In this document: piece after piece, positions 1-36,907 of the stretch | Numbering within the stretch: the stretch's first letter is position 1 | How the letters are laid out: each line of letters begins with the position of its first letter | Virus record (IMG/VR): IMGVR_UViG_3300025451_000030 | Span: 1 to 36,907 of that record | Origin: a virus | Lineage: Duplodnaviria > Caudoviricetes | DNA length: 36,907 bases | Strand: one strand, 5' to 3' | Made by a program: the position numbers and the translations under genes | The notes under the pieces: model-generated | The model's input: the letters and a program-made list of their open reading frames with translations, nothing else | What the model was told of the DNA's origin: nothing | Databases searched by the model: none

Positions 1-1
1 C

Positions 2-295
2 CGCCGCGCCGCCCAGGCCCGCCACACCCAGCTGGCCATGCTGGCCCGCCTGCAGGCGTTTGACGACGCCGTGGCCCAGCACATGACGCACGGCGCCATG
101 TCGGGCGCCGACCCGCTGACCGACAGCCTGTACGGCCAGCTAGAAGCGCCGGCCGCTGAAGGCGGGCTGCCCGCCACACCCTACCCCGCCGGCCAGGCAC
201 CCCAGCGCGAGCACCGCGGCTGGTGGCTGACCGGCATCACCCTGCTGGCCGCCCTGGTCAGCCTGGCCCTGCTGACCCCGGGAGCATCTGCATGA
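2..295 (+). CDS. Hypothetical phage protein with C-terminal hydrophobic segment (possibly 5'-truncated by the window)
   Basis: Frame is open from the window start; ends WWLTGITLLAALVSLALL; ATGA overlap with the next gene. Confidence 0.55.
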   Translation, partial: RRAAQARHTQLAMLARLQAFDDAVAQHMTHGAMSGADPLTDSLYGQLEAPAAEGGLPATPYPAGQAPQREHRGWWLTGITLLAALVSLALLTPGASA

Positions 296-639
296 CCATG
301 CCCACCATGGCGCAGCCGCGCCACTTCGCTGGCGAGATCACCGCCCTCACCCTGGGCTGCTGCCTGGGCCTGCACCGCATGGAGGTGCAGCTGACCGACG
401 ACGACGGCGGCCAGCACACGGTGTACCTGGGCTACGGGCGCGGCGCAGATGCCGAGCGCTACGCCCGCCAGCAGTACGAACGCCTGAGCGTGGGCCAGTG
501 GGTGCACGGCAGCGCCACGTTGATGCACCGCACCCCCGGCCTGACCGAGTGGGCCGGCCATGTGCCGCCGCTGCAGCCCTGCCAGCGCCGGCACCGGTTC
601 AGCACCGCCAGCAGGGCGGCGGCATGGCCGGCCCGCTGA
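292..639 (+). CDS. Hypothetical phage protein
   Basis: GGAG RBS, ATG at 292 overlapping the previous stop. Confidence 0.55.
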   Translation: MTMPTMAQPRHFAGEITALTLGCCLGLHRMEVQLTDDDGGQHTVYLGYGRGADAERYARQQYERLSVGQWVHGSATLMHRTPGLTEWAGHVPPLQPCQRRHRFSTASRAAAWPAR

Positions 640-1295
640 TCATCGGCCTGACCGGCCACGCCGGCGCCGGCAAAGACAGCGCGGCCCTGTGCCTGCTGGC
701 CAGCGCCTGGCGCAGCATCGCGTTTGCGGATGCGCTGCGCGTGGAGATTGCTGCCGCCTGGCGCATCGACGTGCGCATGCTCACCGAGCGGGCCACGAAA
801 GACACGCCGATGCGCGCCCTGTGCGTGGGCCAGGCTGACCACCGCGACTGGCTGGCGTTTGCGTGCGCCCAGGGCTGGAACCTGCTGGAGCCGCGCAGCC
901 CGCGCTGGGCCATGCAGCGCTGGGGCGAGTTTCGCCGTGGCATGGCTGCTGACTGGTGGGTGCGGCACGTCGAGGTGTGGCTGACCAACCAACAGCGCAA
1001 CAACCACCCGGGCCTGGTCGTGACCGACGTGCGCATGGCCAATGAAGCGCAGATGCTGCGCAGCATGGGCGGCTGGCTGGTGCGCGTGCACCGCCCCGGC
1101 GCCGGCCTGCAGGCACGCGACACCGCCAGCCACCAGAGTGAGCAGCACACCGCCCTGCAGGTCGACGACGACATCGACAACAGCGGCACGCTGCACGATC
1201 TGCACCTGCAGGTCGATGCGCTGGTGCAGCGGCTGCGCGCCCGGGTGGCCGCCGCGCACGGCGCTGAGCTGCTGAGCACGCGGGGCGCAACATGA
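624..1295 (+). CDS. Deoxynucleoside monophosphate kinase (phage dNMP kinase family)
   Basis: IIGLTGHAGAGKDS Walker A, FADALR, PRWAMQRWG, VVTDVRMANE, H-x-SE and IDNSGT motifs. Confidence 0.88.
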   Translation: MAGPLIIGLTGHAGAGKDSAALCLLASAWRSIAFADALRVEIAAAWRIDVRMLTERATKDTPMRALCVGQADHRDWLAFACAQGWNLLEPRSPRWAMQRWGEFRRGMAADWWVRHVEVWLTNQQRNNHPGLVVTDVRMANEAQMLRSMGGWLVRVHRPGAGLQARDTASHQSEQHTALQVDDDIDNSGTLHDLHLQVDALVQRLRARVAAAHGAELLSTRGAT

Positions 1296-1804
1296 GCCGC
1301 CGCGCCCGCAAATACCACCCGAAGCCGGTGCACAGCAACGCGGTGCAGATCGCCCTGGCGCGCGTGAAGCCGCTCAGCGGCGCAGACGTGGCCGGGCAGA
1401 CAGCCCTGGTGCAGCACGCGCTGCAGCAGTTCTGCCAGGGCATCAACTGCGATGCCCACTGGTGCAGCCTGGCCGACACCGCCAACATGGCCGAGACACT
1501 GGCCGGCATGGGCCTGGGCAGCGGCGACGACGCCACCCGCGTGATCGAGCTGGCGCAGCGCGCCCTGGCTGATGTGCACCAGCGCCACACCCAGCGCGGC
1601 AGCTGGACGCTGTACGCCGACGAGATCGACGCGCTGCACTGGCTGGTGCGCCTGCACTGCACCGCACAGCTGCCGGCCTGCAGCTATGGCGAACTTGGCG
1701 ACGCCATGGCAGCCACCCGCAACCGCATGCAGCAGGCCCTGGCCGGTAACGCGCCGCGCGGCGCGCTGGTGATCGACGGCGGCATGGGCACATCCACCAC
1801 CTGA
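1292..1804 (+). CDS. Hypothetical phage protein
   Basis: ATGA overlap; globular composition. Confidence 0.7.
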   Translation: MSRRARKYHPKPVHSNAVQIALARVKPLSGADVAGQTALVQHALQQFCQGINCDAHWCSLADTANMAETLAGMGLGSGDDATRVIELAQRALADVHQRHTQRGSWTLYADEIDALHWLVRLHCTAQLPACSYGELGDAMAATRNRMQQALAGNAPRGALVIDGGMGTSTT

Positions 1805-1818
1805 ACGGAACCCACCAG

Positions 1819-2424
1819 ATGCTGATACAGAAGACTTGCGGCGTGCAGCAGCGCGCCGGCAACGACCGCCGAGCCGTGACCCTGCGCGACGTGGTGCGCC
1901 GACTGGTGATCGAACGCGGCCACTTGGGCGTCACCAATGAACTGGTGCGCCATGAAGCCCGCTGCCTGGGCCCGATGGCATCGTCGGCGCTGGCCGCGAT
2001 GACGAGGGCCGGCGAGATCTGGGCCGCCAAGGCGCCCGGCAGTCTGACGCACTGGTTTGCATCGGCCGAGCTGGCCGCCCGCTGGCGGGGCCGGCCGCGC
2101 CAGCAGGCGCAGACGCTCACGCAACCGGGGCAGCACCCGCGCCAGCGCATGCCAGGCGCACCACGCATGCAGGAGCCCACCGACGCCCAGAACGCGCCGC
2201 AGGTGCGCCGCCAGCAGCCCGTGGTGCGGATCGCCCACCGCGCAGACACCACCGACGCGCCGACGACCGTGCCGCCCGGCGTTGTGCTGCAGCGCGTGCA
2301 TGCGCCACGACACGACTCGCGCTACCAATGCGCGCCCGGCGAGCGCCCGCACGGCGCCGGGTTCGCCGCTGCCGGCATCGGCCGCGACGTGACCACCGGC
2401 CAGCCATGGGCGCAGCGCGCATGA
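1819..2424 (+). CDS. Hypothetical phage protein
   Basis: In operon; ATGA overlap with the next gene. Confidence 0.6.
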   Translation: MLIQKTCGVQQRAGNDRRAVTLRDVVRRLVIERGHLGVTNELVRHEARCLGPMASSALAAMTRAGEIWAAKAPGSLTHWFASAELAARWRGRPRQQAQTLTQPGQHPRQRMPGAPRMQEPTDAQNAPQVRRQQPVVRIAHRADTTDAPTTVPPGVVLQRVHAPRHDSRYQCAPGERPHGAGFAAAGIGRDVTTGQPWAQRA

Positions 2425-2642
2425 AAACCGAAACGATCACCTGGCACGAACTGCCGGCCGACGGCATGCCCGACGCCGAAACCACTGTGCTGCTGGAACT
2501 GCGCGAGCTGGACGGTGACGGCACCAAGGTTCAGACCGGCTGGCTGGCCCAGTCGGGCTGGGTCGACATCAACGCATGGCCGATCGAGGCTGGCCGCGTC
2601 GTCGCCTGGGCTGACGTGCCTGGCGGGACCGCTGCAGCATGA
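2421..2642 (+). CDS. Small phage protein, DUF551-like
   Basis: ITWHELPADGMPDAETTVL...VVAWADVP pattern; ATGA overlaps on both sides. Confidence 0.6.
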   Translation: MKTETITWHELPADGMPDAETTVLLELRELDGDGTKVQTGWLAQSGWVDINAWPIEAGRVVAWADVPGGTAAA

Positions 2643-3082
2643 ACCACACAGAACTGATTGCGCGGTTGTCCGCCATGTGGGCACAGCTCGACCCTGTGGA
2701 CGAGTGGCGGCCAGTTATCCGCGATGCAATCGACGCGCTGACCCCGCCCGCTGCAGGGGTGCCGGTTGAGCGAATGCTCAGGCCTTTGGTTTGGGCACGG
2801 AAGGACCAACTGCAACATGCCAGCACGCGAGGCGGACTGATGTGCGCCATGTACCCGAACACCGACCGGCGCGCAGACCTGCAGCCGCTGTATGACCAAG
2901 CTGCGCTAGGCGCCGCGCTGAACCTGTGGCCGCGCGACTGCCGTTTGTGCGCGAACTTCACGACGCAGGCAGGAGGGTGCGTGTCCGTGGTTCAGTGCGT
3001 GGACAGCATGCAATTCACGGCGACCACGCCGCGCCAGTATTGGGCGTCGGCGCCTAACGGCCAGGCCCAACGGCTGCCGTAG
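2639..3082 (+). CDS. Hypothetical protein, apparently chimeric (internal attC remnant; ends inside attC1)
   Basis: PVERMLRP is encoded by the attC-arm remnant; CxxC...CxxxxxC in the C-terminal part. Confidence 0.6.
   Translation: MNHTELIARLSAMWAQLDPVDEWRPVIRDAIDALTPPAAGVPVERMLRPLVWARKDQLQHASTRGGLMCAMYPNTDRRADLQPLYDQAALGAALNLWPRDCRLCANFTTQAGGCVSVVQCVDSMQFTATTPRQYWASAPNGQAQRLP
2762..2783 (-). repeat. Degenerate half attC remnant inside ORF 2639-3082
   Basis: CCGGTTGAGCGAATGCTCAGGC matches the family-A right arm CCGGTTGAGCGAATGGTTAGGC at 20/22 positions; no left arm found. Confidence 0.65.
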
Positions 3083-3108
3083 GCAGTCCGTTGCAGCCGT
3101 TGTTGGGC
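3052..3108 (-). repeat. attC-like site 1 (57 bp)
   Basis: GCCTAAC...CAACGGCTGCC-GTA-GGCAGTCCGTTG...GTTGGGC hairpin. Confidence 0.8.
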
Positions 3109-3132
3109 GTTGGTTGCTGACGCTGAACTTTA

Positions 3133-3184
3133 CATTGTGGGCAGTACGAAAACACTAGACAAAGCGCATTTGTGGCAGTACATT
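3133..3184 (+). promoter_or_regulatory. Sigma70-like promoter with direct-repeat operator, copy 1
   Basis: TAGACA(3156-3161)-17 bp-TACATT(3179-3184); CATT(n4)GCAGTAC repeated at 3133 and 3167; AT-rich island. Confidence 0.7.
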
Positions 3185-3227
3185 AATACCACTGCAGCAA
3201 GACGCCGCAGCAACCCAGGAGAGCAAC

Positions 3228-3503
3228 ATGACCGCTACCAAGATCCAAATCGGCATCGACACCAGCATTGACACCACCGAAGACGGCTACGACGGCGGCG
3301 ACGCGGTGATGATCGAATCGCACAACGGCACCGTTTGCATCACTGGCCCGTTTGAGGGCTGGATGGGCTACCAAACGCTGGCTGACCTGCCGATTGAGCA
3401 GGCCGATGAAGCCGACGCCCTGGCCCGCAAGATTGCGGCCGACCCCGTTGCCGAACTCACGGCGCTGGGCTATGACTTGGCCGGCTGGTTCAAGCCGCTG
3501 TGA
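3228..3503 (+). CDS. Cassette gene, acidic hypothetical protein
   Basis: AGGAGA RBS; GTGA overlap with the RHH gene. Confidence 0.75.
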   Translation: MTATKIQIGIDTSIDTTEDGYDGGDAVMIESHNGTVCITGPFEGWMGYQTLADLPIEQADEADALARKIAADPVAELTALGYDLAGWFKPL

Positions 3504-3682
3504 ACCAAGCTCCGGGAAAGGCCAAGCCGGGGCGCAAGCCCCTGGCCGATGGCGATGGCAAGACCGCCCGTGTGCAACTGAAGCTGACGCCGGCCGCGAA
3601 AGCCGATTGGCTGGCGAAAGCCGCCGCTGCCGGTTTGACGCTGCAAGCCTGGGTGGAGTTGCGGTGCAGCGGGAAGCGGTGA
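3500..3682 (+). CDS. Ribbon-helix-helix-like DNA-binding protein, copy 1
   Basis: GRKP basic arm, RVQLKLT strand and two helices (AAAAGLTLQAWV); 56/60 identical to 9267-9449. Confidence 0.7.
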   Translation: MNQAPGKAKPGRKPLADGDGKTARVQLKLTPAAKADWLAKAAAAGLTLQAWVELRCSGKR

Positions 3683-3683
3683 C

Positions 3684-3784
3684 GCCCAACGTTGCCAATG
3701 AGGCGGGGCAAACGGCGCTGCCGCTGCCGGCTACACCCACAACCAGACCCGCCGTTTGACCTCGCCTCGATTGGCGGGTTAGGC
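3684..3784 (-). repeat. attC-like site 2 (101 bp, family B)
   Basis: GCCCAACGTTGCCAATGAGGCG...CGCCTCGATTGGCGGGTTAGGC; near copy at 7891-7989. Confidence 0.85.
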
Positions 3785-3807
3785 CCTGGTGAACGTAGAG
3801 GGAACAA

Positions 3808-4140
3808 ATGAACCGCATGGAGCAACTGCTGGCGTTCTGCGATTGGGAGCGGAAGCACAACCCGCACCCGGAAGGCAAGCCGCATGTGGCGGAGTGGGCT
3901 GCTGCTGAGATTGAACGGCTGAACGGAGAAGTTGCGCTGTTGCGCGCCACGATGGAAGGCGCCACCTACCAACTGAGCAAGGCGCGCATTTGGGGCGGCA
4001 TGGAGTGGCATTACAACCCGTTGCACCCAATGCACTACAGGCCGGCGCTTGATCGTCTGCGCGAAGTGCTGGACGGGCCTAACGCTGTAGCTCACCGGAC
4101 CCTGGAGGCGGAACGCCGCAAGGGGTCCGGTGCAGCGTAG
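3808..4140 (+). CDS. Cassette gene, hypothetical (AAAEIERL coiled-coil motif); reads through most of attC3
   Basis: GAGGG RBS; stop lies inside attC3. Confidence 0.7.
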   Translation: MNRMEQLLAFCDWERKHNPHPEGKPHVAEWAAAEIERLNGEVALLRATMEGATYQLSKARIWGGMEWHYNPLHPMHYRPALDRLREVLDGPNAVAHRTLEAERRKGSGAA

Positions 4141-4148
4141 TGTTAGCG
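4077..4148 (-). repeat. attC-like site 3 (72 bp)
   Basis: GCCTAACGCTGTAGCTCACCGGACCC...GGGGTCCGGTGCAGCGTAGTGTTAGCG. Confidence 0.8.
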
Positions 4149-4307
4149 GGCCGGTGGCTTAGCGCGCAGCAGCACCGCACGCGCCCACTCTAGGCCATGC
4201 TCATCGATCTTTGCCCACACCGCTGGAGGCATGCGGATAGACCGCTGCACCAGGCGCTTGGCTTCCGGGATGGGTGGGCGCCCGCCCTTGTTCTTTGGCT
4301 GTTCCAT
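4143..4307 (-). CDS. Small RHH/antitoxin-like regulator, probably leaderless
   Basis: MEQPKNKGGRPP...VQRSIRMPPAVWAKI; TATACT 6 nt upstream of the ATG; stop TAA lies in the attC3 core. Confidence 0.65.
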   Translation of the reverse strand: MEQPKNKGGRPPIPEAKRLVQRSIRMPPAVWAKIDEHGLEWARAVLLRAKPPAR

Positions 4308-4313
4308 GCGGGC

Positions 4314-4365
4314 AGTATACGTGATGCACAAACCGCTTGCGCTTGCTTTGTTTGTGTGATTCAAT
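4314..4365. promoter_or_regulatory. Divergent promoter region
   Basis: Minus strand: -10 TATACT (4314-4319). Plus strand: TTGCGC-17 bp-TTCAAT with extended TG. Confidence 0.45.
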
Positions 4366-4399
4366 AACACCCATCGACACACCAACCGGAGCAAGCAAC

Positions 4400-4603
4400 A
4401 TGCAAACCACCCACCTGCAAAACATTGGCAAAGTAGCCGCGAAGCCCGCCGAACAGATCAAGGCCGGCGACGTGCTGGTTTGGAACTTCGGCAGCACCAG
4501 CGAAGTGCTGGCTGTTGAGCGCACCGCCAAGACTGTTGTGGTGAAGCTGTCGGGCGGCTACAGCCGTCGCTTTGGCGCCTCCCGCCTGGTGGCGGTGCAA
4601 TGA
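4400..4603 (+). CDS. Cassette gene, small beta-rich (SH3-like) protein
   Basis: GGAG RBS; KPAEQIKAGDVLVWNFG. Confidence 0.7.
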   Translation: MQTTHLQNIGKVAAKPAEQIKAGDVLVWNFGSTSEVLAVERTAKTVVVKLSGGYSRRFGASRLVAVQ

Positions 4604-4818
4604 AGGCGCACCTGGTGAAGATTCAGCGGGTAGCGACCGCTGCCCGCGAATACGACGCGGTGACGGTGTATGTAGGTGATCTGCGCCTGCGCTGCGATGC
4701 TATTGACGACCGAACGATCAGGCTGGCACGAAGGCTGGCAGAGGATTGCGGTGCGACGTTCATGTACGACGAACACAACGCCGAGCGAGTGCGGGCGGCT
4801 TGCGCGATTGCCGGCTAA
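4600..4818 (+). CDS. Cassette gene, hypothetical
   Basis: ATGA overlap; stop TAA is in the attC4 core. Confidence 0.65.
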   Translation: MKAHLVKIQRVATAAREYDAVTVYVGDLRLRCDAIDDRTIRLARRLAEDCGATFMYDEHNAERVRAACAIAG

Positions 4819-4886
4819 CGTTGGAGCTAAGGCGCCGACGTAGGGCCGCAGGCCCGTAGGAGGTCGCCTTGAGCGACCAGTTAGGC
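4813..4886 (-). repeat. attC-like site 4 (74 bp)
   Basis: GGCTAACGTTGGAGCTAAGGCG...CGCCTTGAGCGACCAGTTAGGC. Confidence 0.85.
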
Positions 4887-4906
4887 ATCAACGTGGAGAA
4901 ACAAGC

Positions 4907-5233
4907 ATGGAAGAGTGGGAAGAAGTCGATATACCGACACACCGGCTGAAAGATGCGAAGTGGGTTGCCACCGTGGCCGAGATTCGCAACAACGCCACGG
5001 GCGTGGTTCGCGAGTACCAGGACAACTCCATCATGGAAGACGGCGCGCCCGAGCCGAGCTCTTTCATGTGGGAAGACGGCAACTACGCCTGCGACTGCAA
5101 CCGCAAACTGTTTTTTGCTAGAGCGGCTGGCGAGGATGAGGATTGGGAAAGCGAATGCAGCGATGGCCTCTACTCCGTTCGCGTGCGGAACAAGAAAAGT
5201 GGCCGCGTGTTCTACAGCGAATTTGATGCCTAA
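4907..5233 (+). CDS. Cassette gene, hypothetical (WEDGNYACDCNR motif)
   Basis: GGAG RBS; stop TAA is in the attC5 core. Confidence 0.8.
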   Translation: MEEWEEVDIPTHRLKDAKWVATVAEIRNNATGVVREYQDNSIMEDGAPEPSSFMWEDGNYACDCNRKLFFARAAGEDEDWESECSDGLYSVRVRNKKSGRVFYSEFDA

Positions 5234-5296
5234 CGTGGCCGGTAACCGGCCTGGCCCGGCTTGCCGGGACAGGTCCGGTTGACCCGCCAGTTAGCC
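5228..5296 (-). repeat. attC-like site 5 (69 bp, family E)
   Basis: GCCTAACGTGGCCGGTAACCGG...CCGGTTGACCCGCCAGTTAGCC; unpaired G and T fall on the plus strand. Confidence 0.85.
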
Positions 5297-5339
5297 GGCA
5301 CTGGTGAAACGCCGGCACCTGCCTGAAAGGGCTGATACC

Positions 5340-5702
5340 TTGAACCAAGAGCAGATTGCCCGAGTGGCACACGAAGTGAACCGCGCCTATTGCCAGGCGC
5401 TGGGCGACCACAGCCAGCCAGCATGGGAAGACGCGCCGCAGTGGCAGCGCGACAGCGCCATGCTGGGCGTGAAGCTGCACACCGAAAACCCCGGCGCCAG
5501 CCCTTCCGCCAGCCATGAAAGCTGGATGGCGCAGAAGGTGGCCGAAGGCTGGGTCTACGGCCCCGAGAAGAAGCCAGAGCTGAAGCAGCACCACTGCATC
5601 GTGCCGTTTGACGCGCTGCCGGTGGCGCAGCAGGCGAAGGACTACATATTTCGCGGCGTGGTGCATGCCCTGGCGCACGCGCCGGCCACAGTTGCCGCAT
5701 AG
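5340..5702 (+). CDS. Cassette gene, RyR-domain phage protein
   Basis: IARVAHEVNRAYC...HESWMAQKVAEGWVYGPEK...HHCIVPFDALP...KD fits the RyR repeat signature; TTG start after GAAAGGG (GTG 5304 is an alternative). Confidence 0.8.
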   Translation: MNQEQIARVAHEVNRAYCQALGDHSQPAWEDAPQWQRDSAMLGVKLHTENPGASPSASHESWMAQKVAEGWVYGPEKKPELKQHHCIVPFDALPVAQQAKDYIFRGVVHALAHAPATVAA

Positions 5703-5737
5703 GTGCGCAGATGCCGGGCATGCAGGTATTGGTGTCC

Positions 5738-5837
5738 GGCTAACGTTCGAGCTAAGCAGGAGACAACGGCGTGACCATGCTGGACGAAGCCACAGAAGCG
5801 AGCGCCGTTGGCTCTCTGCTTGAGCGAGGAGTTATGC
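5738..5837 (-). repeat. attC-like site 6 (100 bp, family C); contains the RBS and GTG start of the downstream gene
   Basis: GGCTAACGTTCGAGCTAAGCAGGAGACAACGGC-GTG...GCCGTTGGCTCTCTGCTTGAGCGAGGAGTTATGC. Confidence 0.85.
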
Positions 5838-6631
5838 GCCCGGTGGAGTGCTTACGGACCGTGGCGGCCCTCTATGTTGAGCCGAAGGGCTGCTATGTGG
5901 GCGTGCCGGGTGTTGATGCTTGGGACGAAGCCCGCGATGCCCGCACCTACAACGGCCCGCACCCGGTGGTAGCGCACCCGCCCTGCCAGCGATGGGGCAG
6001 GTTCTGGCACGGCAGCACACGCAAACCGCATCAGTACAAGCTGGGCGACGATGGCGGGTGTTTTGCTGCTGCCCTGGCCGCGCTGCGCCTGAATGGCGGC
6101 GCGCTTGAGCACCCGATGGACTCGCATGCGTGGAAGTATTTCAGGCTGAAGAAGCCGCCGCGCAAAGGTGGGTGGGTTGAGGCCGCGCCAGGCTTGTGGA
6201 CATGCTGCGTGTACCAGGGCCACTACGGGCACCTTGCCGGCAAAGGAACATGGCTGCTTGTGGCTGGCGTGCCAAAGCGCCTGCTTCCCGAACTGCGCTG
6301 GGGCAAGACACCGCAGCGGCTGCACCCTCGCGCCGTGGAGTTGCACGGCTACGAGAAAGCGCGGCGCATTGGAATGATGGCGATGGTGGGCGGCAATGAC
6401 AAAACTGCGATTCGCAACGGCACGCCGCCTGAGTTCCGAGACTTGCTGATTGAGATTGCGCGCAGCGCAGTGAACCCGGTGGAGCAAGGTGCCGCCGCGC
6501 TGGCCCTGTTGAAGCGCATCCGCTACCACGCGCAGCGGCACGCGCTGCCGCGAGACTGGCTGACGGCAGCAGACGAGGTTTTAGGCACTTGGCATGCGGT
6601 GAAACTCACCCATTCCGAGATAGGCGCATAA
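5771..6631 (+). CDS. Cassette gene, DNA cytosine methyltransferase-like phage protein
   Basis: VVAHPPCQRW (motif IV PC-like) and LEHP (motif VI ENV-like); first ~22 codons lie in attC6; stop is in the attC7 core. Confidence 0.6.
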   Translation: MTMLDEATEASAVGSLLERGVMRPVECLRTVAALYVEPKGCYVGVPGVDAWDEARDARTYNGPHPVVAHPPCQRWGRFWHGSTRKPHQYKLGDDGGCFAAALAALRLNGGALEHPMDSHAWKYFRLKKPPRKGGWVEAAPGLWTCCVYQGHYGHLAGKGTWLLVAGVPKRLLPELRWGKTPQRLHPRAVELHGYEKARRIGMMAMVGGNDKTAIRNGTPPEFRDLLIEIARSAVNPVEQGAAALALLKRIRYHAQRHALPRDWLTAADEVLGTWHAVKLTHSEIGA

Positions 6632-6725
6632 CGCCAGGTTAAGCGGGAGACAACAGCCGTGACCAAGTATGAAGACGCGCAAGTGGTGGCCGCTGTTGGC
6701 TCTCCGCTTGAACCGACAGTTAGCC
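6626..6725 (-). repeat. attC-like site 7 (100 bp, family C); contains the RBS and GTG start of the downstream gene
   Basis: GCATAACGCCAGGTTAAGCGGGAGACAACAGCC-GTG...GCTGTTGGCTCTCCGCTTGAACCGACAGTTAGCC. Confidence 0.85.
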
Positions 6726-7489
6726 GTCATGCCGCGCCGCGCGTGATAGCGCAGTTTTCCTGCGGCGCTGCCTCGGCGGTGGCTACCAAGATGGCGCTGG
6801 CCCAGTACAAGGGCGCAGAGGTGGTGATTGCCAATGCGTTTTTGGTGGAAGAGGATGAAGACAACCGCCGCTTCTTGGCCGACTGCGAAGACTGGTTCGG
6901 TCAGCGCGCCCTGCAACTGCGGGATGAGAAGTACGGGGCCAGCGCCGACGAGGTGTGGCGGCGCAAGCGGTTCATGAAGGGGCGCAAGGGTGCGCCGTGC
7001 TCTGGCGAACTGAAGCGCAAGGTGCTGGACAAGGTGAAACGCCCCGACGATGTGCTGATATTTGGCTTCACCGCCGAAGAAGCAGACCGCTTCGATGACT
7101 TCCAAGAGCGCAACCCGCAACTGAAAGCCACTGCGCCGCTGGTGGAGAACGGGATTGGGAAGGCCGACTGTCTTGCGATGGTGCAGCGGGCCAGCATCAA
7201 GCTGCCGCTAGCCTACCGCCAGGGCTACAGCAACGCGAACTGCACCGGCTGCCCCAAGGGCGGCGAGGGCTACTGGAACCACGTTCGCAAGGTTCACCCG
7301 CTGGTGTTCCGTGCGCGCCTGGAGCGGCAGGAATCCATCGGCCCAGGCGCGTACTTCTTCCGCGACCGCGACACCGAAGAACGCTTCGGGTTGAAGGACT
7401 TGGACCCGAAGGCGGGCCGCCACGATGAACCGATGCCAGCGTGCAGTTTCTTCTGCGAGCTGGGCGAACAAGAGTACGCCGCCTCATGA
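6659..7489 (+). CDS. Cassette gene, PAPS-reductase-like (adenine nucleotide alpha-hydrolase) protein with Cys cluster
   Basis: FSCGAASAVA PP-loop variant, GAPC, NANCTGCPKGGEGYW, terminal CSFFC; first ~22 codons lie in attC7. Confidence 0.7.
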   Translation: MTKYEDAQVVAAVGSPLEPTVSRHAAPRVIAQFSCGAASAVATKMALAQYKGAEVVIANAFLVEEDEDNRRFLADCEDWFGQRALQLRDEKYGASADEVWRRKRFMKGRKGAPCSGELKRKVLDKVKRPDDVLIFGFTAEEADRFDDFQERNPQLKATAPLVENGIGKADCLAMVQRASIKLPLAYRQGYSNANCTGCPKGGEGYWNHVRKVHPLVFRARLERQESIGPGAYFFRDRDTEERFGLKDLDPKAGRHDEPMPACSFFCELGEQEYAAS

Positions 7490-7490
7490 C

Positions 7491-7590
7491 GGCTAACGTT
7501 TGAGCTAACCGGAAAACCCGGCAGCTACAGAAGATGATAGGCGCCACGGTGCCGCCTGCCGGGGTTTTCCGGTTGAGCGAATGGTTAGGC
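7491..7590 (-). repeat. attC-like site 8 (100 bp, family A)
   Basis: GGCTAACGTTTGAGCTAACCGGAAAACCCGGCAGC...GCCTGCCGGGGTTTTCCGGTTGAGCGAATGGTTAGGC. Confidence 0.9.
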
Positions 7591-7618
7591 CACGCATTGG
7601 TGGCAAGTGAGGAACGAC

Positions 7619-7882
7619 ATGAGAAGCACACTGTTGGCTGCAACCGCGTTGTCGGTGATGGCTGGTATGGGAGCGATTTCGCAGTCAATGCCTGCACCGC
7701 GCAAGGACAGCAACCGCGACTACAGGGACGCAGACATTGAGCGCGCCTTCGCTCGAAACGAGCGCCCGGCACCAGGCCCCGAAGAAGTGAAGCGTGCGGC
7801 GGTGCGCGCCGAGATTGCAGCGCACAACGCCGAAGTCGAGCGCCGCAAGGCCGAGAAGCGCGCTCGCAGGCTGACCCGCTGA
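7619..7882 (+). CDS. Cassette gene, hypothetical (hydrophobic N-terminus, basic coiled-coil C-terminus)
   Basis: GAGGA RBS; fills the cassette. Confidence 0.65.
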   Translation: MRSTLLAATALSVMAGMGAISQSMPAPRKDSNRDYRDADIERAFARNERPAPGPEEVKRAAVRAEIAAHNAEVERRKAEKRARRLTR

Positions 7883-7890
7883 ATTGCGGG

Positions 7891-7989
7891 GCCTAACGTT
7901 GCCGATGAGGCGGGGCAAACGGCCGCGCCGTGATGGCAGATGAACAAACCGCCCCGCCGTTTGACCTCGCCTCGATTGGCGGGTTAGGC
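7891..7989 (-). repeat. attC-like site 9 (99 bp, family B)
   Basis: Arms nearly identical to site 2, different loop. Confidence 0.85.
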
Positions 7990-8016
7990 GTGGCGAACGA
8001 AGCGAAAGGACATGGA

Positions 8017-8226
8017 ATGACTGAATGGACCAAGCCGGAATACAGGGTTGTGCGCGACAACTACAACGGCTATGAGGTGCAGATTCGGCGCTGGTGGCAT
8101 TGGCCGTTTTGGTGGCAAGCGGCTGGGAGCAACACCCACTCAAGCGTGGAAGCCGCAGAGACGTTTGCGGAGGGGCACGCACGCGCACGCGGCCCCGTGA
8201 AGCATCTCGGGAGGCTGGGCGCCTAA
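8017..8226 (+). CDS. Cassette gene, Trp-rich hypothetical (alternative in-frame start inside attC9 at 7930/7933)
   Basis: AAAGGA RBS; stop is in the attC10 core. Confidence 0.7.
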   Translation: MTEWTKPEYRVVRDNYNGYEVQIRRWWHWPFWWQAAGSNTHSSVEAAETFAEGHARARGPVKHLGRLGA

Positions 8227-8320
8227 CGTTTGAGCTAACCGGAAAACCCGGCAGCTACAGAAGATGGAAGGCACCACGGTGCCGCCTGCCGGGGTTTTCC
8301 GGTTGAGCGAATGGTTAGGC
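8221..8320 (-). repeat. attC-like site 10 (100 bp, family A)
   Basis: Minus strand reads R'' GCCTAAC, 5-bp CATTC, L'' GCTCAACC ... L' GGTTAGC, 6-bp TCAAAC, R' GTTAGGC, the canonical attC layout. Confidence 0.9.
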
Positions 8321-8342
8321 CTGGTGGCCGAAGGGGAAGACG

Positions 8343-8516
8343 ATGGAATTTGCTATGGGGATTTTGATTGGGTTTCTGCTGATGATGCTCTTGATTGGCA
8401 TTGCCGTCTGGGGAATGCACATGGGCCTTGAACTTGCTGTGGACGGCACAAAGAAGAAAGGCCACTTCTGCGCCTATGGCAAAAAGTGGAAAGTTGTTGA
8501 GACACCCGAGGCCTAG
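8343..8516 (+). CDS. Cassette gene, 57-aa membrane protein (not in ORF track)
   Basis: MEFAMGILIGFLLMMLLIGIAVWGMH...ETPEA*; GAAGGGGAAG RBS; lower GC. Confidence 0.7.
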   Translation: MEFAMGILIGFLLMMLLIGIAVWGMHMGLELAVDGTKKKGHFCAYGKKWKVVETPEA

Positions 8517-8518
8517 GG

Positions 8519-8618
8519 GCCTAACGTTTGAGCTAACCGGAAAACCCGGCAGCTACCGAATATGCAAGGCGCCACGGTGCCGCCTGCCGGGGTTTTCCGG
8601 TTGAGCGAATGGTTAGGC
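8519..8618 (-). repeat. attC-like site 11 (100 bp, family A)
   Basis: Arms identical to site 10, loop variant. Confidence 0.9.
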
Positions 8619-8641
8619 CTGGCGGCCGAAGGGGAAGAACG

Positions 8642-8830
8642 ATGACAAGCTGGATTCTGGTACTCACGATTTTGACCAGCGGCCACGGCGCAGCACTGAC
8701 AAACGTGCCCGGCTTCACGGCGCAGCAAGACTGCGCGGCAGCAGCAGCCGAGTGGCTCCGCGCAATGAACGCCCAGCCCGGAGGCTTCCGCTACTACAGC
8801 GCAATCTGTCTGCCGCAGAAGAGGGCCTAA
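8642..8830 (+). CDS. Cassette gene, small secreted/membrane protein with Cys pair
   Basis: MTSWILVLTIL...GFTAQQDCAAAA...AICLP; stop is in the attC12 core. Confidence 0.7.
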   Translation: MTSWILVLTILTSGHGAALTNVPGFTAQQDCAAAAAEWLRAMNAQPGGFRYYSAICLPQKRA

Positions 8831-8893
8831 CGTTGCCGGTAACCGGATTGACCCGGCTTGCCGGGGCAATTCCGGTTGAGCGGCGTGTTGGGC
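8825..8893 (-). repeat. attC-like site 12 (69 bp, family E)
   Basis: GCCTAACGTTGCCGGTAACCGG...CCCGGCTTGCCGGG...CCGGTTGAGCGGCGTGTTGGGC; same loop as site 5. Confidence 0.85.
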
Positions 8894-8918
8894 GTTGTTG
8901 CCGGAGCGCGTGTCTTTA

Positions 8919-8970
8919 CATTGGTGGCAGTACGAAAACACTAGACAAGGCGCATTGTTGGCAGTACATT
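8919..8970 (+). promoter_or_regulatory. Sigma70-like promoter with direct-repeat operator, copy 2
   Basis: TAGACA(8942-8947)-17 bp-TACATT(8965-8970); same GGCAGTAC repeats as 3133-3184. Confidence 0.7.
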
Positions 8971-9015
8971 AACACCACTGCAGCAAGTCGCCGCAGCAAC
9001 CCACAGGAGAGCAAC

Positions 9016-9270
9016 ATGACAGAAGTTCAAGCCCTGCAAGCCGAAGCCACCCGCCAAGATGCGATTGCTCAGGCCCTGCGCGCCGATGTGCAAACCGCAG
9101 AAGCTGCCGCCGCCGCGATCACGGACCAAGATTCGACCGAAGCAGGCATTGCCTGGGCGCGTGCGGGCGGATTGCGCCACGCAATGGACGAAGCCATCGA
9201 AGCCATGCGCAAGGCTCACCGCGATGCAGCTGACATCGAAGACCCGGACGGCCTGCGGGCGGAAGCATGA
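9016..9270 (+). CDS. Cassette gene, Ala-rich helical hypothetical
   Basis: AGGAGA RBS; ATGA overlap with the RHH gene. Confidence 0.7.
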   Translation: MTEVQALQAEATRQDAIAQALRADVQTAEAAAAAITDQDSTEAGIAWARAGGLRHAMDEAIEAMRKAHRDAADIEDPDGLRAEA

Positions 9271-9449
9271 ACCAAGCCCCGGAGAAAGCCAAGCCGGGGC
9301 GCAAGCCCCTGGCCGATGGCGAGGGCAAGACGGCCCGCGTGCAACTGAAGCTCACGCCGGCCGACAAAGCCGATTGGCTGGCAAAGGCAGCCGCTGCCGG
9401 TTTGACGCTGCAGGCGTGGGTAGAGAAGCGGTGCAGCGGTAAGCGATGA
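9267..9449 (+). CDS. Ribbon-helix-helix-like DNA-binding protein, copy 2
   Basis: Paralog of 3500-3682. Confidence 0.7.
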   Translation: MNQAPEKAKPGRKPLADGEGKTARVQLKLTPADKADWLAKAAAAGLTLQAWVEKRCSGKR

Positions 9450-9450
9450 C

Positions 9451-9469
9451 GCCCAACTAGTCGATATGC
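9451..9469 (-). other. attI-like simple site (lone core plus degenerate L box) terminating array 1
   Basis: Minus strand GCATATC-GACTA-GTTGGGC = 7-bp degenerate L box, 5-bp spacer, GTTRRRY, with no attC hairpin. Same geometry as the attI1 simple site. Confidence 0.55.
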
Positions 9470-9849
9470 CAACTTTCCAAACTCCGAACCGATGGCGCCG
9501 CTACAACGCCACACCAGGCGCACACCAGCGCCGGCAGCGTGCGCGGGAAGCCGCCAGCATTGCAGGCCCCGCGCCGGCCTACCCGCCGACCGCCCCACTG
9601 CATGGCGACTGGCTGGGCGGCTGCATCAACGGACAGACCGTGATCGTGCGGCTGATGCGCGATCCGTCGCACAGGTCAGACCAATGGGCCGCCGAGATCG
9701 ACGGCGGAACGGTGGCCGATGCTGCTGGCTTGACGCGGCTGTGGGCGCTGCTGCATCCGCGCTGGGGCAAGGCGCCGAGCAAGCGGGCATTGGCGACGAT
9801 GCAAGAACGCTGGACCGACCGAGACGAACACGACGCCGCAATGGCGTGA
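9466..9849 (+). CDS. Hypothetical phage protein; its start overlaps the attI-like site
   Basis: ORF fills the gap to the next RBS; no clear RBS of its own. Confidence 0.5.
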   Translation: MPTFQTPNRWRRYNATPGAHQRRQRAREAASIAGPAPAYPPTAPLHGDWLGGCINGQTVIVRLMRDPSHRSDQWAAEIDGGTVADAAGLTRLWALLHPRWGKAPSKRALATMQERWTDRDEHDAAMA

Positions 9850-9856
9850 GGACACC

Positions 9857-10444
9857 ATGAGCAACACTGACGAACTTTGCGCCGCTGCACAACAGGCCCT
9901 GGTGGCAATGGAGAAGTACCCGGTCACGGTGAATCACTGGAAAGCGGTGCTGCTGCCTGCCGCTGATGCACTGCGCGCCGCCCTGGCGCAGCAGCCCGCC
10001 GCCCCTGACCGCTGGAATGAGGGGTTCAAGCACGGCCAGTGGCTGGCGAAGCACTCCGCCCCTGTTGTGGAGCGCGCAGACTCTGCAACGCCTGTTGTGG
10101 AGCGTAGCGCCGGGAATGTGAGCGACAACGCCGCCCCTGTGGCGCCTGCCCGCTGGTACTGCGTGACCAACTACGGAGGCGCCACGCTGTGCACTGGCCG
10201 CGACGATGCCGCCGAGGTGGCGGCCGAGCAGGACATCGCCATTCCGCGCCATGGGCCGCACCGGGCCGTGATGCTGGCAGAAGTGCCGCCTGCGCGAGTG
10301 CCGCTGACCGAGGCGGAGATTGCGTCAATGCAGCGCAAAGCAAACACAACCGGCGTTCAGTTTTTACAGTCGTCAACCGTGCGATGGATCGTTCGCGCCA
10401 TCGAAGCCGCCCACGGCATCACGGCGCAAGGAGAACTGAAGTGA
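9857..10444 (+). CDS. Mosaic hypothetical phage protein (ALRAALAQ... PLTEAEI... RAIEAAHGI motifs)
   Basis: GAGGA RBS; motifs typical of betaproteobacterial phage early-region proteins; internal PVVER duplication. Confidence 0.7.
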   Translation: MSNTDELCAAAQQALVAMEKYPVTVNHWKAVLLPAADALRAALAQQPAAPDRWNEGFKHGQWLAKHSAPVVERADSATPVVERSAGNVSDNAAPVAPARWYCVTNYGGATLCTGRDDAAEVAAEQDIAIPRHGPHRAVMLAEVPPARVPLTEAEIASMQRKANTTGVQFLQSSTVRWIVRAIEAAHGITAQGELK

Positions 10445-10728
10445 CCGACGCACTGCACATTGCTGACGGCTACTCAGCCCGCCCCTACGGTGACGGCTAC
10501 ATCATCCACCACGAAAGCGGAGGCGCCTGGGCGGCTGATCTGGCGATGGTTGCCGCCGTGCTGGAGATTGCCCGCCTGCGCGCAGCCGACGACGCCCACC
10601 GTGCCGCATTTGCAGCGATCTACACCGCGCTGCAACCGGCTGACCCCGACCGCGCCACATGGCCGGCTGAGATTGCCCGCCTGCGCGCCATGCTGGCCGC
10701 CGTCATTGTTGGGAACCGGACATCATGA
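10441..10728 (+). CDS. Hypothetical phage protein with duplicated EIARLRA
   Basis: AGGAG RBS, GTGA overlap. Confidence 0.6.
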   Translation: MTDALHIADGYSARPYGDGYIIHHESGGAWAADLAMVAAVLEIARLRAADDAHRAAFAAIYTALQPADPDRATWPAEIARLRAMLAAVIVGNRTS

Positions 10729-10865
10729 GCACCCTGCTGGAGGTTCTGGGCCTGGTGCTGCTGATCCTGCTGGTGGTCGCCCTGTGGTTCGTGTTCCGAG
10801 GCGACCCGAGCCTGATCGATCTGTGGCACCGGGCCGCGATGCAGGCCGCTGGAGGTGTGCGGTGA
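10725..10865 (+). CDS. 46-aa membrane protein (not in ORF track)
   Basis: MSTLLEVLGLVLLILLVVALWFVF...; ATGA and GTGA overlaps. Confidence 0.6.
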   Translation: MSTLLEVLGLVLLILLVVALWFVFRGDPSLIDLWHRAAMQAAGGVR

Positions 10866-11089
10866 AGGTCAGGATGATCAAGCGGCGCCACGACCGGCGC
10901 ACCACCTTCAAGGCGCTGCTGTGGGCCGGCATGAACGACGAAATGCGCTGGCACACGCTGGAGTACGACGGCGATGACCCATGGGACGACGACATGCCCG
11001 GCGACGCATGCCTGCACTGCCACGGCGACGGCATGGACCCGGACTGCGACTACCTGTTGCAGTGCCCGGACTGCGGCGGGAGTTGGTGA
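10862..11089 (+). CDS. Small protein with DnaJ-like CxxCxGxG zinc finger
   Basis: CLHCHGDG...CPDCGG; GGAGG RBS. Confidence 0.6.
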   Translation: MKVRMIKRRHDRRTTFKALLWAGMNDEMRWHTLEYDGDDPWDDDMPGDACLHCHGDGMDPDCDYLLQCPDCGGSW

Positions 11090-11307
11090 TGGCGGCAGTA
11101 ACGCTGCATTTCCGAGCCGACCGCCTGCACAAGACCTGCGGCGTGTGCGGGGCGGATCTGAACCGGCGCGTCAGCCGCTGGTGGCTGACGAACTGCTGGA
11201 CGGCCGACCCGAAGGAATACCGCGCGCAGCAGAGCTGCCACCCGGCAGAGACTGTGCGGCCCTGCGGAGTACTGGACCGCAGCAAGACGCCCAACCGACG
11301 GAGATAA
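11089..11307 (+). CDS. Small Cys-rich protein; ends inside attC13
   Basis: TGATG coupling; CGVCG. Confidence 0.55.
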   Translation: MAAVTLHFRADRLHKTCGVCGADLNRRVSRWWLTNCWTADPKEYRAQQSCHPAETVRPCGVLDRSKTPNRRR

Positions 11308-11359
11308 GCCGCCGGCCGCCGGCCGCCTGCGGGCGGTCGGCTTGATCGACCTGTTCGGC
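11289..11359 (-). repeat. attC-like site 13 (71 bp)
   Basis: GCCCAACCGACGGAGATAAGCCG...CGGCTTGATCGACCTGTTCGGC. Confidence 0.75.
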
Positions 11360-11386
11360 CTCTGGCGCCGAAGCGAAAGGACTGTG

Positions 11387-11578
11387 ATGAGCCTGAACTA
11401 CCGAGAGACTGACGACGAGTGCCCCGGTTGCGGAGCGACTGCCCGCGGCAGGCGAGACAACAAGCCGAACTCTCCGCAGGGGTTGAGCGAGTGCCCGCAA
11501 TGCGGCGCAGAGAAATGCTGCATGTGTGACATGGGCGATGACGTGGAATGCGCCTCGTGCGACCTAGGCGACGAGTAG
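11387..11578 (+). CDS. Cassette gene, Cys-rich zinc-finger protein
   Basis: CPGC, CPQC, CCMC, CASC; AAAGGA RBS. Confidence 0.7.
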   Translation: MSLNYRETDDECPGCGATARGRRDNKPNSPQGLSECPQCGAEKCCMCDMGDDVECASCDLGDE

Positions 11579-11579
11579 G

Positions 11580-11631
11580 GCCTAACGTCATGCTAGCCGG
11601 CGCGTAGCGTCCGGCTGAGCTGGGGTTGGGC
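11580..11631 (-). repeat. attC-like site 14 (52 bp, very short)
   Basis: GCCTAACGTCATGCTAGCCGGCGC-GTA-GCGTCCGGCTGAGCTGGGGTTGGGC. Confidence 0.75.
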
Positions 11632-11656
11632 GGCTGTGCGACGAAGCGAAGGACGA

Positions 11657-11881
11657 ATGATGAGCATGGACTACATCCGCCGCACCTACGGTGTGCCGGC
11701 CAAACGCGGGATGACCGTCACCATCTGCGGCGACGGAACGCGCTTCCAGGCGCGCATCGTCGGGTCTCGCGGGCAGTACCTGCGGCTATGGATTCCAGGC
11801 GGCAAGCGCTCGCACCTGTACCACCCGACCGATTCGCTGGAGTACCCGGCCGCAGCAAAGGGCAAGACGCCCAACGGCTGA
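11657..11881 (+). CDS. Cassette gene, small phage protein (YIRRTYGVPAKRG...YHPT family)
   Basis: AAGGA RBS; ends PNG* inside attC15. Confidence 0.75.
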   Translation: MMSMDYIRRTYGVPAKRGMTVTICGDGTRFQARIVGSRGQYLRLWIPGGKRSHLYHPTDSLEYPAAAKGKTPNG

Positions 11882-11935
11882 ACTCACCGGACGGCCCGGC
11901 CTGCCGGGCAGGTCCGGTGCAGTGACGTGTTGGGC
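11869..11935 (-). repeat. attC-like site 15 (67 bp, family D arms)
   Basis: GCCCAACGGCTGAACTCACCGG...CCGGTGCAGTGACGTGTTGGGC. Confidence 0.85.
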
Positions 11936-11964
11936 GGCTGGTTGATTGACGAACAGGAACAAGC

Positions 11965-12207
11965 ATGCTGAAACCTGAACACCTAGACGGCGCACTGCGG
12001 CAAGAACAGATGCAGGAGCGGGCGGATTGGAGAGCCGCCAACGAACCCGGCAGCGCGTCAGCTTCTCCATGGGAGCGCGGGCGCCTGGATGCGCTTGCCG
12101 GCAAAGCGGCGCCCGACCTTGTGCGCCCGGACGGCGCGTGGTCGGCACGGCTGTACGCGGCGGGGTGGGATCGCGGGGCGGAGCGGCGCAAGACGACCAA
12201 CGTTTGA
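11965..12207 (+). CDS. Cassette gene, hypothetical (WERGRLDA...AAGWDRG, Rmf/CrpP-like pattern)
   Basis: AGGA RBS; ends TNV* inside attC16. Confidence 0.6.
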   Translation: MLKPEHLDGALRQEQMQERADWRAANEPGSASASPWERGRLDALAGKAAPDLVRPDGAWSARLYAAGWDRGAERRKTTNV

Positions 12208-12293
12208 GCTAACCGGACCGGCCAGGCGCCGGGATGGTGACAGATGAACAGGACGGACCGCCTGGCTGGGTCCGGTTGAGCGAATGGTTAGGC
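12195..12293 (-). repeat. attC-like site 16 (99 bp; family-A outer arms, family-D inner stem)
   Basis: GACCAACGTTTGAGCTAACCGGACCGGCCAGGCG...CGCCTGGCTGGGTCCGGTTGAGCGAATGGTTAGGC. Confidence 0.88.
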
Positions 12294-12550
12294 CCGGCTC
12301 AGAAGCGCGCCAAGAATTGACCGCTGCCCTGGACAAAAGCGGCAGTGTGGTGCTGATAGACGTGGATGGCGAAATCCTGTTTTACGCGGCAGACGGCAAG
12401 ATGAAGGTGCAGCGGCTGGGCCAGGAGTGCGAGGGTTGCATTGCTGCGAATATGAAGCTGGCCGATGCTGTGGCGCAGGCATGGAACGCGAAACTCAAGC
12501 GCGCCGCTGACCCAACGAACAGCCGCCCGCGCTGTGGTCTTGGGGCCTAA
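12284..12550 (+). CDS. Cassette gene, hypothetical; ATG lies in the attC16 arm
   Basis: Fills the cassette; stop is in the attC17 core; start uncertain. Confidence 0.55.
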   Translation: MVRPGSEARQELTAALDKSGSVVLIDVDGEILFYAADGKMKVQRLGQECEGCIAANMKLADAVAQAWNAKLKRAADPTNSRPRCGLGA

Positions 12551-12645
12551 CGCTTGAAGTGAGGCGCCTTTGACGGCGCGAAGAAAGGACGACGATGAAC
12601 CAACATGACACGCCGGCAAAGGTCGCCTCGACTGATGGGTTAGGC
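12545..12645 (-). repeat. attC-like site 17 (101 bp); RBS and ATG of the downstream gene lie in its loop
   Basis: GCCTAACGCTTGAAGTGAGGCGCCTTTGACGGCG...AAAGGACGACGATG...CGCCGGCAAAGGTCGCCTCGACTGATGGGTTAGGC. Confidence 0.85.
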
Positions 12646-12963
12646 CCGCTGGTTGCTGACGCGCTGACAGCCGCAGACGAATACGCGGAAGCAGCCGGCC
12701 ACGCCGAGTGCTGGACGGGCACGCGCGCCAGCTACAACCAGCACCTAGCCGATGCGCGCACCAAGGCGCGCCAGGCCATTGATGCGGCCGTGGCCGCAGA
12801 GCGCGGGCGGTGGGAAGCCTTGCTTGAAGATCGCGCCCAGATTCATGGCGAGTCGTCGCGCATCTATGCGCGCCTAGCGAGCGCTGTGCGCGCCGGGGCC
12901 GGTGACATTGTTTTGGGGCAACTGCTTCGCGCCGAGGTGCAGGGAAGAGGGCCTAACGGCTGA
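12595..12963 (+). CDS. Cassette gene, hypothetical; starts in the attC17 loop and ends in attC18
   Basis: AAAGGA RBS plus ATG inside the hairpin loop. Confidence 0.7.
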   Translation: MNQHDTPAKVASTDGLGPLVADALTAADEYAEAAGHAECWTGTRASYNQHLADARTKARQAIDAAVAAERGRWEALLEDRAQIHGESSRIYARLASAVRAGAGDIVLGQLLRAEVQGRGPNG

Positions 12964-13048
12964 ACTCACCGGACCGGCCAGGCGCCGGGGTGGTGACAAA
13001 CGCGGACCCGCCCCGCCTGGCTGGGTCCGGTGCAGTGATGGGTTAGGC
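12951..13048 (-). repeat. attC-like site 18 (98 bp, family D)
   Basis: GCCTAACGGCTGAACTCACCGGACCGGCCAGGCG...CGCCTGGCTGGGTCCGGTGCAGTGATGGGTTAGGC. Confidence 0.88.
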
Positions 13049-13071
13049 CTGGTGGCCGAAGGGGAAGAACG

Positions 13072-13263
13072 ATGGACATGCGACAGACGCTGCCGGAACT
13101 GTGGCGCAGTCACGATGGCTTGTGGTGGATTGGGCAGGCCGTGGCGTTGATGCTGGCCCTGTCGCTTCTGTTCAACGGCTACGGCGGCCCCGTTGCTGCG
13201 GCTGTTGGCTACGCGCTGGCAGTGCTGGTTGACATCCGCGAGGCGGTGTCGAAGCGGGCCTAA
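13072..13263 (+). CDS. Cassette gene, 2-TM membrane protein
   Basis: Two hydrophobic segments; stop is in the attC19 core. Confidence 0.7.
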   Translation: MDMRQTLPELWRSHDGLWWIGQAVALMLALSLLFNGYGGPVAAAVGYALAVLVDIREAVSKRA

Positions 13264-13321
13264 CGGCTGAACTCACCGGACCGGCCGGCCTGCCGGCTGG
13301 GTCCGGTGCAGTGGGTTAGGC
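13258..13321 (-). repeat. attC-like site 19 (64 bp, family D; 3-bp spacer deletion)
   Basis: Right arm CCGGTGCAGTGGGTTAGGC versus CCGGTGCAGTGATGGGTTAGGC in site 18. Confidence 0.8.
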
Positions 13322-13344
13322 GTGGTGAACGAAGGGGAAGAACG

Positions 13345-13548
13345 ATGCAATGCAAGAACTGCGGCAAGGCCGCCGACCAGCACAACGCCAAAACTCGGGC
13401 ATGCCCCGGCGGCCGGAAGCACCGGACGCACGGTTACCCGTGGTTCCACCAGACGCAGGTTTTTGAAGCGCACAAGCAGTGCCCCAACAAGCGTGGCGGT
13501 GTGTGCGGCAAGGCTGGCCCGTGCTTGAGCCCAGCATGTGGTGGCTGA
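13345..13548 (+). CDS. Cassette gene, Cys/His-rich small protein
   Basis: CKNCG..H..CP..; GAAGGGGAAG RBS. Confidence 0.65.
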   Translation: MQCKNCGKAADQHNAKTRACPGGRKHRTHGYPWFHQTQVFEAHKQCPNKRGGVCGKAGPCLSPACGG

Positions 13549-13549
13549 C

Positions 13550-13648
13550 GCCTAACGTTTGAGCTAACCGGAAAACCCGGCAGCTACCGAATTGAGAAGC
13601 GCTGCGGCGCGGCCTGCCGGGGTTTTCCGGTTGAGCGAATGGTTAGGG
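13550..13648 (-). repeat. attC-like site 20 (99 bp, family A)
   Basis: Arms as in sites 8/10/11; ends GTTAGGG. Confidence 0.88.
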
Positions 13649-13667
13649 CTGTTGTTGGAGAAACGTG

Positions 13668-13766
13668 ATGAACAAGCGCTTCGTGCGCTGGGCCGGCCTC
13701 AAACACCCGGCCACGCTGGGCGGCGATGTCGTCGAGCGCTGGCTAGGGCCCCGATCTATTGCCTGA
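13668..13766 (+). CDS. 32-aa ORF in the last, possibly truncated cassette
   Basis: GGAG RBS; MNKRFVRWAGLKHP...SIA*. Confidence 0.35.
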   Translation: MNKRFVRWAGLKHPATLGGDVVERWLGPRSIA

Positions 13767-13797
13767 CAACACCTTGCAGCGGCACCACCCTGCCCGC

Positions 13798-14070
13798 TCA
13801 TTCAGGCTCGGCCTGCAGCCCTGCTGGCACGCCGTGCCGCCACCTGGCTGCAGACAGGGTCAACCACACCAGCACCGCAAGCACCAGCACCGTCTTGCCA
13901 GCCATCGCCGGCAGCACCAGGCTGAAGCTGAGCCCCGCGAACATCACCAGGTGCTGCATGCGCACTGGCGCCGGCGTGGCCCGCGTCATCTTGGCAGCGC
14001 GGCAAATGATGGAGAACATGGCCATGATGGTGGCCACAGCCTGGGTGATCAACAACAGGTCAGCATTCAT
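13798..14070 (-). CDS. Membrane protein, putative holin-associated
   Basis: 3 hydrophobic segments; ATGA overlap with the upstream holin-like gene. Confidence 0.65.
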   Translation of the reverse strand: MNADLLLITQAVATIMAMFSIICRAAKMTRATPAPVRMQHLVMFAGLSFSLVLPAMAGKTVLVLAVLVWLTLSAARWRHGVPAGLQAEPE

Positions 14071-14480
14071 TGATCAACCCCAAGGCGACAGGTGATGAAT
14101 TTCTTGGCCAGGCCGCCGGCCCAGGCTGCAACGCCCGGCCAGTCGTGCCCGATGTACGCAATGCCGCCACTGATGGGCACCAGCAGGTAGCGCGGGTCGA
14201 TCTGCAGGCCGGCCTGGTCGAATGCGTCCGAGGCAAGCGCAGCCAGCGCACCGGTGAGCAGCACCGACAGCATGGTCAGCAGCAAGATGAAGCCAAGCGC
14301 CTGCATGCGGGTGCTGCCCTCTCGGCGCATCTCGGCGCCGACGGCGCCCACTAGGGCCGATGCGATGATCACCGCATAGGGGCCGGCGTAGCGTGCCACC
14401 TCGTCACCAGCCAGCGCACCAATGGCGACAACTGCAACGGTCACCACGTCGAGCTGGATCTGTTCTGCTGGTGGCGTCAT
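14067..14480 (-). CDS. Putative holin
   Basis: 3-4 TM segments (YAVIIASALVGA...); end of the late operon. Confidence 0.6.
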   Translation of the reverse strand: MTPPAEQIQLDVVTVAVVAIGALAGDEVARYAGPYAVIIASALVGAVGAEMRREGSTRMQALGFILLLTMLSVLLTGALAALASDAFDQAGLQIDPRYLLVPISGGIAYIGHDWPGVAAWAGGLAKKFITCRLGVDQ

Positions 14481-14947
14481 TTCGTCCCTTTGACCATGGC
14501 TTGCCGATACACCACCAGGGCGGCCAGGGCGCCCAAGCTGAGCCCGATCAGCCCCATGGGCAAACCGAATCGATCACTGCACCGGCTGCCGGTGTCCACC
14601 GGCCACGGCTCCAGCATCCACAGCAGGCCGCAGCCCACCACCTGGGCATCCTCGAAGCACCACCAGAGCGACGCCGCAGTGACGGCCCAGCTGCGGTATG
14701 CCAGGGCCACCAGCGCCAGCAGTACCAGCCGGCCCAGGGCACTGCCCATGTTCCATGCTTCGGCCTGCAGCGCCTCTGGTACGTGCCCCCAGGCGTAGAA
14801 GACCACCCAGCAGCACAGCAACATCAGCGCGGCCGGCACATGGTGCGGCTGCCGCTCCCACCGATCCAGCAGATCGAGCAGCTGAGCCCAGGCGGTGCGC
14901 GGCGTGATGGGGCGCAGCCAAGCCATGGCAGCGCGGGCCGCTCGCAT
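14477..14947 (-). CDS. Multi-TM membrane protein
   Basis: Hydrophobic; TGATG and ATGA coupling; start reassigned to 14947. Confidence 0.6.
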   Translation of the reverse strand: MRAARAAMAWLRPITPRTAWAQLLDLLDRWERQPHHVPAALMLLCCWVVFYAWGHVPEALQAEAWNMGSALGRLVLLALVALAYRSWAVTAASLWWCFEDAQVVGCGLLWMLEPWPVDTGSRCSDRFGLPMGLIGLSLGALAALVVYRQAMVKGTK

Positions 14948-15105
14948 CACTTGGGCACCACCGGCTTGGTGGGGCCGCCGCCGCCGCGCTGGGCTTGCTG
15001 GTCTGGGTCGTCCTTGTCCCGCATCCTCATACTGCGCAAACCTCTGATGCAAATGGCCACGACAACGGCTGCAACAAGAATGCAGCGGCCATAAATTAGA
15101 TACAT
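14947..15105 (-). CDS. 52-aa single-TM protein (not in ORF track)
   Basis: AAGGAG RBS; MYLIYGRCILVAAVVVAICIR...GGGGPTKPVVPK*. Confidence 0.55.
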   Translation of the reverse strand: MYLIYGRCILVAAVVVAICIRGLRSMRMRDKDDPDQQAQRGGGGPTKPVVPK

Positions 15106-15177
15106 GCTTGCTCCTTAAACTTGGGCCGTCATCTTGAGGGTGGACTTGAAATGTCGCCTGCCGGGCAACAATGGCGC

Positions 15178-15882
15178 ATGAAAGCTATCAACCTGCCCGG
15201 AGTCCTTGTCGCCGCCATCATGACCGCTTGCGGTGGTGGTGGTGGTGGAGACCTGCAAAACACGCAGGCTGCGGCTTGCGTCCCAAAAATGCCGGTGCGG
15301 CTGTTGATGTTTGGGGATTCGACGTTCAGCGGCACCGGAGCATCCCAGGATTTGAACGGAAACCTGACATACGCTCCAGCGCCAATCATCCAGCGTGCAA
15401 TGGACCTGCAGTTCGGAGCTGGCGCTGTGCAGGTGCTCAATTACTCGGTGATGGGCAGCTCCAGCGCTGATTTGGTGGCGGGTATCGATGGCGTCAATGC
15501 ACCGTGGCCCACGCCGGCGTTGGGTGGAGACATCGCCATCATCAACCATGGGATCAACGACCAGTTGCGCCAAACGCCCATTGCGGCATACCGGGCGAAC
15601 CTTGCGGCCTTTACCGCAGTAGGCATTCCCGTGGTGCTGCAGACGCCAAACCCCACGTTTCGCGGCTGGGAAAGCGTCGCCCACATTCAGGCTGTGCGGG
15701 ACACCGCGGCAGCTGCTGGCCGCACGCTGGCCGACGTGCACGGGTACATGAGTGGTCTCGCCAACGCTGCGCAATACTTCCCCGACGGAGTGCACCCGAA
15801 CGACGCCGGGTATCAGCTGATCGTCAACAACGTGACGCTGCCGGCCTTGGTGCCCCTGGTCGCTAAGCTGCGCTGCCAGTGA
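15178..15882 (+). CDS. SGNH/GDSL hydrolase lipoprotein (antisense moron)
   Basis: Lipobox MTA-C followed by poly-G; blocks FGDS, G, GIND and DGVHP. Confidence 0.88.
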   Translation: MKAINLPGVLVAAIMTACGGGGGGDLQNTQAAACVPKMPVRLLMFGDSTFSGTGASQDLNGNLTYAPAPIIQRAMDLQFGAGAVQVLNYSVMGSSSADLVAGIDGVNAPWPTPALGGDIAIINHGINDQLRQTPIAAYRANLAAFTAVGIPVVLQTPNPTFRGWESVAHIQAVRDTAAAAGRTLADVHGYMSGLANAAQYFPDGVHPNDAGYQLIVNNVTLPALVPLVAKLRCQ

Positions 15883-15884
15883 AT

Positions 15885-17306
15885 TCATGAGCCGTACAGC
15901 ACCAAGCTGAATCCGCTGTCGGCCGCGACACCCGACGAGTTGAACAACTGGATTCGCACCTGGGTTGTACTCACCCGCAAAACGCGCACCTCGCTTGCGC
16001 TGTGCGATCCAGCAACCGCCCGTATACGGCCGGCAGTCGAGGCAATAGGGTGCGACGCGGTGAGAGAAACATCCCCAGTGCCGTTGCGTGACAAGACAAG
16101 ACCAGGGTCGCTGCTGTCGGAGATCGACCCCGACCCGGTGGTGTCCCCGCACATTGATAGCCTGGGCGATGTCTTGCCGCCGCGAAACTCGGTTTCCGTG
16201 ACGATCTTGTCGCCCGCTGCGCCACCGCTGACCTGGTTGTCGTAGAAAGTGACTGAGCCGTCCGCCGGCAGGGAGTTTGAAACGGCGGTTGTGTCAAACA
16301 GCACATATGATGAGCCAGACTTTGTAATACCGCTGTTTATCACCTTCAGGCCACGGGTGGCACCAGTGGATATTTGCCATATTGCGCTGCAGGTGTTGTT
16401 GTAAATGGCAATACCGTCGAACACCACTGGCGTAGTACAAGCGCCAATCACAATAAGCCGGTTCGTCGCTGCGCACCCCTCAATCCAGTTCGCCCCGATG
16501 AACTTGAGTAGCTGAATATTGACGGCCGACAGAACTACACCGCCCTGCTCAAAGTCGTTGCTGTCAAACAGCCAGGCTGCCCCCCCACTCAAATCAATGC
16601 CGGCTTGGGTAAGAGACCCACAGCGCTGGAAAATGCAGTTCCTTACAGTGTTGAGATTGGTGTAATTTGCGGTCGACGGCGCAAAATGTGAGCGAATTGC
16701 GACGAAAGTGCTAGCACCGGCTGCAGGCGGCGTACCGACTCCGTAATACCCAAATGTGCTTTTTTCGATGGTTGCAAAAATAAGATCGGCATTAACACCA
16801 TATGCCATGTCGTAGTCAAAATCGCAATACGTGATGTGCGGCCTGATCAGATACCCTTCCAACGCGCCGCCGCCAGCACCGACAGCTACCCCTGTGCAGC
16901 CTGCCCCCATGAACCGGATGTTCTGCACAACCGGGTCAAAATTTGTCGGAGGAAACTCAAAAATTGTGATTGCGGAAGTGCCATTGATTTTGGCACCCCG
17001 CCGACTCAACCCATAAATCTGCGAGTCAGTACGCATCACCAGCTTGGTGCCAGTGTTAAACAGACCATCAGGAAAAATTAACACTGGCTCGGCGGTGATT
17101 GCCGCCTGCAAACTGCTGTAGAGGTTGGTGGTTGATGTACCGGCAACGATGGCCGCCCACTCGGCCGGCGCGATGTATCGCAGAACATTGACGCCGCTGG
17201 CACGGGTCAAATAGTTGACCTGCTGCACGGCCTCAAAAATCTGAGAACGCGCCACACGCGGAGAATCCGTCCCGGCATCAAGATTTGCTGTAGAAATGTC
17301 TGCCAT
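15885..17306 (-). CDS. Tail spike/fibre with probable right-handed beta-helix (pectate-lyase-like) domain
   Basis: VNVLRY...LQAAI..LIFPDG entry motif; beta-rich repeats; RNGTGDV C-terminal domain; low GC; follows the tail tip gene. Confidence 0.75.
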   Translation of the reverse strand: MADISTANLDAGTDSPRVARSQIFEAVQQVNYLTRASGVNVLRYIAPAEWAAIVAGTSTTNLYSSLQAAITAEPVLIFPDGLFNTGTKLVMRTDSQIYGLSRRGAKINGTSAITIFEFPPTNFDPVVQNIRFMGAGCTGVAVGAGGGALEGYLIRPHITYCDFDYDMAYGVNADLIFATIEKSTFGYYGVGTPPAAGASTFVAIRSHFAPSTANYTNLNTVRNCIFQRCGSLTQAGIDLSGGAAWLFDSNDFEQGGVVLSAVNIQLLKFIGANWIEGCAATNRLIVIGACTTPVVFDGIAIYNNTCSAIWQISTGATRGLKVINSGITKSGSSYVLFDTTAVSNSLPADGSVTFYDNQVSGGAAGDKIVTETEFRGGKTSPRLSMCGDTTGSGSISDSSDPGLVLSRNGTGDVSLTASHPIASTAGRIRAVAGSHSASEVRVLRVSTTQVRIQLFNSSGVAADSGFSLVLYGS

Positions 17307-17309
17307 ACA

Positions 17310-20192
17310 TCACCCGTAAATTGTGGCGAACGCTCTGAATATAGCCGGATCAGCGCCGGCAACTGTCCAGCGCACTTTTATAAACTGAGCGCTAAACGCG
17401 CCGCTTGGAATAGTCGACCAACTTGTGTAGGTTATTCCGTCTGTGCTGCTGCTGTACTCGGCAGTGGCTGTTCCGTTTACAACCTGACTTGCGCGCAACC
17501 GGATAGATTGAACGCTGCCAATGTCAATTACTGAGTGCTCATAAACGATTGGAGATGCGGGAGTTCCGGCCCACGTCAACCATGCGTCCCACGTCAAAGG
17601 AATAGTATCCCAATCCTCAACACCAACGTTATCAAGATAGTATTCTTGAATGTAGCAGTCTGTTTTTGTTCCTGGCCATCCAATAGGCCCGCAATCGACC
17701 ATTGAAATGAGTGTTGAAAACCCTGCCTGGTCAAATAGTGCCGTCAAGTAGCGCGGTAAAACTGATTCATTTCCAGTTGAATCAATTGCTTTGATTGCAA
17801 GCGTCCATTCACCGTCTCCTGGCATTTGCAGCATTGCGCTACGGGCCACGCGCGGCGCTTCAAACAGTGGCGTCATGGCTGCCCAAGCGGTTGATCCTGC
17901 TATATCCACATAGCGAGCCACGAAGCCCGCCAAATCAACAGGTGCGGCTGGGTAATCCCAAAAATACGAGCGGCCCAGGCGAGGGTTTTCGACCACTGTG
18001 AAGCGGGCCACATCCGGCGGCGGCTCCGTCTTTCCAATCACGATGTGCGTGACAGTATCAGACTGCCCGCGGAAGCCGCCGTCATTCACCGCCCAGGCCT
18101 CGATCACCAGACGGTCGCGGTCTTGCACGCCCAGCAGGTATACGCCCGAGTCCGCGGCGTCGGCCTGCACCTCGTGCCAGTCGACATCAGGGCCCACGCG
18201 GCGCCAGCGCACCACCACACGACCCAGGCCGTCTTTCAGGTAGGCGCCGGTCAGCGGCGCCCACGACACCCACACGCGCGTGGTGATGGTGCCGTCGCTG
18301 GCGCGGATCAGGTGGTCAGTGCCGCTCTGCGGGGTGGCCAGCTGCAGCTGCTCCACCAGCCACGGCGGCGGCAAGTTGGTGTTGGGCGTGGGGTCTGCCG
18401 TCACCGCATCGACCAGGTCGTATGCGTCTTCAGCATCTTCCTGCAGCGCCAGGGTCACAGGCGCCGTCAGGCCGAACTGCCAGTCGGTCACGCGGTAGGC
18501 CTTGGGCGTGGTGATGCCGTACTCGGTACTGGTGACGGTGACGCGGTCGCCAATCTGCAGCGGCCAGGCGCGCAGCTTGGCCGGGTACTGGATGACCTGG
18601 CTGTTGCGTGCCCGCTCCACCAGCACCCGGGCGATGTTGGTGCAGTGGTGCTTGCCGTTGGTGAACGGCAGGGCCACGTCGCGCCACAGCGGCTCACCGT
18701 CGGCCGTCACGAACGTGCTGTTCTGGTAGGGCTCAAAATCCGTCGGGCTGGCGCTGTCGGGGCCGATGTAGGTGCCGCGCACGCCGTTGAACAGCTCGTC
18801 GATGCCGGCGCCGGCCTGGATCACCTCGATCTGGCCGTCCAGGTCATCGTCGGTCAGGGCCATCACCGGCGCTGTCCACGCACCGGCCAGAATCTGCCAC
18901 TGGGCGCCGTAGATCGCAAAGCCGGCCATGCTGTCGGCCAGCGTGTCCAGCACGGTTTCGCGGCCATCTTCGGTGGTGGCCACGCCGTTGCAGCGGTAGG
19001 TGCGGTCGCTGGCGGTCACGCCACCGATGTCGGTGGTGATGGTCACGTCGCAGGCATTGGCCGCCGCGATGGTGAAGGCGTCCAGGATGTCGGCGTTGTC
19101 GTGCGCCATGCCGTACTCGCCCACGATCCAGTCACGGATGCACAAGGCGGGGTTGTCGATCCATTCCCAGGTGCTGGGCGTGGCGTAGCGGTGGCTGCCG
19201 CTGCCGCCGTTGGTGCTGTCCTTGCGCGGGTCATACAACTTCTTGCCCCGCACGCGGCAGGTCAGCGCCGGCGGCCCGCCCTGGAAGCGCTGGTCCTCCA
19301 GGTCCAGCGTCACCACCAGGTACGCGCAGCCGCGCAGGCGGTGGCTGGCGTCCCACTCGGTTGGCACCACGCTGGTCAGGTAGGCATCCACGGTCTGGCT
19401 GTCGCTGCCCAGGTGCTTCTGCACCCTGATCACGGCAGGGCTGACGCTGGTCTTGTAGACCACCGTCACCGGCGCATCGCCCAGGCTGTCAGTCACCGTC
19501 AACGTGAGCCCGCCACCGCTGATGGCCACGGTGCGGTCCTGATCGTAGGTGTTGTAGTTGTCGCCCGGCGACACCGCGCTGACGATGGCCGTGGCCGCAG
19601 CAGTCAGCGTGGTGCTGCCGCTGAATGTCACGGTCACCAGCTTTTCAGCGGTGCCTGTGGTCCAGTCGCTGCCAGTGGCGTAGCCGCTGCCATCCAACGC
19701 GCCCAGCGGCACGCCGTCGATGAACAGGTCACCCAGCGCATCAACCTCGTGCGACGCCATCAGGATGACCATGTGCTTCAGTCCGTCGGGCTTGATGCTG
19801 TCGGCACCCCAGGTGCCCACCGTGGTCTTGTCGCTGGTGAAGATGGCTACCACGCTGCCGCCGGTGATGCACTCACCGTAGACGATGCGCCAGGGCGGCG
19901 TGGCCTGCAGCAGCGACACGCTGCGGTCAGCCACGCTGGCGTTGTACCGGCGGGTGGCGTCGCGCTGGGCGGCCTTGGCACGGCGCCGGGCGTCGATGCC
20001 GCCATAGATCTGCAGGCCCAGCAGGGCGTAGCCGCCGTAGGTCGTCACCAGGCCCAGGATGGTGCTGGCAGCGGCAGCGCCCACCGTGCTGGTGAGGAAC
20101 GTGGCGGCCAGGGTCAGCGGGTCAGCCTGCGCGGCGGCGGGCATGCCCAGCAGGGCGCAGGCGGCGGCCAGTTTGGTCAGCATGGGTCGCAT
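17310..20192 (-). CDS. Tail tip / host-specificity protein (lambda J-like)
   Basis: IVYGE, HRLRGCAY, VRGKKLYDPR, WIDNPALCIRD, YRCNG motifs; FN3-like C-terminus. Confidence 0.88.
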   Translation of the reverse strand: MRPMLTKLAAACALLGMPAAAQADPLTLAATFLTSTVGAAAASTILGLVTTYGGYALLGLQIYGGIDARRRAKAAQRDATRRYNASVADRSVSLLQATPPWRIVYGECITGGSVVAIFTSDKTTVGTWGADSIKPDGLKHMVILMASHEVDALGDLFIDGVPLGALDGSGYATGSDWTTGTAEKLVTVTFSGSTTLTAAATAIVSAVSPGDNYNTYDQDRTVAISGGGLTLTVTDSLGDAPVTVVYKTSVSPAVIRVQKHLGSDSQTVDAYLTSVVPTEWDASHRLRGCAYLVVTLDLEDQRFQGGPPALTCRVRGKKLYDPRKDSTNGGSGSHRYATPSTWEWIDNPALCIRDWIVGEYGMAHDNADILDAFTIAAANACDVTITTDIGGVTASDRTYRCNGVATTEDGRETVLDTLADSMAGFAIYGAQWQILAGAWTAPVMALTDDDLDGQIEVIQAGAGIDELFNGVRGTYIGPDSASPTDFEPYQNSTFVTADGEPLWRDVALPFTNGKHHCTNIARVLVERARNSQVIQYPAKLRAWPLQIGDRVTVTSTEYGITTPKAYRVTDWQFGLTAPVTLALQEDAEDAYDLVDAVTADPTPNTNLPPPWLVEQLQLATPQSGTDHLIRASDGTITTRVWVSWAPLTGAYLKDGLGRVVVRWRRVGPDVDWHEVQADAADSGVYLLGVQDRDRLVIEAWAVNDGGFRGQSDTVTHIVIGKTEPPPDVARFTVVENPRLGRSYFWDYPAAPVDLAGFVARYVDIAGSTAWAAMTPLFEAPRVARSAMLQMPGDGEWTLAIKAIDSTGNESVLPRYLTALFDQAGFSTLISMVDCGPIGWPGTKTDCYIQEYYLDNVGVEDWDTIPLTWDAWLTWAGTPASPIVYEHSVIDIGSVQSIRLRASQVVNGTATAEYSSSTDGITYTSWSTIPSGAFSAQFIKVRWTVAGADPAIFRAFATIYG

Positions 20193-20596
20193 GGGGCCGC
20201 CTTGATGTGCCAGGCTGCGGCGGCCTGTGCCATGCCGATGTGGGCCACGCCGGCTGCAGTGAGCACGGCGGCCGTGCGGCCGACGCAGATGCCCAGCGTC
20301 TGGCCGCCGTCACGCTCGATCAGCACCACGTCACCGGGGCGGGCCACAGCGGCGGGCACGGGGTCACGCGCCAGGGCGGCTGTCACGGCTGCGCGCAGGC
20401 TGCCACCCAGTCGGCACAGCACGCGCCGCGAGTGGGCCAGGTTACGCACTGCGGGCGCAGGCAGCGGGCGGTGTTCAACCGCCTGCACCCAGCCGGCGGC
20501 AAACTGCGCGCAGTTGCGGGCCTGCCAGTCAAACGGCGGACTGGCGGCCAGGTAGGCGCTGAGGGCGGATGCGATGGACTGGTGCGCCATGGTCAT
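20177..20596 (-). CDS. Tail assembly protein, NlpC/P60-like (DUF6950-type)
   Basis: PFDWQARNCAQFAA...ARPGDVV...LGICVG. Confidence 0.75.
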   Translation of the reverse strand: MTMAHQSIASALSAYLAASPPFDWQARNCAQFAAGWVQAVEHRPLPAPAVRNLAHSRRVLCRLGGSLRAAVTAALARDPVPAAVARPGDVVLIERDGGQTLGICVGRTAAVLTAAGVAHIGMAQAAAAWHIKAAPCDPC

Positions 20597-21192
20597 CACC
20601 GCTGCTGGAAGCGCTTGGTCAGCCACACGGCGGGCTTCTCGATCAGCGTCTGGATGTACTCGAACCCGTTGTCACCGGGGTAGCGCACCACGTGCTGGGC
20701 GTGCGTGTGGCGTAGCCCCGTGCCGGCGCGCGACCGGTTGGCACCGGCGCGGCTGCACAGCATCTGGATGCTGCCCGAGCTGCTGCCCTCTTTGCTGGTG
20801 GTGCGCTGCACCCGCACCTTGTTCATGTAGCCGGCCCACCGCGCCACGGGGGCGCCCACGGGCTCGAAGTTTTCGCCGATCAGCTGCAGCCACAACCTGG
20901 CCGGCCGGTTGCGGTAGTTCTCCACGTTGCCGATGACAGACGCCAGCATGGCCGTGCTGACCAGCGCCAGCCCCAGCGTGATGTCGCCGGGGGCGCCGTC
21001 TTCAGACTCACGCACGCCGTCCACCCCCACCAGTGAGCCGTAGCCCGCCCAGGTGTAGCCGCCTGACGTGATGTCCACCGCGTTGGTGGTGTAGCGCACC
21101 ATGCCGCTGGCAAAGTCAAGCGCCACCAGCCACTGCACGCCACGCACGGCGGCATTGATCTGGGTCTGGGCGGCGGTGTCCAGGATCAGCAT
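20596..21192 (-). CDS. Minor tail (hub, gpL-like) protein
   Basis: Position; YTWAGYG and YPGDNGFEY motifs. Confidence 0.75.
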   Translation of the reverse strand: MLILDTAAQTQINAAVRGVQWLVALDFASGMVRYTTNAVDITSGGYTWAGYGSLVGVDGVRESEDGAPGDITLGLALVSTAMLASVIGNVENYRNRPARLWLQLIGENFEPVGAPVARWAGYMNKVRVQRTTSKEGSSSGSIQMLCSRAGANRSRAGTGLRHTHAQHVVRYPGDNGFEYIQTLIEKPAVWLTKRFQQR

Positions 21193-21195
21193 GGC

Positions 21196-22362
21196 TCAGG
21201 CCCGCCAGTCTTCGAGCAGGTCGAAGGCGAAGCCACCCACATCACTGCTACCCGGCACGCCCTGCCAGGCCTGGCTGTCGCCGGTGAGCTTGTAGTGCGC
21301 CACGGGCTTGTCCCAGGTGACGGCCGCGCCGCTGCTGATGGCCTGGCGCAGGGGCGGCTCGATGCTGACCACCAGCTGCCCCGCGTCGTTTTCGGCGATG
21401 GCATCGGCCGTCACCATGCAGTAGTGGCTGCCCACGCCGGTGCCGATTTGCAGCATGTCACCAGCCAGCAGGGTGGCGGGCGTGTAGCTGCTGGCGCTGG
21501 CTGCCGGCCACACGTTGCAGCCCCACACCACGGCGCTGCCGGTGGTCGTCAGATCCTGCGTGGACACTCCATAGGGCGCCCAGGCCGGGAACAGGTAGAA
21601 GTGCGCCGACGTGTGCCCGGTGGCGTTGTTGGCCAGCGTGGCCTTGAACAGCCAGTAGGCCCCGGCGTCGGTGACGGTGCCAGACCCGAAGAGGACCGCC
21701 CCGGTGTCGGTGTTCAGCCGCACATAACTGCTGGCCGGCGTGCCGCCGCCCTGGAACTCCAGCACCATCACAAACGTGGGCGCGGTGCCGCCAGTGGTCT
21801 TCAGCACGTGGCAGCTGAACTGGTACAGCGTGGTGTCGTCGGGCACGCTGATGGTCTGCCGGTCATACCGCGCGGCCACGGCGCTGGCATCGGTCAGCGT
21901 GTCAGCCGTGGTGGTGCCATCGGGCGCCGCATGCGTGTTGGCGGTGACTGTGGCGCCAGACAACGTCCATGCCGCAGCACCCAGCGCCGACCCAGCCAAC
22001 AACAGGTTGTTGGACGCCCTGGCGCCGCTGATGTTGACTGCGGTGGCGCCGGCTGCCGCCGTGCTGGCCAGCGTCATCGACCCGCGGGCGGTGCCGCGCG
22101 GCGCGGGGCTGGTGATGTCCCACATGGCCAGGTGGTTGATGCGCCCGCGCAGGCCCAGGGCGGCGCCTTTCCAGCGGGCAGCATCAGCGGCCACCAGCGC
22201 TGGCACGCTGCCCATGCGCAGGCGCCAGCGCGGCGGGGCACCCAGGCGGGTGGCGCTGTGGCCGTTGCCGTCGCTTTGCTCGGTGATGTCGAAGCGCTGC
22301 TGGCCCAGCTGCCAGGCCGCAATCTGCAGGGCCATCTGGTCAGTCAGGGTGATCACCGCCAT
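21196..22362 (-). CDS. Distal tail protein with inserted carbohydrate-binding-like domain
   Basis: Dit-like halves (LRGRIN...; LLAGDMLQIG...IEPPLR) interrupted by an NLL...W...APDGTTTADTL jelly-roll insert. Confidence 0.7.
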   Translation of the reverse strand: MAVITLTDQMALQIAAWQLGQQRFDITEQSDGNGHSATRLGAPPRWRLRMGSVPALVAADAARWKGAALGLRGRINHLAMWDITSPAPRGTARGSMTLASTAAAGATAVNISGARASNNLLLAGSALGAAAWTLSGATVTANTHAAPDGTTTADTLTDASAVAARYDRQTISVPDDTTLYQFSCHVLKTTGGTAPTFVMVLEFQGGGTPASSYVRLNTDTGAVLFGSGTVTDAGAYWLFKATLANNATGHTSAHFYLFPAWAPYGVSTQDLTTTGSAVVWGCNVWPAASASSYTPATLLAGDMLQIGTGVGSHYCMVTADAIAENDAGQLVVSIEPPLRQAISSGAAVTWDKPVAHYKLTGDSQAWQGVPGSSDVGGFAFDLLEDWRA

Positions 22363-22363
22363 G

Positions 22364-24646
22364 TCACAGCACCCCCATGCGGTGCAGCTCGGCCAGCTGC
22401 GCGGCGTTGCCGGCGGCCACGGCGCGGGCGATGTCTTGCCGCACCTGGGCGGCGTCGGTGCGGCTGTCGACGTTGATGGTGGTCACCGGCGCGTAGGTCA
22501 TGCCAGCCCGGCCGCCGCCAGCCGCCTCAGCGGCGGGCACCACCCGCTCACCCTTGTGCAGCAGGGCGCGGAAGTTGTCGTGCGGCACGTAGTCCATGCC
22601 GGTGGCCAGCGGCGTGGCCACCCGGTCGAAGCGGGCGAAGTCGCCGGTGGAGCCGGTGCCGTCGCCCACAGGCACGCCACCGCCGAACAGGCCTCTCGCC
22701 GCGCCCAGCAGGTTGCCGAACAGGCCGCCGGTGCCGGTGCTGCCCACCAGCTGCGTGGCCAGCGCGTCGGCCAGGTTGCTGGTGACGCGGGTGAACACCG
22801 CATTGCCCAGCGCATCGGCAAAGGCCCGCACGGGGTTCTTGCTGTCCCTGAAGGCGGCGACCAGCGCATCACGCACGCCGGTGTAGGTGTCGCTCACCAG
22901 GGGCTTGGTGGTCTCGGCCGACAGGGCGCTACTTTCAAGCTGCAGGGCGGCCCGCTCGCGCAGCAGGGCCGCCTGGGCCCGCAGCTCGGCGCTGTGCTCG
23001 CTGGTGGTGGCGATGCTTTCCAGCTCGTCAGCCCGGCTGCGCAGGCGGCTGTTCTGCAGCTGGGCGTAGGCCTGGGCGCCCAGGCGCAGCGCCAGGTTCT
23101 GTTCGCGCTGGGCGGCCACCTGGTCCTGCAGGCGCACGGTGTCGGCGCCAATGTCGGCCGCGATCTGTTCGCGGTCTTTCTGCATGTCGGCCTGCAGCTG
23201 GGCTTCACTCTTCTGCAGGGCCAGCTGCTGCTGCTGGCCGTTGATCAGTTCCAGCTGCTGGCGCAGACGCACCTTCTCGGCATCGGTCAGGCTCAGCGTG
23301 CCGTCGCGCAGGCGGATCATCAGATCGAGCGCTTCTTTCTCGGCCGCGCTCAGCTGCTGGCCTTGCAGCAGCTCGGCTTGCTGCTGGGCGCTGCGCACAC
23401 CCAGGCGCTCAAACAGCTTCTGCACCTCGTCGGCGTGGCGCTTGGCAGCGTCGGCGGCGGCCTTGCTGGCGGTGGCGGCGTCATTGCTGAACCGCACCTG
23501 GCCCAGTGGCTCACGGCCGGCCAGCCGGTCGATGCGCGCGTCTTCACGATCCTGGTCGGACCGGCTGATGCTGCCGCCACGTAGGGCTGCGCGGGCCTGC
23601 AGGGCGCGGTCGGTAGCGCCCAGAACGCGCCGCTCGAAGTCGTCGAGCGCGGTGCGGTTCTCGGCCGCGTCTCGCACCATCTGGCGGCGCACCTCAGCCG
23701 CGCCGGCCAAGTTGCCGCTGGCCAGCAGGGCTGCCTGTGCAGCGATGCCGCCGATCTCGGTGCCGACGCCCTTGAACACGAACGCCACGTTGGCACCCAG
23801 CACCAGCAGTGCTTCCATCACCATGCCCAGCCCGCCGATGGCCACGGCCATGACATCGAGCTGCCCGCCCGCCGTCTTGGCACCGCCGGCCAGGTAGTCG
23901 CTGAAGCTGCGGCCAAGGTCGCCCGTCAGGTCGTGCACGTCGATCAGCGTGGGCAGCAGGCCCAGGCCCAGTTCGCGTTTGAGCGCATCGACCCGCGCCC
24001 GGGTGCCCTCCACGCTGTCGTTGTACCGATCGGCCATGGCGGCCTGCTCGGTGGTGACGGTGGCCACCAGCTCACCGGCGCCGGCCAGGTCTTTCATGAA
24101 GGGCAGCAGCCGCGCACCTTCACGCCCCAGCAGCGTCATGGCCACTGCGCTCTTGCCGGTGCCATCCTCGAACCGGCCCATGGCCTGGGCCAGCGCAAGC
24201 AGCTGCTGGTCGCCCTGCAGTTGCCTGAAGGTGTTGAAGTCCAGCCCCAGCGCCTTGACGGCCTGCGCGGCGCCCTTGCTCTCTTCATTGGCCACCGCCA
24301 GGTTCTTGCCCAGCTTGTTGATGGCGCTGCCGATGGCTTCAGCCGACGTGCCGGTGGTGCGGCCCACTTCGGCCATGGCGCTCAGGCCTTCCACCGTCAC
24401 GCCGGTCTGGATGGCCAGGTCGTGCAGGGCTTCGGCCGCGTCGATGCTGTCGGTCACCATCTGCTTGAAGGCGCCCAGCGTCAGCCCGGCGGCAATGCCA
24501 CCCAGCGCACCCTTGACCAGGTCGGCATAGCGCTGCATCTCGCGCGTGGCGTCGCCCACCATGCCCTTGGCTGCGTCCATGTCCTTCTTCAGCCGGGCCA
24601 GGTCGGCCAGCATCTGGATCTCGATTGCGCCTGCCAGTGTGGTCAT
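22364..24646 (-). CDS. Tape measure protein
   Basis: 760 aa, Ala-rich and helical; ATGMDYVP...LHKGERVV C-terminal motif. Confidence 0.9.
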   Translation of the reverse strand: MTTLAGAIEIQMLADLARLKKDMDAAKGMVGDATREMQRYADLVKGALGGIAAGLTLGAFKQMVTDSIDAAEALHDLAIQTGVTVEGLSAMAEVGRTTGTSAEAIGSAINKLGKNLAVANEESKGAAQAVKALGLDFNTFRQLQGDQQLLALAQAMGRFEDGTGKSAVAMTLLGREGARLLPFMKDLAGAGELVATVTTEQAAMADRYNDSVEGTRARVDALKRELGLGLLPTLIDVHDLTGDLGRSFSDYLAGGAKTAGGQLDVMAVAIGGLGMVMEALLVLGANVAFVFKGVGTEIGGIAAQAALLASGNLAGAAEVRRQMVRDAAENRTALDDFERRVLGATDRALQARAALRGGSISRSDQDREDARIDRLAGREPLGQVRFSNDAATASKAAADAAKRHADEVQKLFERLGVRSAQQQAELLQGQQLSAAEKEALDLMIRLRDGTLSLTDAEKVRLRQQLELINGQQQQLALQKSEAQLQADMQKDREQIAADIGADTVRLQDQVAAQREQNLALRLGAQAYAQLQNSRLRSRADELESIATTSEHSAELRAQAALLRERAALQLESSALSAETTKPLVSDTYTGVRDALVAAFRDSKNPVRAFADALGNAVFTRVTSNLADALATQLVGSTGTGGLFGNLLGAARGLFGGGVPVGDGTGSTGDFARFDRVATPLATGMDYVPHDNFRALLHKGERVVPAAEAAGGGRAGMTYAPVTTINVDSRTDAAQVRQDIARAVAAGNAAQLAELHRMGVL

Positions 24647-25014
24647 TGCGGCTTCCCGGCCAGTGTGGCCTTGCGTTGCAGTTCAGCGGCGGTGGCCATG
24701 GCGGCGTCGTCCAGGGCGGTGATGCAGTCCACCTCCCAGCCCGTCAGCTCAGCGCGGTGCAGGCGCTGCCAGGCCTCGATCTCCACCAGCGCGATGGCGC
24801 CGCCCGGCGGCCTGCGGCTCGACAGATCGCAGAAGGCCTGCCACACCTGCGTGGCCGCCGCCGGCGGACGCTGCAGCAGCAGCGCATCGGCCCGGCCAGT
24901 CGACATCGCCGCGCGCTGCAGGTGCTGGCGCAGGGTGAAGCCGTCGGGCTGGGTTTGGGACAGGCGCACCTGGTGCTCCGCGTGTGCGATCAGGCCGGCG
25001 CGGAGCTGCGCATA
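24643..25014 (-). CDS. Tail assembly chaperone extension (gpT-like, -1 frameshift product)
   Basis: The -1 frame is open from the CTTTTTA site to the TMP start; IALVEIEAW...WEVDCITALD. Confidence 0.7.
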   Translation of the reverse strand, partial: YAQLRAGLIAHAEHQVRLSQTQPDGFTLRQHLQRAAMSTGRADALLLQRPPAAATQVWQAFCDLSSRRPPGGAIALVEIEAWQRLHRAELTGWEVDCITALDDAAMATAAELQRKATLAGKPQ

Positions 25015-25418
25015 AAAAGCGCCCGGTCCTGCAGCCCGGCTTGCACCTGGTCACGCAGCCAGCGGCGCTTGGGGTCGGCGTACAGCGCACGCGCGGCGGC
25101 GGGCGTGTAGGGCTGCGCCGCGCCGCGCCAGCCCAGGGTGCAGGCCACCGTCAGCTCCAGGTCGTCAGCGGCGTCGTCTTCGGGGTCGCTGATGTGCATG
25201 TTGCCGGTCTTGGCCAGGTGTGCGCGCAGCCGGCGCTGGCGGTCCAGCACCAGGCGGCGGCGCAGCGGGTGCTCAGGCCCGGCAATCTGCACCACCATGG
25301 CAGTGGTGGCACCTGTCACCGGGTGCTTGATGCGCAGGTCTGCGCTGTCGGCGTCTTCAAACGCCAGGATGTCCAGCGCTTCAGCGGCGGGGTCTTGCGG
25401 CATGGTGGAGTTGGTCAT
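24990..25418 (-). CDS. Tail assembly chaperone (gpG-like)
   Basis: Between tail tube and TMP; HPVTG, CTLGWRG, WLRDQV. Confidence 0.8.
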   Translation of the reverse strand: MTNSTMPQDPAAEALDILAFEDADSADLRIKHPVTGATTAMVVQIAGPEHPLRRRLVLDRQRRLRAHLAKTGNMHISDPEDDAADDLELTVACTLGWRGAAQPYTPAAARALYADPKRRWLRDQVQAGLQDRALFMRSSAPA

Positions 25419-25447
25419 GGGGCTGGGGGTCGTGGTGCGGCAGTCGA

Positions 25448-26662
25448 TCAGGCCGCGGCGCTGTCTTGCACGCTGATGGTGCTGAGGTCGTTGGCAATGC
25501 CGGCCCCGCCGGTGGTGGGCAGCGTTGCGGTGAAGGGATGGGTCTGCACGATGCCGGTCTGGCCGTCGCCTTTGCCGGCGCCGCTCAGGATGACCCGGGG
25601 CAGGGTGAAGCCCACAAAGCCGCTGGCGGCGGTGTTGTCGCTGGTCAGCACCACGATCAGTTCCACCGGGGTTTCGTTAACGAACGCATCGCGCAGCGTG
25701 GCGTCTTCAAAGTACACCGTGGCCTGGCCGCTGACGGTGATGCGGCCCGCAAACCGCGTAAGCAGGGTGTTGCTGCCCACCACCGGGTCAGCGCTGCGGG
25801 CGCTGTCGATGCTGAAGCTCAGGCCAGTGAGCACCGCCACCGCCGTGCCGCCCAGCAGCACCACGCCATTCACGGCCGCGCAGATGCCGCCGGTGGTGAC
25901 TGCGCTGGGGCTGCTGAAATACTGCGACGTGGCGGTGACGATGTCCTTGCCCACCACCGGGATGCTGACGGTGGCTATGCCGGTGGGCGGCAGGCCGATG
26001 TCGACCTTGGTGGGCTGCACGCCGGTGAACACCTCACTCTGCGCCACATCGGCAAACCAGTGCTCGGCCGTGTAACTGATGTTGGTGTGGCCGCTGGTGG
26101 GGGCAAACGTGTCTTTGCCCACCACGGCGCAGGTGGCCGACGCGATTGGGCCCTGGGCGGACAGTGCGCTGCCGTTGAGCACGCGCACCGTCAGCACGGT
26201 GGCCGTCATGCTCTGGATCAGCAGGTTGTTGTTGAGGTTGGCCGGGTTGAAGGCGCCGGCCGTGAGACGCACCACGCGGCCGCGCTTGAAGCCGTCGGTC
26301 AGCCAGCTGCCCGACGCGCGGGTGACGGTGTAGGTGGGGCCGCTGCCGGCGATGGTGATGGACAGGCCAGTGGCCGACACACCGGCGGTGAAATCACGGC
26401 GCAGCGCCGCGCTGATCAGGTCGCTGTAGGCGCCGGGCGACAGCTCGCCGGCCAGCGTGCCTTCAACGCCCCGCACGCCGTGGCGAAAGTCGGCCACTTG
26501 CTGGTCGGGGCGGATCTCGTTGCTCTGGTAGGTCTGCTTGGTCAGGGACAGGTCAGACGTGACGCGCCGCATTAGCTGGGCACCGCTGGCGCCGGCGACG
26601 GTGCCGTAGGTGGATTCGCGCTTGAGCGCAAGGGTTTTGAATACGCCGGCGGCTTGGGGCAT
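25448..26662 (-). CDS. Major tail tube protein
   Basis: KRESTYGT, SNEIRPDQQVADFRHG motifs; start reassigned to MPQAAG (AAGGAG RBS). Confidence 0.85.
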   Translation of the reverse strand: MPQAAGVFKTLALKRESTYGTVAGASGAQLMRRVTSDLSLTKQTYQSNEIRPDQQVADFRHGVRGVEGTLAGELSPGAYSDLISAALRRDFTAGVSATGLSITIAGSGPTYTVTRASGSWLTDGFKRGRVVRLTAGAFNPANLNNNLLIQSMTATVLTVRVLNGSALSAQGPIASATCAVVGKDTFAPTSGHTNISYTAEHWFADVAQSEVFTGVQPTKVDIGLPPTGIATVSIPVVGKDIVTATSQYFSSPSAVTTGGICAAVNGVVLLGGTAVAVLTGLSFSIDSARSADPVVGSNTLLTRFAGRITVSGQATVYFEDATLRDAFVNETPVELIVVLTSDNTAASGFVGFTLPRVILSGAGKGDGQTGIVQTHPFTATLPTTGGAGIANDLSTISVQDSAAA

Positions 26663-26693
26663 GGTGGGCTCCTTCTGGGGGGGTGTGTGGGGG

Positions 26694-27092
26694 TCAGGCC
26701 TCGTGCACCACGAGGAAGTCAAGCGGCTGGAAGAACGCGCCCAGCCCGGCGTCGACCAGGTCGGGCCCGGCCTGGTCAGGCAGGATGGCGATGACTGCGC
26801 CGCCGCCCAGCGCACCGCGCTGGAATTGCAGCGCGGCTGTCACCGCATCGCGCAGCGCTTTCAGCACGCGGTATTCGCTGGCGATCAGGTTGATCTGCAC
26901 GCGGGTCTGTGTGGGGTGCGTGGGGGCCTGGGCGTCCAGCCGGCCCAGGCGCACGCTGCTGATGTGCTCGATCACCAGCGCTGGCAGGCGCTGCCCCTCT
27001 GGCAACTGGCCGGGGTAGATGCGGTCGCCCACCACACCGGTGACGGCGGGCGCTGCGGCCAGCAGGGCGTAGACGGCGGCTTCAGCGCTCAT
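26694..27092 (-). CDS. Tail terminator (DUF3168-like)
   Basis: VGDRIYPGQLPEG...P; synteny. Confidence 0.8.
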   Translation of the reverse strand: MSAEAAVYALLAAAPAVTGVVGDRIYPGQLPEGQRLPALVIEHISSVRLGRLDAQAPTHPTQTRVQINLIASEYRVLKALRDAVTAALQFQRGALGGGAVIAILPDQAGPDLVDAGLGAFFQPLDFLVVHEA

Positions 27093-27649
27093 GCGGGGCC
27101 CTCGTTGGGGTCTGGCACGTCCAGGCCGTGCTTGGTGGCCAGGCGCTGGCGGATGTAGGCGGCCACGGCCTGCAGCGCGGGCTGGGCCTGGGTGTCCATG
27201 GCCGGGCGCAGGTAGGGGCGCGGCTTGGCACCCGGGTGCATGACCGACGACACCGGGTGCCCGCCGGCCAGCAGCAGCTTGCCGCCGGGCGTGGTGGCGG
27301 TGATGCGGTGCGGCTCGGTGCCGTATTCCACCCAGCGGGCGTAGTACGGGTCGCCATTGCCACGCACCTTGCCGCCAGCGCGCACCCGGGCCGTGACGGT
27401 GCCGCGCCGCAGGCTCACGCTGACGCGGATGCTGTCGCGCAGCAGGCCTTCATACCCGCCGTACAGTCGGCGGTTCTCTTCGTTGGGCGGGGCCACGGGC
27501 GCCAGGCGCTTGGCTTCGGCCTGGATCAGCTTGGCGCCGGCCCGCAGCGCACCGCGCATGATGTTGGCTTCGATCTTGGCTGGCAGCGAATCCATGGCCG
27601 CCTGCAGCTCGGCCAGGCCCTTCACCTGCGCCAGGGCGTCACTGCTCAT
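27089..27649 (-). CDS. HK97 gp10-like neck/tail completion protein
   Basis: VKGLAEL, GLLRDSI, YYARWVEYGT, PRPYLRPA. Confidence 0.85.
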   Translation of the reverse strand: MSSDALAQVKGLAELQAAMDSLPAKIEANIMRGALRAGAKLIQAEAKRLAPVAPPNEENRRLYGGYEGLLRDSIRVSVSLRRGTVTARVRAGGKVRGNGDPYYARWVEYGTEPHRITATTPGGKLLLAGGHPVSSVMHPGAKPRPYLRPAMDTQAQPALQAVAAYIRQRLATKHGLDVPDPNEGPA

Positions 27650-27989
27650 GGGCCCACTCCTGGCACGCCAGCTCCAGCCATTGTTGGCGGCCCAGCTCGG
27701 CCACCCCGGTGATCTGCAGCAGCCTGGCGCCGTGGCGCAGGCGGTGGCGGGTGGTCACGTCGTCGCGCCAGCGCATGCGCACCTTGGTGGGCCGGGTGTA
27801 GGCGGCCACGGCCACGGCCTGGCCGGGGTTGCTGCCGGGCTCGGTGCTGCTTTCCAGAACCTGGGCCCACACGGTGTCCAGCGTCGACCAGGTGGACTCA
27901 GGCGATCCGTAGAGGCCTTCGCGCACAACCGTGGCCGCTTCGATCGAAACCTGTCGATCGAGCATGCCGGCGTGGAGTTGGAGTGCCAT
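27639..27989 (-). CDS. Head closure / head-tail adaptor (SPP1 gp16-like)
   Basis: AGMLDRQVSI...VWAQV...MRWRDDV...WLELAC. Confidence 0.85.
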   Translation of the reverse strand: MALQLHAGMLDRQVSIEAATVVREGLYGSPESTWSTLDTVWAQVLESSTEPGSNPGQAVAVAAYTRPTKVRMRWRDDVTTRHRLRHGARLLQITGVAELGRQQWLELACQEWAHEQ

Positions 27990-28001
27990 GCGCGCGCCTG
28001 G

Positions 28002-28562
28002 TCAGTAGTACAGCCGCTGGCGATCCAGCAGGTGGCCCAGGTGCATGGGCAGCGCCACCCCGGTGGCCGATGCGGCCTGCGGGTTGTCGATCCAGTAGGC
28101 CACGCAAGCCTTGATGAACAGCTTGACCGACTCGGCCACGGCATCTGGATCGGTGGCGCCGGTGGTGAGATCGATGCGCACGCGCGGGCCCACGGGTCGG
28201 TCGCCAAGCGTCGGCCAGCTGGTGCCGGTGGCCGGCGCCAGCACAGTGCCAATGCCGTCAGGCGCGAAGACGTAGGCCGACTCGGCCAGCTCGGATGACC
28301 AGGCGGCGCCGTTCCAGTAGCTGACGGCCGCGGCAGTGGCCTGGTTGATCGCCAGCACGTCGGTGGCCGCAGGCCAGTCGACCAGCTCGGTGCGCCAGGT
28401 CTGCTGCATGAACTTCGCGCCGGTCTCTTGCTCGGCCAGCTCACGTGCGGCGGTGATCAAGCCAGGGATCAGCAGGTCCATGCTCGACCCGCTGACGCGC
28501 GCCGCCAGCTTGGCTTCGGCCAGCGTGACGGGCTCGGTGGTGGGGGCGGTGAGCAGGATCAT
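28002..28562 (-). CDS. Head-tail connector (HK97 gp6 / phiE125 gp8-like)
   Basis: EPVTLAEAK...LITAARELAEQETG...QTW. Confidence 0.85.
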   Translation of the reverse strand: MILLTAPTTEPVTLAEAKLAARVSGSSMDLLIPGLITAARELAEQETGAKFMQQTWRTELVDWPAATDVLAINQATAAAVSYWNGAAWSSELAESAYVFAPDGIGTVLAPATGTSWPTLGDRPVGPRVRIDLTTGATDPDAVAESVKLFIKACVAYWIDNPQAASATGVALPMHLGHLLDRQRLYY

Positions 28563-28591
28563 TGCGGGGTGTACCTATGGGGGATGGGACG

Positions 28592-28780
28592 TCAGGCGCT
28601 AGGCTGCGGTGCGGCAATGGCAGCGCGGCGGTTCCAGGCGGCGACGGCCTCGGCGCGGCTGTCGTGGAATGGCGCCTCCAACGCGCAGCCGTGGCACAGG
28701 ACATAGTGATCGCCGTCCATGTCGGTCACTTCGAGGTCATCGCCGCCACAGAACGGGCAGGGTTTCAGTTCGTCAGTCAT
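28592..28780 (-). CDS. Lar-family restriction alleviation zinc-finger protein
   Basis: ELKPCPFCGG...VLCHGC...AVAAWNRRA. Confidence 0.8.
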   Translation of the reverse strand: MTDELKPCPFCGGDDLEVTDMDGDHYVLCHGCALEAPFHDSRAEAVAAWNRRAAIAAPQPSA

Positions 28781-28805
28781 GTGCGTGTACCGGCAGGGTA
28801 TGGGA

Positions 28806-30302
28806 TCAGGCTGCCGGAACCAGCTTGTCCATCGTCACGCACTCCAGCCGGCCGGCGACTACCTCCGCCTGGATTGCGGCGCACAGCGTGTTCAATCGAT
28901 CCGTCTCGATGTCGATTGCTAAGGTCGCAGCGCCTCTGTTTCTGACATGGTGAAACGTCAAGAACGAATCGCAGCCGGTCAATGCAAGCGCCTGAATGCG
29001 CGCAATGATGTCGTTAATGTTCGTGGTTTCAGTCGCGTCGTCGGCTGTGCTGGCGACGCCTTGATAGCTGTGTCCAAGAACCGGGAGGATCAGGTTTGCC
29101 CGGCTATCGCCTGCGTATGCGGCGCTGATGTATTTCGTTGTCGATGCGCCGTTCAAGCGGCCGACCCTGAATCCTGCGCTCCACGCCAAATCCAGGAATG
29201 CTGTGTCGCCCGCCGTGCGCGTGAAAACACCTTGAGGCCATACATAACATTTGGCCCCGTTGTCGTTGGTCAGCCTGTTACTCAGCAAATAATCGCGGTG
29301 CGTCTCCATGTCTGCCAGCGCATCAGCGTCACTGGCCCATCGCGTGAAAATGTTTCCAGTCCCGCCCAGCGGGCCGTGCGGCACGCACATGTTGCCGTCA
29401 TCGACATAGCGCCGCCAATCTGCGAGCGATCCAAAATCGCTGGATGTCCCCACGTAATCCGTGATCAGACAGGCAGTGCTTTTGATGCCATATCGGGCCA
29501 GGATTTGCGCGCCAGCGCCGACCCAATCGCTATAACCGTCGTCGGCCACAATGCACAGACGCGCCCGCCGCTTGCGCAGGCCAACCGTCAACGCCCGCAG
29601 TTTGATGGTGGCAGTCACCCCGTTGGGGATGTTTACCCGCACCTTGGCGATGGTCCAAATCTGCTCAATCGTATCTCTCGAATAGCCGGATTTTGACCAG
29701 TCAGTCGGAGATACCGTGTTGAATTGCCAGCCTGTGTGCGCCCTGGGAAAAATGCCGGATGCCGGCGCAGTCATGGATAGGCCATTTTGCGCAAATTGTG
29801 CGTATCCGGTGTTTGCCAAATAAATGATCGGCTGAATACTGGCGTTGATCGTGTCCGTGCGCCATTCCAACTGCGCCGTGTCAGCAGACAGCGGATTGAA
29901 CGCGGGCACAACGAACTCATACCAGCTGTTCGCGGCCGAACCCGTCAGCGTGGCCCACTCCAGGGCTTCACCGTCCACCACCTCGCGCCCAGCACCGACA
30001 ACCGTGATGCCGGCACCAGGGGTGCGCGTCAACGTCACGCTGCCGTCCGGGCCGAACAGCTTTCGGCTCAGACTCGGGCCGTGGTTCCCAGCATCTGACA
30101 CCACACCTGAGATTGCCACCACCTTCTGCTCAGGCAACTGCGTCGCGTCCACGTCGCTGAACAGGCCAGTGGCCAGCAGTTGCGCGGCTTCGGTGTCGCT
30201 GCGCTGCTCCTGCTGACCTGGAACCCAGGTGCTTTGCTTGCCAGTGGTGGCGAGTTCTGGCCACCGCGTCACGGTGCCGATGTACTTGACGGTCTTGGGC
30301 AT
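28806..30302 (-). CDS. Putative virion-associated protein with C-terminal polysaccharide deacetylase (NodB/CE4-like) domain
   Basis: IVADDGY, MCVPHG, YVWPQG and LTFHHV motifs; AGGAG RBS; directly after the capsid gene; lower GC. Confidence 0.7.
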   Translation of the reverse strand: MPKTVKYIGTVTRWPELATTGKQSTWVPGQQEQRSDTEAAQLLATGLFSDVDATQLPEQKVVAISGVVSDAGNHGPSLSRKLFGPDGSVTLTRTPGAGITVVGAGREVVDGEALEWATLTGSAANSWYEFVVPAFNPLSADTAQLEWRTDTINASIQPIIYLANTGYAQFAQNGLSMTAPASGIFPRAHTGWQFNTVSPTDWSKSGYSRDTIEQIWTIAKVRVNIPNGVTATIKLRALTVGLRKRRARLCIVADDGYSDWVGAGAQILARYGIKSTACLITDYVGTSSDFGSLADWRRYVDDGNMCVPHGPLGGTGNIFTRWASDADALADMETHRDYLLSNRLTNDNGAKCYVWPQGVFTRTAGDTAFLDLAWSAGFRVGRLNGASTTKYISAAYAGDSRANLILPVLGHSYQGVASTADDATETTNINDIIARIQALALTGCDSFLTFHHVRNRGAATLAIDIETDRLNTLCAAIQAEVVAGRLECVTMDKLVPAA

Positions 30303-30422
30303 GTGGTGATGCTCCTGGTGTGAGGCTCAATCGCCTGCACCCGTTGCCGAGCACAAGCGGCTGCGCCTGGTTGGCGCATGGGGCGCTGCAGCAGCCGGTC
30401 GGCCGCCGCAGCGCTTGTGGCA

Positions 30423-31850
30423 TCAGCTGGCCGCGATCTTCAGCAGCTTGATGGCCTGGGTGTTGCGCAGCTTGCCGCCGGTGCGCTTGCGCACGTAGAA
30501 CTTGACGTAGCCCGGCGTGGTGATCTCGTCACGGGTGATGCGCATGCCCACCCGGTCGGCGATCAGGTAGCCCTCGCGGAAGTCACCGAACGCCAGCGGA
30601 AAGGCGGCGGCCGCCACCACCGGCATGTCTTCGGCCTCGGTCACCGGGTAGCCCATGAACATGTCGGGCTGCCCCGCCGTCACCGCCGGCTGCCACAGGT
30701 AGGCGTTGGTCGTGTCCTTGTACTTGCGCAGGGCGGCAAACACCAGCTTGCCACCCACCCAGCGGGCATTGCGGCGGTAGCGGGACCGCAGCGAGTACAC
30801 GACATCTTGCACCGTGTCCAGGCTGGTCGGCATGGCCGATGCCTGGCCGCTGGCGATGTACTGCAGCGTGCCGAACGCGCGGCTGGCGTCGGTCGTGGTC
30901 ACAGGCGTGGGGCCCGCCAGGAAGCCCGTGGGCTTCTTGGTGCCGTTGCCGGCCGTGTACGCTGCGCCCTCCCCCTGGCCGATGGCTTCAGCAGCCGACT
31001 CGATCAGCCAGTTGTCGACGTTGAAGAACAGGTCGTCCAGGCTTTCTTCGGTCGCCTGCGGCTTGGCACTGGCCATGCCGAAGGTGGGCGCCACCTCGGC
31101 CAGGTCGGGCGTGTTGGTCTGGTTGCGCGTGTCACCCTCGCCCACCCACTCGAAGGCGGCGCCGTTCACGTCGAACAGCTCCTTGTAGTCGGTGCTGCCC
31201 ACGGTGCGCACCGTGGCAATCTGGCGGATCGGGCTGATGTCGACCGACAGGCGGGCAATGGCGCGCTCGATGACCTCGGGCAGCGCAAAGCCGCCGGCGG
31301 CACCGGTGGCCGAGCTGGTGGCCGCGGCGCGCATCTCGCGCTCATCCTCGTCCAGCGCCTGTGCCAGCCGGCTGGTGCGCTGGGCGCGGCGCAGTTCACG
31401 CTCAGCACGCTGCAGGGCGCCGCGGCGGTCCACATCGCCTGGCGCCCGCAGCCAAGACGAGAAGGCCGCACGGTGCGCCACTTCTTCGGCGGTCTCGCGC
31501 TGCTCGGGGTCGTTGCCGGTCAGGGCGCCGGGGCGGGCCAGGCGGGTTTCCAGCTTTTCCAGGCGGGCCTTCTGCTCGCTGTAGTCGCTGATGTCCTTCT
31601 CCAGCTTGGCCATCTTGGCGTCCAGGTCGCCGGTGGCGCCGCCCTTCTTCAGCTCAGCCAGGCGCTGGTCGTTGGTGCGCTTGAACTCTTCAAACGCCTC
31701 GTTGATCTTGCCGATGGCTTCGGTGACGGTGGCCAGCGTGGGCGCATCACGGCGCTCCAGCATCGGTGCATGGGCCGCGTGGATCTTGGAGAGGTAGGCC
31801 GCGTGGTGGGCCAGCATGGTGGCCGCCAGGGCCAGGGTCTTGCGGGTCAT
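30423..31850 (-). CDS. Major capsid protein, HK97 family, with N-terminal delta/scaffold domain
   Basis: GGFALPE, SPIRQIATV, WVGE, GNGTKKPTGFL, YLWQP, FGDF. Confidence 0.95.
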   Translation of the reverse strand: MTRKTLALAATMLAHHAAYLSKIHAAHAPMLERRDAPTLATVTEAIGKINEAFEEFKRTNDQRLAELKKGGATGDLDAKMAKLEKDISDYSEQKARLEKLETRLARPGALTGNDPEQRETAEEVAHRAAFSSWLRAPGDVDRRGALQRAERELRRAQRTSRLAQALDEDEREMRAAATSSATGAAGGFALPEVIERAIARLSVDISPIRQIATVRTVGSTDYKELFDVNGAAFEWVGEGDTRNQTNTPDLAEVAPTFGMASAKPQATEESLDDLFFNVDNWLIESAAEAIGQGEGAAYTAGNGTKKPTGFLAGPTPVTTTDASRAFGTLQYIASGQASAMPTSLDTVQDVVYSLRSRYRRNARWVGGKLVFAALRKYKDTTNAYLWQPAVTAGQPDMFMGYPVTEAEDMPVVAAAAFPLAFGDFREGYLIADRVGMRITRDEITTPGYVKFYVRKRTGGKLRNTQAIKLLKIAAS

Positions 31851-31892
31851 GGGGATCGTCCTTCGGGGTGGGTTGGGGTGGGATGCGCTCGC

Positions 31893-32690
31893 TCAGGCCG
31901 CAGCGCGTTTCAGGGTGTCAAGCAGCTGCAGGGCTGCCCGCTGTGCGCGCTGAGCGTCGTGGTCGGCATCCCGCTCGACCTGCACGCTGCGCTTGACCGC
32001 GGCCACCATGGCCTTGGCCTGCTCGGCAGACAGGCCCGCATCCCGCAGGGCCCGCTCCGCGTCGCGGATGGTGTTGATGGTGTTCAGCGCGGCACCTGAC
32101 TTCACGGTGTCCACGCGGGCCTGCCCGTTGGCAGGGAAGGTGACGGGCGACACCTCCCACAGGTCGACTTCCTGCAGGGTGCGCTCGTCGTTCTTGTCGT
32201 CCCAGGTCCACTTGCGGCTGATGAAGCCGATAGACAGGCCGTTCAGTGCGCCGGCTTTCAGCAGTGCATGCGCTTCCTTGCCGCGCGGGGCTTCCAACAC
32301 CAGGCGGCCCTTCACGCGCAGGCCGCGGCTGTCTTCCACCATGTCGGTCCACACGCCGATGGGCTCAGCATCACGGTGCTGCCACAGCATGGCGGGCATG
32401 GTGCCGGCCGCCTTGTGCGCGGCCAGCGTAGCGGCGAAGGCGCCTGGCACGATGATGTCGCCCCAGTCGTCCACCACGTTGAAGACGCTGCCGTACCCCT
32501 CGATGGTGCCGTCATCACCGATGGCGCGCTGCTCCAGCCGGACGATGGTGTTGCGGCGCTCTGGGCTGCTGCTGTCGCGGCGCTCCAGACGCTGGCGCGA
32601 CAGATCCAGGAACTCGCCCGCGCGGCGCTCAGCGGCAGCCACGCGGCGTTCCAGATCACGCGGGGTCAGCGGGCGGGTCTTGCGTGCCAT
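31893..32690 (-). CDS. Prohead protease (HK97 family)
   Basis: IEGYGSVF, MLWQH, PIGVW, GLSIGF, LWEVSPVTFPAN. Confidence 0.95.
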   Translation of the reverse strand: MARKTRPLTPRDLERRVAAAERRAGEFLDLSRQRLERRDSSSPERRNTIVRLEQRAIGDDGTIEGYGSVFNVVDDWGDIIVPGAFAATLAAHKAAGTMPAMLWQHRDAEPIGVWTDMVEDSRGLRVKGRLVLEAPRGKEAHALLKAGALNGLSIGFISRKWTWDDKNDERTLQEVDLWEVSPVTFPANGQARVDTVKSGAALNTINTIRDAERALRDAGLSAEQAKAMVAAVKRSVQVERDADHDAQRAQRAALQLLDTLKRAAA

Positions 32691-33906
32691 TGTTGGCTCC
32701 GTTCATGTTCATGGGGGTCAGCGGTTCATCCAGCCCGTCCAACGGGTCCAGCCCTTCGCTGTCGCGGATCTCGTTGCGGGTGTAGATGCCCGCCTCAACC
32801 ATGCTGCGGTTCCACTGCGCACGGTCCTTCAGGCTGCCGGCGGTCATGTAGCGGGTGTCGAACTCGGCATACAGCGGGCCGCTGCCGTCCAGCAGCATTT
32901 CGTCGATGCGTTGCGTCCACGCGCTGTGCCAGGGCGCCAGGGTGTGCACCAGGTGCGCGGCAAAGAAAGCCTCGCTGCTGGCGAAGGTGGCCGCCTTGTC
33001 GCTGTGGCCCACCATGATCGGGAACACGCCGAACGCGCGGCACACCTCTTCCACCTGCAGGCGACGGGTTTCCACGTGTTGCGCGTCGCTGCCGCTCATC
33101 ACGTTGGGCAGCCACTTGGCGCTGCGGTCCAGCACCAGCGGCAGGCCAGCATTGGCCGGCCCGCTGCGCTTCTTCAACACCTCGTTCAGCCTGGTCATCT
33201 GTTCGGGTGACAGCACACCCTCAACGCTGTAGGTGCCACTGGTGCGCAGGCCGTTGGCGTGCATGCCGGCCTGGCTGGTCTCGGCCGCCATGGCCAGGCC
33301 AATGGCGTGGCGGGCCAGCATCACGTAGGACAGGCTCTTGTGCCATTGCCACTGCAGGTTGTGCAGGGTGAAGACCTGATCGGGCCTGAAGACGCCGATC
33401 ACGCCGAACTCGTCCCACACGCGGTAGCGCAGGTCATACCGGCTGGTGTGCTCCATGTCCCACTGGCCGGGCATCACGGGCAGCAGTTCCGTGACCCGGT
33501 TGTTGCCGCCCATGCTCTTGATGGCCAGCCCGGTGCCGCACAGCGCCGCATGCGCGGTGAGCATGCGGCGGAACTCGAAGCTGGTCTGCCACTCGTTCGG
33601 TCGACGCGCCAACAGGCGGTACTCGGGGATGTTGGTGGCTTTCTGGCGGGTGGCCCGGCCCTTGGCGTCGGTCACCTCACGGTACACATGCAGCCGGGGC
33701 GTGGCGCAGCCGTCAGCGATGGCCTTCACGCAGGCCAGCACGGTGCTGACCTGCAGCGCGGTCTTGTCGGTGACGGTGACACCGGCCACGCGCGCAGCAC
33801 CGCTGCCGCCATCGATCAGCGACGCCACCTGGTCATACGTCAGCTCGGTGGCCTTGCGGCCCAGCAGGCCGCCCAGGCCGGCGCTCAGTCGGTCCAGCAG
33901 CTTCAT
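32656..33906 (-). CDS. Portal protein (HK97 family)
   Basis: ALQVSTVLACVKAIA, RPNEWQT, EVCRAFGVFP, TRNEIR; start reassigned to MKLLD at 33906. Confidence 0.93.
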   Translation of the reverse strand: MKLLDRLSAGLGGLLGRKATELTYDQVASLIDGGSGAARVAGVTVTDKTALQVSTVLACVKAIADGCATPRLHVYREVTDAKGRATRQKATNIPEYRLLARRPNEWQTSFEFRRMLTAHAALCGTGLAIKSMGGNNRVTELLPVMPGQWDMEHTSRYDLRYRVWDEFGVIGVFRPDQVFTLHNLQWQWHKSLSYVMLARHAIGLAMAAETSQAGMHANGLRTSGTYSVEGVLSPEQMTRLNEVLKKRSGPANAGLPLVLDRSAKWLPNVMSGSDAQHVETRRLQVEEVCRAFGVFPIMVGHSDKAATFASSEAFFAAHLVHTLAPWHSAWTQRIDEMLLDGSGPLYAEFDTRYMTAGSLKDRAQWNRSMVEAGIYTRNEIRDSEGLDPLDGLDEPLTPMNMNGANNGTQDPPADPA

Positions 33907-35666
33907 GCCTCGACCTCCCACCATGACTGTTCGGAGTTGTTGGCGCTCGGAGACGCGCTGGCGTAAGCCATCACCGCCGCCACCACCAGGTCGATGCGCC
34001 CGGTCGCCTTGGCCTTGTTCATCTTGCGATTGCCGGCCGGGTCGCTGTCGGTCACTGCATTGGCCGCGCACCAGGTCAGCACCGGGTGGCCGTTGTGCTG
34101 CACCGTGCGGTTGAGGATGGCGGTTTCGAAGGCGTCGATGGCCGGGCTCATGTCCTTGAAGCCCTGGCCGAACGGCAGCAGCGCCGGCAGGCTGATTCCG
34201 TCGTCGGTCGCCTGCTGCTGGAAGTCCTCCAGCCGCCACCGGTCGGCGGCGATGCCCTGCACGTCGAACTCGCTGCAGATCTGCGCCACGCGCTGCAGCA
34301 CCGCCCGCTTGCTGATGGCACGGCCTGGCGTGGTCTCCAGGTAGCCGGCGCGCTTCCACGCGGCGTAGTCAACGCGGTCGCGCTGGGCGCGGTCGGCCAG
34401 GCCCTCGTCAGGCAGCCAGCACCATGCCAGGATGCTCCAGGCCCCGCCGGGCTGCTCGGGCTCGACCAGCAGGACGAACGCGGTCAGGTCGGTGGTGCTT
34501 GACAGGTCCAGGCCGCCGAAAGCGCGCCGGCCGCGCAGCTCCGCCATGGTGAAGGACTGCTGGCACGGGTCCCACACGTGGGCCGACAGCCACGGATTGA
34601 TGGCCGCTGTCCACTGGCCGAAGTTCAGCCGGCGCACGATGGCCTCTTTGGCCGGCATGCCGCGGGCTTCGGTCACTTGTTCGCGCAGGTACTGCAGGCC
34701 GGGAAGGTTTCGATGCTGCAGGCTTGGGTTTGCCTTGGGCCAGCACCGTTCGTCTGCCAGCGGATCGTCGTCTGGATCGACCCCGCAGACGAATGCGAAG
34801 AAGGCATCGTCAACCCGCTTGCCGGCCGCCACCTCGCAGCCGTAGTCGTGGTAGATGCCGCAGGGCGTCGTCTTGCCGGCGCCGCTGTTCGTAATCATGA
34901 AGATCAGCGCCTGGCGGCGGCTTTTGGTGCCGGCGCGCAGCATCTCGACCACCTGCGCGGTCTTGTGCTCGTGCACTTCATCCAGCAGGGCCACGTGCGG
35001 GCGCGGGCCGTTGGCGCCATCGTCGGCACTGATCGGGCGGAAGAAGCTTCCGTTGGCGGTGTAAGCCAGGTTCCAGACGTTTTCGCCTGTGCCGCTGGTC
35101 GTCAGCCGCTTCATGAGCGCAGGGCTGTGCTGGCGCATCGCCACGGCGTCGCGGAACAGGATCATGGCTTGGTCGCGCTTGGTGGCGGCGGCGTAGATCT
35201 CGGCGCGGGCCTCGCCGTCGGCGGTCAGGCCGTACATGCCGACACCTGCGGCCAGCGGGCTCTTGCCGCTGCCCTTCGCCGTCTCGACGTAGGCCACGCG
35301 GAAGCGCCGCACCCATCCGTCCAGCTGGGCGTCGAAGCGCTGCCAGCCGTACAGGCTGCCGACGATGAATGCCTGCCAGTCGTCGAGGATGAACGGCTTG
35401 CCCTCGAACGCGCCGCCGTTCAGGCACAGCGTCTCCTCGAAGAAGGCGATGGCCCAGGCGGATGCGTCCAGGTTCCAGCGCAGGCCGCGGGCTGGCGCCT
35501 CGGTCAGGTCGCGCAGGTGGCGTGCTGCGGCATCGCGCACGTGCGGGCCGGCGATGATCTCGCCCAGCAGCACGCGGTGCGCGTACTGGGTGGCCCTGTC
35601 GACCACGACCGGCTTCTGCTGCGCCCGCTTGCGGGCTGGCTTGGTCGGTGCGTCCACGCTGGTCAC
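33903..35666 (-). CDS. terL: Terminase large subunit
   Basis: AKGSGKS Walker A, LLDEVHEH Walker B, GGLDLSSTTDLTA and RIDLVVA nuclease motifs; start likely GTG 35666. Confidence 0.95.
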   Translation of the reverse strand: MTSVDAPTKPARKRAQQKPVVVDRATQYAHRVLLGEIIAGPHVRDAAARHLRDLTEAPARGLRWNLDASAWAIAFFEETLCLNGGAFEGKPFILDDWQAFIVGSLYGWQRFDAQLDGWVRRFRVAYVETAKGSGKSPLAAGVGMYGLTADGEARAEIYAAATKRDQAMILFRDAVAMRQHSPALMKRLTTSGTGENVWNLAYTANGSFFRPISADDGANGPRPHVALLDEVHEHKTAQVVEMLRAGTKSRRQALIFMITNSGAGKTTPCGIYHDYGCEVAAGKRVDDAFFAFVCGVDPDDDPLADERCWPKANPSLQHRNLPGLQYLREQVTEARGMPAKEAIVRRLNFGQWTAAINPWLSAHVWDPCQQSFTMAELRGRRAFGGLDLSSTTDLTAFVLLVEPEQPGGAWSILAWCWLPDEGLADRAQRDRVDYAAWKRAGYLETTPGRAISKRAVLQRVAQICSEFDVQGIAADRWRLEDFQQQATDDGISLPALLPFGQGFKDMSPAIDAFETAILNRTVQHNGHPVLTWCAANAVTDSDPAGNRKMNKAKATGRIDLVVAAVMAYASASPSANNSEQSWWEVEA

Positions 35667-36136
35667 TTGAAGAACCTGTCGGGGCCGTTGGCCTGCTTGT
35701 TGCTGAACATGTCGGCCTGCGGGTCCACCATCACCTTGCTGCGGGCGGCCGGCGTGGCGCCGAACTCGCGCAGCACGGCCAGCGCGCGCTTGGCCGACAT
35801 GCTCTTCACCATCTCCCACGGTGACAGGCTGACGTTGCCGGTCTCGGCGTTCTTCACCAGCACCTTGCCGTCGGCCGTCTTCTCCATCGACAGGCGGAAG
35901 ACGGCGATGGCATCGCAGGCGATCTCCAGCGCGGGCGTGTCGATGGCGGTCAGGATCTGCGCCTTGCGCAGCTGTGGCGCCAACTGGTTCCACACGGCGG
36001 CGACTGGCGCGGCCAGATGCGGCGGCGGTGTCAAGTCTTGCAGAAGGTCGGGCTCGGGCTCCCTGTCATTCAGGGCGCGCTTGCCTGGGTTGCCGTTCAC
36101 CAGGTGCAGCGCGGTCGGTTTGGCCGTGCGTCCCAT
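35663..36136 (-). CDS. terS: Terminase small subunit, P27 family
   Basis: GRTAKPTALHLVNGNPGKR...EFGATPAARSK. Confidence 0.92.
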   Translation of the reverse strand: MGRTAKPTALHLVNGNPGKRALNDREPEPDLLQDLTPPPHLAAPVAAVWNQLAPQLRKAQILTAIDTPALEIACDAIAVFRLSMEKTADGKVLVKNAETGNVSLSPWEMVKSMSAKRALAVLREFGATPAARSKVMVDPQADMFSNKQANGPDRFFK

Positions 36137-36858
36137 CACTGCACCAGTTGCGCGGCCTGTCGCCACGGCGCCCAGCTGCTGAAGTTGTCGTTTAACGACT
36201 CGATGCCGTCGAAGAAGTCAGCGTAGAAGTGGAACAGGCCGGCGTCGGCAGTCACGGCGGTCTGCTCGGTGCGCGGGTTCGTGTTCAGGTTCGCGCTGGA
36301 CTCGACGACGACGAAGCGGCCGGTGTGGCGGTTGCCCAGCAGCATCACCTTCGAGTGGTTGCGGAACGTGGCCACCCGGCCCTTGTGCTTGCGCACCGCG
36401 GTGCACAGCGCTTCGTGCACGGTCGGATACTGGCTGGGCAGGATCTCGCCGGTGTAGGCGTCGACCCACTGCAGCTGGCCAGCGGCAAGCCACGCGGCAA
36501 GCTGTTCCACGTCCTGCATGGCCATGCACCAGGTGCTGACCATCAGGTAGTCCCAGGGCTCGCAGGCCATCAGGTGCTGCAGGAAACTCAGGCTGTCGAC
36601 ATCGCCGCTGCTGATCACGTGCCAGCTGTCGCCTTCTTCGATGAACGGCGGCAGCAGGTCGCGCAGCAGGGCCTCGCTCTTGGCACGGCGCACACTGATG
36701 CGCCTGCGCGTGCGCACCGCACGGGCCTCTGACAGGCGCTGCTTGCGGGTGCGGGCGGGCGGATCAGCTAGGCCGTCGAACTCGCCCAGGTCGGCGAAGT
36801 CGCTGCTGTCGATGCTGGCCAGCTCCAGGCCTGCCACATCGATGCCGTCAAGCATCAT
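36136..36858 (-). CDS. Phospholipase D-fold (HxK) protein, putative nuclease
   Basis: NHSKVMLL...VVESSANLNTNPRTEQ; TGATG coupling to terS. Confidence 0.7.
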   Translation of the reverse strand: MMLDGIDVAGLELASIDSSDFADLGEFDGLADPPARTRKQRLSEARAVRTRRRISVRRAKSEALLRDLLPPFIEEGDSWHVISSGDVDSLSFLQHLMACEPWDYLMVSTWCMAMQDVEQLAAWLAAGQLQWVDAYTGEILPSQYPTVHEALCTAVRKHKGRVATFRNHSKVMLLGNRHTGRFVVVESSANLNTNPRTEQTAVTADAGLFHFYADFFDGIESLNDNFSSWAPWRQAAQLVQ

Positions 36859-36907
36859 GCGACTCCCCCTGTGGATTTCGCGGACCTGCGAACGAATAGA
36901 ACCGACC

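Follow-up and report, generated by a model that had tools for sequence, protein, structure and literature searches.

The closest described systems are the phage CALINs of Qi et al. (2023; PMC9892861), which are alike in being attC clusters in phages without intI and in carrying methyltransferase cargo. Seventeen such CALINs (minimum two sites) were reported, with TJE1 and PH101 in the typical arrangement, and IntI1 was found to recombine five of the six phage sites tested, acting on the attC bottom strands (PMC9892861). CALINs in phages are, as such, known from the literature. Burkholderiales carry sedentary chromosomal integrons (for example in Pseudaquabacterium pictum W35, Roseateles aquae APW11, and Ottowia sp.) with an IntI of the TIGR02249 type; these are alike in having near-identical attC outer boxes and the same geometry.

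We analyzed a stretch of 36,907 nucleotides (36.9 kb) from a freshwater phage, here termed the window, in which about 20 small genes of a 10-kb accessory (early) region are organized as cassettes bounded by attC-type folding sites. A covariance model, R1, was built from 21 bacterial attC sites (alignment A2), leaving out the site type used as search query. At E<0.001 it identified exactly the 20 sites of 52–101 bp that a preliminary description had counted, 12 in array 1 and eight in array 2. All were located on the minus strand between 3052 and 13648 and scored 22.8–62.4 bits, while the rest of the window gave no further R1 match and the best plus-strand score was 16.2 bits. A stricter geometry finder recovered 15 sites in 3001–13800 compared to a mean of 0.07 (maximum 1) across 100 dinucleotide shuffles. 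The Rfam search gave no match. The sites contain the R'', L'', L', and R' boxes and the extrahelical base of attC. The layout R''-5-L''(8)...L'(7)-6-R' proposed beforehand was found in 16 of the 20 sites, with 6–7 of 7 L-box pairs, while the spacer was a few bases off in the remaining four (3052, 6626, 11289, and 13258); that the layout lies on the strand opposite to the genes had been left unstated. With a model from 21 bacterial sites and a contig rated 50% complete, the locus is thus a CALIN, i.e., an attC cluster without a nearby integron integrase. The sites and array borders are as follows:

3052..3108, minus: attC-type site 1, short spacer (34.1 bits and fold)
3684..3784, minus: attC-type site 2 (44.0 bits)
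4077..4148, minus: attC-type site 3 (51.7 bits)
4813..4886, minus: attC-type site 4 (57.1 bits)
5228..5296, minus: attC-type site 5 (45.9 bits)
5738..5837, minus: attC-type site 6, with the next gene's SD-like motif and its start codon in the loop (49.9 bits)
6626..6725, minus: attC-type site 7, spacer one base short, start codon 6659 within (22.8 bits and fold)
7491..7590, minus: attC-type site 8 (55.3 bits; agrees with a bacterial array site at 44 of the outer 46 nt)
7891..7989, minus: attC-type site 9 (46.6 bits)
8221..8320, minus: attC-type site 10 (59.2 bits; outer bases 45/46 identical to a bacterial array site)
8519..8618, minus: attC-type site 11 (59.2 bits; outer bases 45/46 identical to a bacterial array site)
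8825..8893, minus: attC-type site 12, head of the cassette docked at the attI-like site (49.0 bits)
11096..11176, minus: degenerate attC-like remnant, a 21st candidate at the left end of array 2 (fold; no R1 match)
11289..11359, minus: attC-type site 13 (44.5 bits)
11580..11631, minus: attC-type site 14 (30.0 bits)
11869..11935, minus: attC-type site 15 (52.2 bits)
12195..12293, minus: attC-type site 16 (58.7 bits)
12545..12645, minus: attC-type site 17, its loop holding an SD-like motif and the ATG at 12595 (62.4 bits)
12951..13048, minus: attC-type site 18 (58.0 bits)
13258..13321, minus: attC-type site 19, three bases short, these being present in two of four related runs (44.3 bits)
13550..13648, minus: attC-type site 20 (52.8 bits)
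13761..13770, no strand assigned: right end of array 2 with an imperfect R-like box; neither an attI-like L box nor turnover was seen (sequence and relatives)

The cargo was only partly as first described. The RyR domain and the PAPS-reductase-like product were recovered by family searches, while the methyltransferase-like ORF matched phrog_12600 only, and the evidence for the zinc fingers consists of CxxC motifs visible in the sequence and phrog_5584. The product of 5771..6631 is methyltransferase-like by motif only. Two ribbon-helix-helix-like ORFs share 89% DNA identity, which stops at AAC.

3156..3184, plus: sigma-70-like promoter within cassette 1 (promoter scan; repeat D11)
3500..3682, plus: ribbon-helix-helix-like ORF, copy 1 (weak PF21983 match, below cut-off)
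5340..5702, plus: cassette gene with RyR domain (PF02026)
5771..6631, plus: cassette gene, methyltransferase-like by motif (only phrog_12600, a family of unknown function, matched)
6659..7489, plus: cassette gene, PAPS-reductase-like (phrog_424)
8942..8970, plus: sigma-70-like promoter within the attI-proximal cassette (promoter scan; repeat D11)
9267..9449, plus: ribbon-helix-helix-like ORF, copy 2 (weak PF21983 match, below cut-off)

The genes run on the plus strand and the attC layout lies on the minus strand, and the cassettes are therefore inverted relative to those of bacterial integrons. Read on the coding strand, each unit consists of C plus hairpin, gene, and RYYYAA; the hairpin goes with the downstream gene. 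A longest-ORF test assigned nine window cassettes as inverted and five as canonical. Phage DNA rich in GC makes this test too noisy, and it was replaced by family matches and a codon model. The codon model, trained on genes of the window's own phage, called 12 of 12 window cassettes inverted. At platform loci (see below) it called 22 inverted, none canonical, and one not at all, and at viral loci 48, none, and three; the 132 bacterial segments gave nine inverted and 46 canonical calls, with 77 uncalled. Genes matched to families were inverted in 20 of 20 cases (65 phage segments), vs. 18 canonical and three inverted in 64 bacterial segments. By both measures the phage cassette genes are not oriented toward their own attC, as integron cassette genes are.

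Array 1 ends at an attI-like site, directly followed by a gene that takes the place of intI and that, together with the site, we term the platform:

9451..9469, minus: attI-like docking site with R box, 5-nt spacer, and L box, plus strand GCCCAAC TAGTC GATATGC (comparison with relatives)
9466..9849, plus: platform gene, 127 aa, no known family, ATG in the L box (locus comparison)

IntI crosses over between AA and C (AA/C), here between 9456 and 9457. Sixteen near-identical platform copies were found to bear 15 different upstream sequences or genes, diverging at AA/C. Identity was 100% from AAC onward and 7–53% beyond nine bases upstream. The AAC was in the same place at 35 of 36 platform loci, the 36th being a one-base offset error in the analysis. 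The same first-cassette end was found at two docking types (L025/L265 and L043/L270). This comparison suggests that 9451–9469 acts as an attI, a double-stranded pair of R and L boxes receiving cassettes. Speaking against this, GTT, which according to Bouvier (2009) is never present in known attI L boxes, was found within the L box in three platform loci (L025, L051, and L058). The cassette genes run toward the site, which departs from the integron arrangement with a Pc, and a simple sigma-70 scan, a weak test, found no minus-strand promoter nearby directed away from it. For the right end of array 2, searching gave no viral match and no recognizable attI; array 2 probably represents a second block that lacks its own working docking site. 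The preliminary description did not contain the inversion, the hairpin travelling with the downstream gene, the docking site, or the conserved neighboring gene.

Cassette mobility, proposed beforehand, was borne out by related phages, where cassettes were gained and reordered at AA/C junctions. Cassettes keep the borders given above when their neighbors change, and identical cassettes occupy different slots. L071 and L083 share a whole cassette (428 bp, 100% identity) and L002 and L070 a cassette block (1.1 kb, 96%), in both cases with other neighbors, while L264 and L265 share three blocks, 99.8–100% identical but reordered, with a different block docked in each. The borders lie at the G/TT (AA/C) crossover, as in integrons. 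Of five shared blocks, one stopped within a gene at a break in the alignment, and several recurrent joints at 9883–10985 were not at att sites. The joints 13074>8700 and 13068>13550 were rejected as artefacts of repeats outside the compared stretch.

The platform gene was previously unannotated. Its family keeps its position directly downstream of the attI-like site in three divergent subfamilies: the window type (36 loci), the L071 type, and L270. In the L071 type the AAC lies 33 nt before the ATG in 13 of 13 loci, and inverted sites were found upstream in 10, the other three having <160 nt upstream. Neither Pfam, PHROG, NCBIfam, nor PDB gave a sequence match. Two predicted models (mean pLDDT 76 and 84) have four strands followed by a helix; Foldseek gave no match at E<=0.001, and all Atlas leads were below its thresholds. 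No relative of the platform gene or of the 100-bp site was found in the cultured phages searched. A pattern-based scan of GTDB genomes found no platform, while a profile search gave 3/401 matches, two real and one false. L018 was rejected as a platform relative, being a chance pattern match.

As first described, the window has no integrase: PF00589 had no match in the contig. An integron integrase encoded elsewhere in the phage genome gained no support from relatives, as IntI (TIGR02249 over cut-off) was found in none of 45 related phage records, including eight at least 90% complete. PF00589 gave six matches in 33 records, which we interpret as ordinary integrases of phages. Up to 45 of 46 outer bases of window sites agree with bacterial array sites, a similarity partly built in since a 21-mer from the window had been used to find the bacterial loci. 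The same site type lies beside an IntI-motif gene in seven bacterial loci. Among 151 genomes related to one such bacterium of the likely host group, 85 had IntI over cut-off. The host probably belongs to the Rubrivivax/Aquabacterium/Sphaerotilus group of the Burkholderiales, and its IntI, supplied in trans as also proposed originally, would be the best-fitting enzyme.

We consider it about 70% probable that the early region consists of integron-type cassettes of reversed polarity, with array 1 ending at an attI-like site, excised and docked by host IntI in trans. Inverted attC-bounded cassettes, and a docking site with a different gene in each relative, indicate that the phages likely borrow the host integron enzyme and reshuffle a pool of their own. 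It is possible, though doubtful, that the 127-aa protein is a dedicated cofactor of the recombinase, which it would recruit, induce, or redirect, forming a two-part platform with attI. Its retention beside the site in three subfamilies fits this, as do wholly different downstream genes and third codon positions being the most variable in an alignment that includes the unrelated row L018. However, unrelated genes come after the R-box sites at which other phage arrays (L068, L077, L079, L080, L089, and L092) end, and the protein matched no sequence or fold in the searches given above; as its start codon overlaps with or directly adjoins the site, the linkage may be a historical one. That a phage-encoded Xer-like or other tyrosine recombinase is at work, deleted or absent from a contig that is 50% complete, is unlikely. 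One sequence, P0121, does fuse a platform domain to the catalytic half of a tyrosine recombinase, but it is a single sequence on a 1.1-kb contig that looks exceptional, and its recombinase half shares 67% identity with an ordinary phage integrase that has no attC in its vicinity. Furthermore, four of seven near-complete relatives lack any PF00589 match. The adjoining gene is no short tyrosine recombinase gene but encodes the stand-alone protein, and a recombinase remnant was rejected since the family stands alone in 32 clusters, mostly at 120–135 aa, with P0121 the single fusion.

Several sites share 40–100 nt of near-identity and some contig joints fall inside hairpins, as expected if the hairpins were shared linkers (RNA processing or termination signals) between which genes swap by homologous recombination. 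Contig breaks at hairpins can stem from repeats and were therefore not counted as proof. We find shared linkers quite improbable: the docking site has only a 7-nt box in common yet a sharp border at AAC, shared cassettes stop at AAC before unrelated sites, and the asymmetry that is conserved corresponds to attC. That the arrays are inert leftovers of bacterial integron DNA taken up by the phage is hardly credible. Some sites are degenerate and array 2 lacks a clear docking site, but the cargo fits phage families, with only two weak (~29% identity) translated matches to fetched bacterial loci, the polarity is opposite to that of bacterial arrays, and 100%-identical cassettes in new slots speak for recent turnover; for array 1, the docking data and the shared, reordered cassettes already contradict this reading.

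We best read these sequences as an active phage cassette system that lacks an integrase and is likely driven by host IntI. The coding strand would be the recombinogenic bottom strand, folding when single-stranded; IntI would form circles by attC x attC and insert them by attC x attI. Incoming cassettes would be added to the early operon at its downstream end, with read-through or cassette-borne promoters, not a Pc, providing their expression. More speculatively, and with rather poor odds, temperate phages of integron-bearing Betaproteobacteria might own a mirror-image cassette pool, the phage attI and new small protein hijacking the host integrase to build accessory operons on demand. Reversed polarity would keep the pools functionally apart, phage genes being silent in the host integron and host defense cassettes silent in the phage, and hairpins with the gene's own ribosome site and start codon would represent a distinct way of building cassettes.

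Homologous or illegitimate recombination is the usual explanation for mosaicism in phage genomes. In the present phage, a 10-kb accessory region is organized by integron-type site-specific recombination with base-precise borders and recent turnover, and a new protein family occupies the intI position. Host integrase arrays store anti-phage genes, according to the available part of a recent report (bioRxiv 10.1101/2024.07.02.601686), and whether such an integrase also serves the phage becomes directly testable.

We found no paper on an inverted, attI-bearing phage cassette form. Compared to the CALINs of Qi et al. (2023; PMC9892861), with their minimum of two sites, the window has 20, and the available text of that study describes no systematic gene inversion, phage-specific attI with turnover, or platform gene. 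IntI can insert cassettes at non-att double-stranded sites, attG, as described in the available part of its report (bioRxiv 10.1101/2022.09.11.507474). Such insertion may explain the right end of array 2, whereas the 9451 site differs from attG as described there in being conserved across phages, having two boxes 5 nt apart, and being repeatedly reused. The Burkholderiales integrons have intI, canonical gene orientation, and bacterial cargo (GNAT, PDZ, TIR, and ParE); the phage arrays lack intI, their genes are inverted, and translation often starts inside the hairpin. The large pool of phage cassettes is inverted compared to the bacterial pool yet has nearly the same attC sites, which bears on the origin of cassettes.

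The 36.9 kb linear virus contig (G000) was rated 50% complete, and no match to the tyrosine recombinase family PF00589 was found in it. The minus strand from ~14 to 36 kb encodes HK97-type head, portal, terminase and long-tail proteins; small early genes occupy the plus strand between 0.5 and 13.8 kb. A second assembly (L032) was 99.99% identical to the window across 16.4 kb with unchanged cassette order, and both may originate from a common sampling site. The following features are referred to below or were noted in addition to the arrays:

2884-3058: 3' end of the gene preceding the first site, resembling a cassette gene end in contig L025 up to the AAC, which suggests an upstream gene fused to an older cassette
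4146-4307, minus strand: small ribbon-helix-helix-like ORF against the array direction, within unit 4077-4819 (L007 holds a similar unit)
9451-9469: attI-like docking site, array 1 terminus
9466-9849, plus strand: 127-aa platform gene
11096-13770: array 2
15885-17306, minus strand: 473-aa gene past the tail fibre, low GC (~55%), without family match
28806-30302, minus strand: neighbour of the major capsid gene; its match to polysaccharide deacetylase is weak and below cut-off

Sites of the attC type follow the spacing rule R''-5-L''(8)...L'(7)-6-R', which was checked on bacterial arrays adjoining integron integrase (IntI) genes. In a geometry search of the window this layout was nearly confined to the minus strand, and a strict finder returned 15 sites compared to 0.07 in shuffled sequence. 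A covariance model was built from 21 of 31 candidate bacterial attC sites; the other 10, excluded beforehand, came from four short phage-like contigs, apart from one false match and one site called on the wrong strand. It gave exactly 20 matches at E<0.001 (52-101 bp, minus strand only, within 3052-13648), the number of attC sites claimed in the preliminary description. Sixteen sites were regular and four had shifted spacers; a degenerate 21st lies at 11096. Site 13 (11308) has 7 extra bases relative to copies in all seven non-source sequencing runs, and site 19 (13311) is 3 bases short relative to copies in two of four runs.

Blocks common to relatives run from a hairpin to the RYYYAAC that follows. 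This was the case for a 428 bp block in L071 and L083 (100% identity), a 1.1 kb block in L002 and L070 (96% identity) and a pair within the window (3501-3690 and 9268-9457). Such a unit is what IntI chemistry predicts for the bottom strand, with the gene alone reversed. Single window cassettes were found, near-identical, as separate contigs in runs from four studies, although repeats could also break contigs there. Cassettes 3128-3690 and 8914-9457 carry the same sigma-70-like promoter with short repeated motifs and the same ribbon-helix-helix-like ORF, but their first genes are unrelated; in other runs this promoter is linked to the second ORF through other middles. Together, the promoter and ORF resemble an autoregulated unit in which one gene can be exchanged.

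In the docking site, five bases separate an R box from an inverted L-like box, and the platform ORF has its ATG within the latter. The AAC position was constant in 35 of 36 loci having the platform gene and upstream DNA, the 36th reflecting an analysis offset. Duplicates and copies of the window itself were omitted from the 36, as were two loci without upstream DNA, one with 11 bases, and the variant ends L031 and L059-L061. Upstream of sixteen near-identical platforms, 15 distinct sequences were present; identity was 100% from the AAC on and fell to background within ten bases upstream. The docking-site border lies at the AA|C junction where gene-content breakpoints had been proposed. Contigs from other runs start at 9455, one with 111 different letters upstream. 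Reordering between related phages, also anticipated, was found in L264 and L265, which have three blocks in common (99.8-100%) in changed order and differ in the docked block. Right after the L box (9472-9483), the first platform-gene codons hold a near-palindromic 12-base motif that is conserved among platform loci; in L060/L061 the palindrome is perfect. The motif may bind an accessory factor.

Searches with the platform protein gave 132 near-length homologues (32 clusters at 50% identity) and neither a family nor a fold match. A second subfamily, ~30% identical to the window protein as judged from member P0143 (profile E to 5e-12), has its gene after the docking site in 13/13 loci. A third form follows a window-type site in L270, a Burkholderiaceae-family genome contig; two inverted sites precede it there, and an excisionase-like gene and an integrase gene come after it. 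The sole recombinase fusion of the family (P0121) looks like a deletion product. Several phage arrays terminate beside unrelated genes, and the platform gene is therefore not necessarily required.

Array 2 was missing in the close relative L001 and showed no clear L box; in other runs it stayed connected to the flank on the lysis side. It may be a block that lacks a functional docking site. Recurrent mosaic joints among relatives (9883-10056, 10311-10423 and 10894-10985) lie away from att sites, in genes separating the two arrays.

The plus strand, on which the window cassette genes lie, corresponds to the attC bottom strand. Segments were called inverted, i.e., opposite to bacterial integron polarity, by a codon model in 12/12 cases in the window, 22/23 in platform loci and 48/51 in other viral loci, the remainder being without call; the latter two sets have three contigs in common. 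In bacterial loci the model called 46 segments canonical and 9 inverted, leaving 77 without call. By family matches, 20/20 were inverted among 65 phage segments. Among 64 bacterial segments, 18 were canonical, including two DUF1010 matches that overlap the site, and the 3 inverted ones were two ParE and one transposase fragment. According to two studies, bottom-strand choice serves to orient genes toward the cassette promoter Pc (Bouvier 2009, PMC2727003; Loot 2017, PMC5371416), and systematic phage inversion departs from this norm. PMC11551772 and bioRxiv 10.64898/2026.03.17.712381, searched for orientation, added nothing. An SD-like motif with an in-frame start lies inside the loop of 17/81 scored phage sites, all at least 90 nt, and the R-box TAA serves as stop codon of the upstream gene in 28/80 cases. 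Bacterial ~111-nt sites (L095, L096, L100, L123, L157) share a loop motif that reads as two ATGs on the bottom strand, which is also the strand of the start codons in phage sites. L093, L117 and L124, inverted cassettes on short contigs in bacterial genome bins, are possibly misbinned phage fragments.

Of 45 phage records, including 8 with a completeness of 90% or more, none scored above cut-off for the IntI family TIGR02249. PF00589 gave six matches in 33 records, by eye ordinary phage integrases, and 4/7 near-complete records were without a match. The commonest window site type is also found in multiple copies in bacterial arrays, most of them from Burkholderiales; at seven loci an IntI-motif gene accompanies it. 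Up to 45 of its outer 46 bases match bacterial sites, compared to 22-39 for the remaining window sites. IntI was above cut-off in 85/151 relatives of Pseudaquabacterium pictum, counting one unpublished genome (G517). IntI1 accepts phage attC bottom strands (Qi 2023), the only work on phage attC arrays found in a search of openly accessible literature. Given the lack of IntI in phage records, the similar bacterial sites near IntI and the use of phage attC by IntI1, host IntI acting in trans would be the simplest enzyme.

The data establish the structure of the sites, the inverted gene polarity, the borders of the units, and the repeated docking and reordering of cassettes. IntI would catalyze the recombination, with cassettes passing through circles; expression would come from read-through and two promoter-bearing cassettes, and the polarity may insulate the phage pool from the host pool. 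In contrast to the integron, the phage system has neither intI nor a Pc promoter and for this reason falls outside the integron family. The arrays are real and active-looking, and can be regarded as a variant of integron cassette systems.

Follow-up and report, generated by a model that had tools for sequence, protein, structure and literature searches.

Integrons and attC clusters in phages

Integrons are generally viewed as a bacterial device, and to our knowledge how their cassettes are made is an open question. As described for known integrons, attC sites comprise R and L boxes with G and T bulges 6 bp apart and spacers, crossover falls between A and C of AAC in the bottom-strand R' box, the cores are complementary across each cassette, and a two-box docking site lies at one array end (Nivina et al., 2016; PMC5027507). 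The phage locus described here has all of these features. Unlike in the integrons of that account, its genes lie on the bottom strand, so that the attC heads its gene and may hold the start; an orphan gene stands in place of intI, which was not detected in the phage; and transcription would run toward the docking site, making the newest cassette the last rather than the first.

Clusters of attC sites with small genes but no intI (CALINs) have likewise been described in phage genomes, with 17 CALINs in 10,705 genomes, and five phage attC sites recombined with attI1 under IntI1, the bottom strand more than the top (Qi et al., 2023; PMC9892861). The arrays of TJE1 and PH101 were called typical there, and divergent sites were noted in one phage; the accessible parts of that article report no systematic inversion, in-site start codons or intI-less phage attI. 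Phage attC clusters are thus already published, and neither the inversion nor the docking site turned up in the literature searched.

Strand and anatomy of the attC sites

The window, that is, the whole 36,907-nt stretch analysed (IMGVR_UViG_3300025451_000030, Caudoviricetes, estimated to cover only ~50% of the genome), was searched with a custom attC scanner, whose performance was checked on bacterial loci and which was used in place of the IntegronFinder covariance model. An orientation-aware pattern (R''-N5-L'' of 8 nt with bulge-VTS-L' of 7 nt-N6-R') gave 15 matches across the whole window; in every one the top strand is minus, without a single plus-strand match. Within 3000-13700, a second version found 16 strict sites, again all minus, versus 1 match in 20 Markov shuffles; when relaxed, it added one plus-strand match (15569-15663), at a chance level of 0-3 per shuffle. 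With four further sites recognized by eye (3052, 6626, 11289 and 13258; plus-strand hairpin z = -2.3 to -5.2), the window holds 20 attC sites in 10.6 kb. The two arrays are laid out as follows, the strand of an attC being that of its top strand.

2762-2783, minus: eroded attC right arm (relic, repeat family D7) within ORF 2639-3082; the corresponding site in locus L434 is intact
3052-3108, minus: degenerate attC (by eye; hairpin z -3.1); L434 homology stops at 3058
3156-3184, plus: sigma-70-like promoter match in cassette (weak: 3 matches in 15 kb versus 1.5 in shuffles); duplicate at 8942-8970
3228-3503, plus: cassette gene, function unknown
3500-3682, plus: small NikA-like (ribbon-helix-helix type) gene, PF21983 E 0.004, under cut-off; paralogue of 9267-9449
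3684-3784, minus: attC (both scans)
3808-4140, plus: cassette gene running into next site
4077-4148, minus: attC (both scans)
4143-4307, minus: 54-aa ORF divergent from 4400, like 54-aa divergent ORFs in L064 and L343; no family match
4400-4818, plus: two cassette genes (4400-4603 and 4600-4818); 4081-4820 recurs 100% identical as one piece (run X2)
4813-4886, minus: attC (both scans)
4907-5233, plus: cassette gene, stop TAA within next core
5228-5296, minus: attC (orientation-aware scan; folding)
5340-5702, plus: RyR-domain phage protein (PF02026 E 1.6e-9, phrog_5154)
5738-5837, minus: attC containing predicted RBS and start codon of following gene (orientation-aware scan)
5771-6631, plus: cassette gene, predicted start within attC (phrog_12600)
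6626-6725, minus: attC containing predicted RBS and start codon of following gene (by eye)
6659-7489, plus: PAPS-reductase-like gene, predicted start within attC (phrog_424 E 7.6e-41; PADLOC SspD E 2.7e-6)
7491-7590, minus: attC (orientation-aware scan)
7619-7882, plus: cassette gene
7891-7989, minus: attC (orientation-aware scan)
8017-8226, plus: cassette gene (phrog_8363)
8221-8320, minus: attC, the example quoted in the earlier note (orientation-aware scan; z -5.7)
8343-8516, plus: cassette gene
8519-8618, minus: attC (orientation-aware scan)
8642-8830, plus: cassette gene
8825-8893, minus: attC of cassette adjoining the docking site (orientation-aware scan)
8942-8970, plus: sigma-70-like promoter match in cassette
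9016-9449, plus: gene of unknown function and NikA-like gene (9267-9449)
11289-11359, minus: attC, first of array 2 (by eye)
11387-11578, plus: cassette gene (phrog_5584)
11580-11631, minus: attC (second scan)
11657-11881, plus: cassette gene
11869-11935, minus: attC (orientation-aware scan; folding)
11965-12207, plus: cassette gene
12195-12293, minus: attC (orientation-aware scan)
12284-12550, plus: cassette gene (start uncertain)
12545-12645, minus: attC containing predicted RBS and ATG of following gene (orientation-aware scan)
12595-12963, plus: cassette gene, predicted start within attC; 12549-12958 recurs 100% identical as one piece (run X2)
12951-13048, minus: attC (orientation-aware scan)
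13072-13263, plus: cassette gene
13258-13321, minus: attC with shortened spacer (by eye; z -5.2)
13345-13548, plus: cassette gene (phrog_10623)
13550-13648, minus: last attC (orientation-aware scan); 32-aa ORF beyond (13668-13766) without matching end core

An earlier note on this DNA had proposed that the sites are inverted relative to their genes, and this is borne out: at 16 of 16 strict sites the top strand is minus and the genes are plus, and the canonical reading that it quoted (GCCTAAC...GTTAGGC) was located on minus at 8221-8320 and 8519-8618. The sites show the R''-L''-L'-R' imperfect inverted repeat with conserved AAC/GTT and 5-6 nt spacers, and their plus-strand layout (7-6-7...8-5-7) equals that of the aadA7 bottom-strand primer, as given in the supplement of PMC9892861. 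Hairpins are predicted to fold on plus (z -2.3 to -5.7; 7 of the 20 sites folded). The unpaired G and T do fall on plus, with G as the first extrahelical base in 12/16 strict sites (C in 3/16, T in 1/16) and T 6 bp further in at 15/16; elsewhere, G and T are kept in 363/434 and 373/434 viral and in 204/254 and 203/254 bacterial sites, a likeness that we count in favour of an IntI-type enzyme. Two or more attC sites thus lie within a few kb, and the 36.9-kb record (~50% of the genome) holds no integrase, as in a CALIN. Array 1 had been drawn as starting at a full attC at 3052; instead it extends further left, 2762-3057 being an eroded cassette whose L434 homologue has an intact site.

Gene polarity in viral and bacterial loci

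For comparison, 137 viral loci and, via one of the same site patterns, 123 bacterial loci were assembled, all of them picked with patterns derived from the window's own attC family; three patterns gave 21, 116 and 66 viral stretches with attC clusters, in overlapping sets, compared with the 17 CALINs counted by Qi et al. Site-gene pairs lie opposite to the attC top strand in 29 cases versus 2 on the same strand in the window, and unique pairs in 428 versus 11 across the viral loci; in the bacterial loci, the canonical arrangement prevails (37 opposite versus 173 same). The usual cassette layout, in which the ORF shares the top strand with its attC and precedes it, therefore fails in the window and the viral loci. 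An RBS and ATG lie within 45 nt past the site on the bottom strand at 246/441 viral sites and on the top strand at 10/441, the bacterial values being 11/244 (bottom) and 50/244 (top). In two phages, both genome strands bear sites, and each site is antisense to the genes around it. This argues against one fixed displaced strand setting the orientation, as strand exposure during phage replication had been suggested to do, and is compatible with transcription or bidirectional replication.

A longest-ORF test gave no strand separation in viral cassettes (88 bottom versus 81 top), so the coding strand rests on the codon model, the RBSs, family matches and six homologous pairs, in which 233 third-position changes compare with 90 and 68 at the other positions. 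Seven array ORFs match PHROGs or Pfam families, plus-strand ORFs only, and none of the 32 minus-strand ORFs has a PHROGs match. The claim that all but one cassette ORF are on plus holds up, the only plausible minus gene being that at 4143-4307, divergent within one cassette and lacking a family match.

Mobile unit and crossover point

The earlier note had drawn the mobile unit as C-[attC]-gene-RYYYAA, and comparative genomics agrees: the upstream gene keeps the left core, and the downstream gene is accompanied by the hairpin and the right core. At window junctions, the left core equals the preceding site's right core exactly at 16/19 (one mismatch at the other 3), and its own site's right core in only 7/20 sites; across viral arrays, the preceding site's right core fits better than the own one by 98 versus 15, with 17 ties. 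Among 430 viral sites, 16 pairs have only the upstream gene in common; 14 of them also agree in the left core, 3 in the right core and none in the 13 nt after AAC. Of the 49 pairs with only the downstream gene in common, 12 agree in the left core, 14 in these 13 nt and 34 in the right core. Non-modal left cores are common to 9/11 upstream-only versus 1/38 downstream-only pairs, and hairpin bodies are ≥80% identical in 10/17 downstream-only versus 1/16 upstream-only independent clusters.

Alignments place the cassette break at AA^C on the sense strand, where crossover had been predicted. Contig pieces from four other studies start at AAC (4081, 9455 and 12549) or stop 0-3 nt past it, and two contig joints delete exactly one predicted unit, the short side being only 25-26 letters against a caution line of 30. 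These break alignments and the sharing counts contradict the reading in which each attC is assigned, in the customary way, to its upstream gene and recombination uses the minus strand. Top-strand recombination does occur at low frequency for some sites (PMC5027507), and one L094 site faces the other way within an inverted array; yet upstream-only pairs share the 13 nt after AAC in 0/16 and the body in 1/16, and 65/441 viral sites contain an RBS and start codon whose frame continues into the downstream gene, which makes this reading barely credible.

Homologous recombination between hairpins acting as mere repeated boundaries, with no site-specific step, would account for the near-identical attC copies at 7491, 8221, 8519 and 13550, for those contig pieces that branch where a site ends on the right, and for genes kept while the hairpin body is replaced (L040 versus L360). 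Bodies are <80% identical in 31/49 downstream-only pairs, so hairpin bodies must also be replaced in some other way. Against homologous exchange stand breaks at AA^C between unrelated hairpins, rare cores that match across each cassette, and the many different ends at the docking site described below, with only the core in common; these docking-site data already disfavour homologous recombination, which is improbable as the main process and may act alongside site-specific exchange.

The docking site

At the downstream end of array 1 lie two features.

9451-9469, minus: attI-like docking site (core, 5-nt spacer, inverted second box), predicted crossover between 9456 and 9457
9466-9849, plus: conserved 127-aa orphan gene at intI's place in a bacterial integron; no recombinase by any test run

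The lone core said to end array 1 is present at 9451, but it is half of a conserved two-box site. AAC-N5-RWTATG is conserved in 39/43 loci of the gene downstream, and at least 23 distinct cassette ends are docked there, sharing only the core with the site, identity to the window beginning at 9443-9452. The proposal that new cassettes enter at 9457 is thus supported by comparative data, the site combining attI simple-site anatomy (two inverted boxes, 5-nt spacer) with repeated use as an insertion point. That they would join promoter-distally follows from the geometry, although two cassettes carry promoter-like sites of their own. Compared by eye with the cores that precede 10 bacterial intI genes, the site shows no resemblance; no minus-strand promoter match resembling Pc lies near 9457, toward which the array genes face, and no docking site was recognized for array 2. 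GWT sites in foreign DNA (attG) can also receive attC cassettes through IntI (bioRxiv 10.1101/2022.09.11.507474), which is a possible origin of phage arrays and of array 2; unlike a one-off secondary site, 9451-9469 keeps its two boxes across diverged phages and has been reused many times. From these sequence comparisons, we regard the boundaries of the mobile unit, the site strand, the coding strand and a polymorphic docking site as established.

The recombinase

TIGR02249 (IntI) is above cut-off in 0/50 viral array records versus 33/44 bacterial genomes having the same site pattern, and host IntI is therefore likely the enzyme that moves the phage cassettes. Some phage attC sites are 92-100% identical to bacterial ones. 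The window contains neither intI beside attI, as in a complete integron, nor PF00589 (in ~50% of the genome), and no recombinase fold or family was found for the orphan gene at 9466-9849, which was detected in 0/361 genomes of one bacterial family. A tblastn search of the 123 bacterial loci with 394 proteins gave 3 weak matches and no phage-type cassette gene, and at most one inverted array (L059) has a candidate host-type cassette.

The same unit and crossover could instead be served by a non-IntI tyrosine recombinase, for example a short Xer-like one, encoded in the missing half of this genome or by a helper phage. PF00589 occurs in 9/37 array-bearing records and in 2/5 with this docking site, and a single database protein (P0121) fuses the docking-site gene to a PF00589 C-terminal part. 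We consider this unlikely: 18/24 records ≥90% complete lack PF00589, including docking-site-bearing G016, as do G460 and G461; no protein family is common to more than 4/11 array-bearing phages; and the sites keep the IntI-type bulges, closely resembling those of intI-bearing bacteria. P0121 is a lone case from a contig of 1.1 kb, and G007 has an ordinary integrase two genes beyond the docking-site gene, so a deletion fusion accounts for it.

Taken together, we favour, with a probability of roughly 0.7, a mirror-image integron-type array whose units, each C-[attC hairpin]-leader-gene-RYYYAA, are swapped at AA^C, likely moved by a host integron integrase and entering at the attI-like site. From known IntI chemistry, the folded bottom strand, here the sense strand, would be cut between A and C of AAC in R', attC x attC reactions would excise a circle, and attC x attI reactions would insert it beside 9457. 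With these steps applying unchanged, the chemistry would be ordinary and only the gene turned round within its cassette. The newest cassette would be the last in an early operon, older ones eroding at the upstream end, and the RBS and start codon of a gene could lie within its hairpin. A canonical host cassette landing in the phage array would read against the phage transcript and so be silent, and the same would hold for a phage cassette placed behind the host Pc promoter.

Implications for phages and integrons

In unrelated phages, the same sites form arrays whose genes point the opposite way, and a dedicated docking site is heavily reused; gene polarity is thus not fixed by attC chemistry. 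Integron cassettes include many anti-phage genes (bioRxiv 10.1101/2024.07.02.601686). We tentatively suggest, at less than even odds, that phages of integron-bearing bacteria share a mirror-image cassette pool run on host IntI with their own attI, that polarity insulates the two pools so that captured host anti-phage cassettes stay silent, and that new cassettes arise when a reusable attC-plus-RBS leader is joined to a new gene at the ATG. Such joining, if real, would help in studying the creation of cassettes, and the sharp joins at ATG and stop codons are a starting point for tracing cassette origin. If host IntI acts as proposed, an enzyme that serves the host's adaptation would be reshuffling the early accessory genes of phages. 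Phage mosaicism would then have a precise, site-specific route, and the arrays would form a large stock of small early genes in which to look for counter-defence.

Orientation of the attC sites

The window is a 36.9-kb tailed-phage fragment, about 50% complete, with two blocks of genes.

1-13.6 kb, plus strand: small genes
~17.3-36.2 kb, minus strand: terminase, portal, protease, capsid and tail genes

It matched isolated phages (the 'phages' collection) at gene level only, and the 'plasmids' collection gave a single 23-nt match, attributed to chance. A PADLOC search of 19 proteins for defence functions returned one weak match. Positions 15121-17306 and 28806-30302 take in a lower-GC region past the tail fibre, with a GDSL-lipase-like ORF on the plus strand, and two long ORFs on minus, of 473 and 498 aa, that gave no family match.

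The inversion of attC sites relative to their genes, proposed earlier from the sequence alone, is real, as scans, bulges, folds and family matches agree. A scanner modelled on the attC layout given in the available text of PMC5027507 found 15 attC sites in the whole window, all 15 with the top strand on minus, and a second version run over 3000-13700 found 16 strict sites, against one match in 20 shuffles. Four extra sites were picked by eye, and their plus strands folded better than shuffles. The plus-strand spacing of the window sites (7-6-7...8-5-7) is that of the aadA7 attC bottom strand, as printed in the supplement of PMC9892861; the first bulge on plus is G in 12 of the 16 strict sites, and a T lies six pairs further in at 15. 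PHROG or Pfam families matched seven array ORFs, all on plus, and a PHROG search of 32 minus-strand ORFs gave no match.

This polarity prevails in the viral loci compared. Patterns built from the window sites yielded three partly overlapping sets of viral stretches (21, 116 and 66), while 123 stretches from about one-tenth of the genome collection served as bacterial control, all loci being processed with one scanner and one gene caller. The ratio of neighbouring genes opposite to the top strand to those along it was 428:11 for the first 137 viral loci, compared with 37:173 for the bacterial loci. Likewise, a ribosome-binding site (RBS) plus ATG followed the site on the bottom strand in 246/441 viral cases and on the top strand in 10/441, compared with 11/244 and 50/244, respectively, in bacteria. 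In six pairs of homologous bottom-strand ORFs, third-position changes outnumbered the rest (233 vs 90 and 68). A model-free strand test, the longest ORF per cassette, did not discriminate (88 bottom vs 81 top in viral cassettes), a result that short genes in GC-rich DNA can give, and was set aside as uninformative.

A few viral contigs carry wholly canonical arrays; those of L023/L036/L037/L087/L088, L302 and L309 look wholly host-type and not mixed. Within one inverted array, L059 has a 224-aa top-strand ORF (6068-6742), possibly a captured host cassette, and a single site in L094 (5998-6057) faces against its own array.

The mobile unit and its crossover

At 16 of the 19 junctions in the window, the left core of a site is exactly complementary to the right core of the site before it, and rare core pairs also match across cassettes (e.g., around 5771-6631); the two cores of one site match in just 7 of 20. 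As a sequence pattern, such matching shows cassette-type movement, to which the cores alone assign no direction. Direction was therefore read from pairs of sites with only one flank in common, drawn from 430 viral sites.

Identical elements in pairs of viral attC sites (number of pairs)
Pairs compared; left core; 13 nt after AAC; right core
Upstream gene only shared (16); 14; 0; 3
Downstream gene only shared (49); 12; 14; 34
Random (500); 102; 4; 88

Counted by independent clusters, the hairpin body is kept in 10/17 where the downstream gene is shared vs 1/16 where the upstream gene is. Alignment breakpoints fall at the crossover point AA^C (e.g., L089/L113, L093/L354 and L033/L101), and two different phages carry an identical 428-bp unit that spans from one left core to the following AAC. 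In contigs from four other studies, individual cassettes of the window appear as pieces beginning at AAC (4081-4820 and 12549-12958), along with other pieces that end just after it, and two contig joints, with short flanks, each omit exactly one predicted unit (11292 to 11584, and 12198 to 12549). The one-flank pairs, AA^C breaks and contig pieces thus bear out the unit C-[attC]-gene-RYYYAA put forward in the earlier note, in which each attC travels with the gene downstream of it.

Hairpin bodies are less than 80% identical in 31 of the 49 pairs sharing a downstream gene, and hairpin interiors are thus exchanged as well. A second process that swaps these interiors is suggested by L040 (2664-2730) and L360 (2911-2968), where the downstream gene is 99% identical and the inner stem of the attC differs on both arms with pairing kept.

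Cassette 4081-4820 is 100% identical in contigs of another study and, in one wastewater run, is present at very high depth; its divergent ORF of 54 aa has similar counterparts in L064 and L343. The last cassette (13649-13800), which has a 32-aa ORF and lacks a matching end core, abuts convergent minus-strand genes.

Start codons, leaders and cassette origin

At 65 of 441 viral sites the hairpin contains an RBS and a start codon whose reading frame continues into the gene; window genes with a predicted start inside attC are those at 5771, 6659 and 12595. In 21 pairs among 244 viral sites the leader is common up to the ATG and diverges within about three bases after it, and in 128 of 319 upstream genes the stop codon TAA falls within the core, patterns that offer a clue to cassette origin. 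Four window cassettes have a common leader (8321-8345, 8619-8644, 13049-13074 and 13322-13347) that stops precisely at the ATG, while the genes that follow are unrelated; leaders of this kind may be a trace of cassette construction. In array 1, the first and last cassettes (3128-3690 and 8914-9457) have a promoter-like region and a NikA-like gene in common, with different genes between.

The docking site and array ends

Positions 9451-9469 comprise a core, a 5-nt spacer and a second, inverted box overlapping the ATG of a conserved 127-aa gene (9466-9849); by its sequence layout this is an attI-like docking site. A strict pattern found it in 28 of the 43 loci of this gene, with 23 distinct upstream ends; among the other 15, examined by eye, 11 more have the site, three have an altered second box and one is without it. 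The 43 include L402, which is 99.98% identical to the window and not independent; the comparison of docking sites omitted L403 (length and coordinates as in the window) and L391 and L427 (cut inside the gene). Even contigs that share 94-99% identity with the window across the gene become identical to it only from 9443-9452 onwards. Of the 16 docking loci with a detected upstream attC, 13 match its right core exactly and three differ from it by a single mismatch; most matching cores are the modal core, and rare cores match in the window, L382 and L384.

In an integron intI lies beside attI, whereas here the 127-aa gene occupies that position. Its product was rejected as a recombinase or intI remnant, none of the tests run having supported this: no precomputed Pfam domain among the 120 homologues listed, a best score of 0.76 in an atlas comparison, no PDB sequence match, a predicted model (pLDDT 73, pTM 0.38) for which no fold matched at E ≤ 0.001, and a profile search with 37 hits. 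In P0121, a protein from one 1.1-kb contig, the docking-site gene is fused to the C-terminal part of a tyrosine recombinase, probably through deletion.

At the far end of array 1, an eroded cassette occupies 2762-3057, and L434 has an intact version of it, as would be expected if cassettes age with distance from the docking site. A reading of 3052 and 9457 as the separated halves of a single empty site was dropped, because what lies to the left of 3052 is itself a cassette. No docking site was recognised in array 2 (~11289-13648), and the close relative L381 lacks this array. At 9857-11307 lie several small genes for which no sites were detected; they are shared as mosaic pieces with L406, L410 and L427 and are possibly eroded cassettes.

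The recombinase

No tyrosine recombinase was detected in the window, which covers about half of the phage genome. TIGR02249 (IntI) scored above cut-off in 0 of 50 viral records vs 33 of 44 bacterial genomes that share the site pattern, and PF00589 matches of any kind were absent from 18 of 24 near-complete array-bearing records and from G460 and G461, two genomes with the docking site. A shared phage recombinase was also sought and rejected: among 618 proteins of 11 array-bearing phages (first 40 kb of genomes >40 kb), no family was common to more than four. The identity between certain phage sites and bacterial ones is 92-100%, and other attC sites carried by phages are recombination substrates of IntI1, according to the available text of PMC9892861. 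Host IntI is the simplest candidate for the acting enzyme. In a search for a lysogen, the docking-site gene was found in none of 361 genomes of one bacterial family.

Relation to known systems and the cause of the inversion

CALINs in phages have already been published (PMC9892861, available portion). The phage array works like an integron and qualifies as a CALIN, but its cassettes differ from the canonical gene cassette and the array from a complete integron. Neither systematic attC inversion in phages nor a phage attI without intI turned up in searches of the open-access literature, and the accessible sections of PMC8876359, PMC8618304 and bioRxiv 10.1101/2022.09.11.507474 describe neither.

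The earlier note suggested that the strand exposed during phage replication may set the orientation. According to the part of PMC8946536 available, a bottom strand on the lagging-strand template folds and recombines more. In G016 and L018 sites occur on both genome strands, always antisense to local genes, so polarity goes with the gene rather than with a single fixed strand; replication that runs in both directions, codirectional with transcription, is a possible cause. GC skew was set aside as a marker of the replication strand, since it mostly tracks gene strand and is non-decisive.

Almost no mixing of phage and host cassettes was found among the loci compared. A cassette facing the promoter is unexpressed (PMC5027507, available text), and host arrays contain anti-phage cassettes (bioRxiv 10.1101/2024.07.02.601686, available text), so that with opposite polarities, phage cassettes would be silent in host arrays and host cassettes in phage arrays. 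One idea is that the inversion might insulate phage and host cassette pools from one another.

Follow-up and report, generated by a model that had tools for sequence, protein, structure and literature searches.

The small accessory genes of the phage analysed here are kept in about 20 integron-type units that are built back to front: the recombination site that folds lies upstream of the gene, on its coding strand. The window, that is, the whole stretch of 36,907 nucleotides under study (IMG/VR record IMGVR_UViG_3300025451_000030), is a tailed-phage contig in which 20 attC-type hairpins between 3052 and 13648, with one hairpin-less core at 9451, delimit 19 units. Very probably we are dealing with a phage-borne cassette array of integron type and reversed polarity, whose units are likely excised as circles and inserted by an integron integrase acting in trans. 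The contig is estimated to be about 50% complete, and the gene absences reported below apply to that half. It also holds a convergent late region (13798..36858, minus strand) coding for membrane proteins, tail, an HK97-like head, portal and terminase.

Array 1 (3052..9457, plus strand) comprises 12 hairpins, at 3052-3108, 3684-3784, 4077-4148, 4813-4886, 5228-5296, 5738-5837, 6626-6725, 7491-7590, 7891-7989, 8221-8320, 8519-8618 and 8825-8893, each followed by its gene or genes on the plus strand, with a predicted crossover AA|C in the left cores. Array 2 (11289..13648, plus strand) has eight hairpins of the same polarity, at 11289-11359, 11580-11631, 11869-11935, 12195-12293, 12545-12645, 12951-13048, 13258-13321 and 13550-13648; the right arm of the one at 13258 is short by 3 nt, which contigs of runs X3 and X5 do have. 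Between the arrays lie five small phage ORFs without hairpins (9857..11307, plus strand), a stretch missing from the close relative L386. The cassette body 3102..3690 (plus strand) has a sigma-70-like promoter of its own (3156-3184), a first gene that varies and, second, a small gene for a NikA-like DNA-binding protein, whose match to PF21983 is below cut-off. A related copy lies at 8887-9457 (promoter 8942-8970), with identities of 0.86 in the promoter part, 0.56 in the first gene and 0.89 in the second. In two cassettes on the plus strand the frame is open from a start within the upstream hairpin: one of the phrog_12600 family (5738..6632), with a homologue that forms the final cassette ahead of intI in the complete phage G445, and one with a PAPS-reductase-like gene (6626..7497; phrog_424), the single and weak SspD match returned by PADLOC for 23 genes. 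An Rfam search of the window gave no match, the overlap of GenBank phages with array 1 is limited to single genes, and cassette 4150-4810 has only short matches in 401 family genomes.

The sites have the make-up of attC: inverted R cores (AAC/GTT), 5-7 nt spacers, paired L boxes (8-9 of 9 L-stem pairs in 17/20 sites) and a hairpin. According to the accessible text of two studies, an extra-helical base opposite the cleaved AAC defines the bottom strand of such a site (PMC5027507, PMC2727003), and a G after AAC is a further bottom-strand mark in what is available of the second (PMC2727003). In the window such a base marks the plus strand in 18/20 sites, being G or C in 17, and G follows AAC at 19/20 sites on the plus strand and at 0/20 on the minus strand. 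Bottom-strand geometry is found on the coding (plus) strand in 18 of the 20 sites, with two ties; within array 1 it is favoured at 11/12, the tie being the degenerate site at 3052. The fold is better on the plus strand in 17/19. All 11 scored window units have their gene on the bottom strand, and the canonical order, a top-strand gene and then attC, is not that of the window.

In a class 1 control (MH445380), the four detected sites all have top geometry on the gene strand. Among viral units, from loci collected with window-derived queries and thus possibly biased by them, 207 have the gene on the bottom strand of attC, two on the top strand (the canonical exceptions L122 and L126) and 65 are weak. 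Bacterial units gave 45 top, 3 bottom, 3 ties and 102 weak calls, the codon model having been trained on the window phage and leaving 102/153 of them uncalled. Strand calling by longest ORF, for which this model was substituted, gave excessively noisy results in viral units rich in GC (28 bottom, 47 tie, 12 top). The strict site detector missed 6/20 window sites and every TJE1 site; the flexible one makes 6 false calls per Mb of simulated DNA. Does the hairpin travel with the gene that follows it? A first test, with one informative pair among eight, was underpowered. Among 38 informative pairs, which are not independent, the upstream hairpin was the more alike in 30 and the downstream one in 8; in pairs with body identity of at least 0.87 and a difference of at least 0.1, the upstream hairpin was more similar in 7/7. 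Each cassette is a hairpin plus its downstream gene, bounded at the left core and with a predicted crossover at AA|C. Hairpins are also swapped between cassettes, since 8 of the 38 pairs favour the downstream hairpin and the hairpins at 3684 and 4813 precede different genes in other populations.

The initial annotation had seen that the two ends of a cassette pair with each other, and had read this as the mark of units inserted one by one by site-specific recombination, a reading that the present analysis supports. The seven end pairs it quoted are exact, with perfect lengths of 9, 9, 12, 9, 10, 13 and 9 nt. Over the 19 units, same-cassette ends average 8.42 nt of perfect pairing against 5.28 +/- 0.43 for permuted ends (0/200,000 permutations); they do better than random pairs, which the annotation had made the touchstone of its claim. 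The 12 units it had not quoted give 7.42 vs 5.47 nt (35/200,000 permutations). Position 8 is paired in 19/19 units (expected 0.43), and self-complementarity extends beyond the 7-nt core, as in gene cassettes; weakly paired units are 11353-11586 (3 nt), 11929-12201 (5 nt) and 4142-4819 (6 nt). Pairing across the cassette (8.42 nt) exceeds that between the two cores of one integrated site (5.30 nt), and sites circularised in silico are more stable than the integrated hybrids in 16/19 cases (mean -4.0 kcal/mol): the ends are self-complementary and the integrated sites are hybrids, just as described. It had also been said, correctly, that end pairing alone leaves orientation unfixed; orientation came from other evidence. 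The pattern recurs in 277 units of other viral loci (8.11 vs 4.38 nt, with a permutation maximum of 4.75 in 20,000) and in 144 bacterial chromosomal units (10.1 vs 6.5 nt). In itself it is unsurprising, because it is a known cassette property, self-pairing of 9-11 nt being given for most cassettes in the part of the literature at hand (PMC2727003), and because it is present in the bacterial control. We infer circular intermediates; no circle junction for 3650-5330 was listed in four contig sets, where contigs drop rare forms and cannot show absence.

Contigs from four other studies fork at cassette cores, with pieces ending at 3690, 4085, 4820, 5235, 6633, 7898, 11875 and 12958 and others starting at 4081, 5740 and 9455. 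In both X2 and X14 the segment 4081-4820 forms a single piece, with 0 differences, and X5 and X14 have no depth over 13796-14600. Close relatives differ in cassette content, and homology to the closest begins at 9447-9452, the sequence upstream being different. There, at the downstream end of array 1, lies the fixed docking, attI-like site (9451..9469, plus strand), which consists of a core, a 5-nt spacer and an inverted imperfect core holding the ATG of the next gene. It does not fold (z -0.24) and is kept in 10/10 relatives holding the 5' end of that gene, behind 9 different upstream sequences. Its left core pairs over 7-13 nt with the 5' core of the last cassette in the window and in 8/10 relatives. 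As the cores beside phage and host intI mostly have 4-nt spacers, the site, instead of being a true attI, may represent a collapsed attC or else a secondary one. A consensus scan found no minus-strand promoter there that could, like Pc, read into the cassette genes, which point toward the site. The anchor gene fused to the site (9466..9849, plus strand; 127 aa) belongs to a conserved phage family of 132 homologues without Pfam assignment. The model of its product (pTM 0.34) has no fold match in PDB or BFVD and an Atlas match of only 0.76, and 401 family genomes hold weak matches in only four.

If the hairpins were relics of an integron, the units could now be shuffled by homologous recombination with phage or host proteins. 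Hairpin families are indeed near-identical repeats, one hairpin may stand before different genes and one gene with different hairpins in divergent phages, and no IntI exceeds the cut-off in any of the 36 viral records with an array, of which 10 are complete to 90% or more. Against this, cassette-specific end pairing is retained, position 8 included, and boundaries fall at a 3-nt AAC between unlike hairpins, and also at the anchor, which has no hairpin and offers no usable homology. We consider such shuffling unlikely.

Recombination by an integron integrase raises the matter of where the enzyme is. No attI-like hairpin-less core was found at the end of array 2, but in the place of attI and intI in relatives is a 32-codon ORF (13668..13766, plus strand), a probable remnant of the IntI N-terminal domain. 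This ORF, without Pfam match, is the best of 941 frames against the IntI profile (positions 25-50, E 0.022), and 11/25 residues are identical to the truncated IntI of L063. Apart from these 26 residues of probable IntI, no intact intI adjoins the arrays, and a search of the roughly half-complete contig for tyrosine recombinases (PF00589) gave none; with at least two clustered attC sites (here 20) and no intact intI nearby in a contig about 50% complete, the window fits the definition of a CALIN. Relatives G445, G443 and L296 have an intact intI beside the array. In the first two, both complete temperate phages, attI and intI stand intact at that same end of the array, the layout is the same, and virion genes were recognized through PHROGs; PF03354 had no match in five IntI-bearing records. 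Among 80 viral IntI loci an upstream site was detected in 27, with bottom geometry on the intI strand in 27/27, and their genes are 31 bottom, 0 top and 27 weak. The virus Rctr41k (KX853513) has an IntI-like gene and no clear array in the 11.6 kb examined. In a midpoint-rooted FastTree phylogeny whose bacterial rows mostly come from one family, and from which we claim no donor, 21 viral IntI form their own clade.

A different phage-encoded recombinase, either a prophage integrase or, for example, the anchor gene product, might work on these sites. The complete phage G009 has an array and anchor gene directly before a phage integrase, with no IntI found, and the spacing at 9451 is unlike that of attI beside intI. 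Yet an identical 21-nt hairpin arm is common to these sites and chromosomal IntI arrays, the bulged bases read by IntI are kept, related phages have a bona fide IntI (9/9 match TIGR02249 at E <= 1e-30) and the anchor protein resembles no recombinase, so that this seems very improbable. Under the preferred reading, an integron integrase acting in trans would cleave the coding strand, in its folded form, at AA|C. The unit, made of an attC hairpin and then a gene on the hairpin's bottom strand, would leave as a circle, and units would be reinserted singly at the fixed docking site. New cassettes would enter at the downstream end (the 9451 site, or a now-deleted attI near 13650), so that the newest gene would come last in the early transcript. 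No Pc would drive the cassette genes; their transcription would come from the early operon of the phage and from promoters within cassettes. As for the enzyme, it may be a host chromosomal IntI or that of a co-resident phage, since the window phage appears to have lost its own.

Hairpins and paired ends could also be signals for RNA processing or translation and not recombination sites, as they stand on the mRNA strand, fold better there, and several frames begin or finish within them. In bacterial integrons and TJE1, however, this geometry lies on the strand that does not code, and gene content switches exactly at cores, which leaves this reading only a slight chance, although hairpins may have an RNA role beside recombination. 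Least credible of all are ordinary canonical cassettes taken from a bacterial integron, to which stop codons within the RYYTAAC core (7/21) and a hairpin family common to hosts might point, but which are contradicted by the side of the bulge, by the G that follows AAC, by an anchor that lies downstream, by genes moving together with their upstream hairpin, and by 0/16 window genes tried matching 1.2 Mb of bacterial integron loci.

What is known, then, and what is new? Class 1 cassettes, in the accessible text of Bouvier 2009 (PMC2727003) and Nivina 2016 (PMC5027507), share R and L boxes, a bulged G or C in one arm, a T seven bases further, a variable loop, a length of 52-101 nt, self-complementary ends and hybrid integrated sites. 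In IntI-bearing relatives, the sites are oriented toward attI and intI as is usual in integrons. However, phage genes lie on the bottom strand, the hairpin before the gene, and point toward attI and intI, out of reach of expression from a platform Pc. Burkholderiales sedentary chromosomal integrons (the Pseudaquabacterium pictum W35 array, L161/L206/L207, and intI L285) share the identical 21-nt arm, with intI in the usual position; IntI is present in 53/121 genomes of that bacterium's family. By ORF length, most of their genes lie on the top strand (98 top, 18 tie, 8 bottom), and their IntI cluster with IntI1, apart from the viral clade. At attG secondary sites a hairpin-less GWT site takes a cassette with no intI nearby (bioRxiv 10.1101/2022.09.11.507474), and by analogy such an insertion could have founded the 9451 site; this one, unlike attG, is conserved, has an inverted second core and serves again in phages whose last cassettes differ. 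Phage CALINs, attC clusters without full integrase and with small phage-like genes, are already published (Qi et al., 2023; PMC9892861). That of TJE1 is canonical (3/3 sites top on the gene strand), and the additional ones have 2-4 sites each in the text available, whereas the window has 20 sites, together with the fixed site at 9451 and the probable IntI remnant. The available part of that paper does not describe reversed polarity, even though MW202573, from the same work, has one detected site with bottom geometry on the gene strand; our literature search found no paper on it.

Gain and swap of small early-region phage genes are mostly ascribed to homologous or illegitimate recombination. 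Identical units with base-exact boundaries occur in populations without the backbone of the window phage; because boundaries are base-exact, units recur, and enzyme and sites are known, early-gene swapping is now testable by a standard assay. The reversed units also challenge the view that attC is oriented so as to bring genes under the control of Pc, and they mean that attC scans of metagenomes will pool phage with bacterial cassettes and assign genes to the wrong site. Temperate phages may run an integron class of their own, an idea for which we see about equal chances of being right and wrong: a phage IntI clade at the end of a repressor-controlled early operon, a separate back-to-front cassette pool traded between unrelated backbones, and integrase-less 'acceptor' phages, such as that of the window, that borrow IntI and have retained no more than a docking site joined to a conserved gene. 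Reversed polarity would then insulate the host and phage pools although both use the same sites, host anti-phage cassettes being silent in a phage array and phage cassettes silent behind a host Pc, and the early regions of such phages would owe their mosaic make-up to a site-specific engine.

The region from 3052 to 13648 works like an integron cassette array. Reading of the sequence combined with constrained folding identified 20 hairpin sites there, together with a lone core at 9451, delimiting 19 units. The initial annotation had proposed that the two ends of each cassette are reverse complements, and this holds: its seven quoted pairs (3102/3690, 3778/4083, 4880/5234, 5290/5744, 5831/6632, 6719/7497 and 13315/13556) are all exact, and pairing averages 8.42 nt in the 19 units of the window against 5.28 nt for permuted ends and 5.30 nt for the two cores inside one integrated site, with none of 200,000 permutations reaching the observed value. 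For the 12 units outside the quoted set, 35 of 200,000 permutations did so. When units were circularised in silico, the modelled circular form was more stable than the integrated one in 16 of 19. Similar pairing is found in 277 units from other viral loci (8.11 versus 4.38) and in 144 bacterial units (10.1 versus 6.5), and self-pairing over 9-11 nt has been described as typical of most cassettes (Bouvier 2009, PMC2727003). Paired cassette ends are real, yet expected of cassettes. For 3650-5330, no circle joint appeared among the joints listed in four contig sets, contigs being prone to drop rare forms.

The units of the window are not canonical cassettes. Two features are described as identifying the bottom strand of attC: a base that bulges from the arm facing the cleaved AAC, and a G following that AAC (PMC2727003, PMC5027507). 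Bottom geometry is favoured on the plus strand in 18 of the 20 sites, the other two, degenerate, being tied; AAC is followed by G in 19 of 20 sites when read on plus, against 0 of 20 when read on minus, and the plus strand is the better folder in 17 of 19. In all 11 scored units, genes lie on this same plus, bottom, strand. As controls, the four sites detected in the class 1 integron MH445380 and the three of the published CALIN (clustered attC sites lacking an intact intI) TJE1 all show top geometry on the gene strand. A 21-nt arm from the hairpin type most frequent in the window recurs verbatim in 155 bacterial genome stretches; the gene strand in bacterial arrays with this arm is top in 98 cases, tied in 18 and bottom in 8. 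IntI was present in all five genomes checked among them, in three on the array contig, at the usual position by coordinates.

With a flexible site detector, genes of IntI-bearing viral loci were 31 bottom, 0 top and 27 weak, and those of other viral loci 176 bottom, 2 top and 38 weak, against 45 top, 3 bottom, 3 tied and 102 weak in bacterial loci. Two viral units have canonical polarity (locus L122 near 8092, L126 near 872), possibly as host-type cassettes or mis-assigned contigs. Phage integrons and CALINs have been reported, with IntI1 active on phage attC (Qi 2023, PMC9892861); the available text of that article holds no description of reversed genes, while its Dryad annotation may show orientations. 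No paper on reversed phage cassettes was found in the literature searched, which covered few subscription papers. One site in a phage CALIN already published (MW202573, 3670-3738) shows bottom geometry on the strand that carries the genes, so those data may already contain a reversed example that went unremarked.

By definition the window array is a CALIN, not a complete integron. The window, an entire linear IMG/VR record about 50% complete, shows no tyrosine recombinase domain. According to PHROGs, small genes, mostly without assigned function, occupy its plus strand before 13766, and genes for an HK97-like head, portal, terminase and tail lie on minus beyond about 15900; cassette genes with matches are phage-like (RyR-domain, phrog_12600, PAPS-reductase-like, NikA-like). 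Within the late region lie a GDSL lipase-like gene (15178-15882, plus strand) and an AT-richer polysaccharide-deacetylase-like gene (28806-30302).

No IntI exceeded the cut-off in 36 array- or cassette-bearing viral records, 10 of them at least 90% complete. In one of these, the phage L063, a lone core stands at the array end together with an IntI N-terminus (4800-5190) that breaks off some 100 residues in, immediately ahead of convergent lysis genes; intI has been lost there independently, at the equivalent position. This lead yielded 12, then 80 viral loci with IntI relatives (the best 80 of 132). All nine aligned viral members match TIGR02249, and an upstream site was detected in 27 of those best 80 loci, always with bottom geometry on the intI strand. 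Two of the phages, G445 and G443, are complete: each has virion genes and, besides a phage integrase encoded separately, an intI at the array end. In G445 a repressor gene heads the operon that carries array and intI, and the array closes with a cassette homologous to window gene 5834; another viral locus, L296, has gene 1292 in common with the window. In a tree of 111 IntI sequences, 21 viral ones form one clade (0.986), which is separate from a set of 29, mostly chromosomal, that groups with IntI1; further viral groups exist, and a few viral sequences fall among bacterial ones. In the window, a 32-codon ORF at 13668 gives the top match (E 0.022) among 941 frames compared with an IntI profile, and its position and strand are as predicted; it is a probable IntI remnant, short of proof.

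The hairpin-less site at 9451 adjoins a gene (9466-9849) having 11 viral relatives. In each of the 10 that retain its 5' end, a core is followed, after a spacer of 5 nt, by an imperfect inverted core that surrounds the ATG, and nine different sequences precede this site; homology with the window begins at 9447-9452 (five relatives aligned), and the left core pairs with the 5' core of the last cassette over 7-13 nt in the window and eight relatives, the two remaining relatives pairing over 6 and 3 nt. Together these features argue for a fixed docking point at 9451, located at the downstream end, with a putative crossover at AA|C. Its 5-nt spacer exceeds that of most cores adjoining intI by 1 nt, and its origin could be a collapsed attC or a site of attG type. 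In run X6, the hairpin in front of the cassette that begins at 4880 (window counterpart 4813-4886, 4874-5234) has lost its interior, leaving a collapsed site with the same spacing as at 9451 (core, 5 nt, core), and 26-28 nt overhangs occur at that place in X3, X5, X8 and X14. Hairpin collapse is a possible route to new docking sites.

When homologous units were compared, the upstream hairpin was the more similar in all seven close informative pairs and in 30 of 38 overall, these pairs not being independent. Contigs of runs X2, X3, X5 and X14, from four studies, begin and end at left cores; 4081-4820 is one uninterrupted piece with zero differences in two runs, and 13796-14600 has no depth in X5 and X14. 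Against this tidy picture, other genes follow hairpins 3684 and 4813 elsewhere. The cassette at 4142-4819 is AT-rich in its centre and carries two genes on plus and one short ORF on minus (about 4143-4296). Identical copies occur at high depth in several other populations, where alternative genes are seen beyond 4391; it looks like a self-regulated promoter cassette with variable payload. At 8314, 8612, 13042 and 13315, unrelated genes have nearly the same leader (family D1), which contains a purine-rich ribosome site and directly follows the hairpin, hinting that new cassettes are made by swapping whatever gene stands downstream of such a hairpin-plus-leader module. To the left of the array, ORF 2639-3082 contains two degenerate hairpin right arms (2762-2791, repeat family D7, and, by eye, about 2853-2912). 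They are probably what is left of the oldest cassettes, and growth of the array from its right side would be expected to leave such remnants here.

Site geometry, unit boundaries, anchor and turnover of content are observed; on them a mechanism may be built in which IntI, acting in trans, would cut the folded coding strand, the hairpin plus gene would be released as a circle, and the circle would be inserted at the downstream site. IntI is present in 53 of 121 genomes of one plausible host family. Stops of the 21 hand-called upstream genes fall in the core (seven) or just before it (six), while six genes run into the next hairpin and two stop earlier; in three cases the hairpin that belongs to a gene contains a start from which the frame is open. 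Compared with canonical integrons, window-type sites keep the same polarity relative to attI and intI, and only the genes are flipped. Cassette genes are therefore likely to be transcribed toward intI as part of the phage early operon, with predicted cassette promoters at 3156 and 8942 assisting.

Follow-up and report, generated by a model that had tools for sequence, protein, structure and literature searches.

An inverted phage cassette array in which attC-like hairpins probably provide the start signals and N-termini of their own genes

The locus studied here raises the question of whether one short DNA sequence can serve both as a recombination site and as the beginning of a gene. Integron models place the gene on the top strand with the attC site 3' of it and regard attC as a barrier to translation. 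The window, i.e., the whole stretch of 36,907 nucleotides that was analysed, is a viral contig of 36.9 kb (completeness ~50% according to CheckV). Its minus strand encodes terminase, portal, protease, capsid, and tail-tube proteins, and small plus-strand genes, separated by attC-like hairpins, fill the first 14 kb. An earlier note on this DNA had proposed that two of these hairpins, attC6 and attC7, contain the Shine-Dalgarno sequence (SD) and start codon of their own gene and are opened by ribosomes finishing the preceding cassette. The feature is real and differs from known integron cassettes in its architecture: We consider it likely that the contig carries an inverted phage cassette array in which the hairpins of attC6, attC7, and attC17 supply the SD, the start codon, and the N-terminus of their own gene. 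The relevant elements are the following:

3052–13648, minus strand: attC-like array of 20 sites (52–101 nt) in a single orientation, with the genes on the plus strand
5738–5837, minus strand (canonical top strand): attC6, 100 nt, with R' core 5738–5744 and R'' 5831–5837; extrahelical bases G 5822 and T 5815
5758–5773, plus strand: SD AGGAG in the attC6 stem (5758–5762) and GTG start 5771
5771–6631, plus strand: ORF 5771, 286 aa, with a leader of ~28 residues (22 codons in attC6) followed by a PHROG 12600 domain
6626–6725, minus strand: attC7, 100 nt, inverted like attC6; extrahelical bases G 6710 and T 6703
6645–6661, plus strand: SD GGGAGA in the attC7 stem and GTG start 6659
6659–7489, plus strand: ORF 6659, 276 aa, with a leader of ~24 residues followed by a PAPS-reductase-family domain (PHROG 424)
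7491–7590: attC8, with core GGCTAAC at 7491
12545–12645, minus strand: attC17, with SD AAAGGA and ATG 12595 in the loop, in another reading frame than those of attC6 and attC7

Both 100-nt sites display the anatomy of integron attC sites, with R boxes of the form RYYYAAC / GTTRRRY (the R'' of attC6 reads GTTATGC), L boxes, spacers of 5–6 nt, a hairpin within the range of ~55–140 nt, and, on the bottom-strand R''-L'' arm, an extrahelical G16 and T23/24 six pairs apart. Our site detector found 17 sites on the plus strand of the contig (14 of them with the extra G) and none on the minus strand or in 881,811 shuffled bases, and it gave one false match in 45 kb of R100. Neighbouring cores are reciprocally complementary, matching at 7/7 positions at 16 of 19 junctions (e.g., GTTATGC/GCATAAC or GTTAGCC at 6719 with GGCTAAC at 7491). 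As in canonical cassettes, the end core thus complements the inverse core of the attC that the cassette carries, but the genes lie on the bottom strand instead of being top-strand genes with a 3' attC. The array qualifies as a CALIN, having at least two attC sites on one strand within 4 kb but no intI beside it, and it is not a complete integron in this contig, where no intI adjoins it and a PF00589 search of the ~50% complete sequence found no tyrosine recombinase; intI genes are present in related viral contigs. Rfam returned 0 matches, and attC7 had no match among cultured phages.

Where the integrase cuts these sites determines to which gene the hairpin belongs. According to the accessible text of Nivina 2016 (PMC5027507), the bottom strand of attC has a 3' arm with an extra G at position 16 and a T at 23/24, and the integrase cuts it at the AAC of R'. 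It is the plus strand of our contig that shows this bottom-strand anatomy (G5822/T5815 and G6710/T6703), as does the aadA1 attC that we used as a control and that the detector placed, in R100, on the strand antisense to aadA1. Taken together, these observations imply that the phage genes lie on the attC bottom strand; core complementarity is symmetric and therefore cannot decide the side of the cut. The same polarity prevails among related viral loci, where 61 of 109 units were sense, 16 antisense, and 32 ambiguous when judged by their longest ORF and where an SD with start near the 5' end was found in 64 of 141 units on the sense strand versus 3 on the other. The units of MAG G007, a bacterial genome with similar sites, were 0 sense, 24 antisense, and 3 ambiguous. 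It is thus well supported that the plus (sense) strand is the recombinogenic bottom strand and that the attC sites are inverted relative to their genes. This inversion, which the earlier note did not recognise, is what allows an attC to work as initiation module of its own gene.

The borders of the cassettes lead to the same assignment. They are given here with a slash at the breakpoint:

5744–6631, plus strand: attC6 cassette (hairpin and gene), putatively mobile, from AA/C to AA/C
6632–7496, plus strand: putative attC7 cassette (hairpin and gene), ending at the AA/C of attC8

In alignments between loci that include gene sequence, the classed ends lay at the left core in 34 cases and at the right core in 0, while 13 alignments started at the left core (11 of them with at least 99% identity) and 11 started at the right core with 82–92% identity, 10 of the latter in the ORF 5771 family; the alignment pairs behind these counts are not independent. 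Breakpoints between unlike hairpins fall at a core of just 3–7 shared bases. For the attC6 cassette, a contig of sequencing run X3 from another study covers 5740–6632 with 1 difference, the contigs of runs X13 and X15 begin at 5740 after unlike DNA, and homology with locus L013 ends at 6633. Among the joints listed from run contigs, none directly marked the excision of the attC6 or attC7 cassette. Loci L003, L008, and L011 (with their duplicates) as well as L012 carry identical cassettes beside different neighbours, which suggests recent shuffling. Given the breakpoints at the left AA/C, the mobile unit would read hairpin-gene-TAA with its attC inverted relative to the gene, and a cassette border at the left AA/C is well supported by these comparisons. 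The earlier note was therefore right to speak of a hairpin's “own gene”.

Under canonical polarity, by contrast, the attC of an upstream cassette would donate a start to a headless incoming cassette and thereby create combinatorial fusions. Indeed, one and the same gene body can carry different hairpins, with the junction exactly at the right core (the 11 starts above), and one hairpin type can be found on several genes. However, the extrahelical bases identify the plus strand as bottom strand, near-identical segments begin at the left core, no alignment ends at the right core, and related arrays end beside intI with a hairpin-less AA/C, so that we give this scenario hardly any credence. Similarly, a crossover at the right G/TT, which would assign the start to the upstream cassette, is largely refuted by the extrahelical bases and breakpoints. 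On the inverted reading, the less similar right-core starts instead point to older replacements of the hairpin head on a retained gene body. A comparison of 25 hairpin pairs gave a mixed picture, with the upstream side more alike in most pairs and the downstream side in several.

The integrase that would act on such an array can be found in related loci. An IntI scoring above the TIGR02249 cut-off lies directly after the last cassette in four of them (L178, L157, L204, and L100), one of which is a complete genome with terminal repeats. The geometry of intI and attC is normal in these loci, and the cassette genes point towards intI; in three of the four, a hairpin-less AA/C is located immediately before intI. 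A Terminase_6N search gave no match in these four records, whose viral status is therefore based on their IMG/VR classes (G012 with direct terminal repeats, 100% complete; G011 a provirus, 95%; G009 and G010 linear, 66%). An integrase near locus L086 was rejected as not being an IntI. Because our contig lacks an integrase of its own while related viral contigs have IntI, an integron integrase provided in trans by the host or a co-infecting phage would cut at the left AA/C. A possible insertion point is found within the array:

9452–9458, plus strand: hairpin-less GCCCAA/C core that closes a duplicated cassette (3109–3690 resembles 8894–9457)

This core looks like the array end of IntI-bearing loci, resembling these intI-side ends in position only, and two contigs of the source run X1 have different DNA before 9451. 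It is likely an attI-like or attG-like insertion point.

With no integrase in the contig and none in three of the five viral records tested for IntI, the hairpins could also be seen as conserved boundary repeats that are shuffled by homologous recombination and are not integrase substrates. Against this stand the complete attC anatomy, the 7/7 matches between neighbouring cores at 16/19 junctions, breakpoints at very short cores between unlike hairpins, and the IntI genes beside related arrays, and we regard it as very unlikely.

The start signals of attC6 and attC7 are built into the stems. GGAGA is paired in both (5759–5763 and 6646–6650), and the two GTG codons each lie exactly 60 nt 5' of the right-core G (5831 and 6719), with an SD-start spacing of 8 in attC6 and 9 in attC7 due to one extra C before the attC7 GTG. 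From there, the frames stay open for another 266 and 256 codons beyond the site to form ORFs of 286 and 276 aa, so that both hairpins do contain the SD and GTG of a long ORF as originally proposed. At attC17, the SD lies in an open loop with a calculated opening cost of 0.9 kcal/mol, and the ORF of 122 aa has no later start signal; a contig of run X2 covers 12549–12958 with 0 differences.

We then asked how common such internal starts are across viral sites, using loci picked by our own patterns and a crude SD rule but no gene caller (which had misassigned many frames). Out of 263 unique sites, we counted the 244 with at least 250 nt downstream, including those of the contig itself, and defined hairpins of 88 nt or more as long. 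An internal SD with ATG or GTG was present in 71 of 244 sites, i.e., 66 of 113 long but 5 of 131 short ones, and the counts corresponding to the 66 are 8 for the opposite strand and 19 ± 3 with shuffled interiors. These starts ran on for at least 45 codons past the site in 52 of 71 cases, representing 46 protein families, versus a permutation expectation of 33.5 ± 3.1 (maximum 45; n = 5000). Genes without a downstream start signal of their own made up 45 of the 52 run-on cases but only 4 of the 19 early-stopping ones (p = 4e-7). When the sites were grouped by downstream sequence into 207 clusters, the median table was 40/5/4/14 with a worst p of 5e-6. The 71 starts distribute over the three frames as 42, 20, and 9, and none of the 9 runs on. 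Start signals in long hairpins may thus be under selection, with two of the three frames usable. Use of the internal starts for translation is strongly supported by these statistics, with a frame match and a lack of downstream starts far beyond chance, and the idea that an attC may double as initiation module of its own cassette therefore holds up well. There are also sites where it does not work this way: In 8 of 12 viral loci of the attC6/7 family, the site is a longer variant whose GTG does not fit the reading frame, with the downstream gene bearing its own SD in 6 of these 8, and the frame of an attC7 copy in locus L002 stops after 5 codons.

What remains is the chance that the sites are inverted but the true starts lie downstream, so that the leaders are merely open frames through related hairpins. 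The proteins themselves provide arguments for and against this. ORF 5771 ends with the TAA at 6629–6631 inside the R' core of attC7, and its PHROG 12600 match begins at residue 29. It had no Pfam match and no PDB sequence match; its best Foldseek matches were all C5 methyltransferases, if weak ones (E 2.7e-3 at best, TM 0.39), its Atlas neighbour was PF00145 (score 0.91), and P71, C72, and E113 are invariant among 52 sequences, C5 methyltransferases being recognised by a catalytic Pro-Cys motif. All this points weakly to a C5 DNA-methyltransferase-like domain. Residues 1–28 were predicted with pLDDT below 50 and are not covered by the alignment behind the predicted model. ORF 6659 had no Pfam or NCBIfam match, but a PAPS reductase family profile covers its domain (PHROG 424, E 8e-41) and PDB 21fy chain C, “PptA”, matches from residue 25 (E 1e-58). 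ORF 6659 is a close homolog of this PptA, for which no relevant paper was found in the accessible literature, and possibly a DNA-modification enzyme. The cargo likely consists of DNA-modifying enzymes, and judging from it the array may shuffle counter-defence genes.

Only the leader is common to both proteins (best BLASTP E 2.1), in line with the proposal that two unrelated enzymes share similar N-termini, and an attC7-type leader heads three unrelated proteins in total, namely ORF 6659, a 47-codon Cys-rich ORF of L003, and a DUF3268 protein of L271, which bears out the suggestion to look for it on other phage proteins. For ORF 6659, no SD-bearing start was found within 90 nt 3' of attC7, and the L003 and L271 ORFs have no downstream SD with start either. 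By contrast, ORF 5771 has rival starts at ATG 5834, GTG 5843, and GTG 5861 (with GGAG at 12 nt), which makes the internal start of attC6 less secure than that of attC7. The earlier note had named homologs devoid of any attC-derived leader as evidence against it, and one half of this was found: Of the 63 homologs of ORF 5771 that lie outside cassettes, 57 begin no more than 15 nt from the domain and lack a leader. Yet all 12 cassette-form homologs (14 called by pattern, from which L083 and L089 were removed by eye for having no hairpin) have an in-frame start within their differing hairpins, though 7 of the 12 have a scored downstream start as well.

Host sites offer arguments for either view. 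A site in MAG G039 has the same SD and GTG in its stem followed by a stop inside the site, and 14 of 46 long sites of G007 also score an internal SD with start, as expected if these signals were incidental, but the frame stays open past the site for only 3 of the 11 G007 starts that could be tested. Considering also the statistics of run-on and missing starts across viral sites, we deem downstream starts improbable and favour starts within the hairpins. The right arm would then encode a linker of the AVGSxLExxV type that is predicted with low confidence.

How would ribosomes gain access to a start signal that is buried in a stem? The computed RNA hairpins of attC6 and attC7 have folding energies of −42.7 and −43.8 kcal/mol (z −3.5 and −4.3; none of 200 shuffles was as stable), with pairing probabilities of 0.98 for the SD and about 0.67 for the GTG. 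According to the earlier note, ribosomes terminating at the end of the preceding cassette open the hairpin and make expression dependent on position. In its strict form, this means that the SD of attC6 and attC7 becomes accessible only when a ribosome terminates at the core TAA and that expression hangs on the upstream neighbour. Besides the 98% pairing of the SD, such coupling is favoured by a stop that precedes the SD by 14 nt at attC7 and by 14–15 nt in 5 of 11 sites with the SD in the stem, by a ten-codon mini-ORF (5711–5743) that ends at the TAA in the left core of attC6, and by published termination-reinitiation at short attC ORFs (reviewed in PMC8876359, as far as its accessible text goes). 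The distance of 14 nt between TAA and SD that had been noted is correct for attC7 (TAA 6629–6631) but does not apply to attC6, where the long upstream ORF already stops at 5702 and thus 55 nt away. Moreover, upstream stops at the core TAA are not enriched, with 5/11 in stem-SD sites, 17/36 in loop-SD sites, and 69/160 in sites without an internal start, a comparison of low power. The start region costs 22–24 kcal/mol to open in the full hairpin, and by calculation 14–20 kcal/mol remain after a terminating ribosome has melted the lower stem. The attC6 cassette is also found behind other neighbours. We therefore doubt that expression hinges on coupling, and the proposed opening by ribosomes of the preceding cassette is not borne out. 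Nor is a general dependence on position, since most in-frame SDs are located in the loop: Only 22 of 52 are paired by more than 50%, and the others lie in a purine-rich loop.

In transcripts ending less than ~40 nt past the start, SD pairing drops to 0.6 or less and opening costs to 7–12 kcal/mol. Together with the lack of stop enrichment, this favours co-transcriptional ribosome loading, as judged from equilibrium folding: Ribosomes would load mainly while the transcript still lacks the right arm (up to ~40 nt past the start), and their presence would afterwards keep the stem from closing, with at most some assistance from upstream termination at attC7. The paired SD itself is probably an inherited structure given that the G039 host site has the same SD and GTG stem; attC6 and attC7 would have co-opted a stem element of a host-type attC family.

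This kinship is apparent in the chromosomal integrons of Rubrivivax-like Burkholderiales. Four MAGs (G007, G039, G045, and G033; a Rubrivivax MAG and relatives) contain chromosomal arrays with 17–70 pattern matches and the same L''-R'' arm as the phage sites, including about 70 matches to the phage-type arm in G007, which also encodes an IntI above cut-off, and the GGAGACAAC stem is found in such host sites. Unlike the phage arrays, those of the G007 type have canonical polarity (24 antisense, 0 sense) and longer inner stems, and their internal starts mostly stop early. The attC6/7 pattern itself matches 3 MAGs with titles that include Rubrivivax (1) and Burkholderiaceae (1), and based on these matches the phage host is probably a member of the Burkholderiales.

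Several components of this picture have precedents in the accessible texts, i.e., phage CALINs, short attC ORFs, ORF-11 of attI1, and one in-frame cassette fusion. Our sites share with the integron attC of Nivina 2016 (PMC5027507) the R and L boxes, G16 and T23 six pairs apart, a purine-rich bottom strand, and the crossover in the AAC of R', but here the genes lie on the bottom strand, the hairpin is 5' of its own gene, and the stop codon is in R' rather than R''. Like the array described here, the phage CALINs of Qi 2023 (PMC9892861) are integrase-less attC clusters in phage genomes with methyltransferase cargo, but they mostly have 2–4 sites instead of 20, and the sole detected site of the TJE1 phage CALIN is in canonical orientation; in the accessible main text of that study, the terms “start codon”, “ribosome”, and “N-termin” are all absent. 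Short ORFs in attC and ORF-11/17/18 in attI1 (Jacquier 2009 and Hanau-Bercot 2002, via PMC8876359) similarly show that an SD and start in a recombination site affect cassette translation, but there a peptide of the upstream cassette or platform is coupled to the next gene, whereas here it is the gene's own start fused in frame. ORF-11-type coupling was seen in L002 but not at attC6 and attC7, whose frames continue for 266 and 256 codons. Closest to the fusion is gcuF1-blaOXA-28 (Hocquet et al., via PMC8876359), where read-through adds an N-terminal extension to the gene of the next cassette, yet this is a single case originating from an upstream gene, compared to in-site starts in 46 protein families; PMC11511950 also belongs to this literature on cassette short ORFs and in-frame fusion. 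The inverted integron-integrase group of Cury 2016 (bioRxiv 030866) is an orientation variant as well, but with intI flipped relative to attC instead of flipped cassette genes. No paper on inverted phage arrays or attC-encoded N-termini was found by a search whose reach did not extend to most subscription papers.

Whole phage arrays thus have opposite polarity to the integron models, with sites that encode part of a protein, so that one 100-nt sequence is under three constraints, namely as DNA hairpin, as start signal, and as coding sequence. Such genes would be placed in the wrong cassette by annotation tools or lose part of their N-termini. Beyond this locus, we tentatively entertain a widespread phage integron branch whose attC sites act as portable “gene heads”: Joining a start-bearing hairpin to a headless body at the R'' core, subject to a grammar of two frames, would create new cassettes and give old ones another head. 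Such exchanges of heads are relevant to how cassettes first arise; if this reading is true, they would be a visible route of cassette genesis, and recurring PVERxVR-type linkers in phage proteins would be attC fossils. One likely fossil lies within ORF 2639–3082, where 2762–2783 appears to be a decayed attC8-type right arm that reads PVERMLRP and has turned into a protein linker.

Other parts of the contig deserve brief mention. Near-identical sites of 99–100 nt occur at 7491–7590, 8221–8320, 8519–8618, and 13550–13648, and in three of these four the loop ATG does not match the frame of the downstream gene, which itself has an SD-like sequence. The loop ATG of attC16 (12195–12293) does not share the frame of the site's 88-aa gene, for which ATG 12284 is a possible start, and position 12234 has a different base in other samples. 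A stretch of lower GC content at 15121–17306 includes a plus-strand gene of the GDSL-lipase family amid the tail genes. Finally, the array contains promoter-like sequences:

3156–3184, with a second copy at 8942–8970, plus strand: sigma70-like promoter directed along the genes, by consensus match only

Such cassette-borne promoters could take the place of Pc, although the 3 matches compare to 1.4 expected. The two copies sit in a 90-nt repeat (3128–3217 and 8914–9003).

Follow-up and report, generated by a model that had tools for sequence, protein, structure and literature searches.

Translation leaders shared by unrelated genes in a phage-borne attC array that runs opposite to its genes

According to excerpts of PMC5371416, little is known about how new integron cassettes are made. 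The locus considered here raises this question in a phage: the window, a 36,907-nucleotide stretch of a Caudoviricetes genome (IMG/VR record IMGVR_UViG_3300025451_000030), carries a cassette array in which nearly the same short leader, comprising a ribosome-binding site (RBS) and a start codon, stands between attC sites and apparently unrelated genes. A preliminary description interpreted this as a clue to cassette genesis, with open reading frames (ORFs) being swapped precisely, start to stop, into ready-made attC+RBS frames. The re-use of leaders is genuine; however, exchange between existing cassettes accounts for the data.

The phage-borne array spans 3052–13648, in two blocks (3052–9457 and about 11089–13770), with 20 attC sites on the minus strand and genes on the plus strand. 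A strict geometry scan of the window found 18 of the 20 sites to be canonical on the minus strand, with the arrangement R''(7)-5-L''(8 with extra base)-loop-L'(7)-6-R'(7): attC2 (3684–3784), attC3 (4077–4148), attC4 (4813–4886), attC5 (5228–5296), attC6 (5738–5837), attC7 (6626–6725), attC8 (7491–7590), attC9 (7891–7989), attC10 (8221–8320), attC11 (8519–8618), attC12 (8825–8893), attC13 (11289–11359), attC14 (11580–11631), attC15 (11869–11935), attC16 (12195–12293), attC17 (12545–12645), attC18 (12951–13048) and attC20 (13550–13648), of which attC8, attC10, attC11 and attC20 are of type A. The other two have odd spacers: attC1 (3052–3108), which the strict geometry missed, and attC19 (13258–13321), in which one spacer is 3 nt short and 3 extra bases stand behind 13311 in two runs. 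The same scan gave a single weak match on the plus strand (score 19), and 20 shuffles of the window gave no site with a score of at least 23. In all three sites that were folded (attC10, attC15 and attC18) the plus strand was the more stable (z of −3.8 to −5.7), the same asymmetry as that of the R388 bottom strand. The numbering of sites agrees with that of the preliminary description, which had placed the canonical attC top strand on the plus strand; it lies on the minus strand instead.

The attC sites are therefore inverted relative to the genes, and the cassette border falls at YYYAA↓C after the gene. Among 17 units of the window, nine were inverted, none had the same sense, three had both and five were unclassified; the canonical arrangement of an ORF in the same sense as an attC 3' of it was not found in the window, whereas the R388 control (L086) has genes in the same sense as attC. 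Of 189 viral units, 75 were inverted, seven same-sense, 21 both and 86 unclassified, compared with 12, 64, two and 88, respectively, of 166 bacterial units. Because of this inversion, an attC, its leader and the next ORF form one cassette, and the leader is the stretch adjoining R'' of its own attC rather than the canonical cassette 5' end. Since the ORF lies on the strand opposite to attC, the attC stands ahead of the gene and may even contribute its start codon: the loops of attC6 and attC7 contain an RBS-like stretch and a GTG (5771, in frame with an ORF to 6631, and 6659, in frame with a PAPS-reductase-like ORF to 7489), and that of attC17 contains an RBS and the ATG at 12595 of ORF 12595–12963.

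With 20 co-oriented attC sites and no PF00589 (tyrosine recombinase) match in a record that is 50% complete, the locus has the composition of a CALIN; the intI and attI of a complete integron were likewise absent from the window of this half-complete record. In seven other viral contigs, intI and an attI-like site directly follow the last YYYAA↓C, and both of the two viral intI genes examined matched TIGR02249. The first block ends in a bare GCCCAAC (9451–9457, plus strand) with no attC after it, which the layouts of other contigs suggest may be the insertion point, either attI-like or a secondary site. An Rfam search gave no match, and in blastn searches neither plasmids nor annotated phages matched the array.

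The leaders and the ORFs behind them all lie on the plus strand. The CGAAGCGAAAGGA type runs from the R'' box to the ATG at 7983–8019, before an ORF of 69 aa (8017–8226; phrog_8363, function unknown), and recurs at 11353–11389 before a Cys-rich ORF of 63 aa (11387–11578; phrog_5584). The CGAAGGGGAAG type occurs at 8314–8345, 8612–8644 and 13042–13074, preceding ORFs of 57 aa (8343–8516, without a family), 62 aa (8642–8830) and 63 aa (13072–13263, hydrophobic, without a family); no relatives of the second of these were confirmed in viral contigs. The CGAAGCGAAGGA type (11625–11659) precedes an ORF of 74 aa that reads through the R' box (11657–11881), and a variant leader (13315–13347) precedes one of 67 aa with a weak match to phrog_10623 (13345–13548). 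Every leader and 3'-end motif listed in the preliminary description was located where it had been placed, GGCCGAAGGGGAAGA at 8326, 8624 and 13054, GAAGGGGAAGAACGATG at 8628, 13058 and 13331, and CGAAGCGAA(A)GGA at 7998, 11369 and 11642, and these motifs were almost absent from 50 shuffles (mean counts of 0 to 0.02 per shuffle). The exact window leader had no match in viral contigs. No promoter was seen by eye in the 30-nt leaders.

Leader sharing among unrelated genes is real and, in this sample, phage-specific: it was found in 35 of 164 viral cassettes (an RBS-filtered set) and in none of 178 bacterial cassettes (a set without the RBS filter). These frequencies come from loci L009–L085 only, because leader-based scans select for leaders; L246 and L247 (identical to the window), L242, L243 and L251 (a near-identical relative) and the control L086 were excluded from the counts. 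Units were de-duplicated by sequence rather than by lineage, and an orientation could be assigned to only about half of them. Unrelated ORFs with common leaders were far above chance and occurred in many phages, the largest leader cluster comprising 21 cassettes from 18 ORF families. No ORF homology was detected between 351 viral and 178 bacterial cassettes.

In our judgement, the shared leaders are probably a by-product of short-homology recombination that re-assorts the attC body, leader and ORF between existing cassettes, in an array with attC opposite to the genes. IntI from related temperate phages or from the host would move whole cassettes, whereas the joins at RBS/ATG microhomology and inside the attC arms would be the work of a recombinase encoded by phage or host, or else of template switching. 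Selection would be likely to retain joins in the RBS–ATG zone, and a leader, once common, would offer 25–33 nt of homology for further spread. A scan of 57 ORFs of the 50% complete record identified no recombinase for exchange at the level of the ATG.

The three parts can be seen to come apart. The leader is independent of attC type, and the notion of ready-made attC+RBS frames fails on this point: attCs ahead of a shared leader were 0.60 identical, compared with a background of 0.52, and only 2% of 209 pairs reached at least 0.9. One leader follows many attC types, and one ORF occurs with different leaders (window 13345, with its 97% identical copy in L038; L022 and L026). Only four of 30 near-identical cassette pairs kept an attC identity of at least 0.9, a hybrid of attC16 and attC18 is present in L237 and L248, and shared cassettes break sharply after AAC. 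At the joint of 8229 to 12554 in run X9, attC17 stays with the downstream ORF 12595–12963. The motif CGAAG is enriched beside R'', with 46 occurrences in 189 viral units compared with 18 at mid-cassette and with five in 166 bacterial units, an enrichment that counts against the present reading; pairing of CGAAG with R'' was considered and rejected, as changes in R'' are not matched by changes in the motif.

An unlikely alternative is that top-strand cleavage by IntI at R'' is frequent enough in phage DNA to free leader and ORF from attC, making the gene unit between R boxes mobile. This would account for attC turnover, but not for leader sharing. The same leader and ORF do occur between different, self-consistent attCs (the 8612–8644 leader with its ORF in the window, L239 and L241; L003 versus L085), and 11 of the 17 downstream loose ends on attC11 branch off at 8616–8621, the end of R''. 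However, own-attC identity exceeds background over the 16 nt adjoining R'' and decays gradually, as for crossovers inside the arm, and bottom strands recombine about 1000-fold better, according to the excerpted text of PMC8946536.

The model of the preliminary description, a dedicated process that puts ORFs start to stop into prepared attC+RBS frames, is rather improbable and is weakened by the uncoupling of attC and leader. Leaders of 33 nt ending at the ATG do precede at least eight unrelated ORFs, and other ORFs directly follow the ATG at 11389 in runs X5 and X9. The model is also favoured by the two promoter cassettes, 3102–3690 and 8887–9457 (both plus strand), in which ORF1 (3228–3503 in the first, an unrelated 9016–9270 in the second) has been replaced cleanly from start to stop between a promoter/RBS leader common to both (87% over 134 nt) and a second gene that both also carry, the NikA-like RHH ORF2 (3500–3682 in the first; 89% over 190 nt). 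The 130-nt leader at 3102 and 8887 carries a promoter-like TAGACA-17-TACATT, read by eye from the sequence. Among cassettes in general the ends are graded. Of 98 leader-similarity ends (a count that omits L237–L251 and keeps loci from leader-based scans), 32 fell at the ATG, 25 lay 1–6 nt before it, 32 further upstream and nine further downstream. Similarity reached background about 5 nt past the ATG, in line with the preliminary description; 66 of the 98 ends lie elsewhere than at the ATG itself, which counts against the model. All members of the window's own leader family end exactly at the ATG, five of them having been picked by a pattern that includes it. Ends upstream of the ATG may reflect later drift of the RBS spacer rather than join points. 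The 32 ends exactly at the ATG would also be expected from a dedicated mechanism.

The cassette 3' ends also speak against such a frame. Recurring tails, all on the plus strand, are AAGAGGGCCTAAC at 8819–8831 (the final codons of the ORF with its stop, together with the R' box) and 12945–12957, AAGACGCCCAAC at 11284–11295 and 11864–11875, AAGACGACCAAC at 12190–12201 and AAGCGGGCCTAAC at 13252–13264; the underlying motifs are AAGACG(C/A)CCAAC (11284, 11864 and 12190), AAG(A/C)GGGCCTAAC (8819, 12945 and 13252) and TGACG(C/G)C(C/T)AAC (3680, 7487, 9447 and 13546). The motifs are present as described, but the stretch they share reaches no more than about 4 nt past the R box, with an identity barely better than in pairs sharing only the first 10 nt; a long co-inherited frame of leader plus tail was rejected. 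Homology clustering in this analysis merged 152 of 394 units by chaining, so that its numbers of families are lower bounds. The 3' motifs complement the 5' end of their own cassette and have a stop codon built in. End complementarity was 2.66 nt versus 0.59 nt when shuffled, and the R'' and R' of the circle matched at 7/7 positions in 81% of 397 viral units versus 34% of in-array pairs; it is also seen in bacterial cassettes. In many ORFs the final codons and the stop are supplied by the end of the cassette, the R-box TAA serving as the stop in 77 of 162 cases, which likewise counts against start-to-stop insertion.

It is very unlikely that convergence alone, through RBS selection, end complementarity and a functional CGAAG, made the leaders alike without transfer. 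CGAAG is enriched and the purine-rich background identity is 0.38–0.43 at −10 to −8; however, near-identity spans 30–45 nt in several distinct families and the 178 bacterial cassettes share no leaders, which largely refutes convergence for long leaders, although it may still fit the 5-nt motif. It is scarcely credible that ORFs preceded by the same leader are homologous and have diverged past recognition: short ORFs limit detection power, but phmmer --max (best E 0.034) and blastn gave no signal among 12 ORFs (seven window ORFs behind shared leaders and five from other contigs), upholding the earlier view that they are unrelated, their compositions differ (hydrophobic, Cys-rich, basic), and non-coding leaders would not meanwhile remain 97–100% identical.

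Re-assortment between existing cassettes leaves the question of whether new cassettes also form here. As attC and leader stand ahead of the gene, a single short-homology crossover could graft the module onto a resident gene. It is conceivable, but we hold it only tentatively, that inverted phage arrays act as cassette factories, a crossover at the RBS/ATG grafting attC and leader onto a resident gene and a downstream YYYAAC completing an IntI-mobile cassette without any RNA step. Such de novo capture of genes resident in the phage is at most plausible. There are two possible footprints of it. Among 70 phage copies of a gene with a RyR domain, mostly non-cassette, the cassette forms fall within one 10-row clade, as called by an end-complement rule (4/70 rows) and inspection of 10 loci; the automatic attC test called one of 80 RyR loci a full cassette and missed some. 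On the tree the cassette label needs three changes, 38 of 500 shuffles being as low, and the tree, rooted only at its midpoint, does not fix the direction of capture. From its ATG onwards, the cassette ORF in L254 shows 78% identity to a copy in L082 that is not part of a cassette.

The closest known systems are the CALINs of phage genomes, attC clusters without intI whose attCs are IntI1 substrates (Qi et al., 2023; PMC9892861). They resemble the present array in these clusters and in methyltransferase-type cargo; however, the figure legends there describe arrays of a few sites, which the text calls typical, compared with 20 here, and the paper's main text reports neither gene inversion, here seen as genes antisense to attC, nor leader families. 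Classical cassettes, with attC as R''-L''-L'-R' and bottom-strand recombination (excerpts of PMC8946536 and PMC5371416), share the attC geometry, extrahelical base, better-folding bottom strand and complementary ends, and classical integrons share the intI beside attI of related viral contigs; they differ in the strand of the ORF relative to attC, in cargo and in the absence of shared leaders. The mobile PeSL cassettes of T4-type phages, consisting of promoter and terminator stem-loops (Arbiol et al., 2010; PMC2839356, in the excerpted text), are similarly repeated regulatory blocks between small accessory genes, with modules shuffled by recombination, but what is repeated here is a translation leader next to attC, carried on a cassette that an integrase would move. 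In phage mosaicism, which arises through boundary sequences or through illegitimate recombination close to the limits of genes, junctions cluster at these limits because functional joins survive (excerpts of PMC3029335); here, in contrast, gene boundaries go together with sites of site-specific recombination, and a join would therefore yield an IntI-mobile unit. Neither gene-inverted attC arrays nor shared leaders were found described in the papers searched.

The array is part of a pool of phage cassettes that stands apart and has its layout reversed; attC, leader and ORF can be seen to re-assort in it. The borders of phage cassettes will be misplaced if genes are taken to run in the same direction as attC. 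The origin of canonical bacterial cassettes is not explained here, as the two pools share no cargo in the sample. Junctions can be mapped to the base, which provides concrete substrates, and predictions of junctions, with which to test whether recombination can lead to new cassettes. If the reshuffling of leader, attC and ORF is real, it would offer a testable route from phage genes to new cassettes.

The attC sites of this phage, 20 integron recombination hairpins (attC1–attC20), are inverted relative to the genes of the array. Canonical attC geometry was found on the minus strand in 18 of the 20 sites and on the plus strand at one weak site, and 20 shuffled windows contained no site with a score of at least 23. 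In all three attC sites folded, the plus strand gave the better fold, an advantage that in the dfrB2 attC of R388 belongs to the bottom strand; the R388 control was classed as same-sense by the orientation test. When viral and bacterial collections alike were scanned with a single attC-arm pattern, 75 viral units were inverted, seven same-sense, 21 both and 86 unclassified (n = 189), compared with 12, 64, two and 88, respectively, among bacterial units (n = 166). Counted per locus, inverted versus same-sense arrangements numbered 32 versus 2 in viruses (n = 49) and 5 versus 25 in bacteria (n = 43). Evidence independent of hairpin geometry is provided by seven viral contigs that carry their own intI and attI-like site beside inverted cassettes (L008 at 156–2560, L302, L392, L287, L061, L269 and L032), in which intI lies directly past the YYYAA|C border of the last cassette and an attI-like stretch and reads in the same direction as the cassette genes. 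Both viral intI tested passed TIGR02249 (428 and 450 bits; cut-off 265). Past its intI/attI-like site, L008 also carries a small DUF4224 gene together with a phage integrase. Two bacterial genome loci (L107 and L088) hold inverted cassettes with phage-type leaders within bacterial bins; these are possibly prophages or mis-binned phage contigs.

Cassettes common to different contigs break abruptly past AAC, and a contig from metagenome run X9 joins 8229 to 12554 such that attC17 stays with the ORF behind it, which indicates that attC17 travels with its downstream ORF. Together with the inversion and the placement of intI, these breaks establish the cassette order here as attC, leader, ORF, tail (the 3' end). 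This order explains the bare GCCCAAC at 9451–9457, as well as three ORFs that begin within attC loops, at 5771 (attC6), 6659 (attC7) and 12595 (attC17), where starts and RBS-like stretches are in frame with the following ORF and the attC codes for its first 15–22 residues.

The preliminary description proposed that ORFs are swapped precisely, from start to stop, into pre-made attC+RBS frames. The motifs that it named are all present where it placed them (shuffle means 0 to 0.02), and the ORFs behind the recurring leaders are indeed unrelated, the best phmmer E-value being 0.034 in a set of 12 sequences (seven window ORFs and five from other contigs). A search with the 33-nt leader located new unrelated ORFs behind it at five of 15 metagenome loci, the others being the window or near-copies (five), loci with window ORFs (four) and one cut locus; because the search pattern included the ATG, these 15 loci say nothing on breakpoints. 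Leader sharing, scored when 15 or more of the first 16 nt past the R box are identical, is general in these phages: outside the loci chosen for their leaders, 35 of 164 RBS-led viral cassettes share a leader with an unrelated ORF, compared with none of 178 bacterial cassettes, and over all loci the viral figure is 104 of 351. One leader cluster spans 18 ORF families in 21 cassettes, and all six cassettes of the window family differ in ORF family. A second leader family (GTTAGCC...), at 5290–5340 and in L415, L418, L421, L442, L080 and L322, heads several unrelated ORFs and has an apparent internal hairpin with seemingly covarying arms.

The cleanest support for precise ORF replacement lies outside the region originally described, in two promoter cassettes (3102–3690 and 8887–9457) that have in common a promoter-like leader of 130 nt and, as their second gene, a NikA-like one (a match below the Pfam cut-off). 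Their first ORFs are unrelated, with the ATG and an overlapping stop/start as limits, and a similar leader precedes other first ORFs at six more loci (L063, L069, L028, L073, L240 and L279). The family has a variable first ORF overlapping a small RHH-like gene; in the window copies GGCAGTAC is repeated twice in the leader/RBS, a possible operator.

The point at which similarity ends relative to the ATG varies. In alignments of each cassette with its closest-matching unrelated partner, similarity stopped at the ATG or within the next 8 nt in 32 of 98 cases, 1–6 nt ahead of it in 25, farther upstream in 32 and farther downstream in nine. Identity within leader clusters is down to background about 5 nt past the ATG, and in the last 10 nt ahead of it is only 0.35–0.58 versus a background of 0.30–0.43. 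Natural populations show the same mix: for attC11 and its leader, in a listing of 17 downstream loose ends that leaves out six rows, 11 branch where R'' ends, further branches among those listed occur at 8628, 8631, 8639 and 8644 (the last being the window's own other ORF), and the leader at 11353 is followed directly past the ATG by other ORFs in two runs.

Pre-made frames are not borne out, as attCs ahead of a common leader are 0.60 identical versus a background of 0.52, with 2% of 209 pairs at 0.9 or above. Even in near-identical cassettes the attC is at least 0.9 identical in just four of 30 pairs, its identity peaking beside R'' and falling off outward, and L237 and L248 carry attC16/attC18 hybrids with the cassettes between deleted. 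One ORF also occurs with different leaders: window ORF 13345 is 97% identical to its L038 counterpart over 204 nt with few common bases ahead of the ATG, and L022 and L026 are 0.94 identical in the ORF versus 0.50 in the leader. At the recurring 3' ends, the sequence is complementary to the 5' end of the same cassette; this complementarity extends past the R box by 2.66 nt in viral cassettes versus 0.59 when shuffled (bacterial, 3.55 versus 0.73), and tail sharing ends about 4 nt past R. Among 162 stops, 77 are the R-box TAA and 40 finish just ahead of the R box.

The de novo formation of cassettes is described as largely unknown in PMC5371416. For the RyR-domain gene at 5340–5702, 80 viral homolog loci were retrieved; in a 70-row tree, four clear cassette forms stand in one 10-row clade (support 88/96, midpoint root only) with copies keeping leader remnants, and the remaining rows are resident genes by the end-complement rule. 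This phylogeny fits a single capture followed by decay, although it is rooted only at the midpoint, and the comparison of L254 with L082 gives a second hint of capture. No ORF homology was found between 351 viral and 178 bacterial cassettes. Phage CALINs and complete integrons were reported by Qi et al. 2023 (PMC9892861), the main text of which does not contain gene inversion or leader families, although its supplement may show orientation. Inverted phage cassettes and shared leaders were not found in the literature searched, mostly outside subscription journals and including the accessible portions of PMC8946536, 10.1101/2024.07.02.601686, 10.1101/2025.06.18.660453, PMC2761259 and PMC11511950.

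The 36.9-kb record, estimated to be 50% complete and without a PF00589 match, encodes terminase, portal, HK97-type head and long-tail modules on the minus strand (PHROG matches). The hairpins (3052 to 13648) lie between early and late genes in two blocks, with ordinary small phage genes intervening (9466 to about 11090). The cassette at 4142–4819, likely divergent, carries two ORFs on the plus strand and a short one on the reverse strand; copies of its first 270 nt are present in L079, L042 and L387. At 2762–2791, within ORF 2639–3082, an arm remnant of a type-A attC suggests that a phage gene has fused with a cassette that then decayed or was already decayed. Possible morons without PHROG matches are a low-GC stretch behind the tail-fibre gene (15115–17900) and a plus-strand low-GC ORF amid head genes (28947–29696).

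A mechanism can be proposed in which IntI from related temperate phages or the host would move whole cassettes, short-homology crossovers in attC arms, leaders and the RBS/ATG would re-assort modules, and selection would retain joins in which the gene stays translatable and the ends complementary. Such re-assortment would resemble PeSL shuffling (PMC2839356) and boundary-biased phage mosaicism (PMC3029335). No enzyme for such crossovers was found among the 57 window ORFs scanned. A CGAAG motif adjoins R'' in 46 of 189 viral units, against 18 with the motif in mid-cassette, and in five of 166 bacterial units. In several metagenomes from wastewater and freshwater (runs X2, X5, X9 and X11), most cassettes of the array (2600–14200) are found as pieces apart from one another, which would fit a common pool under active reshuffling.
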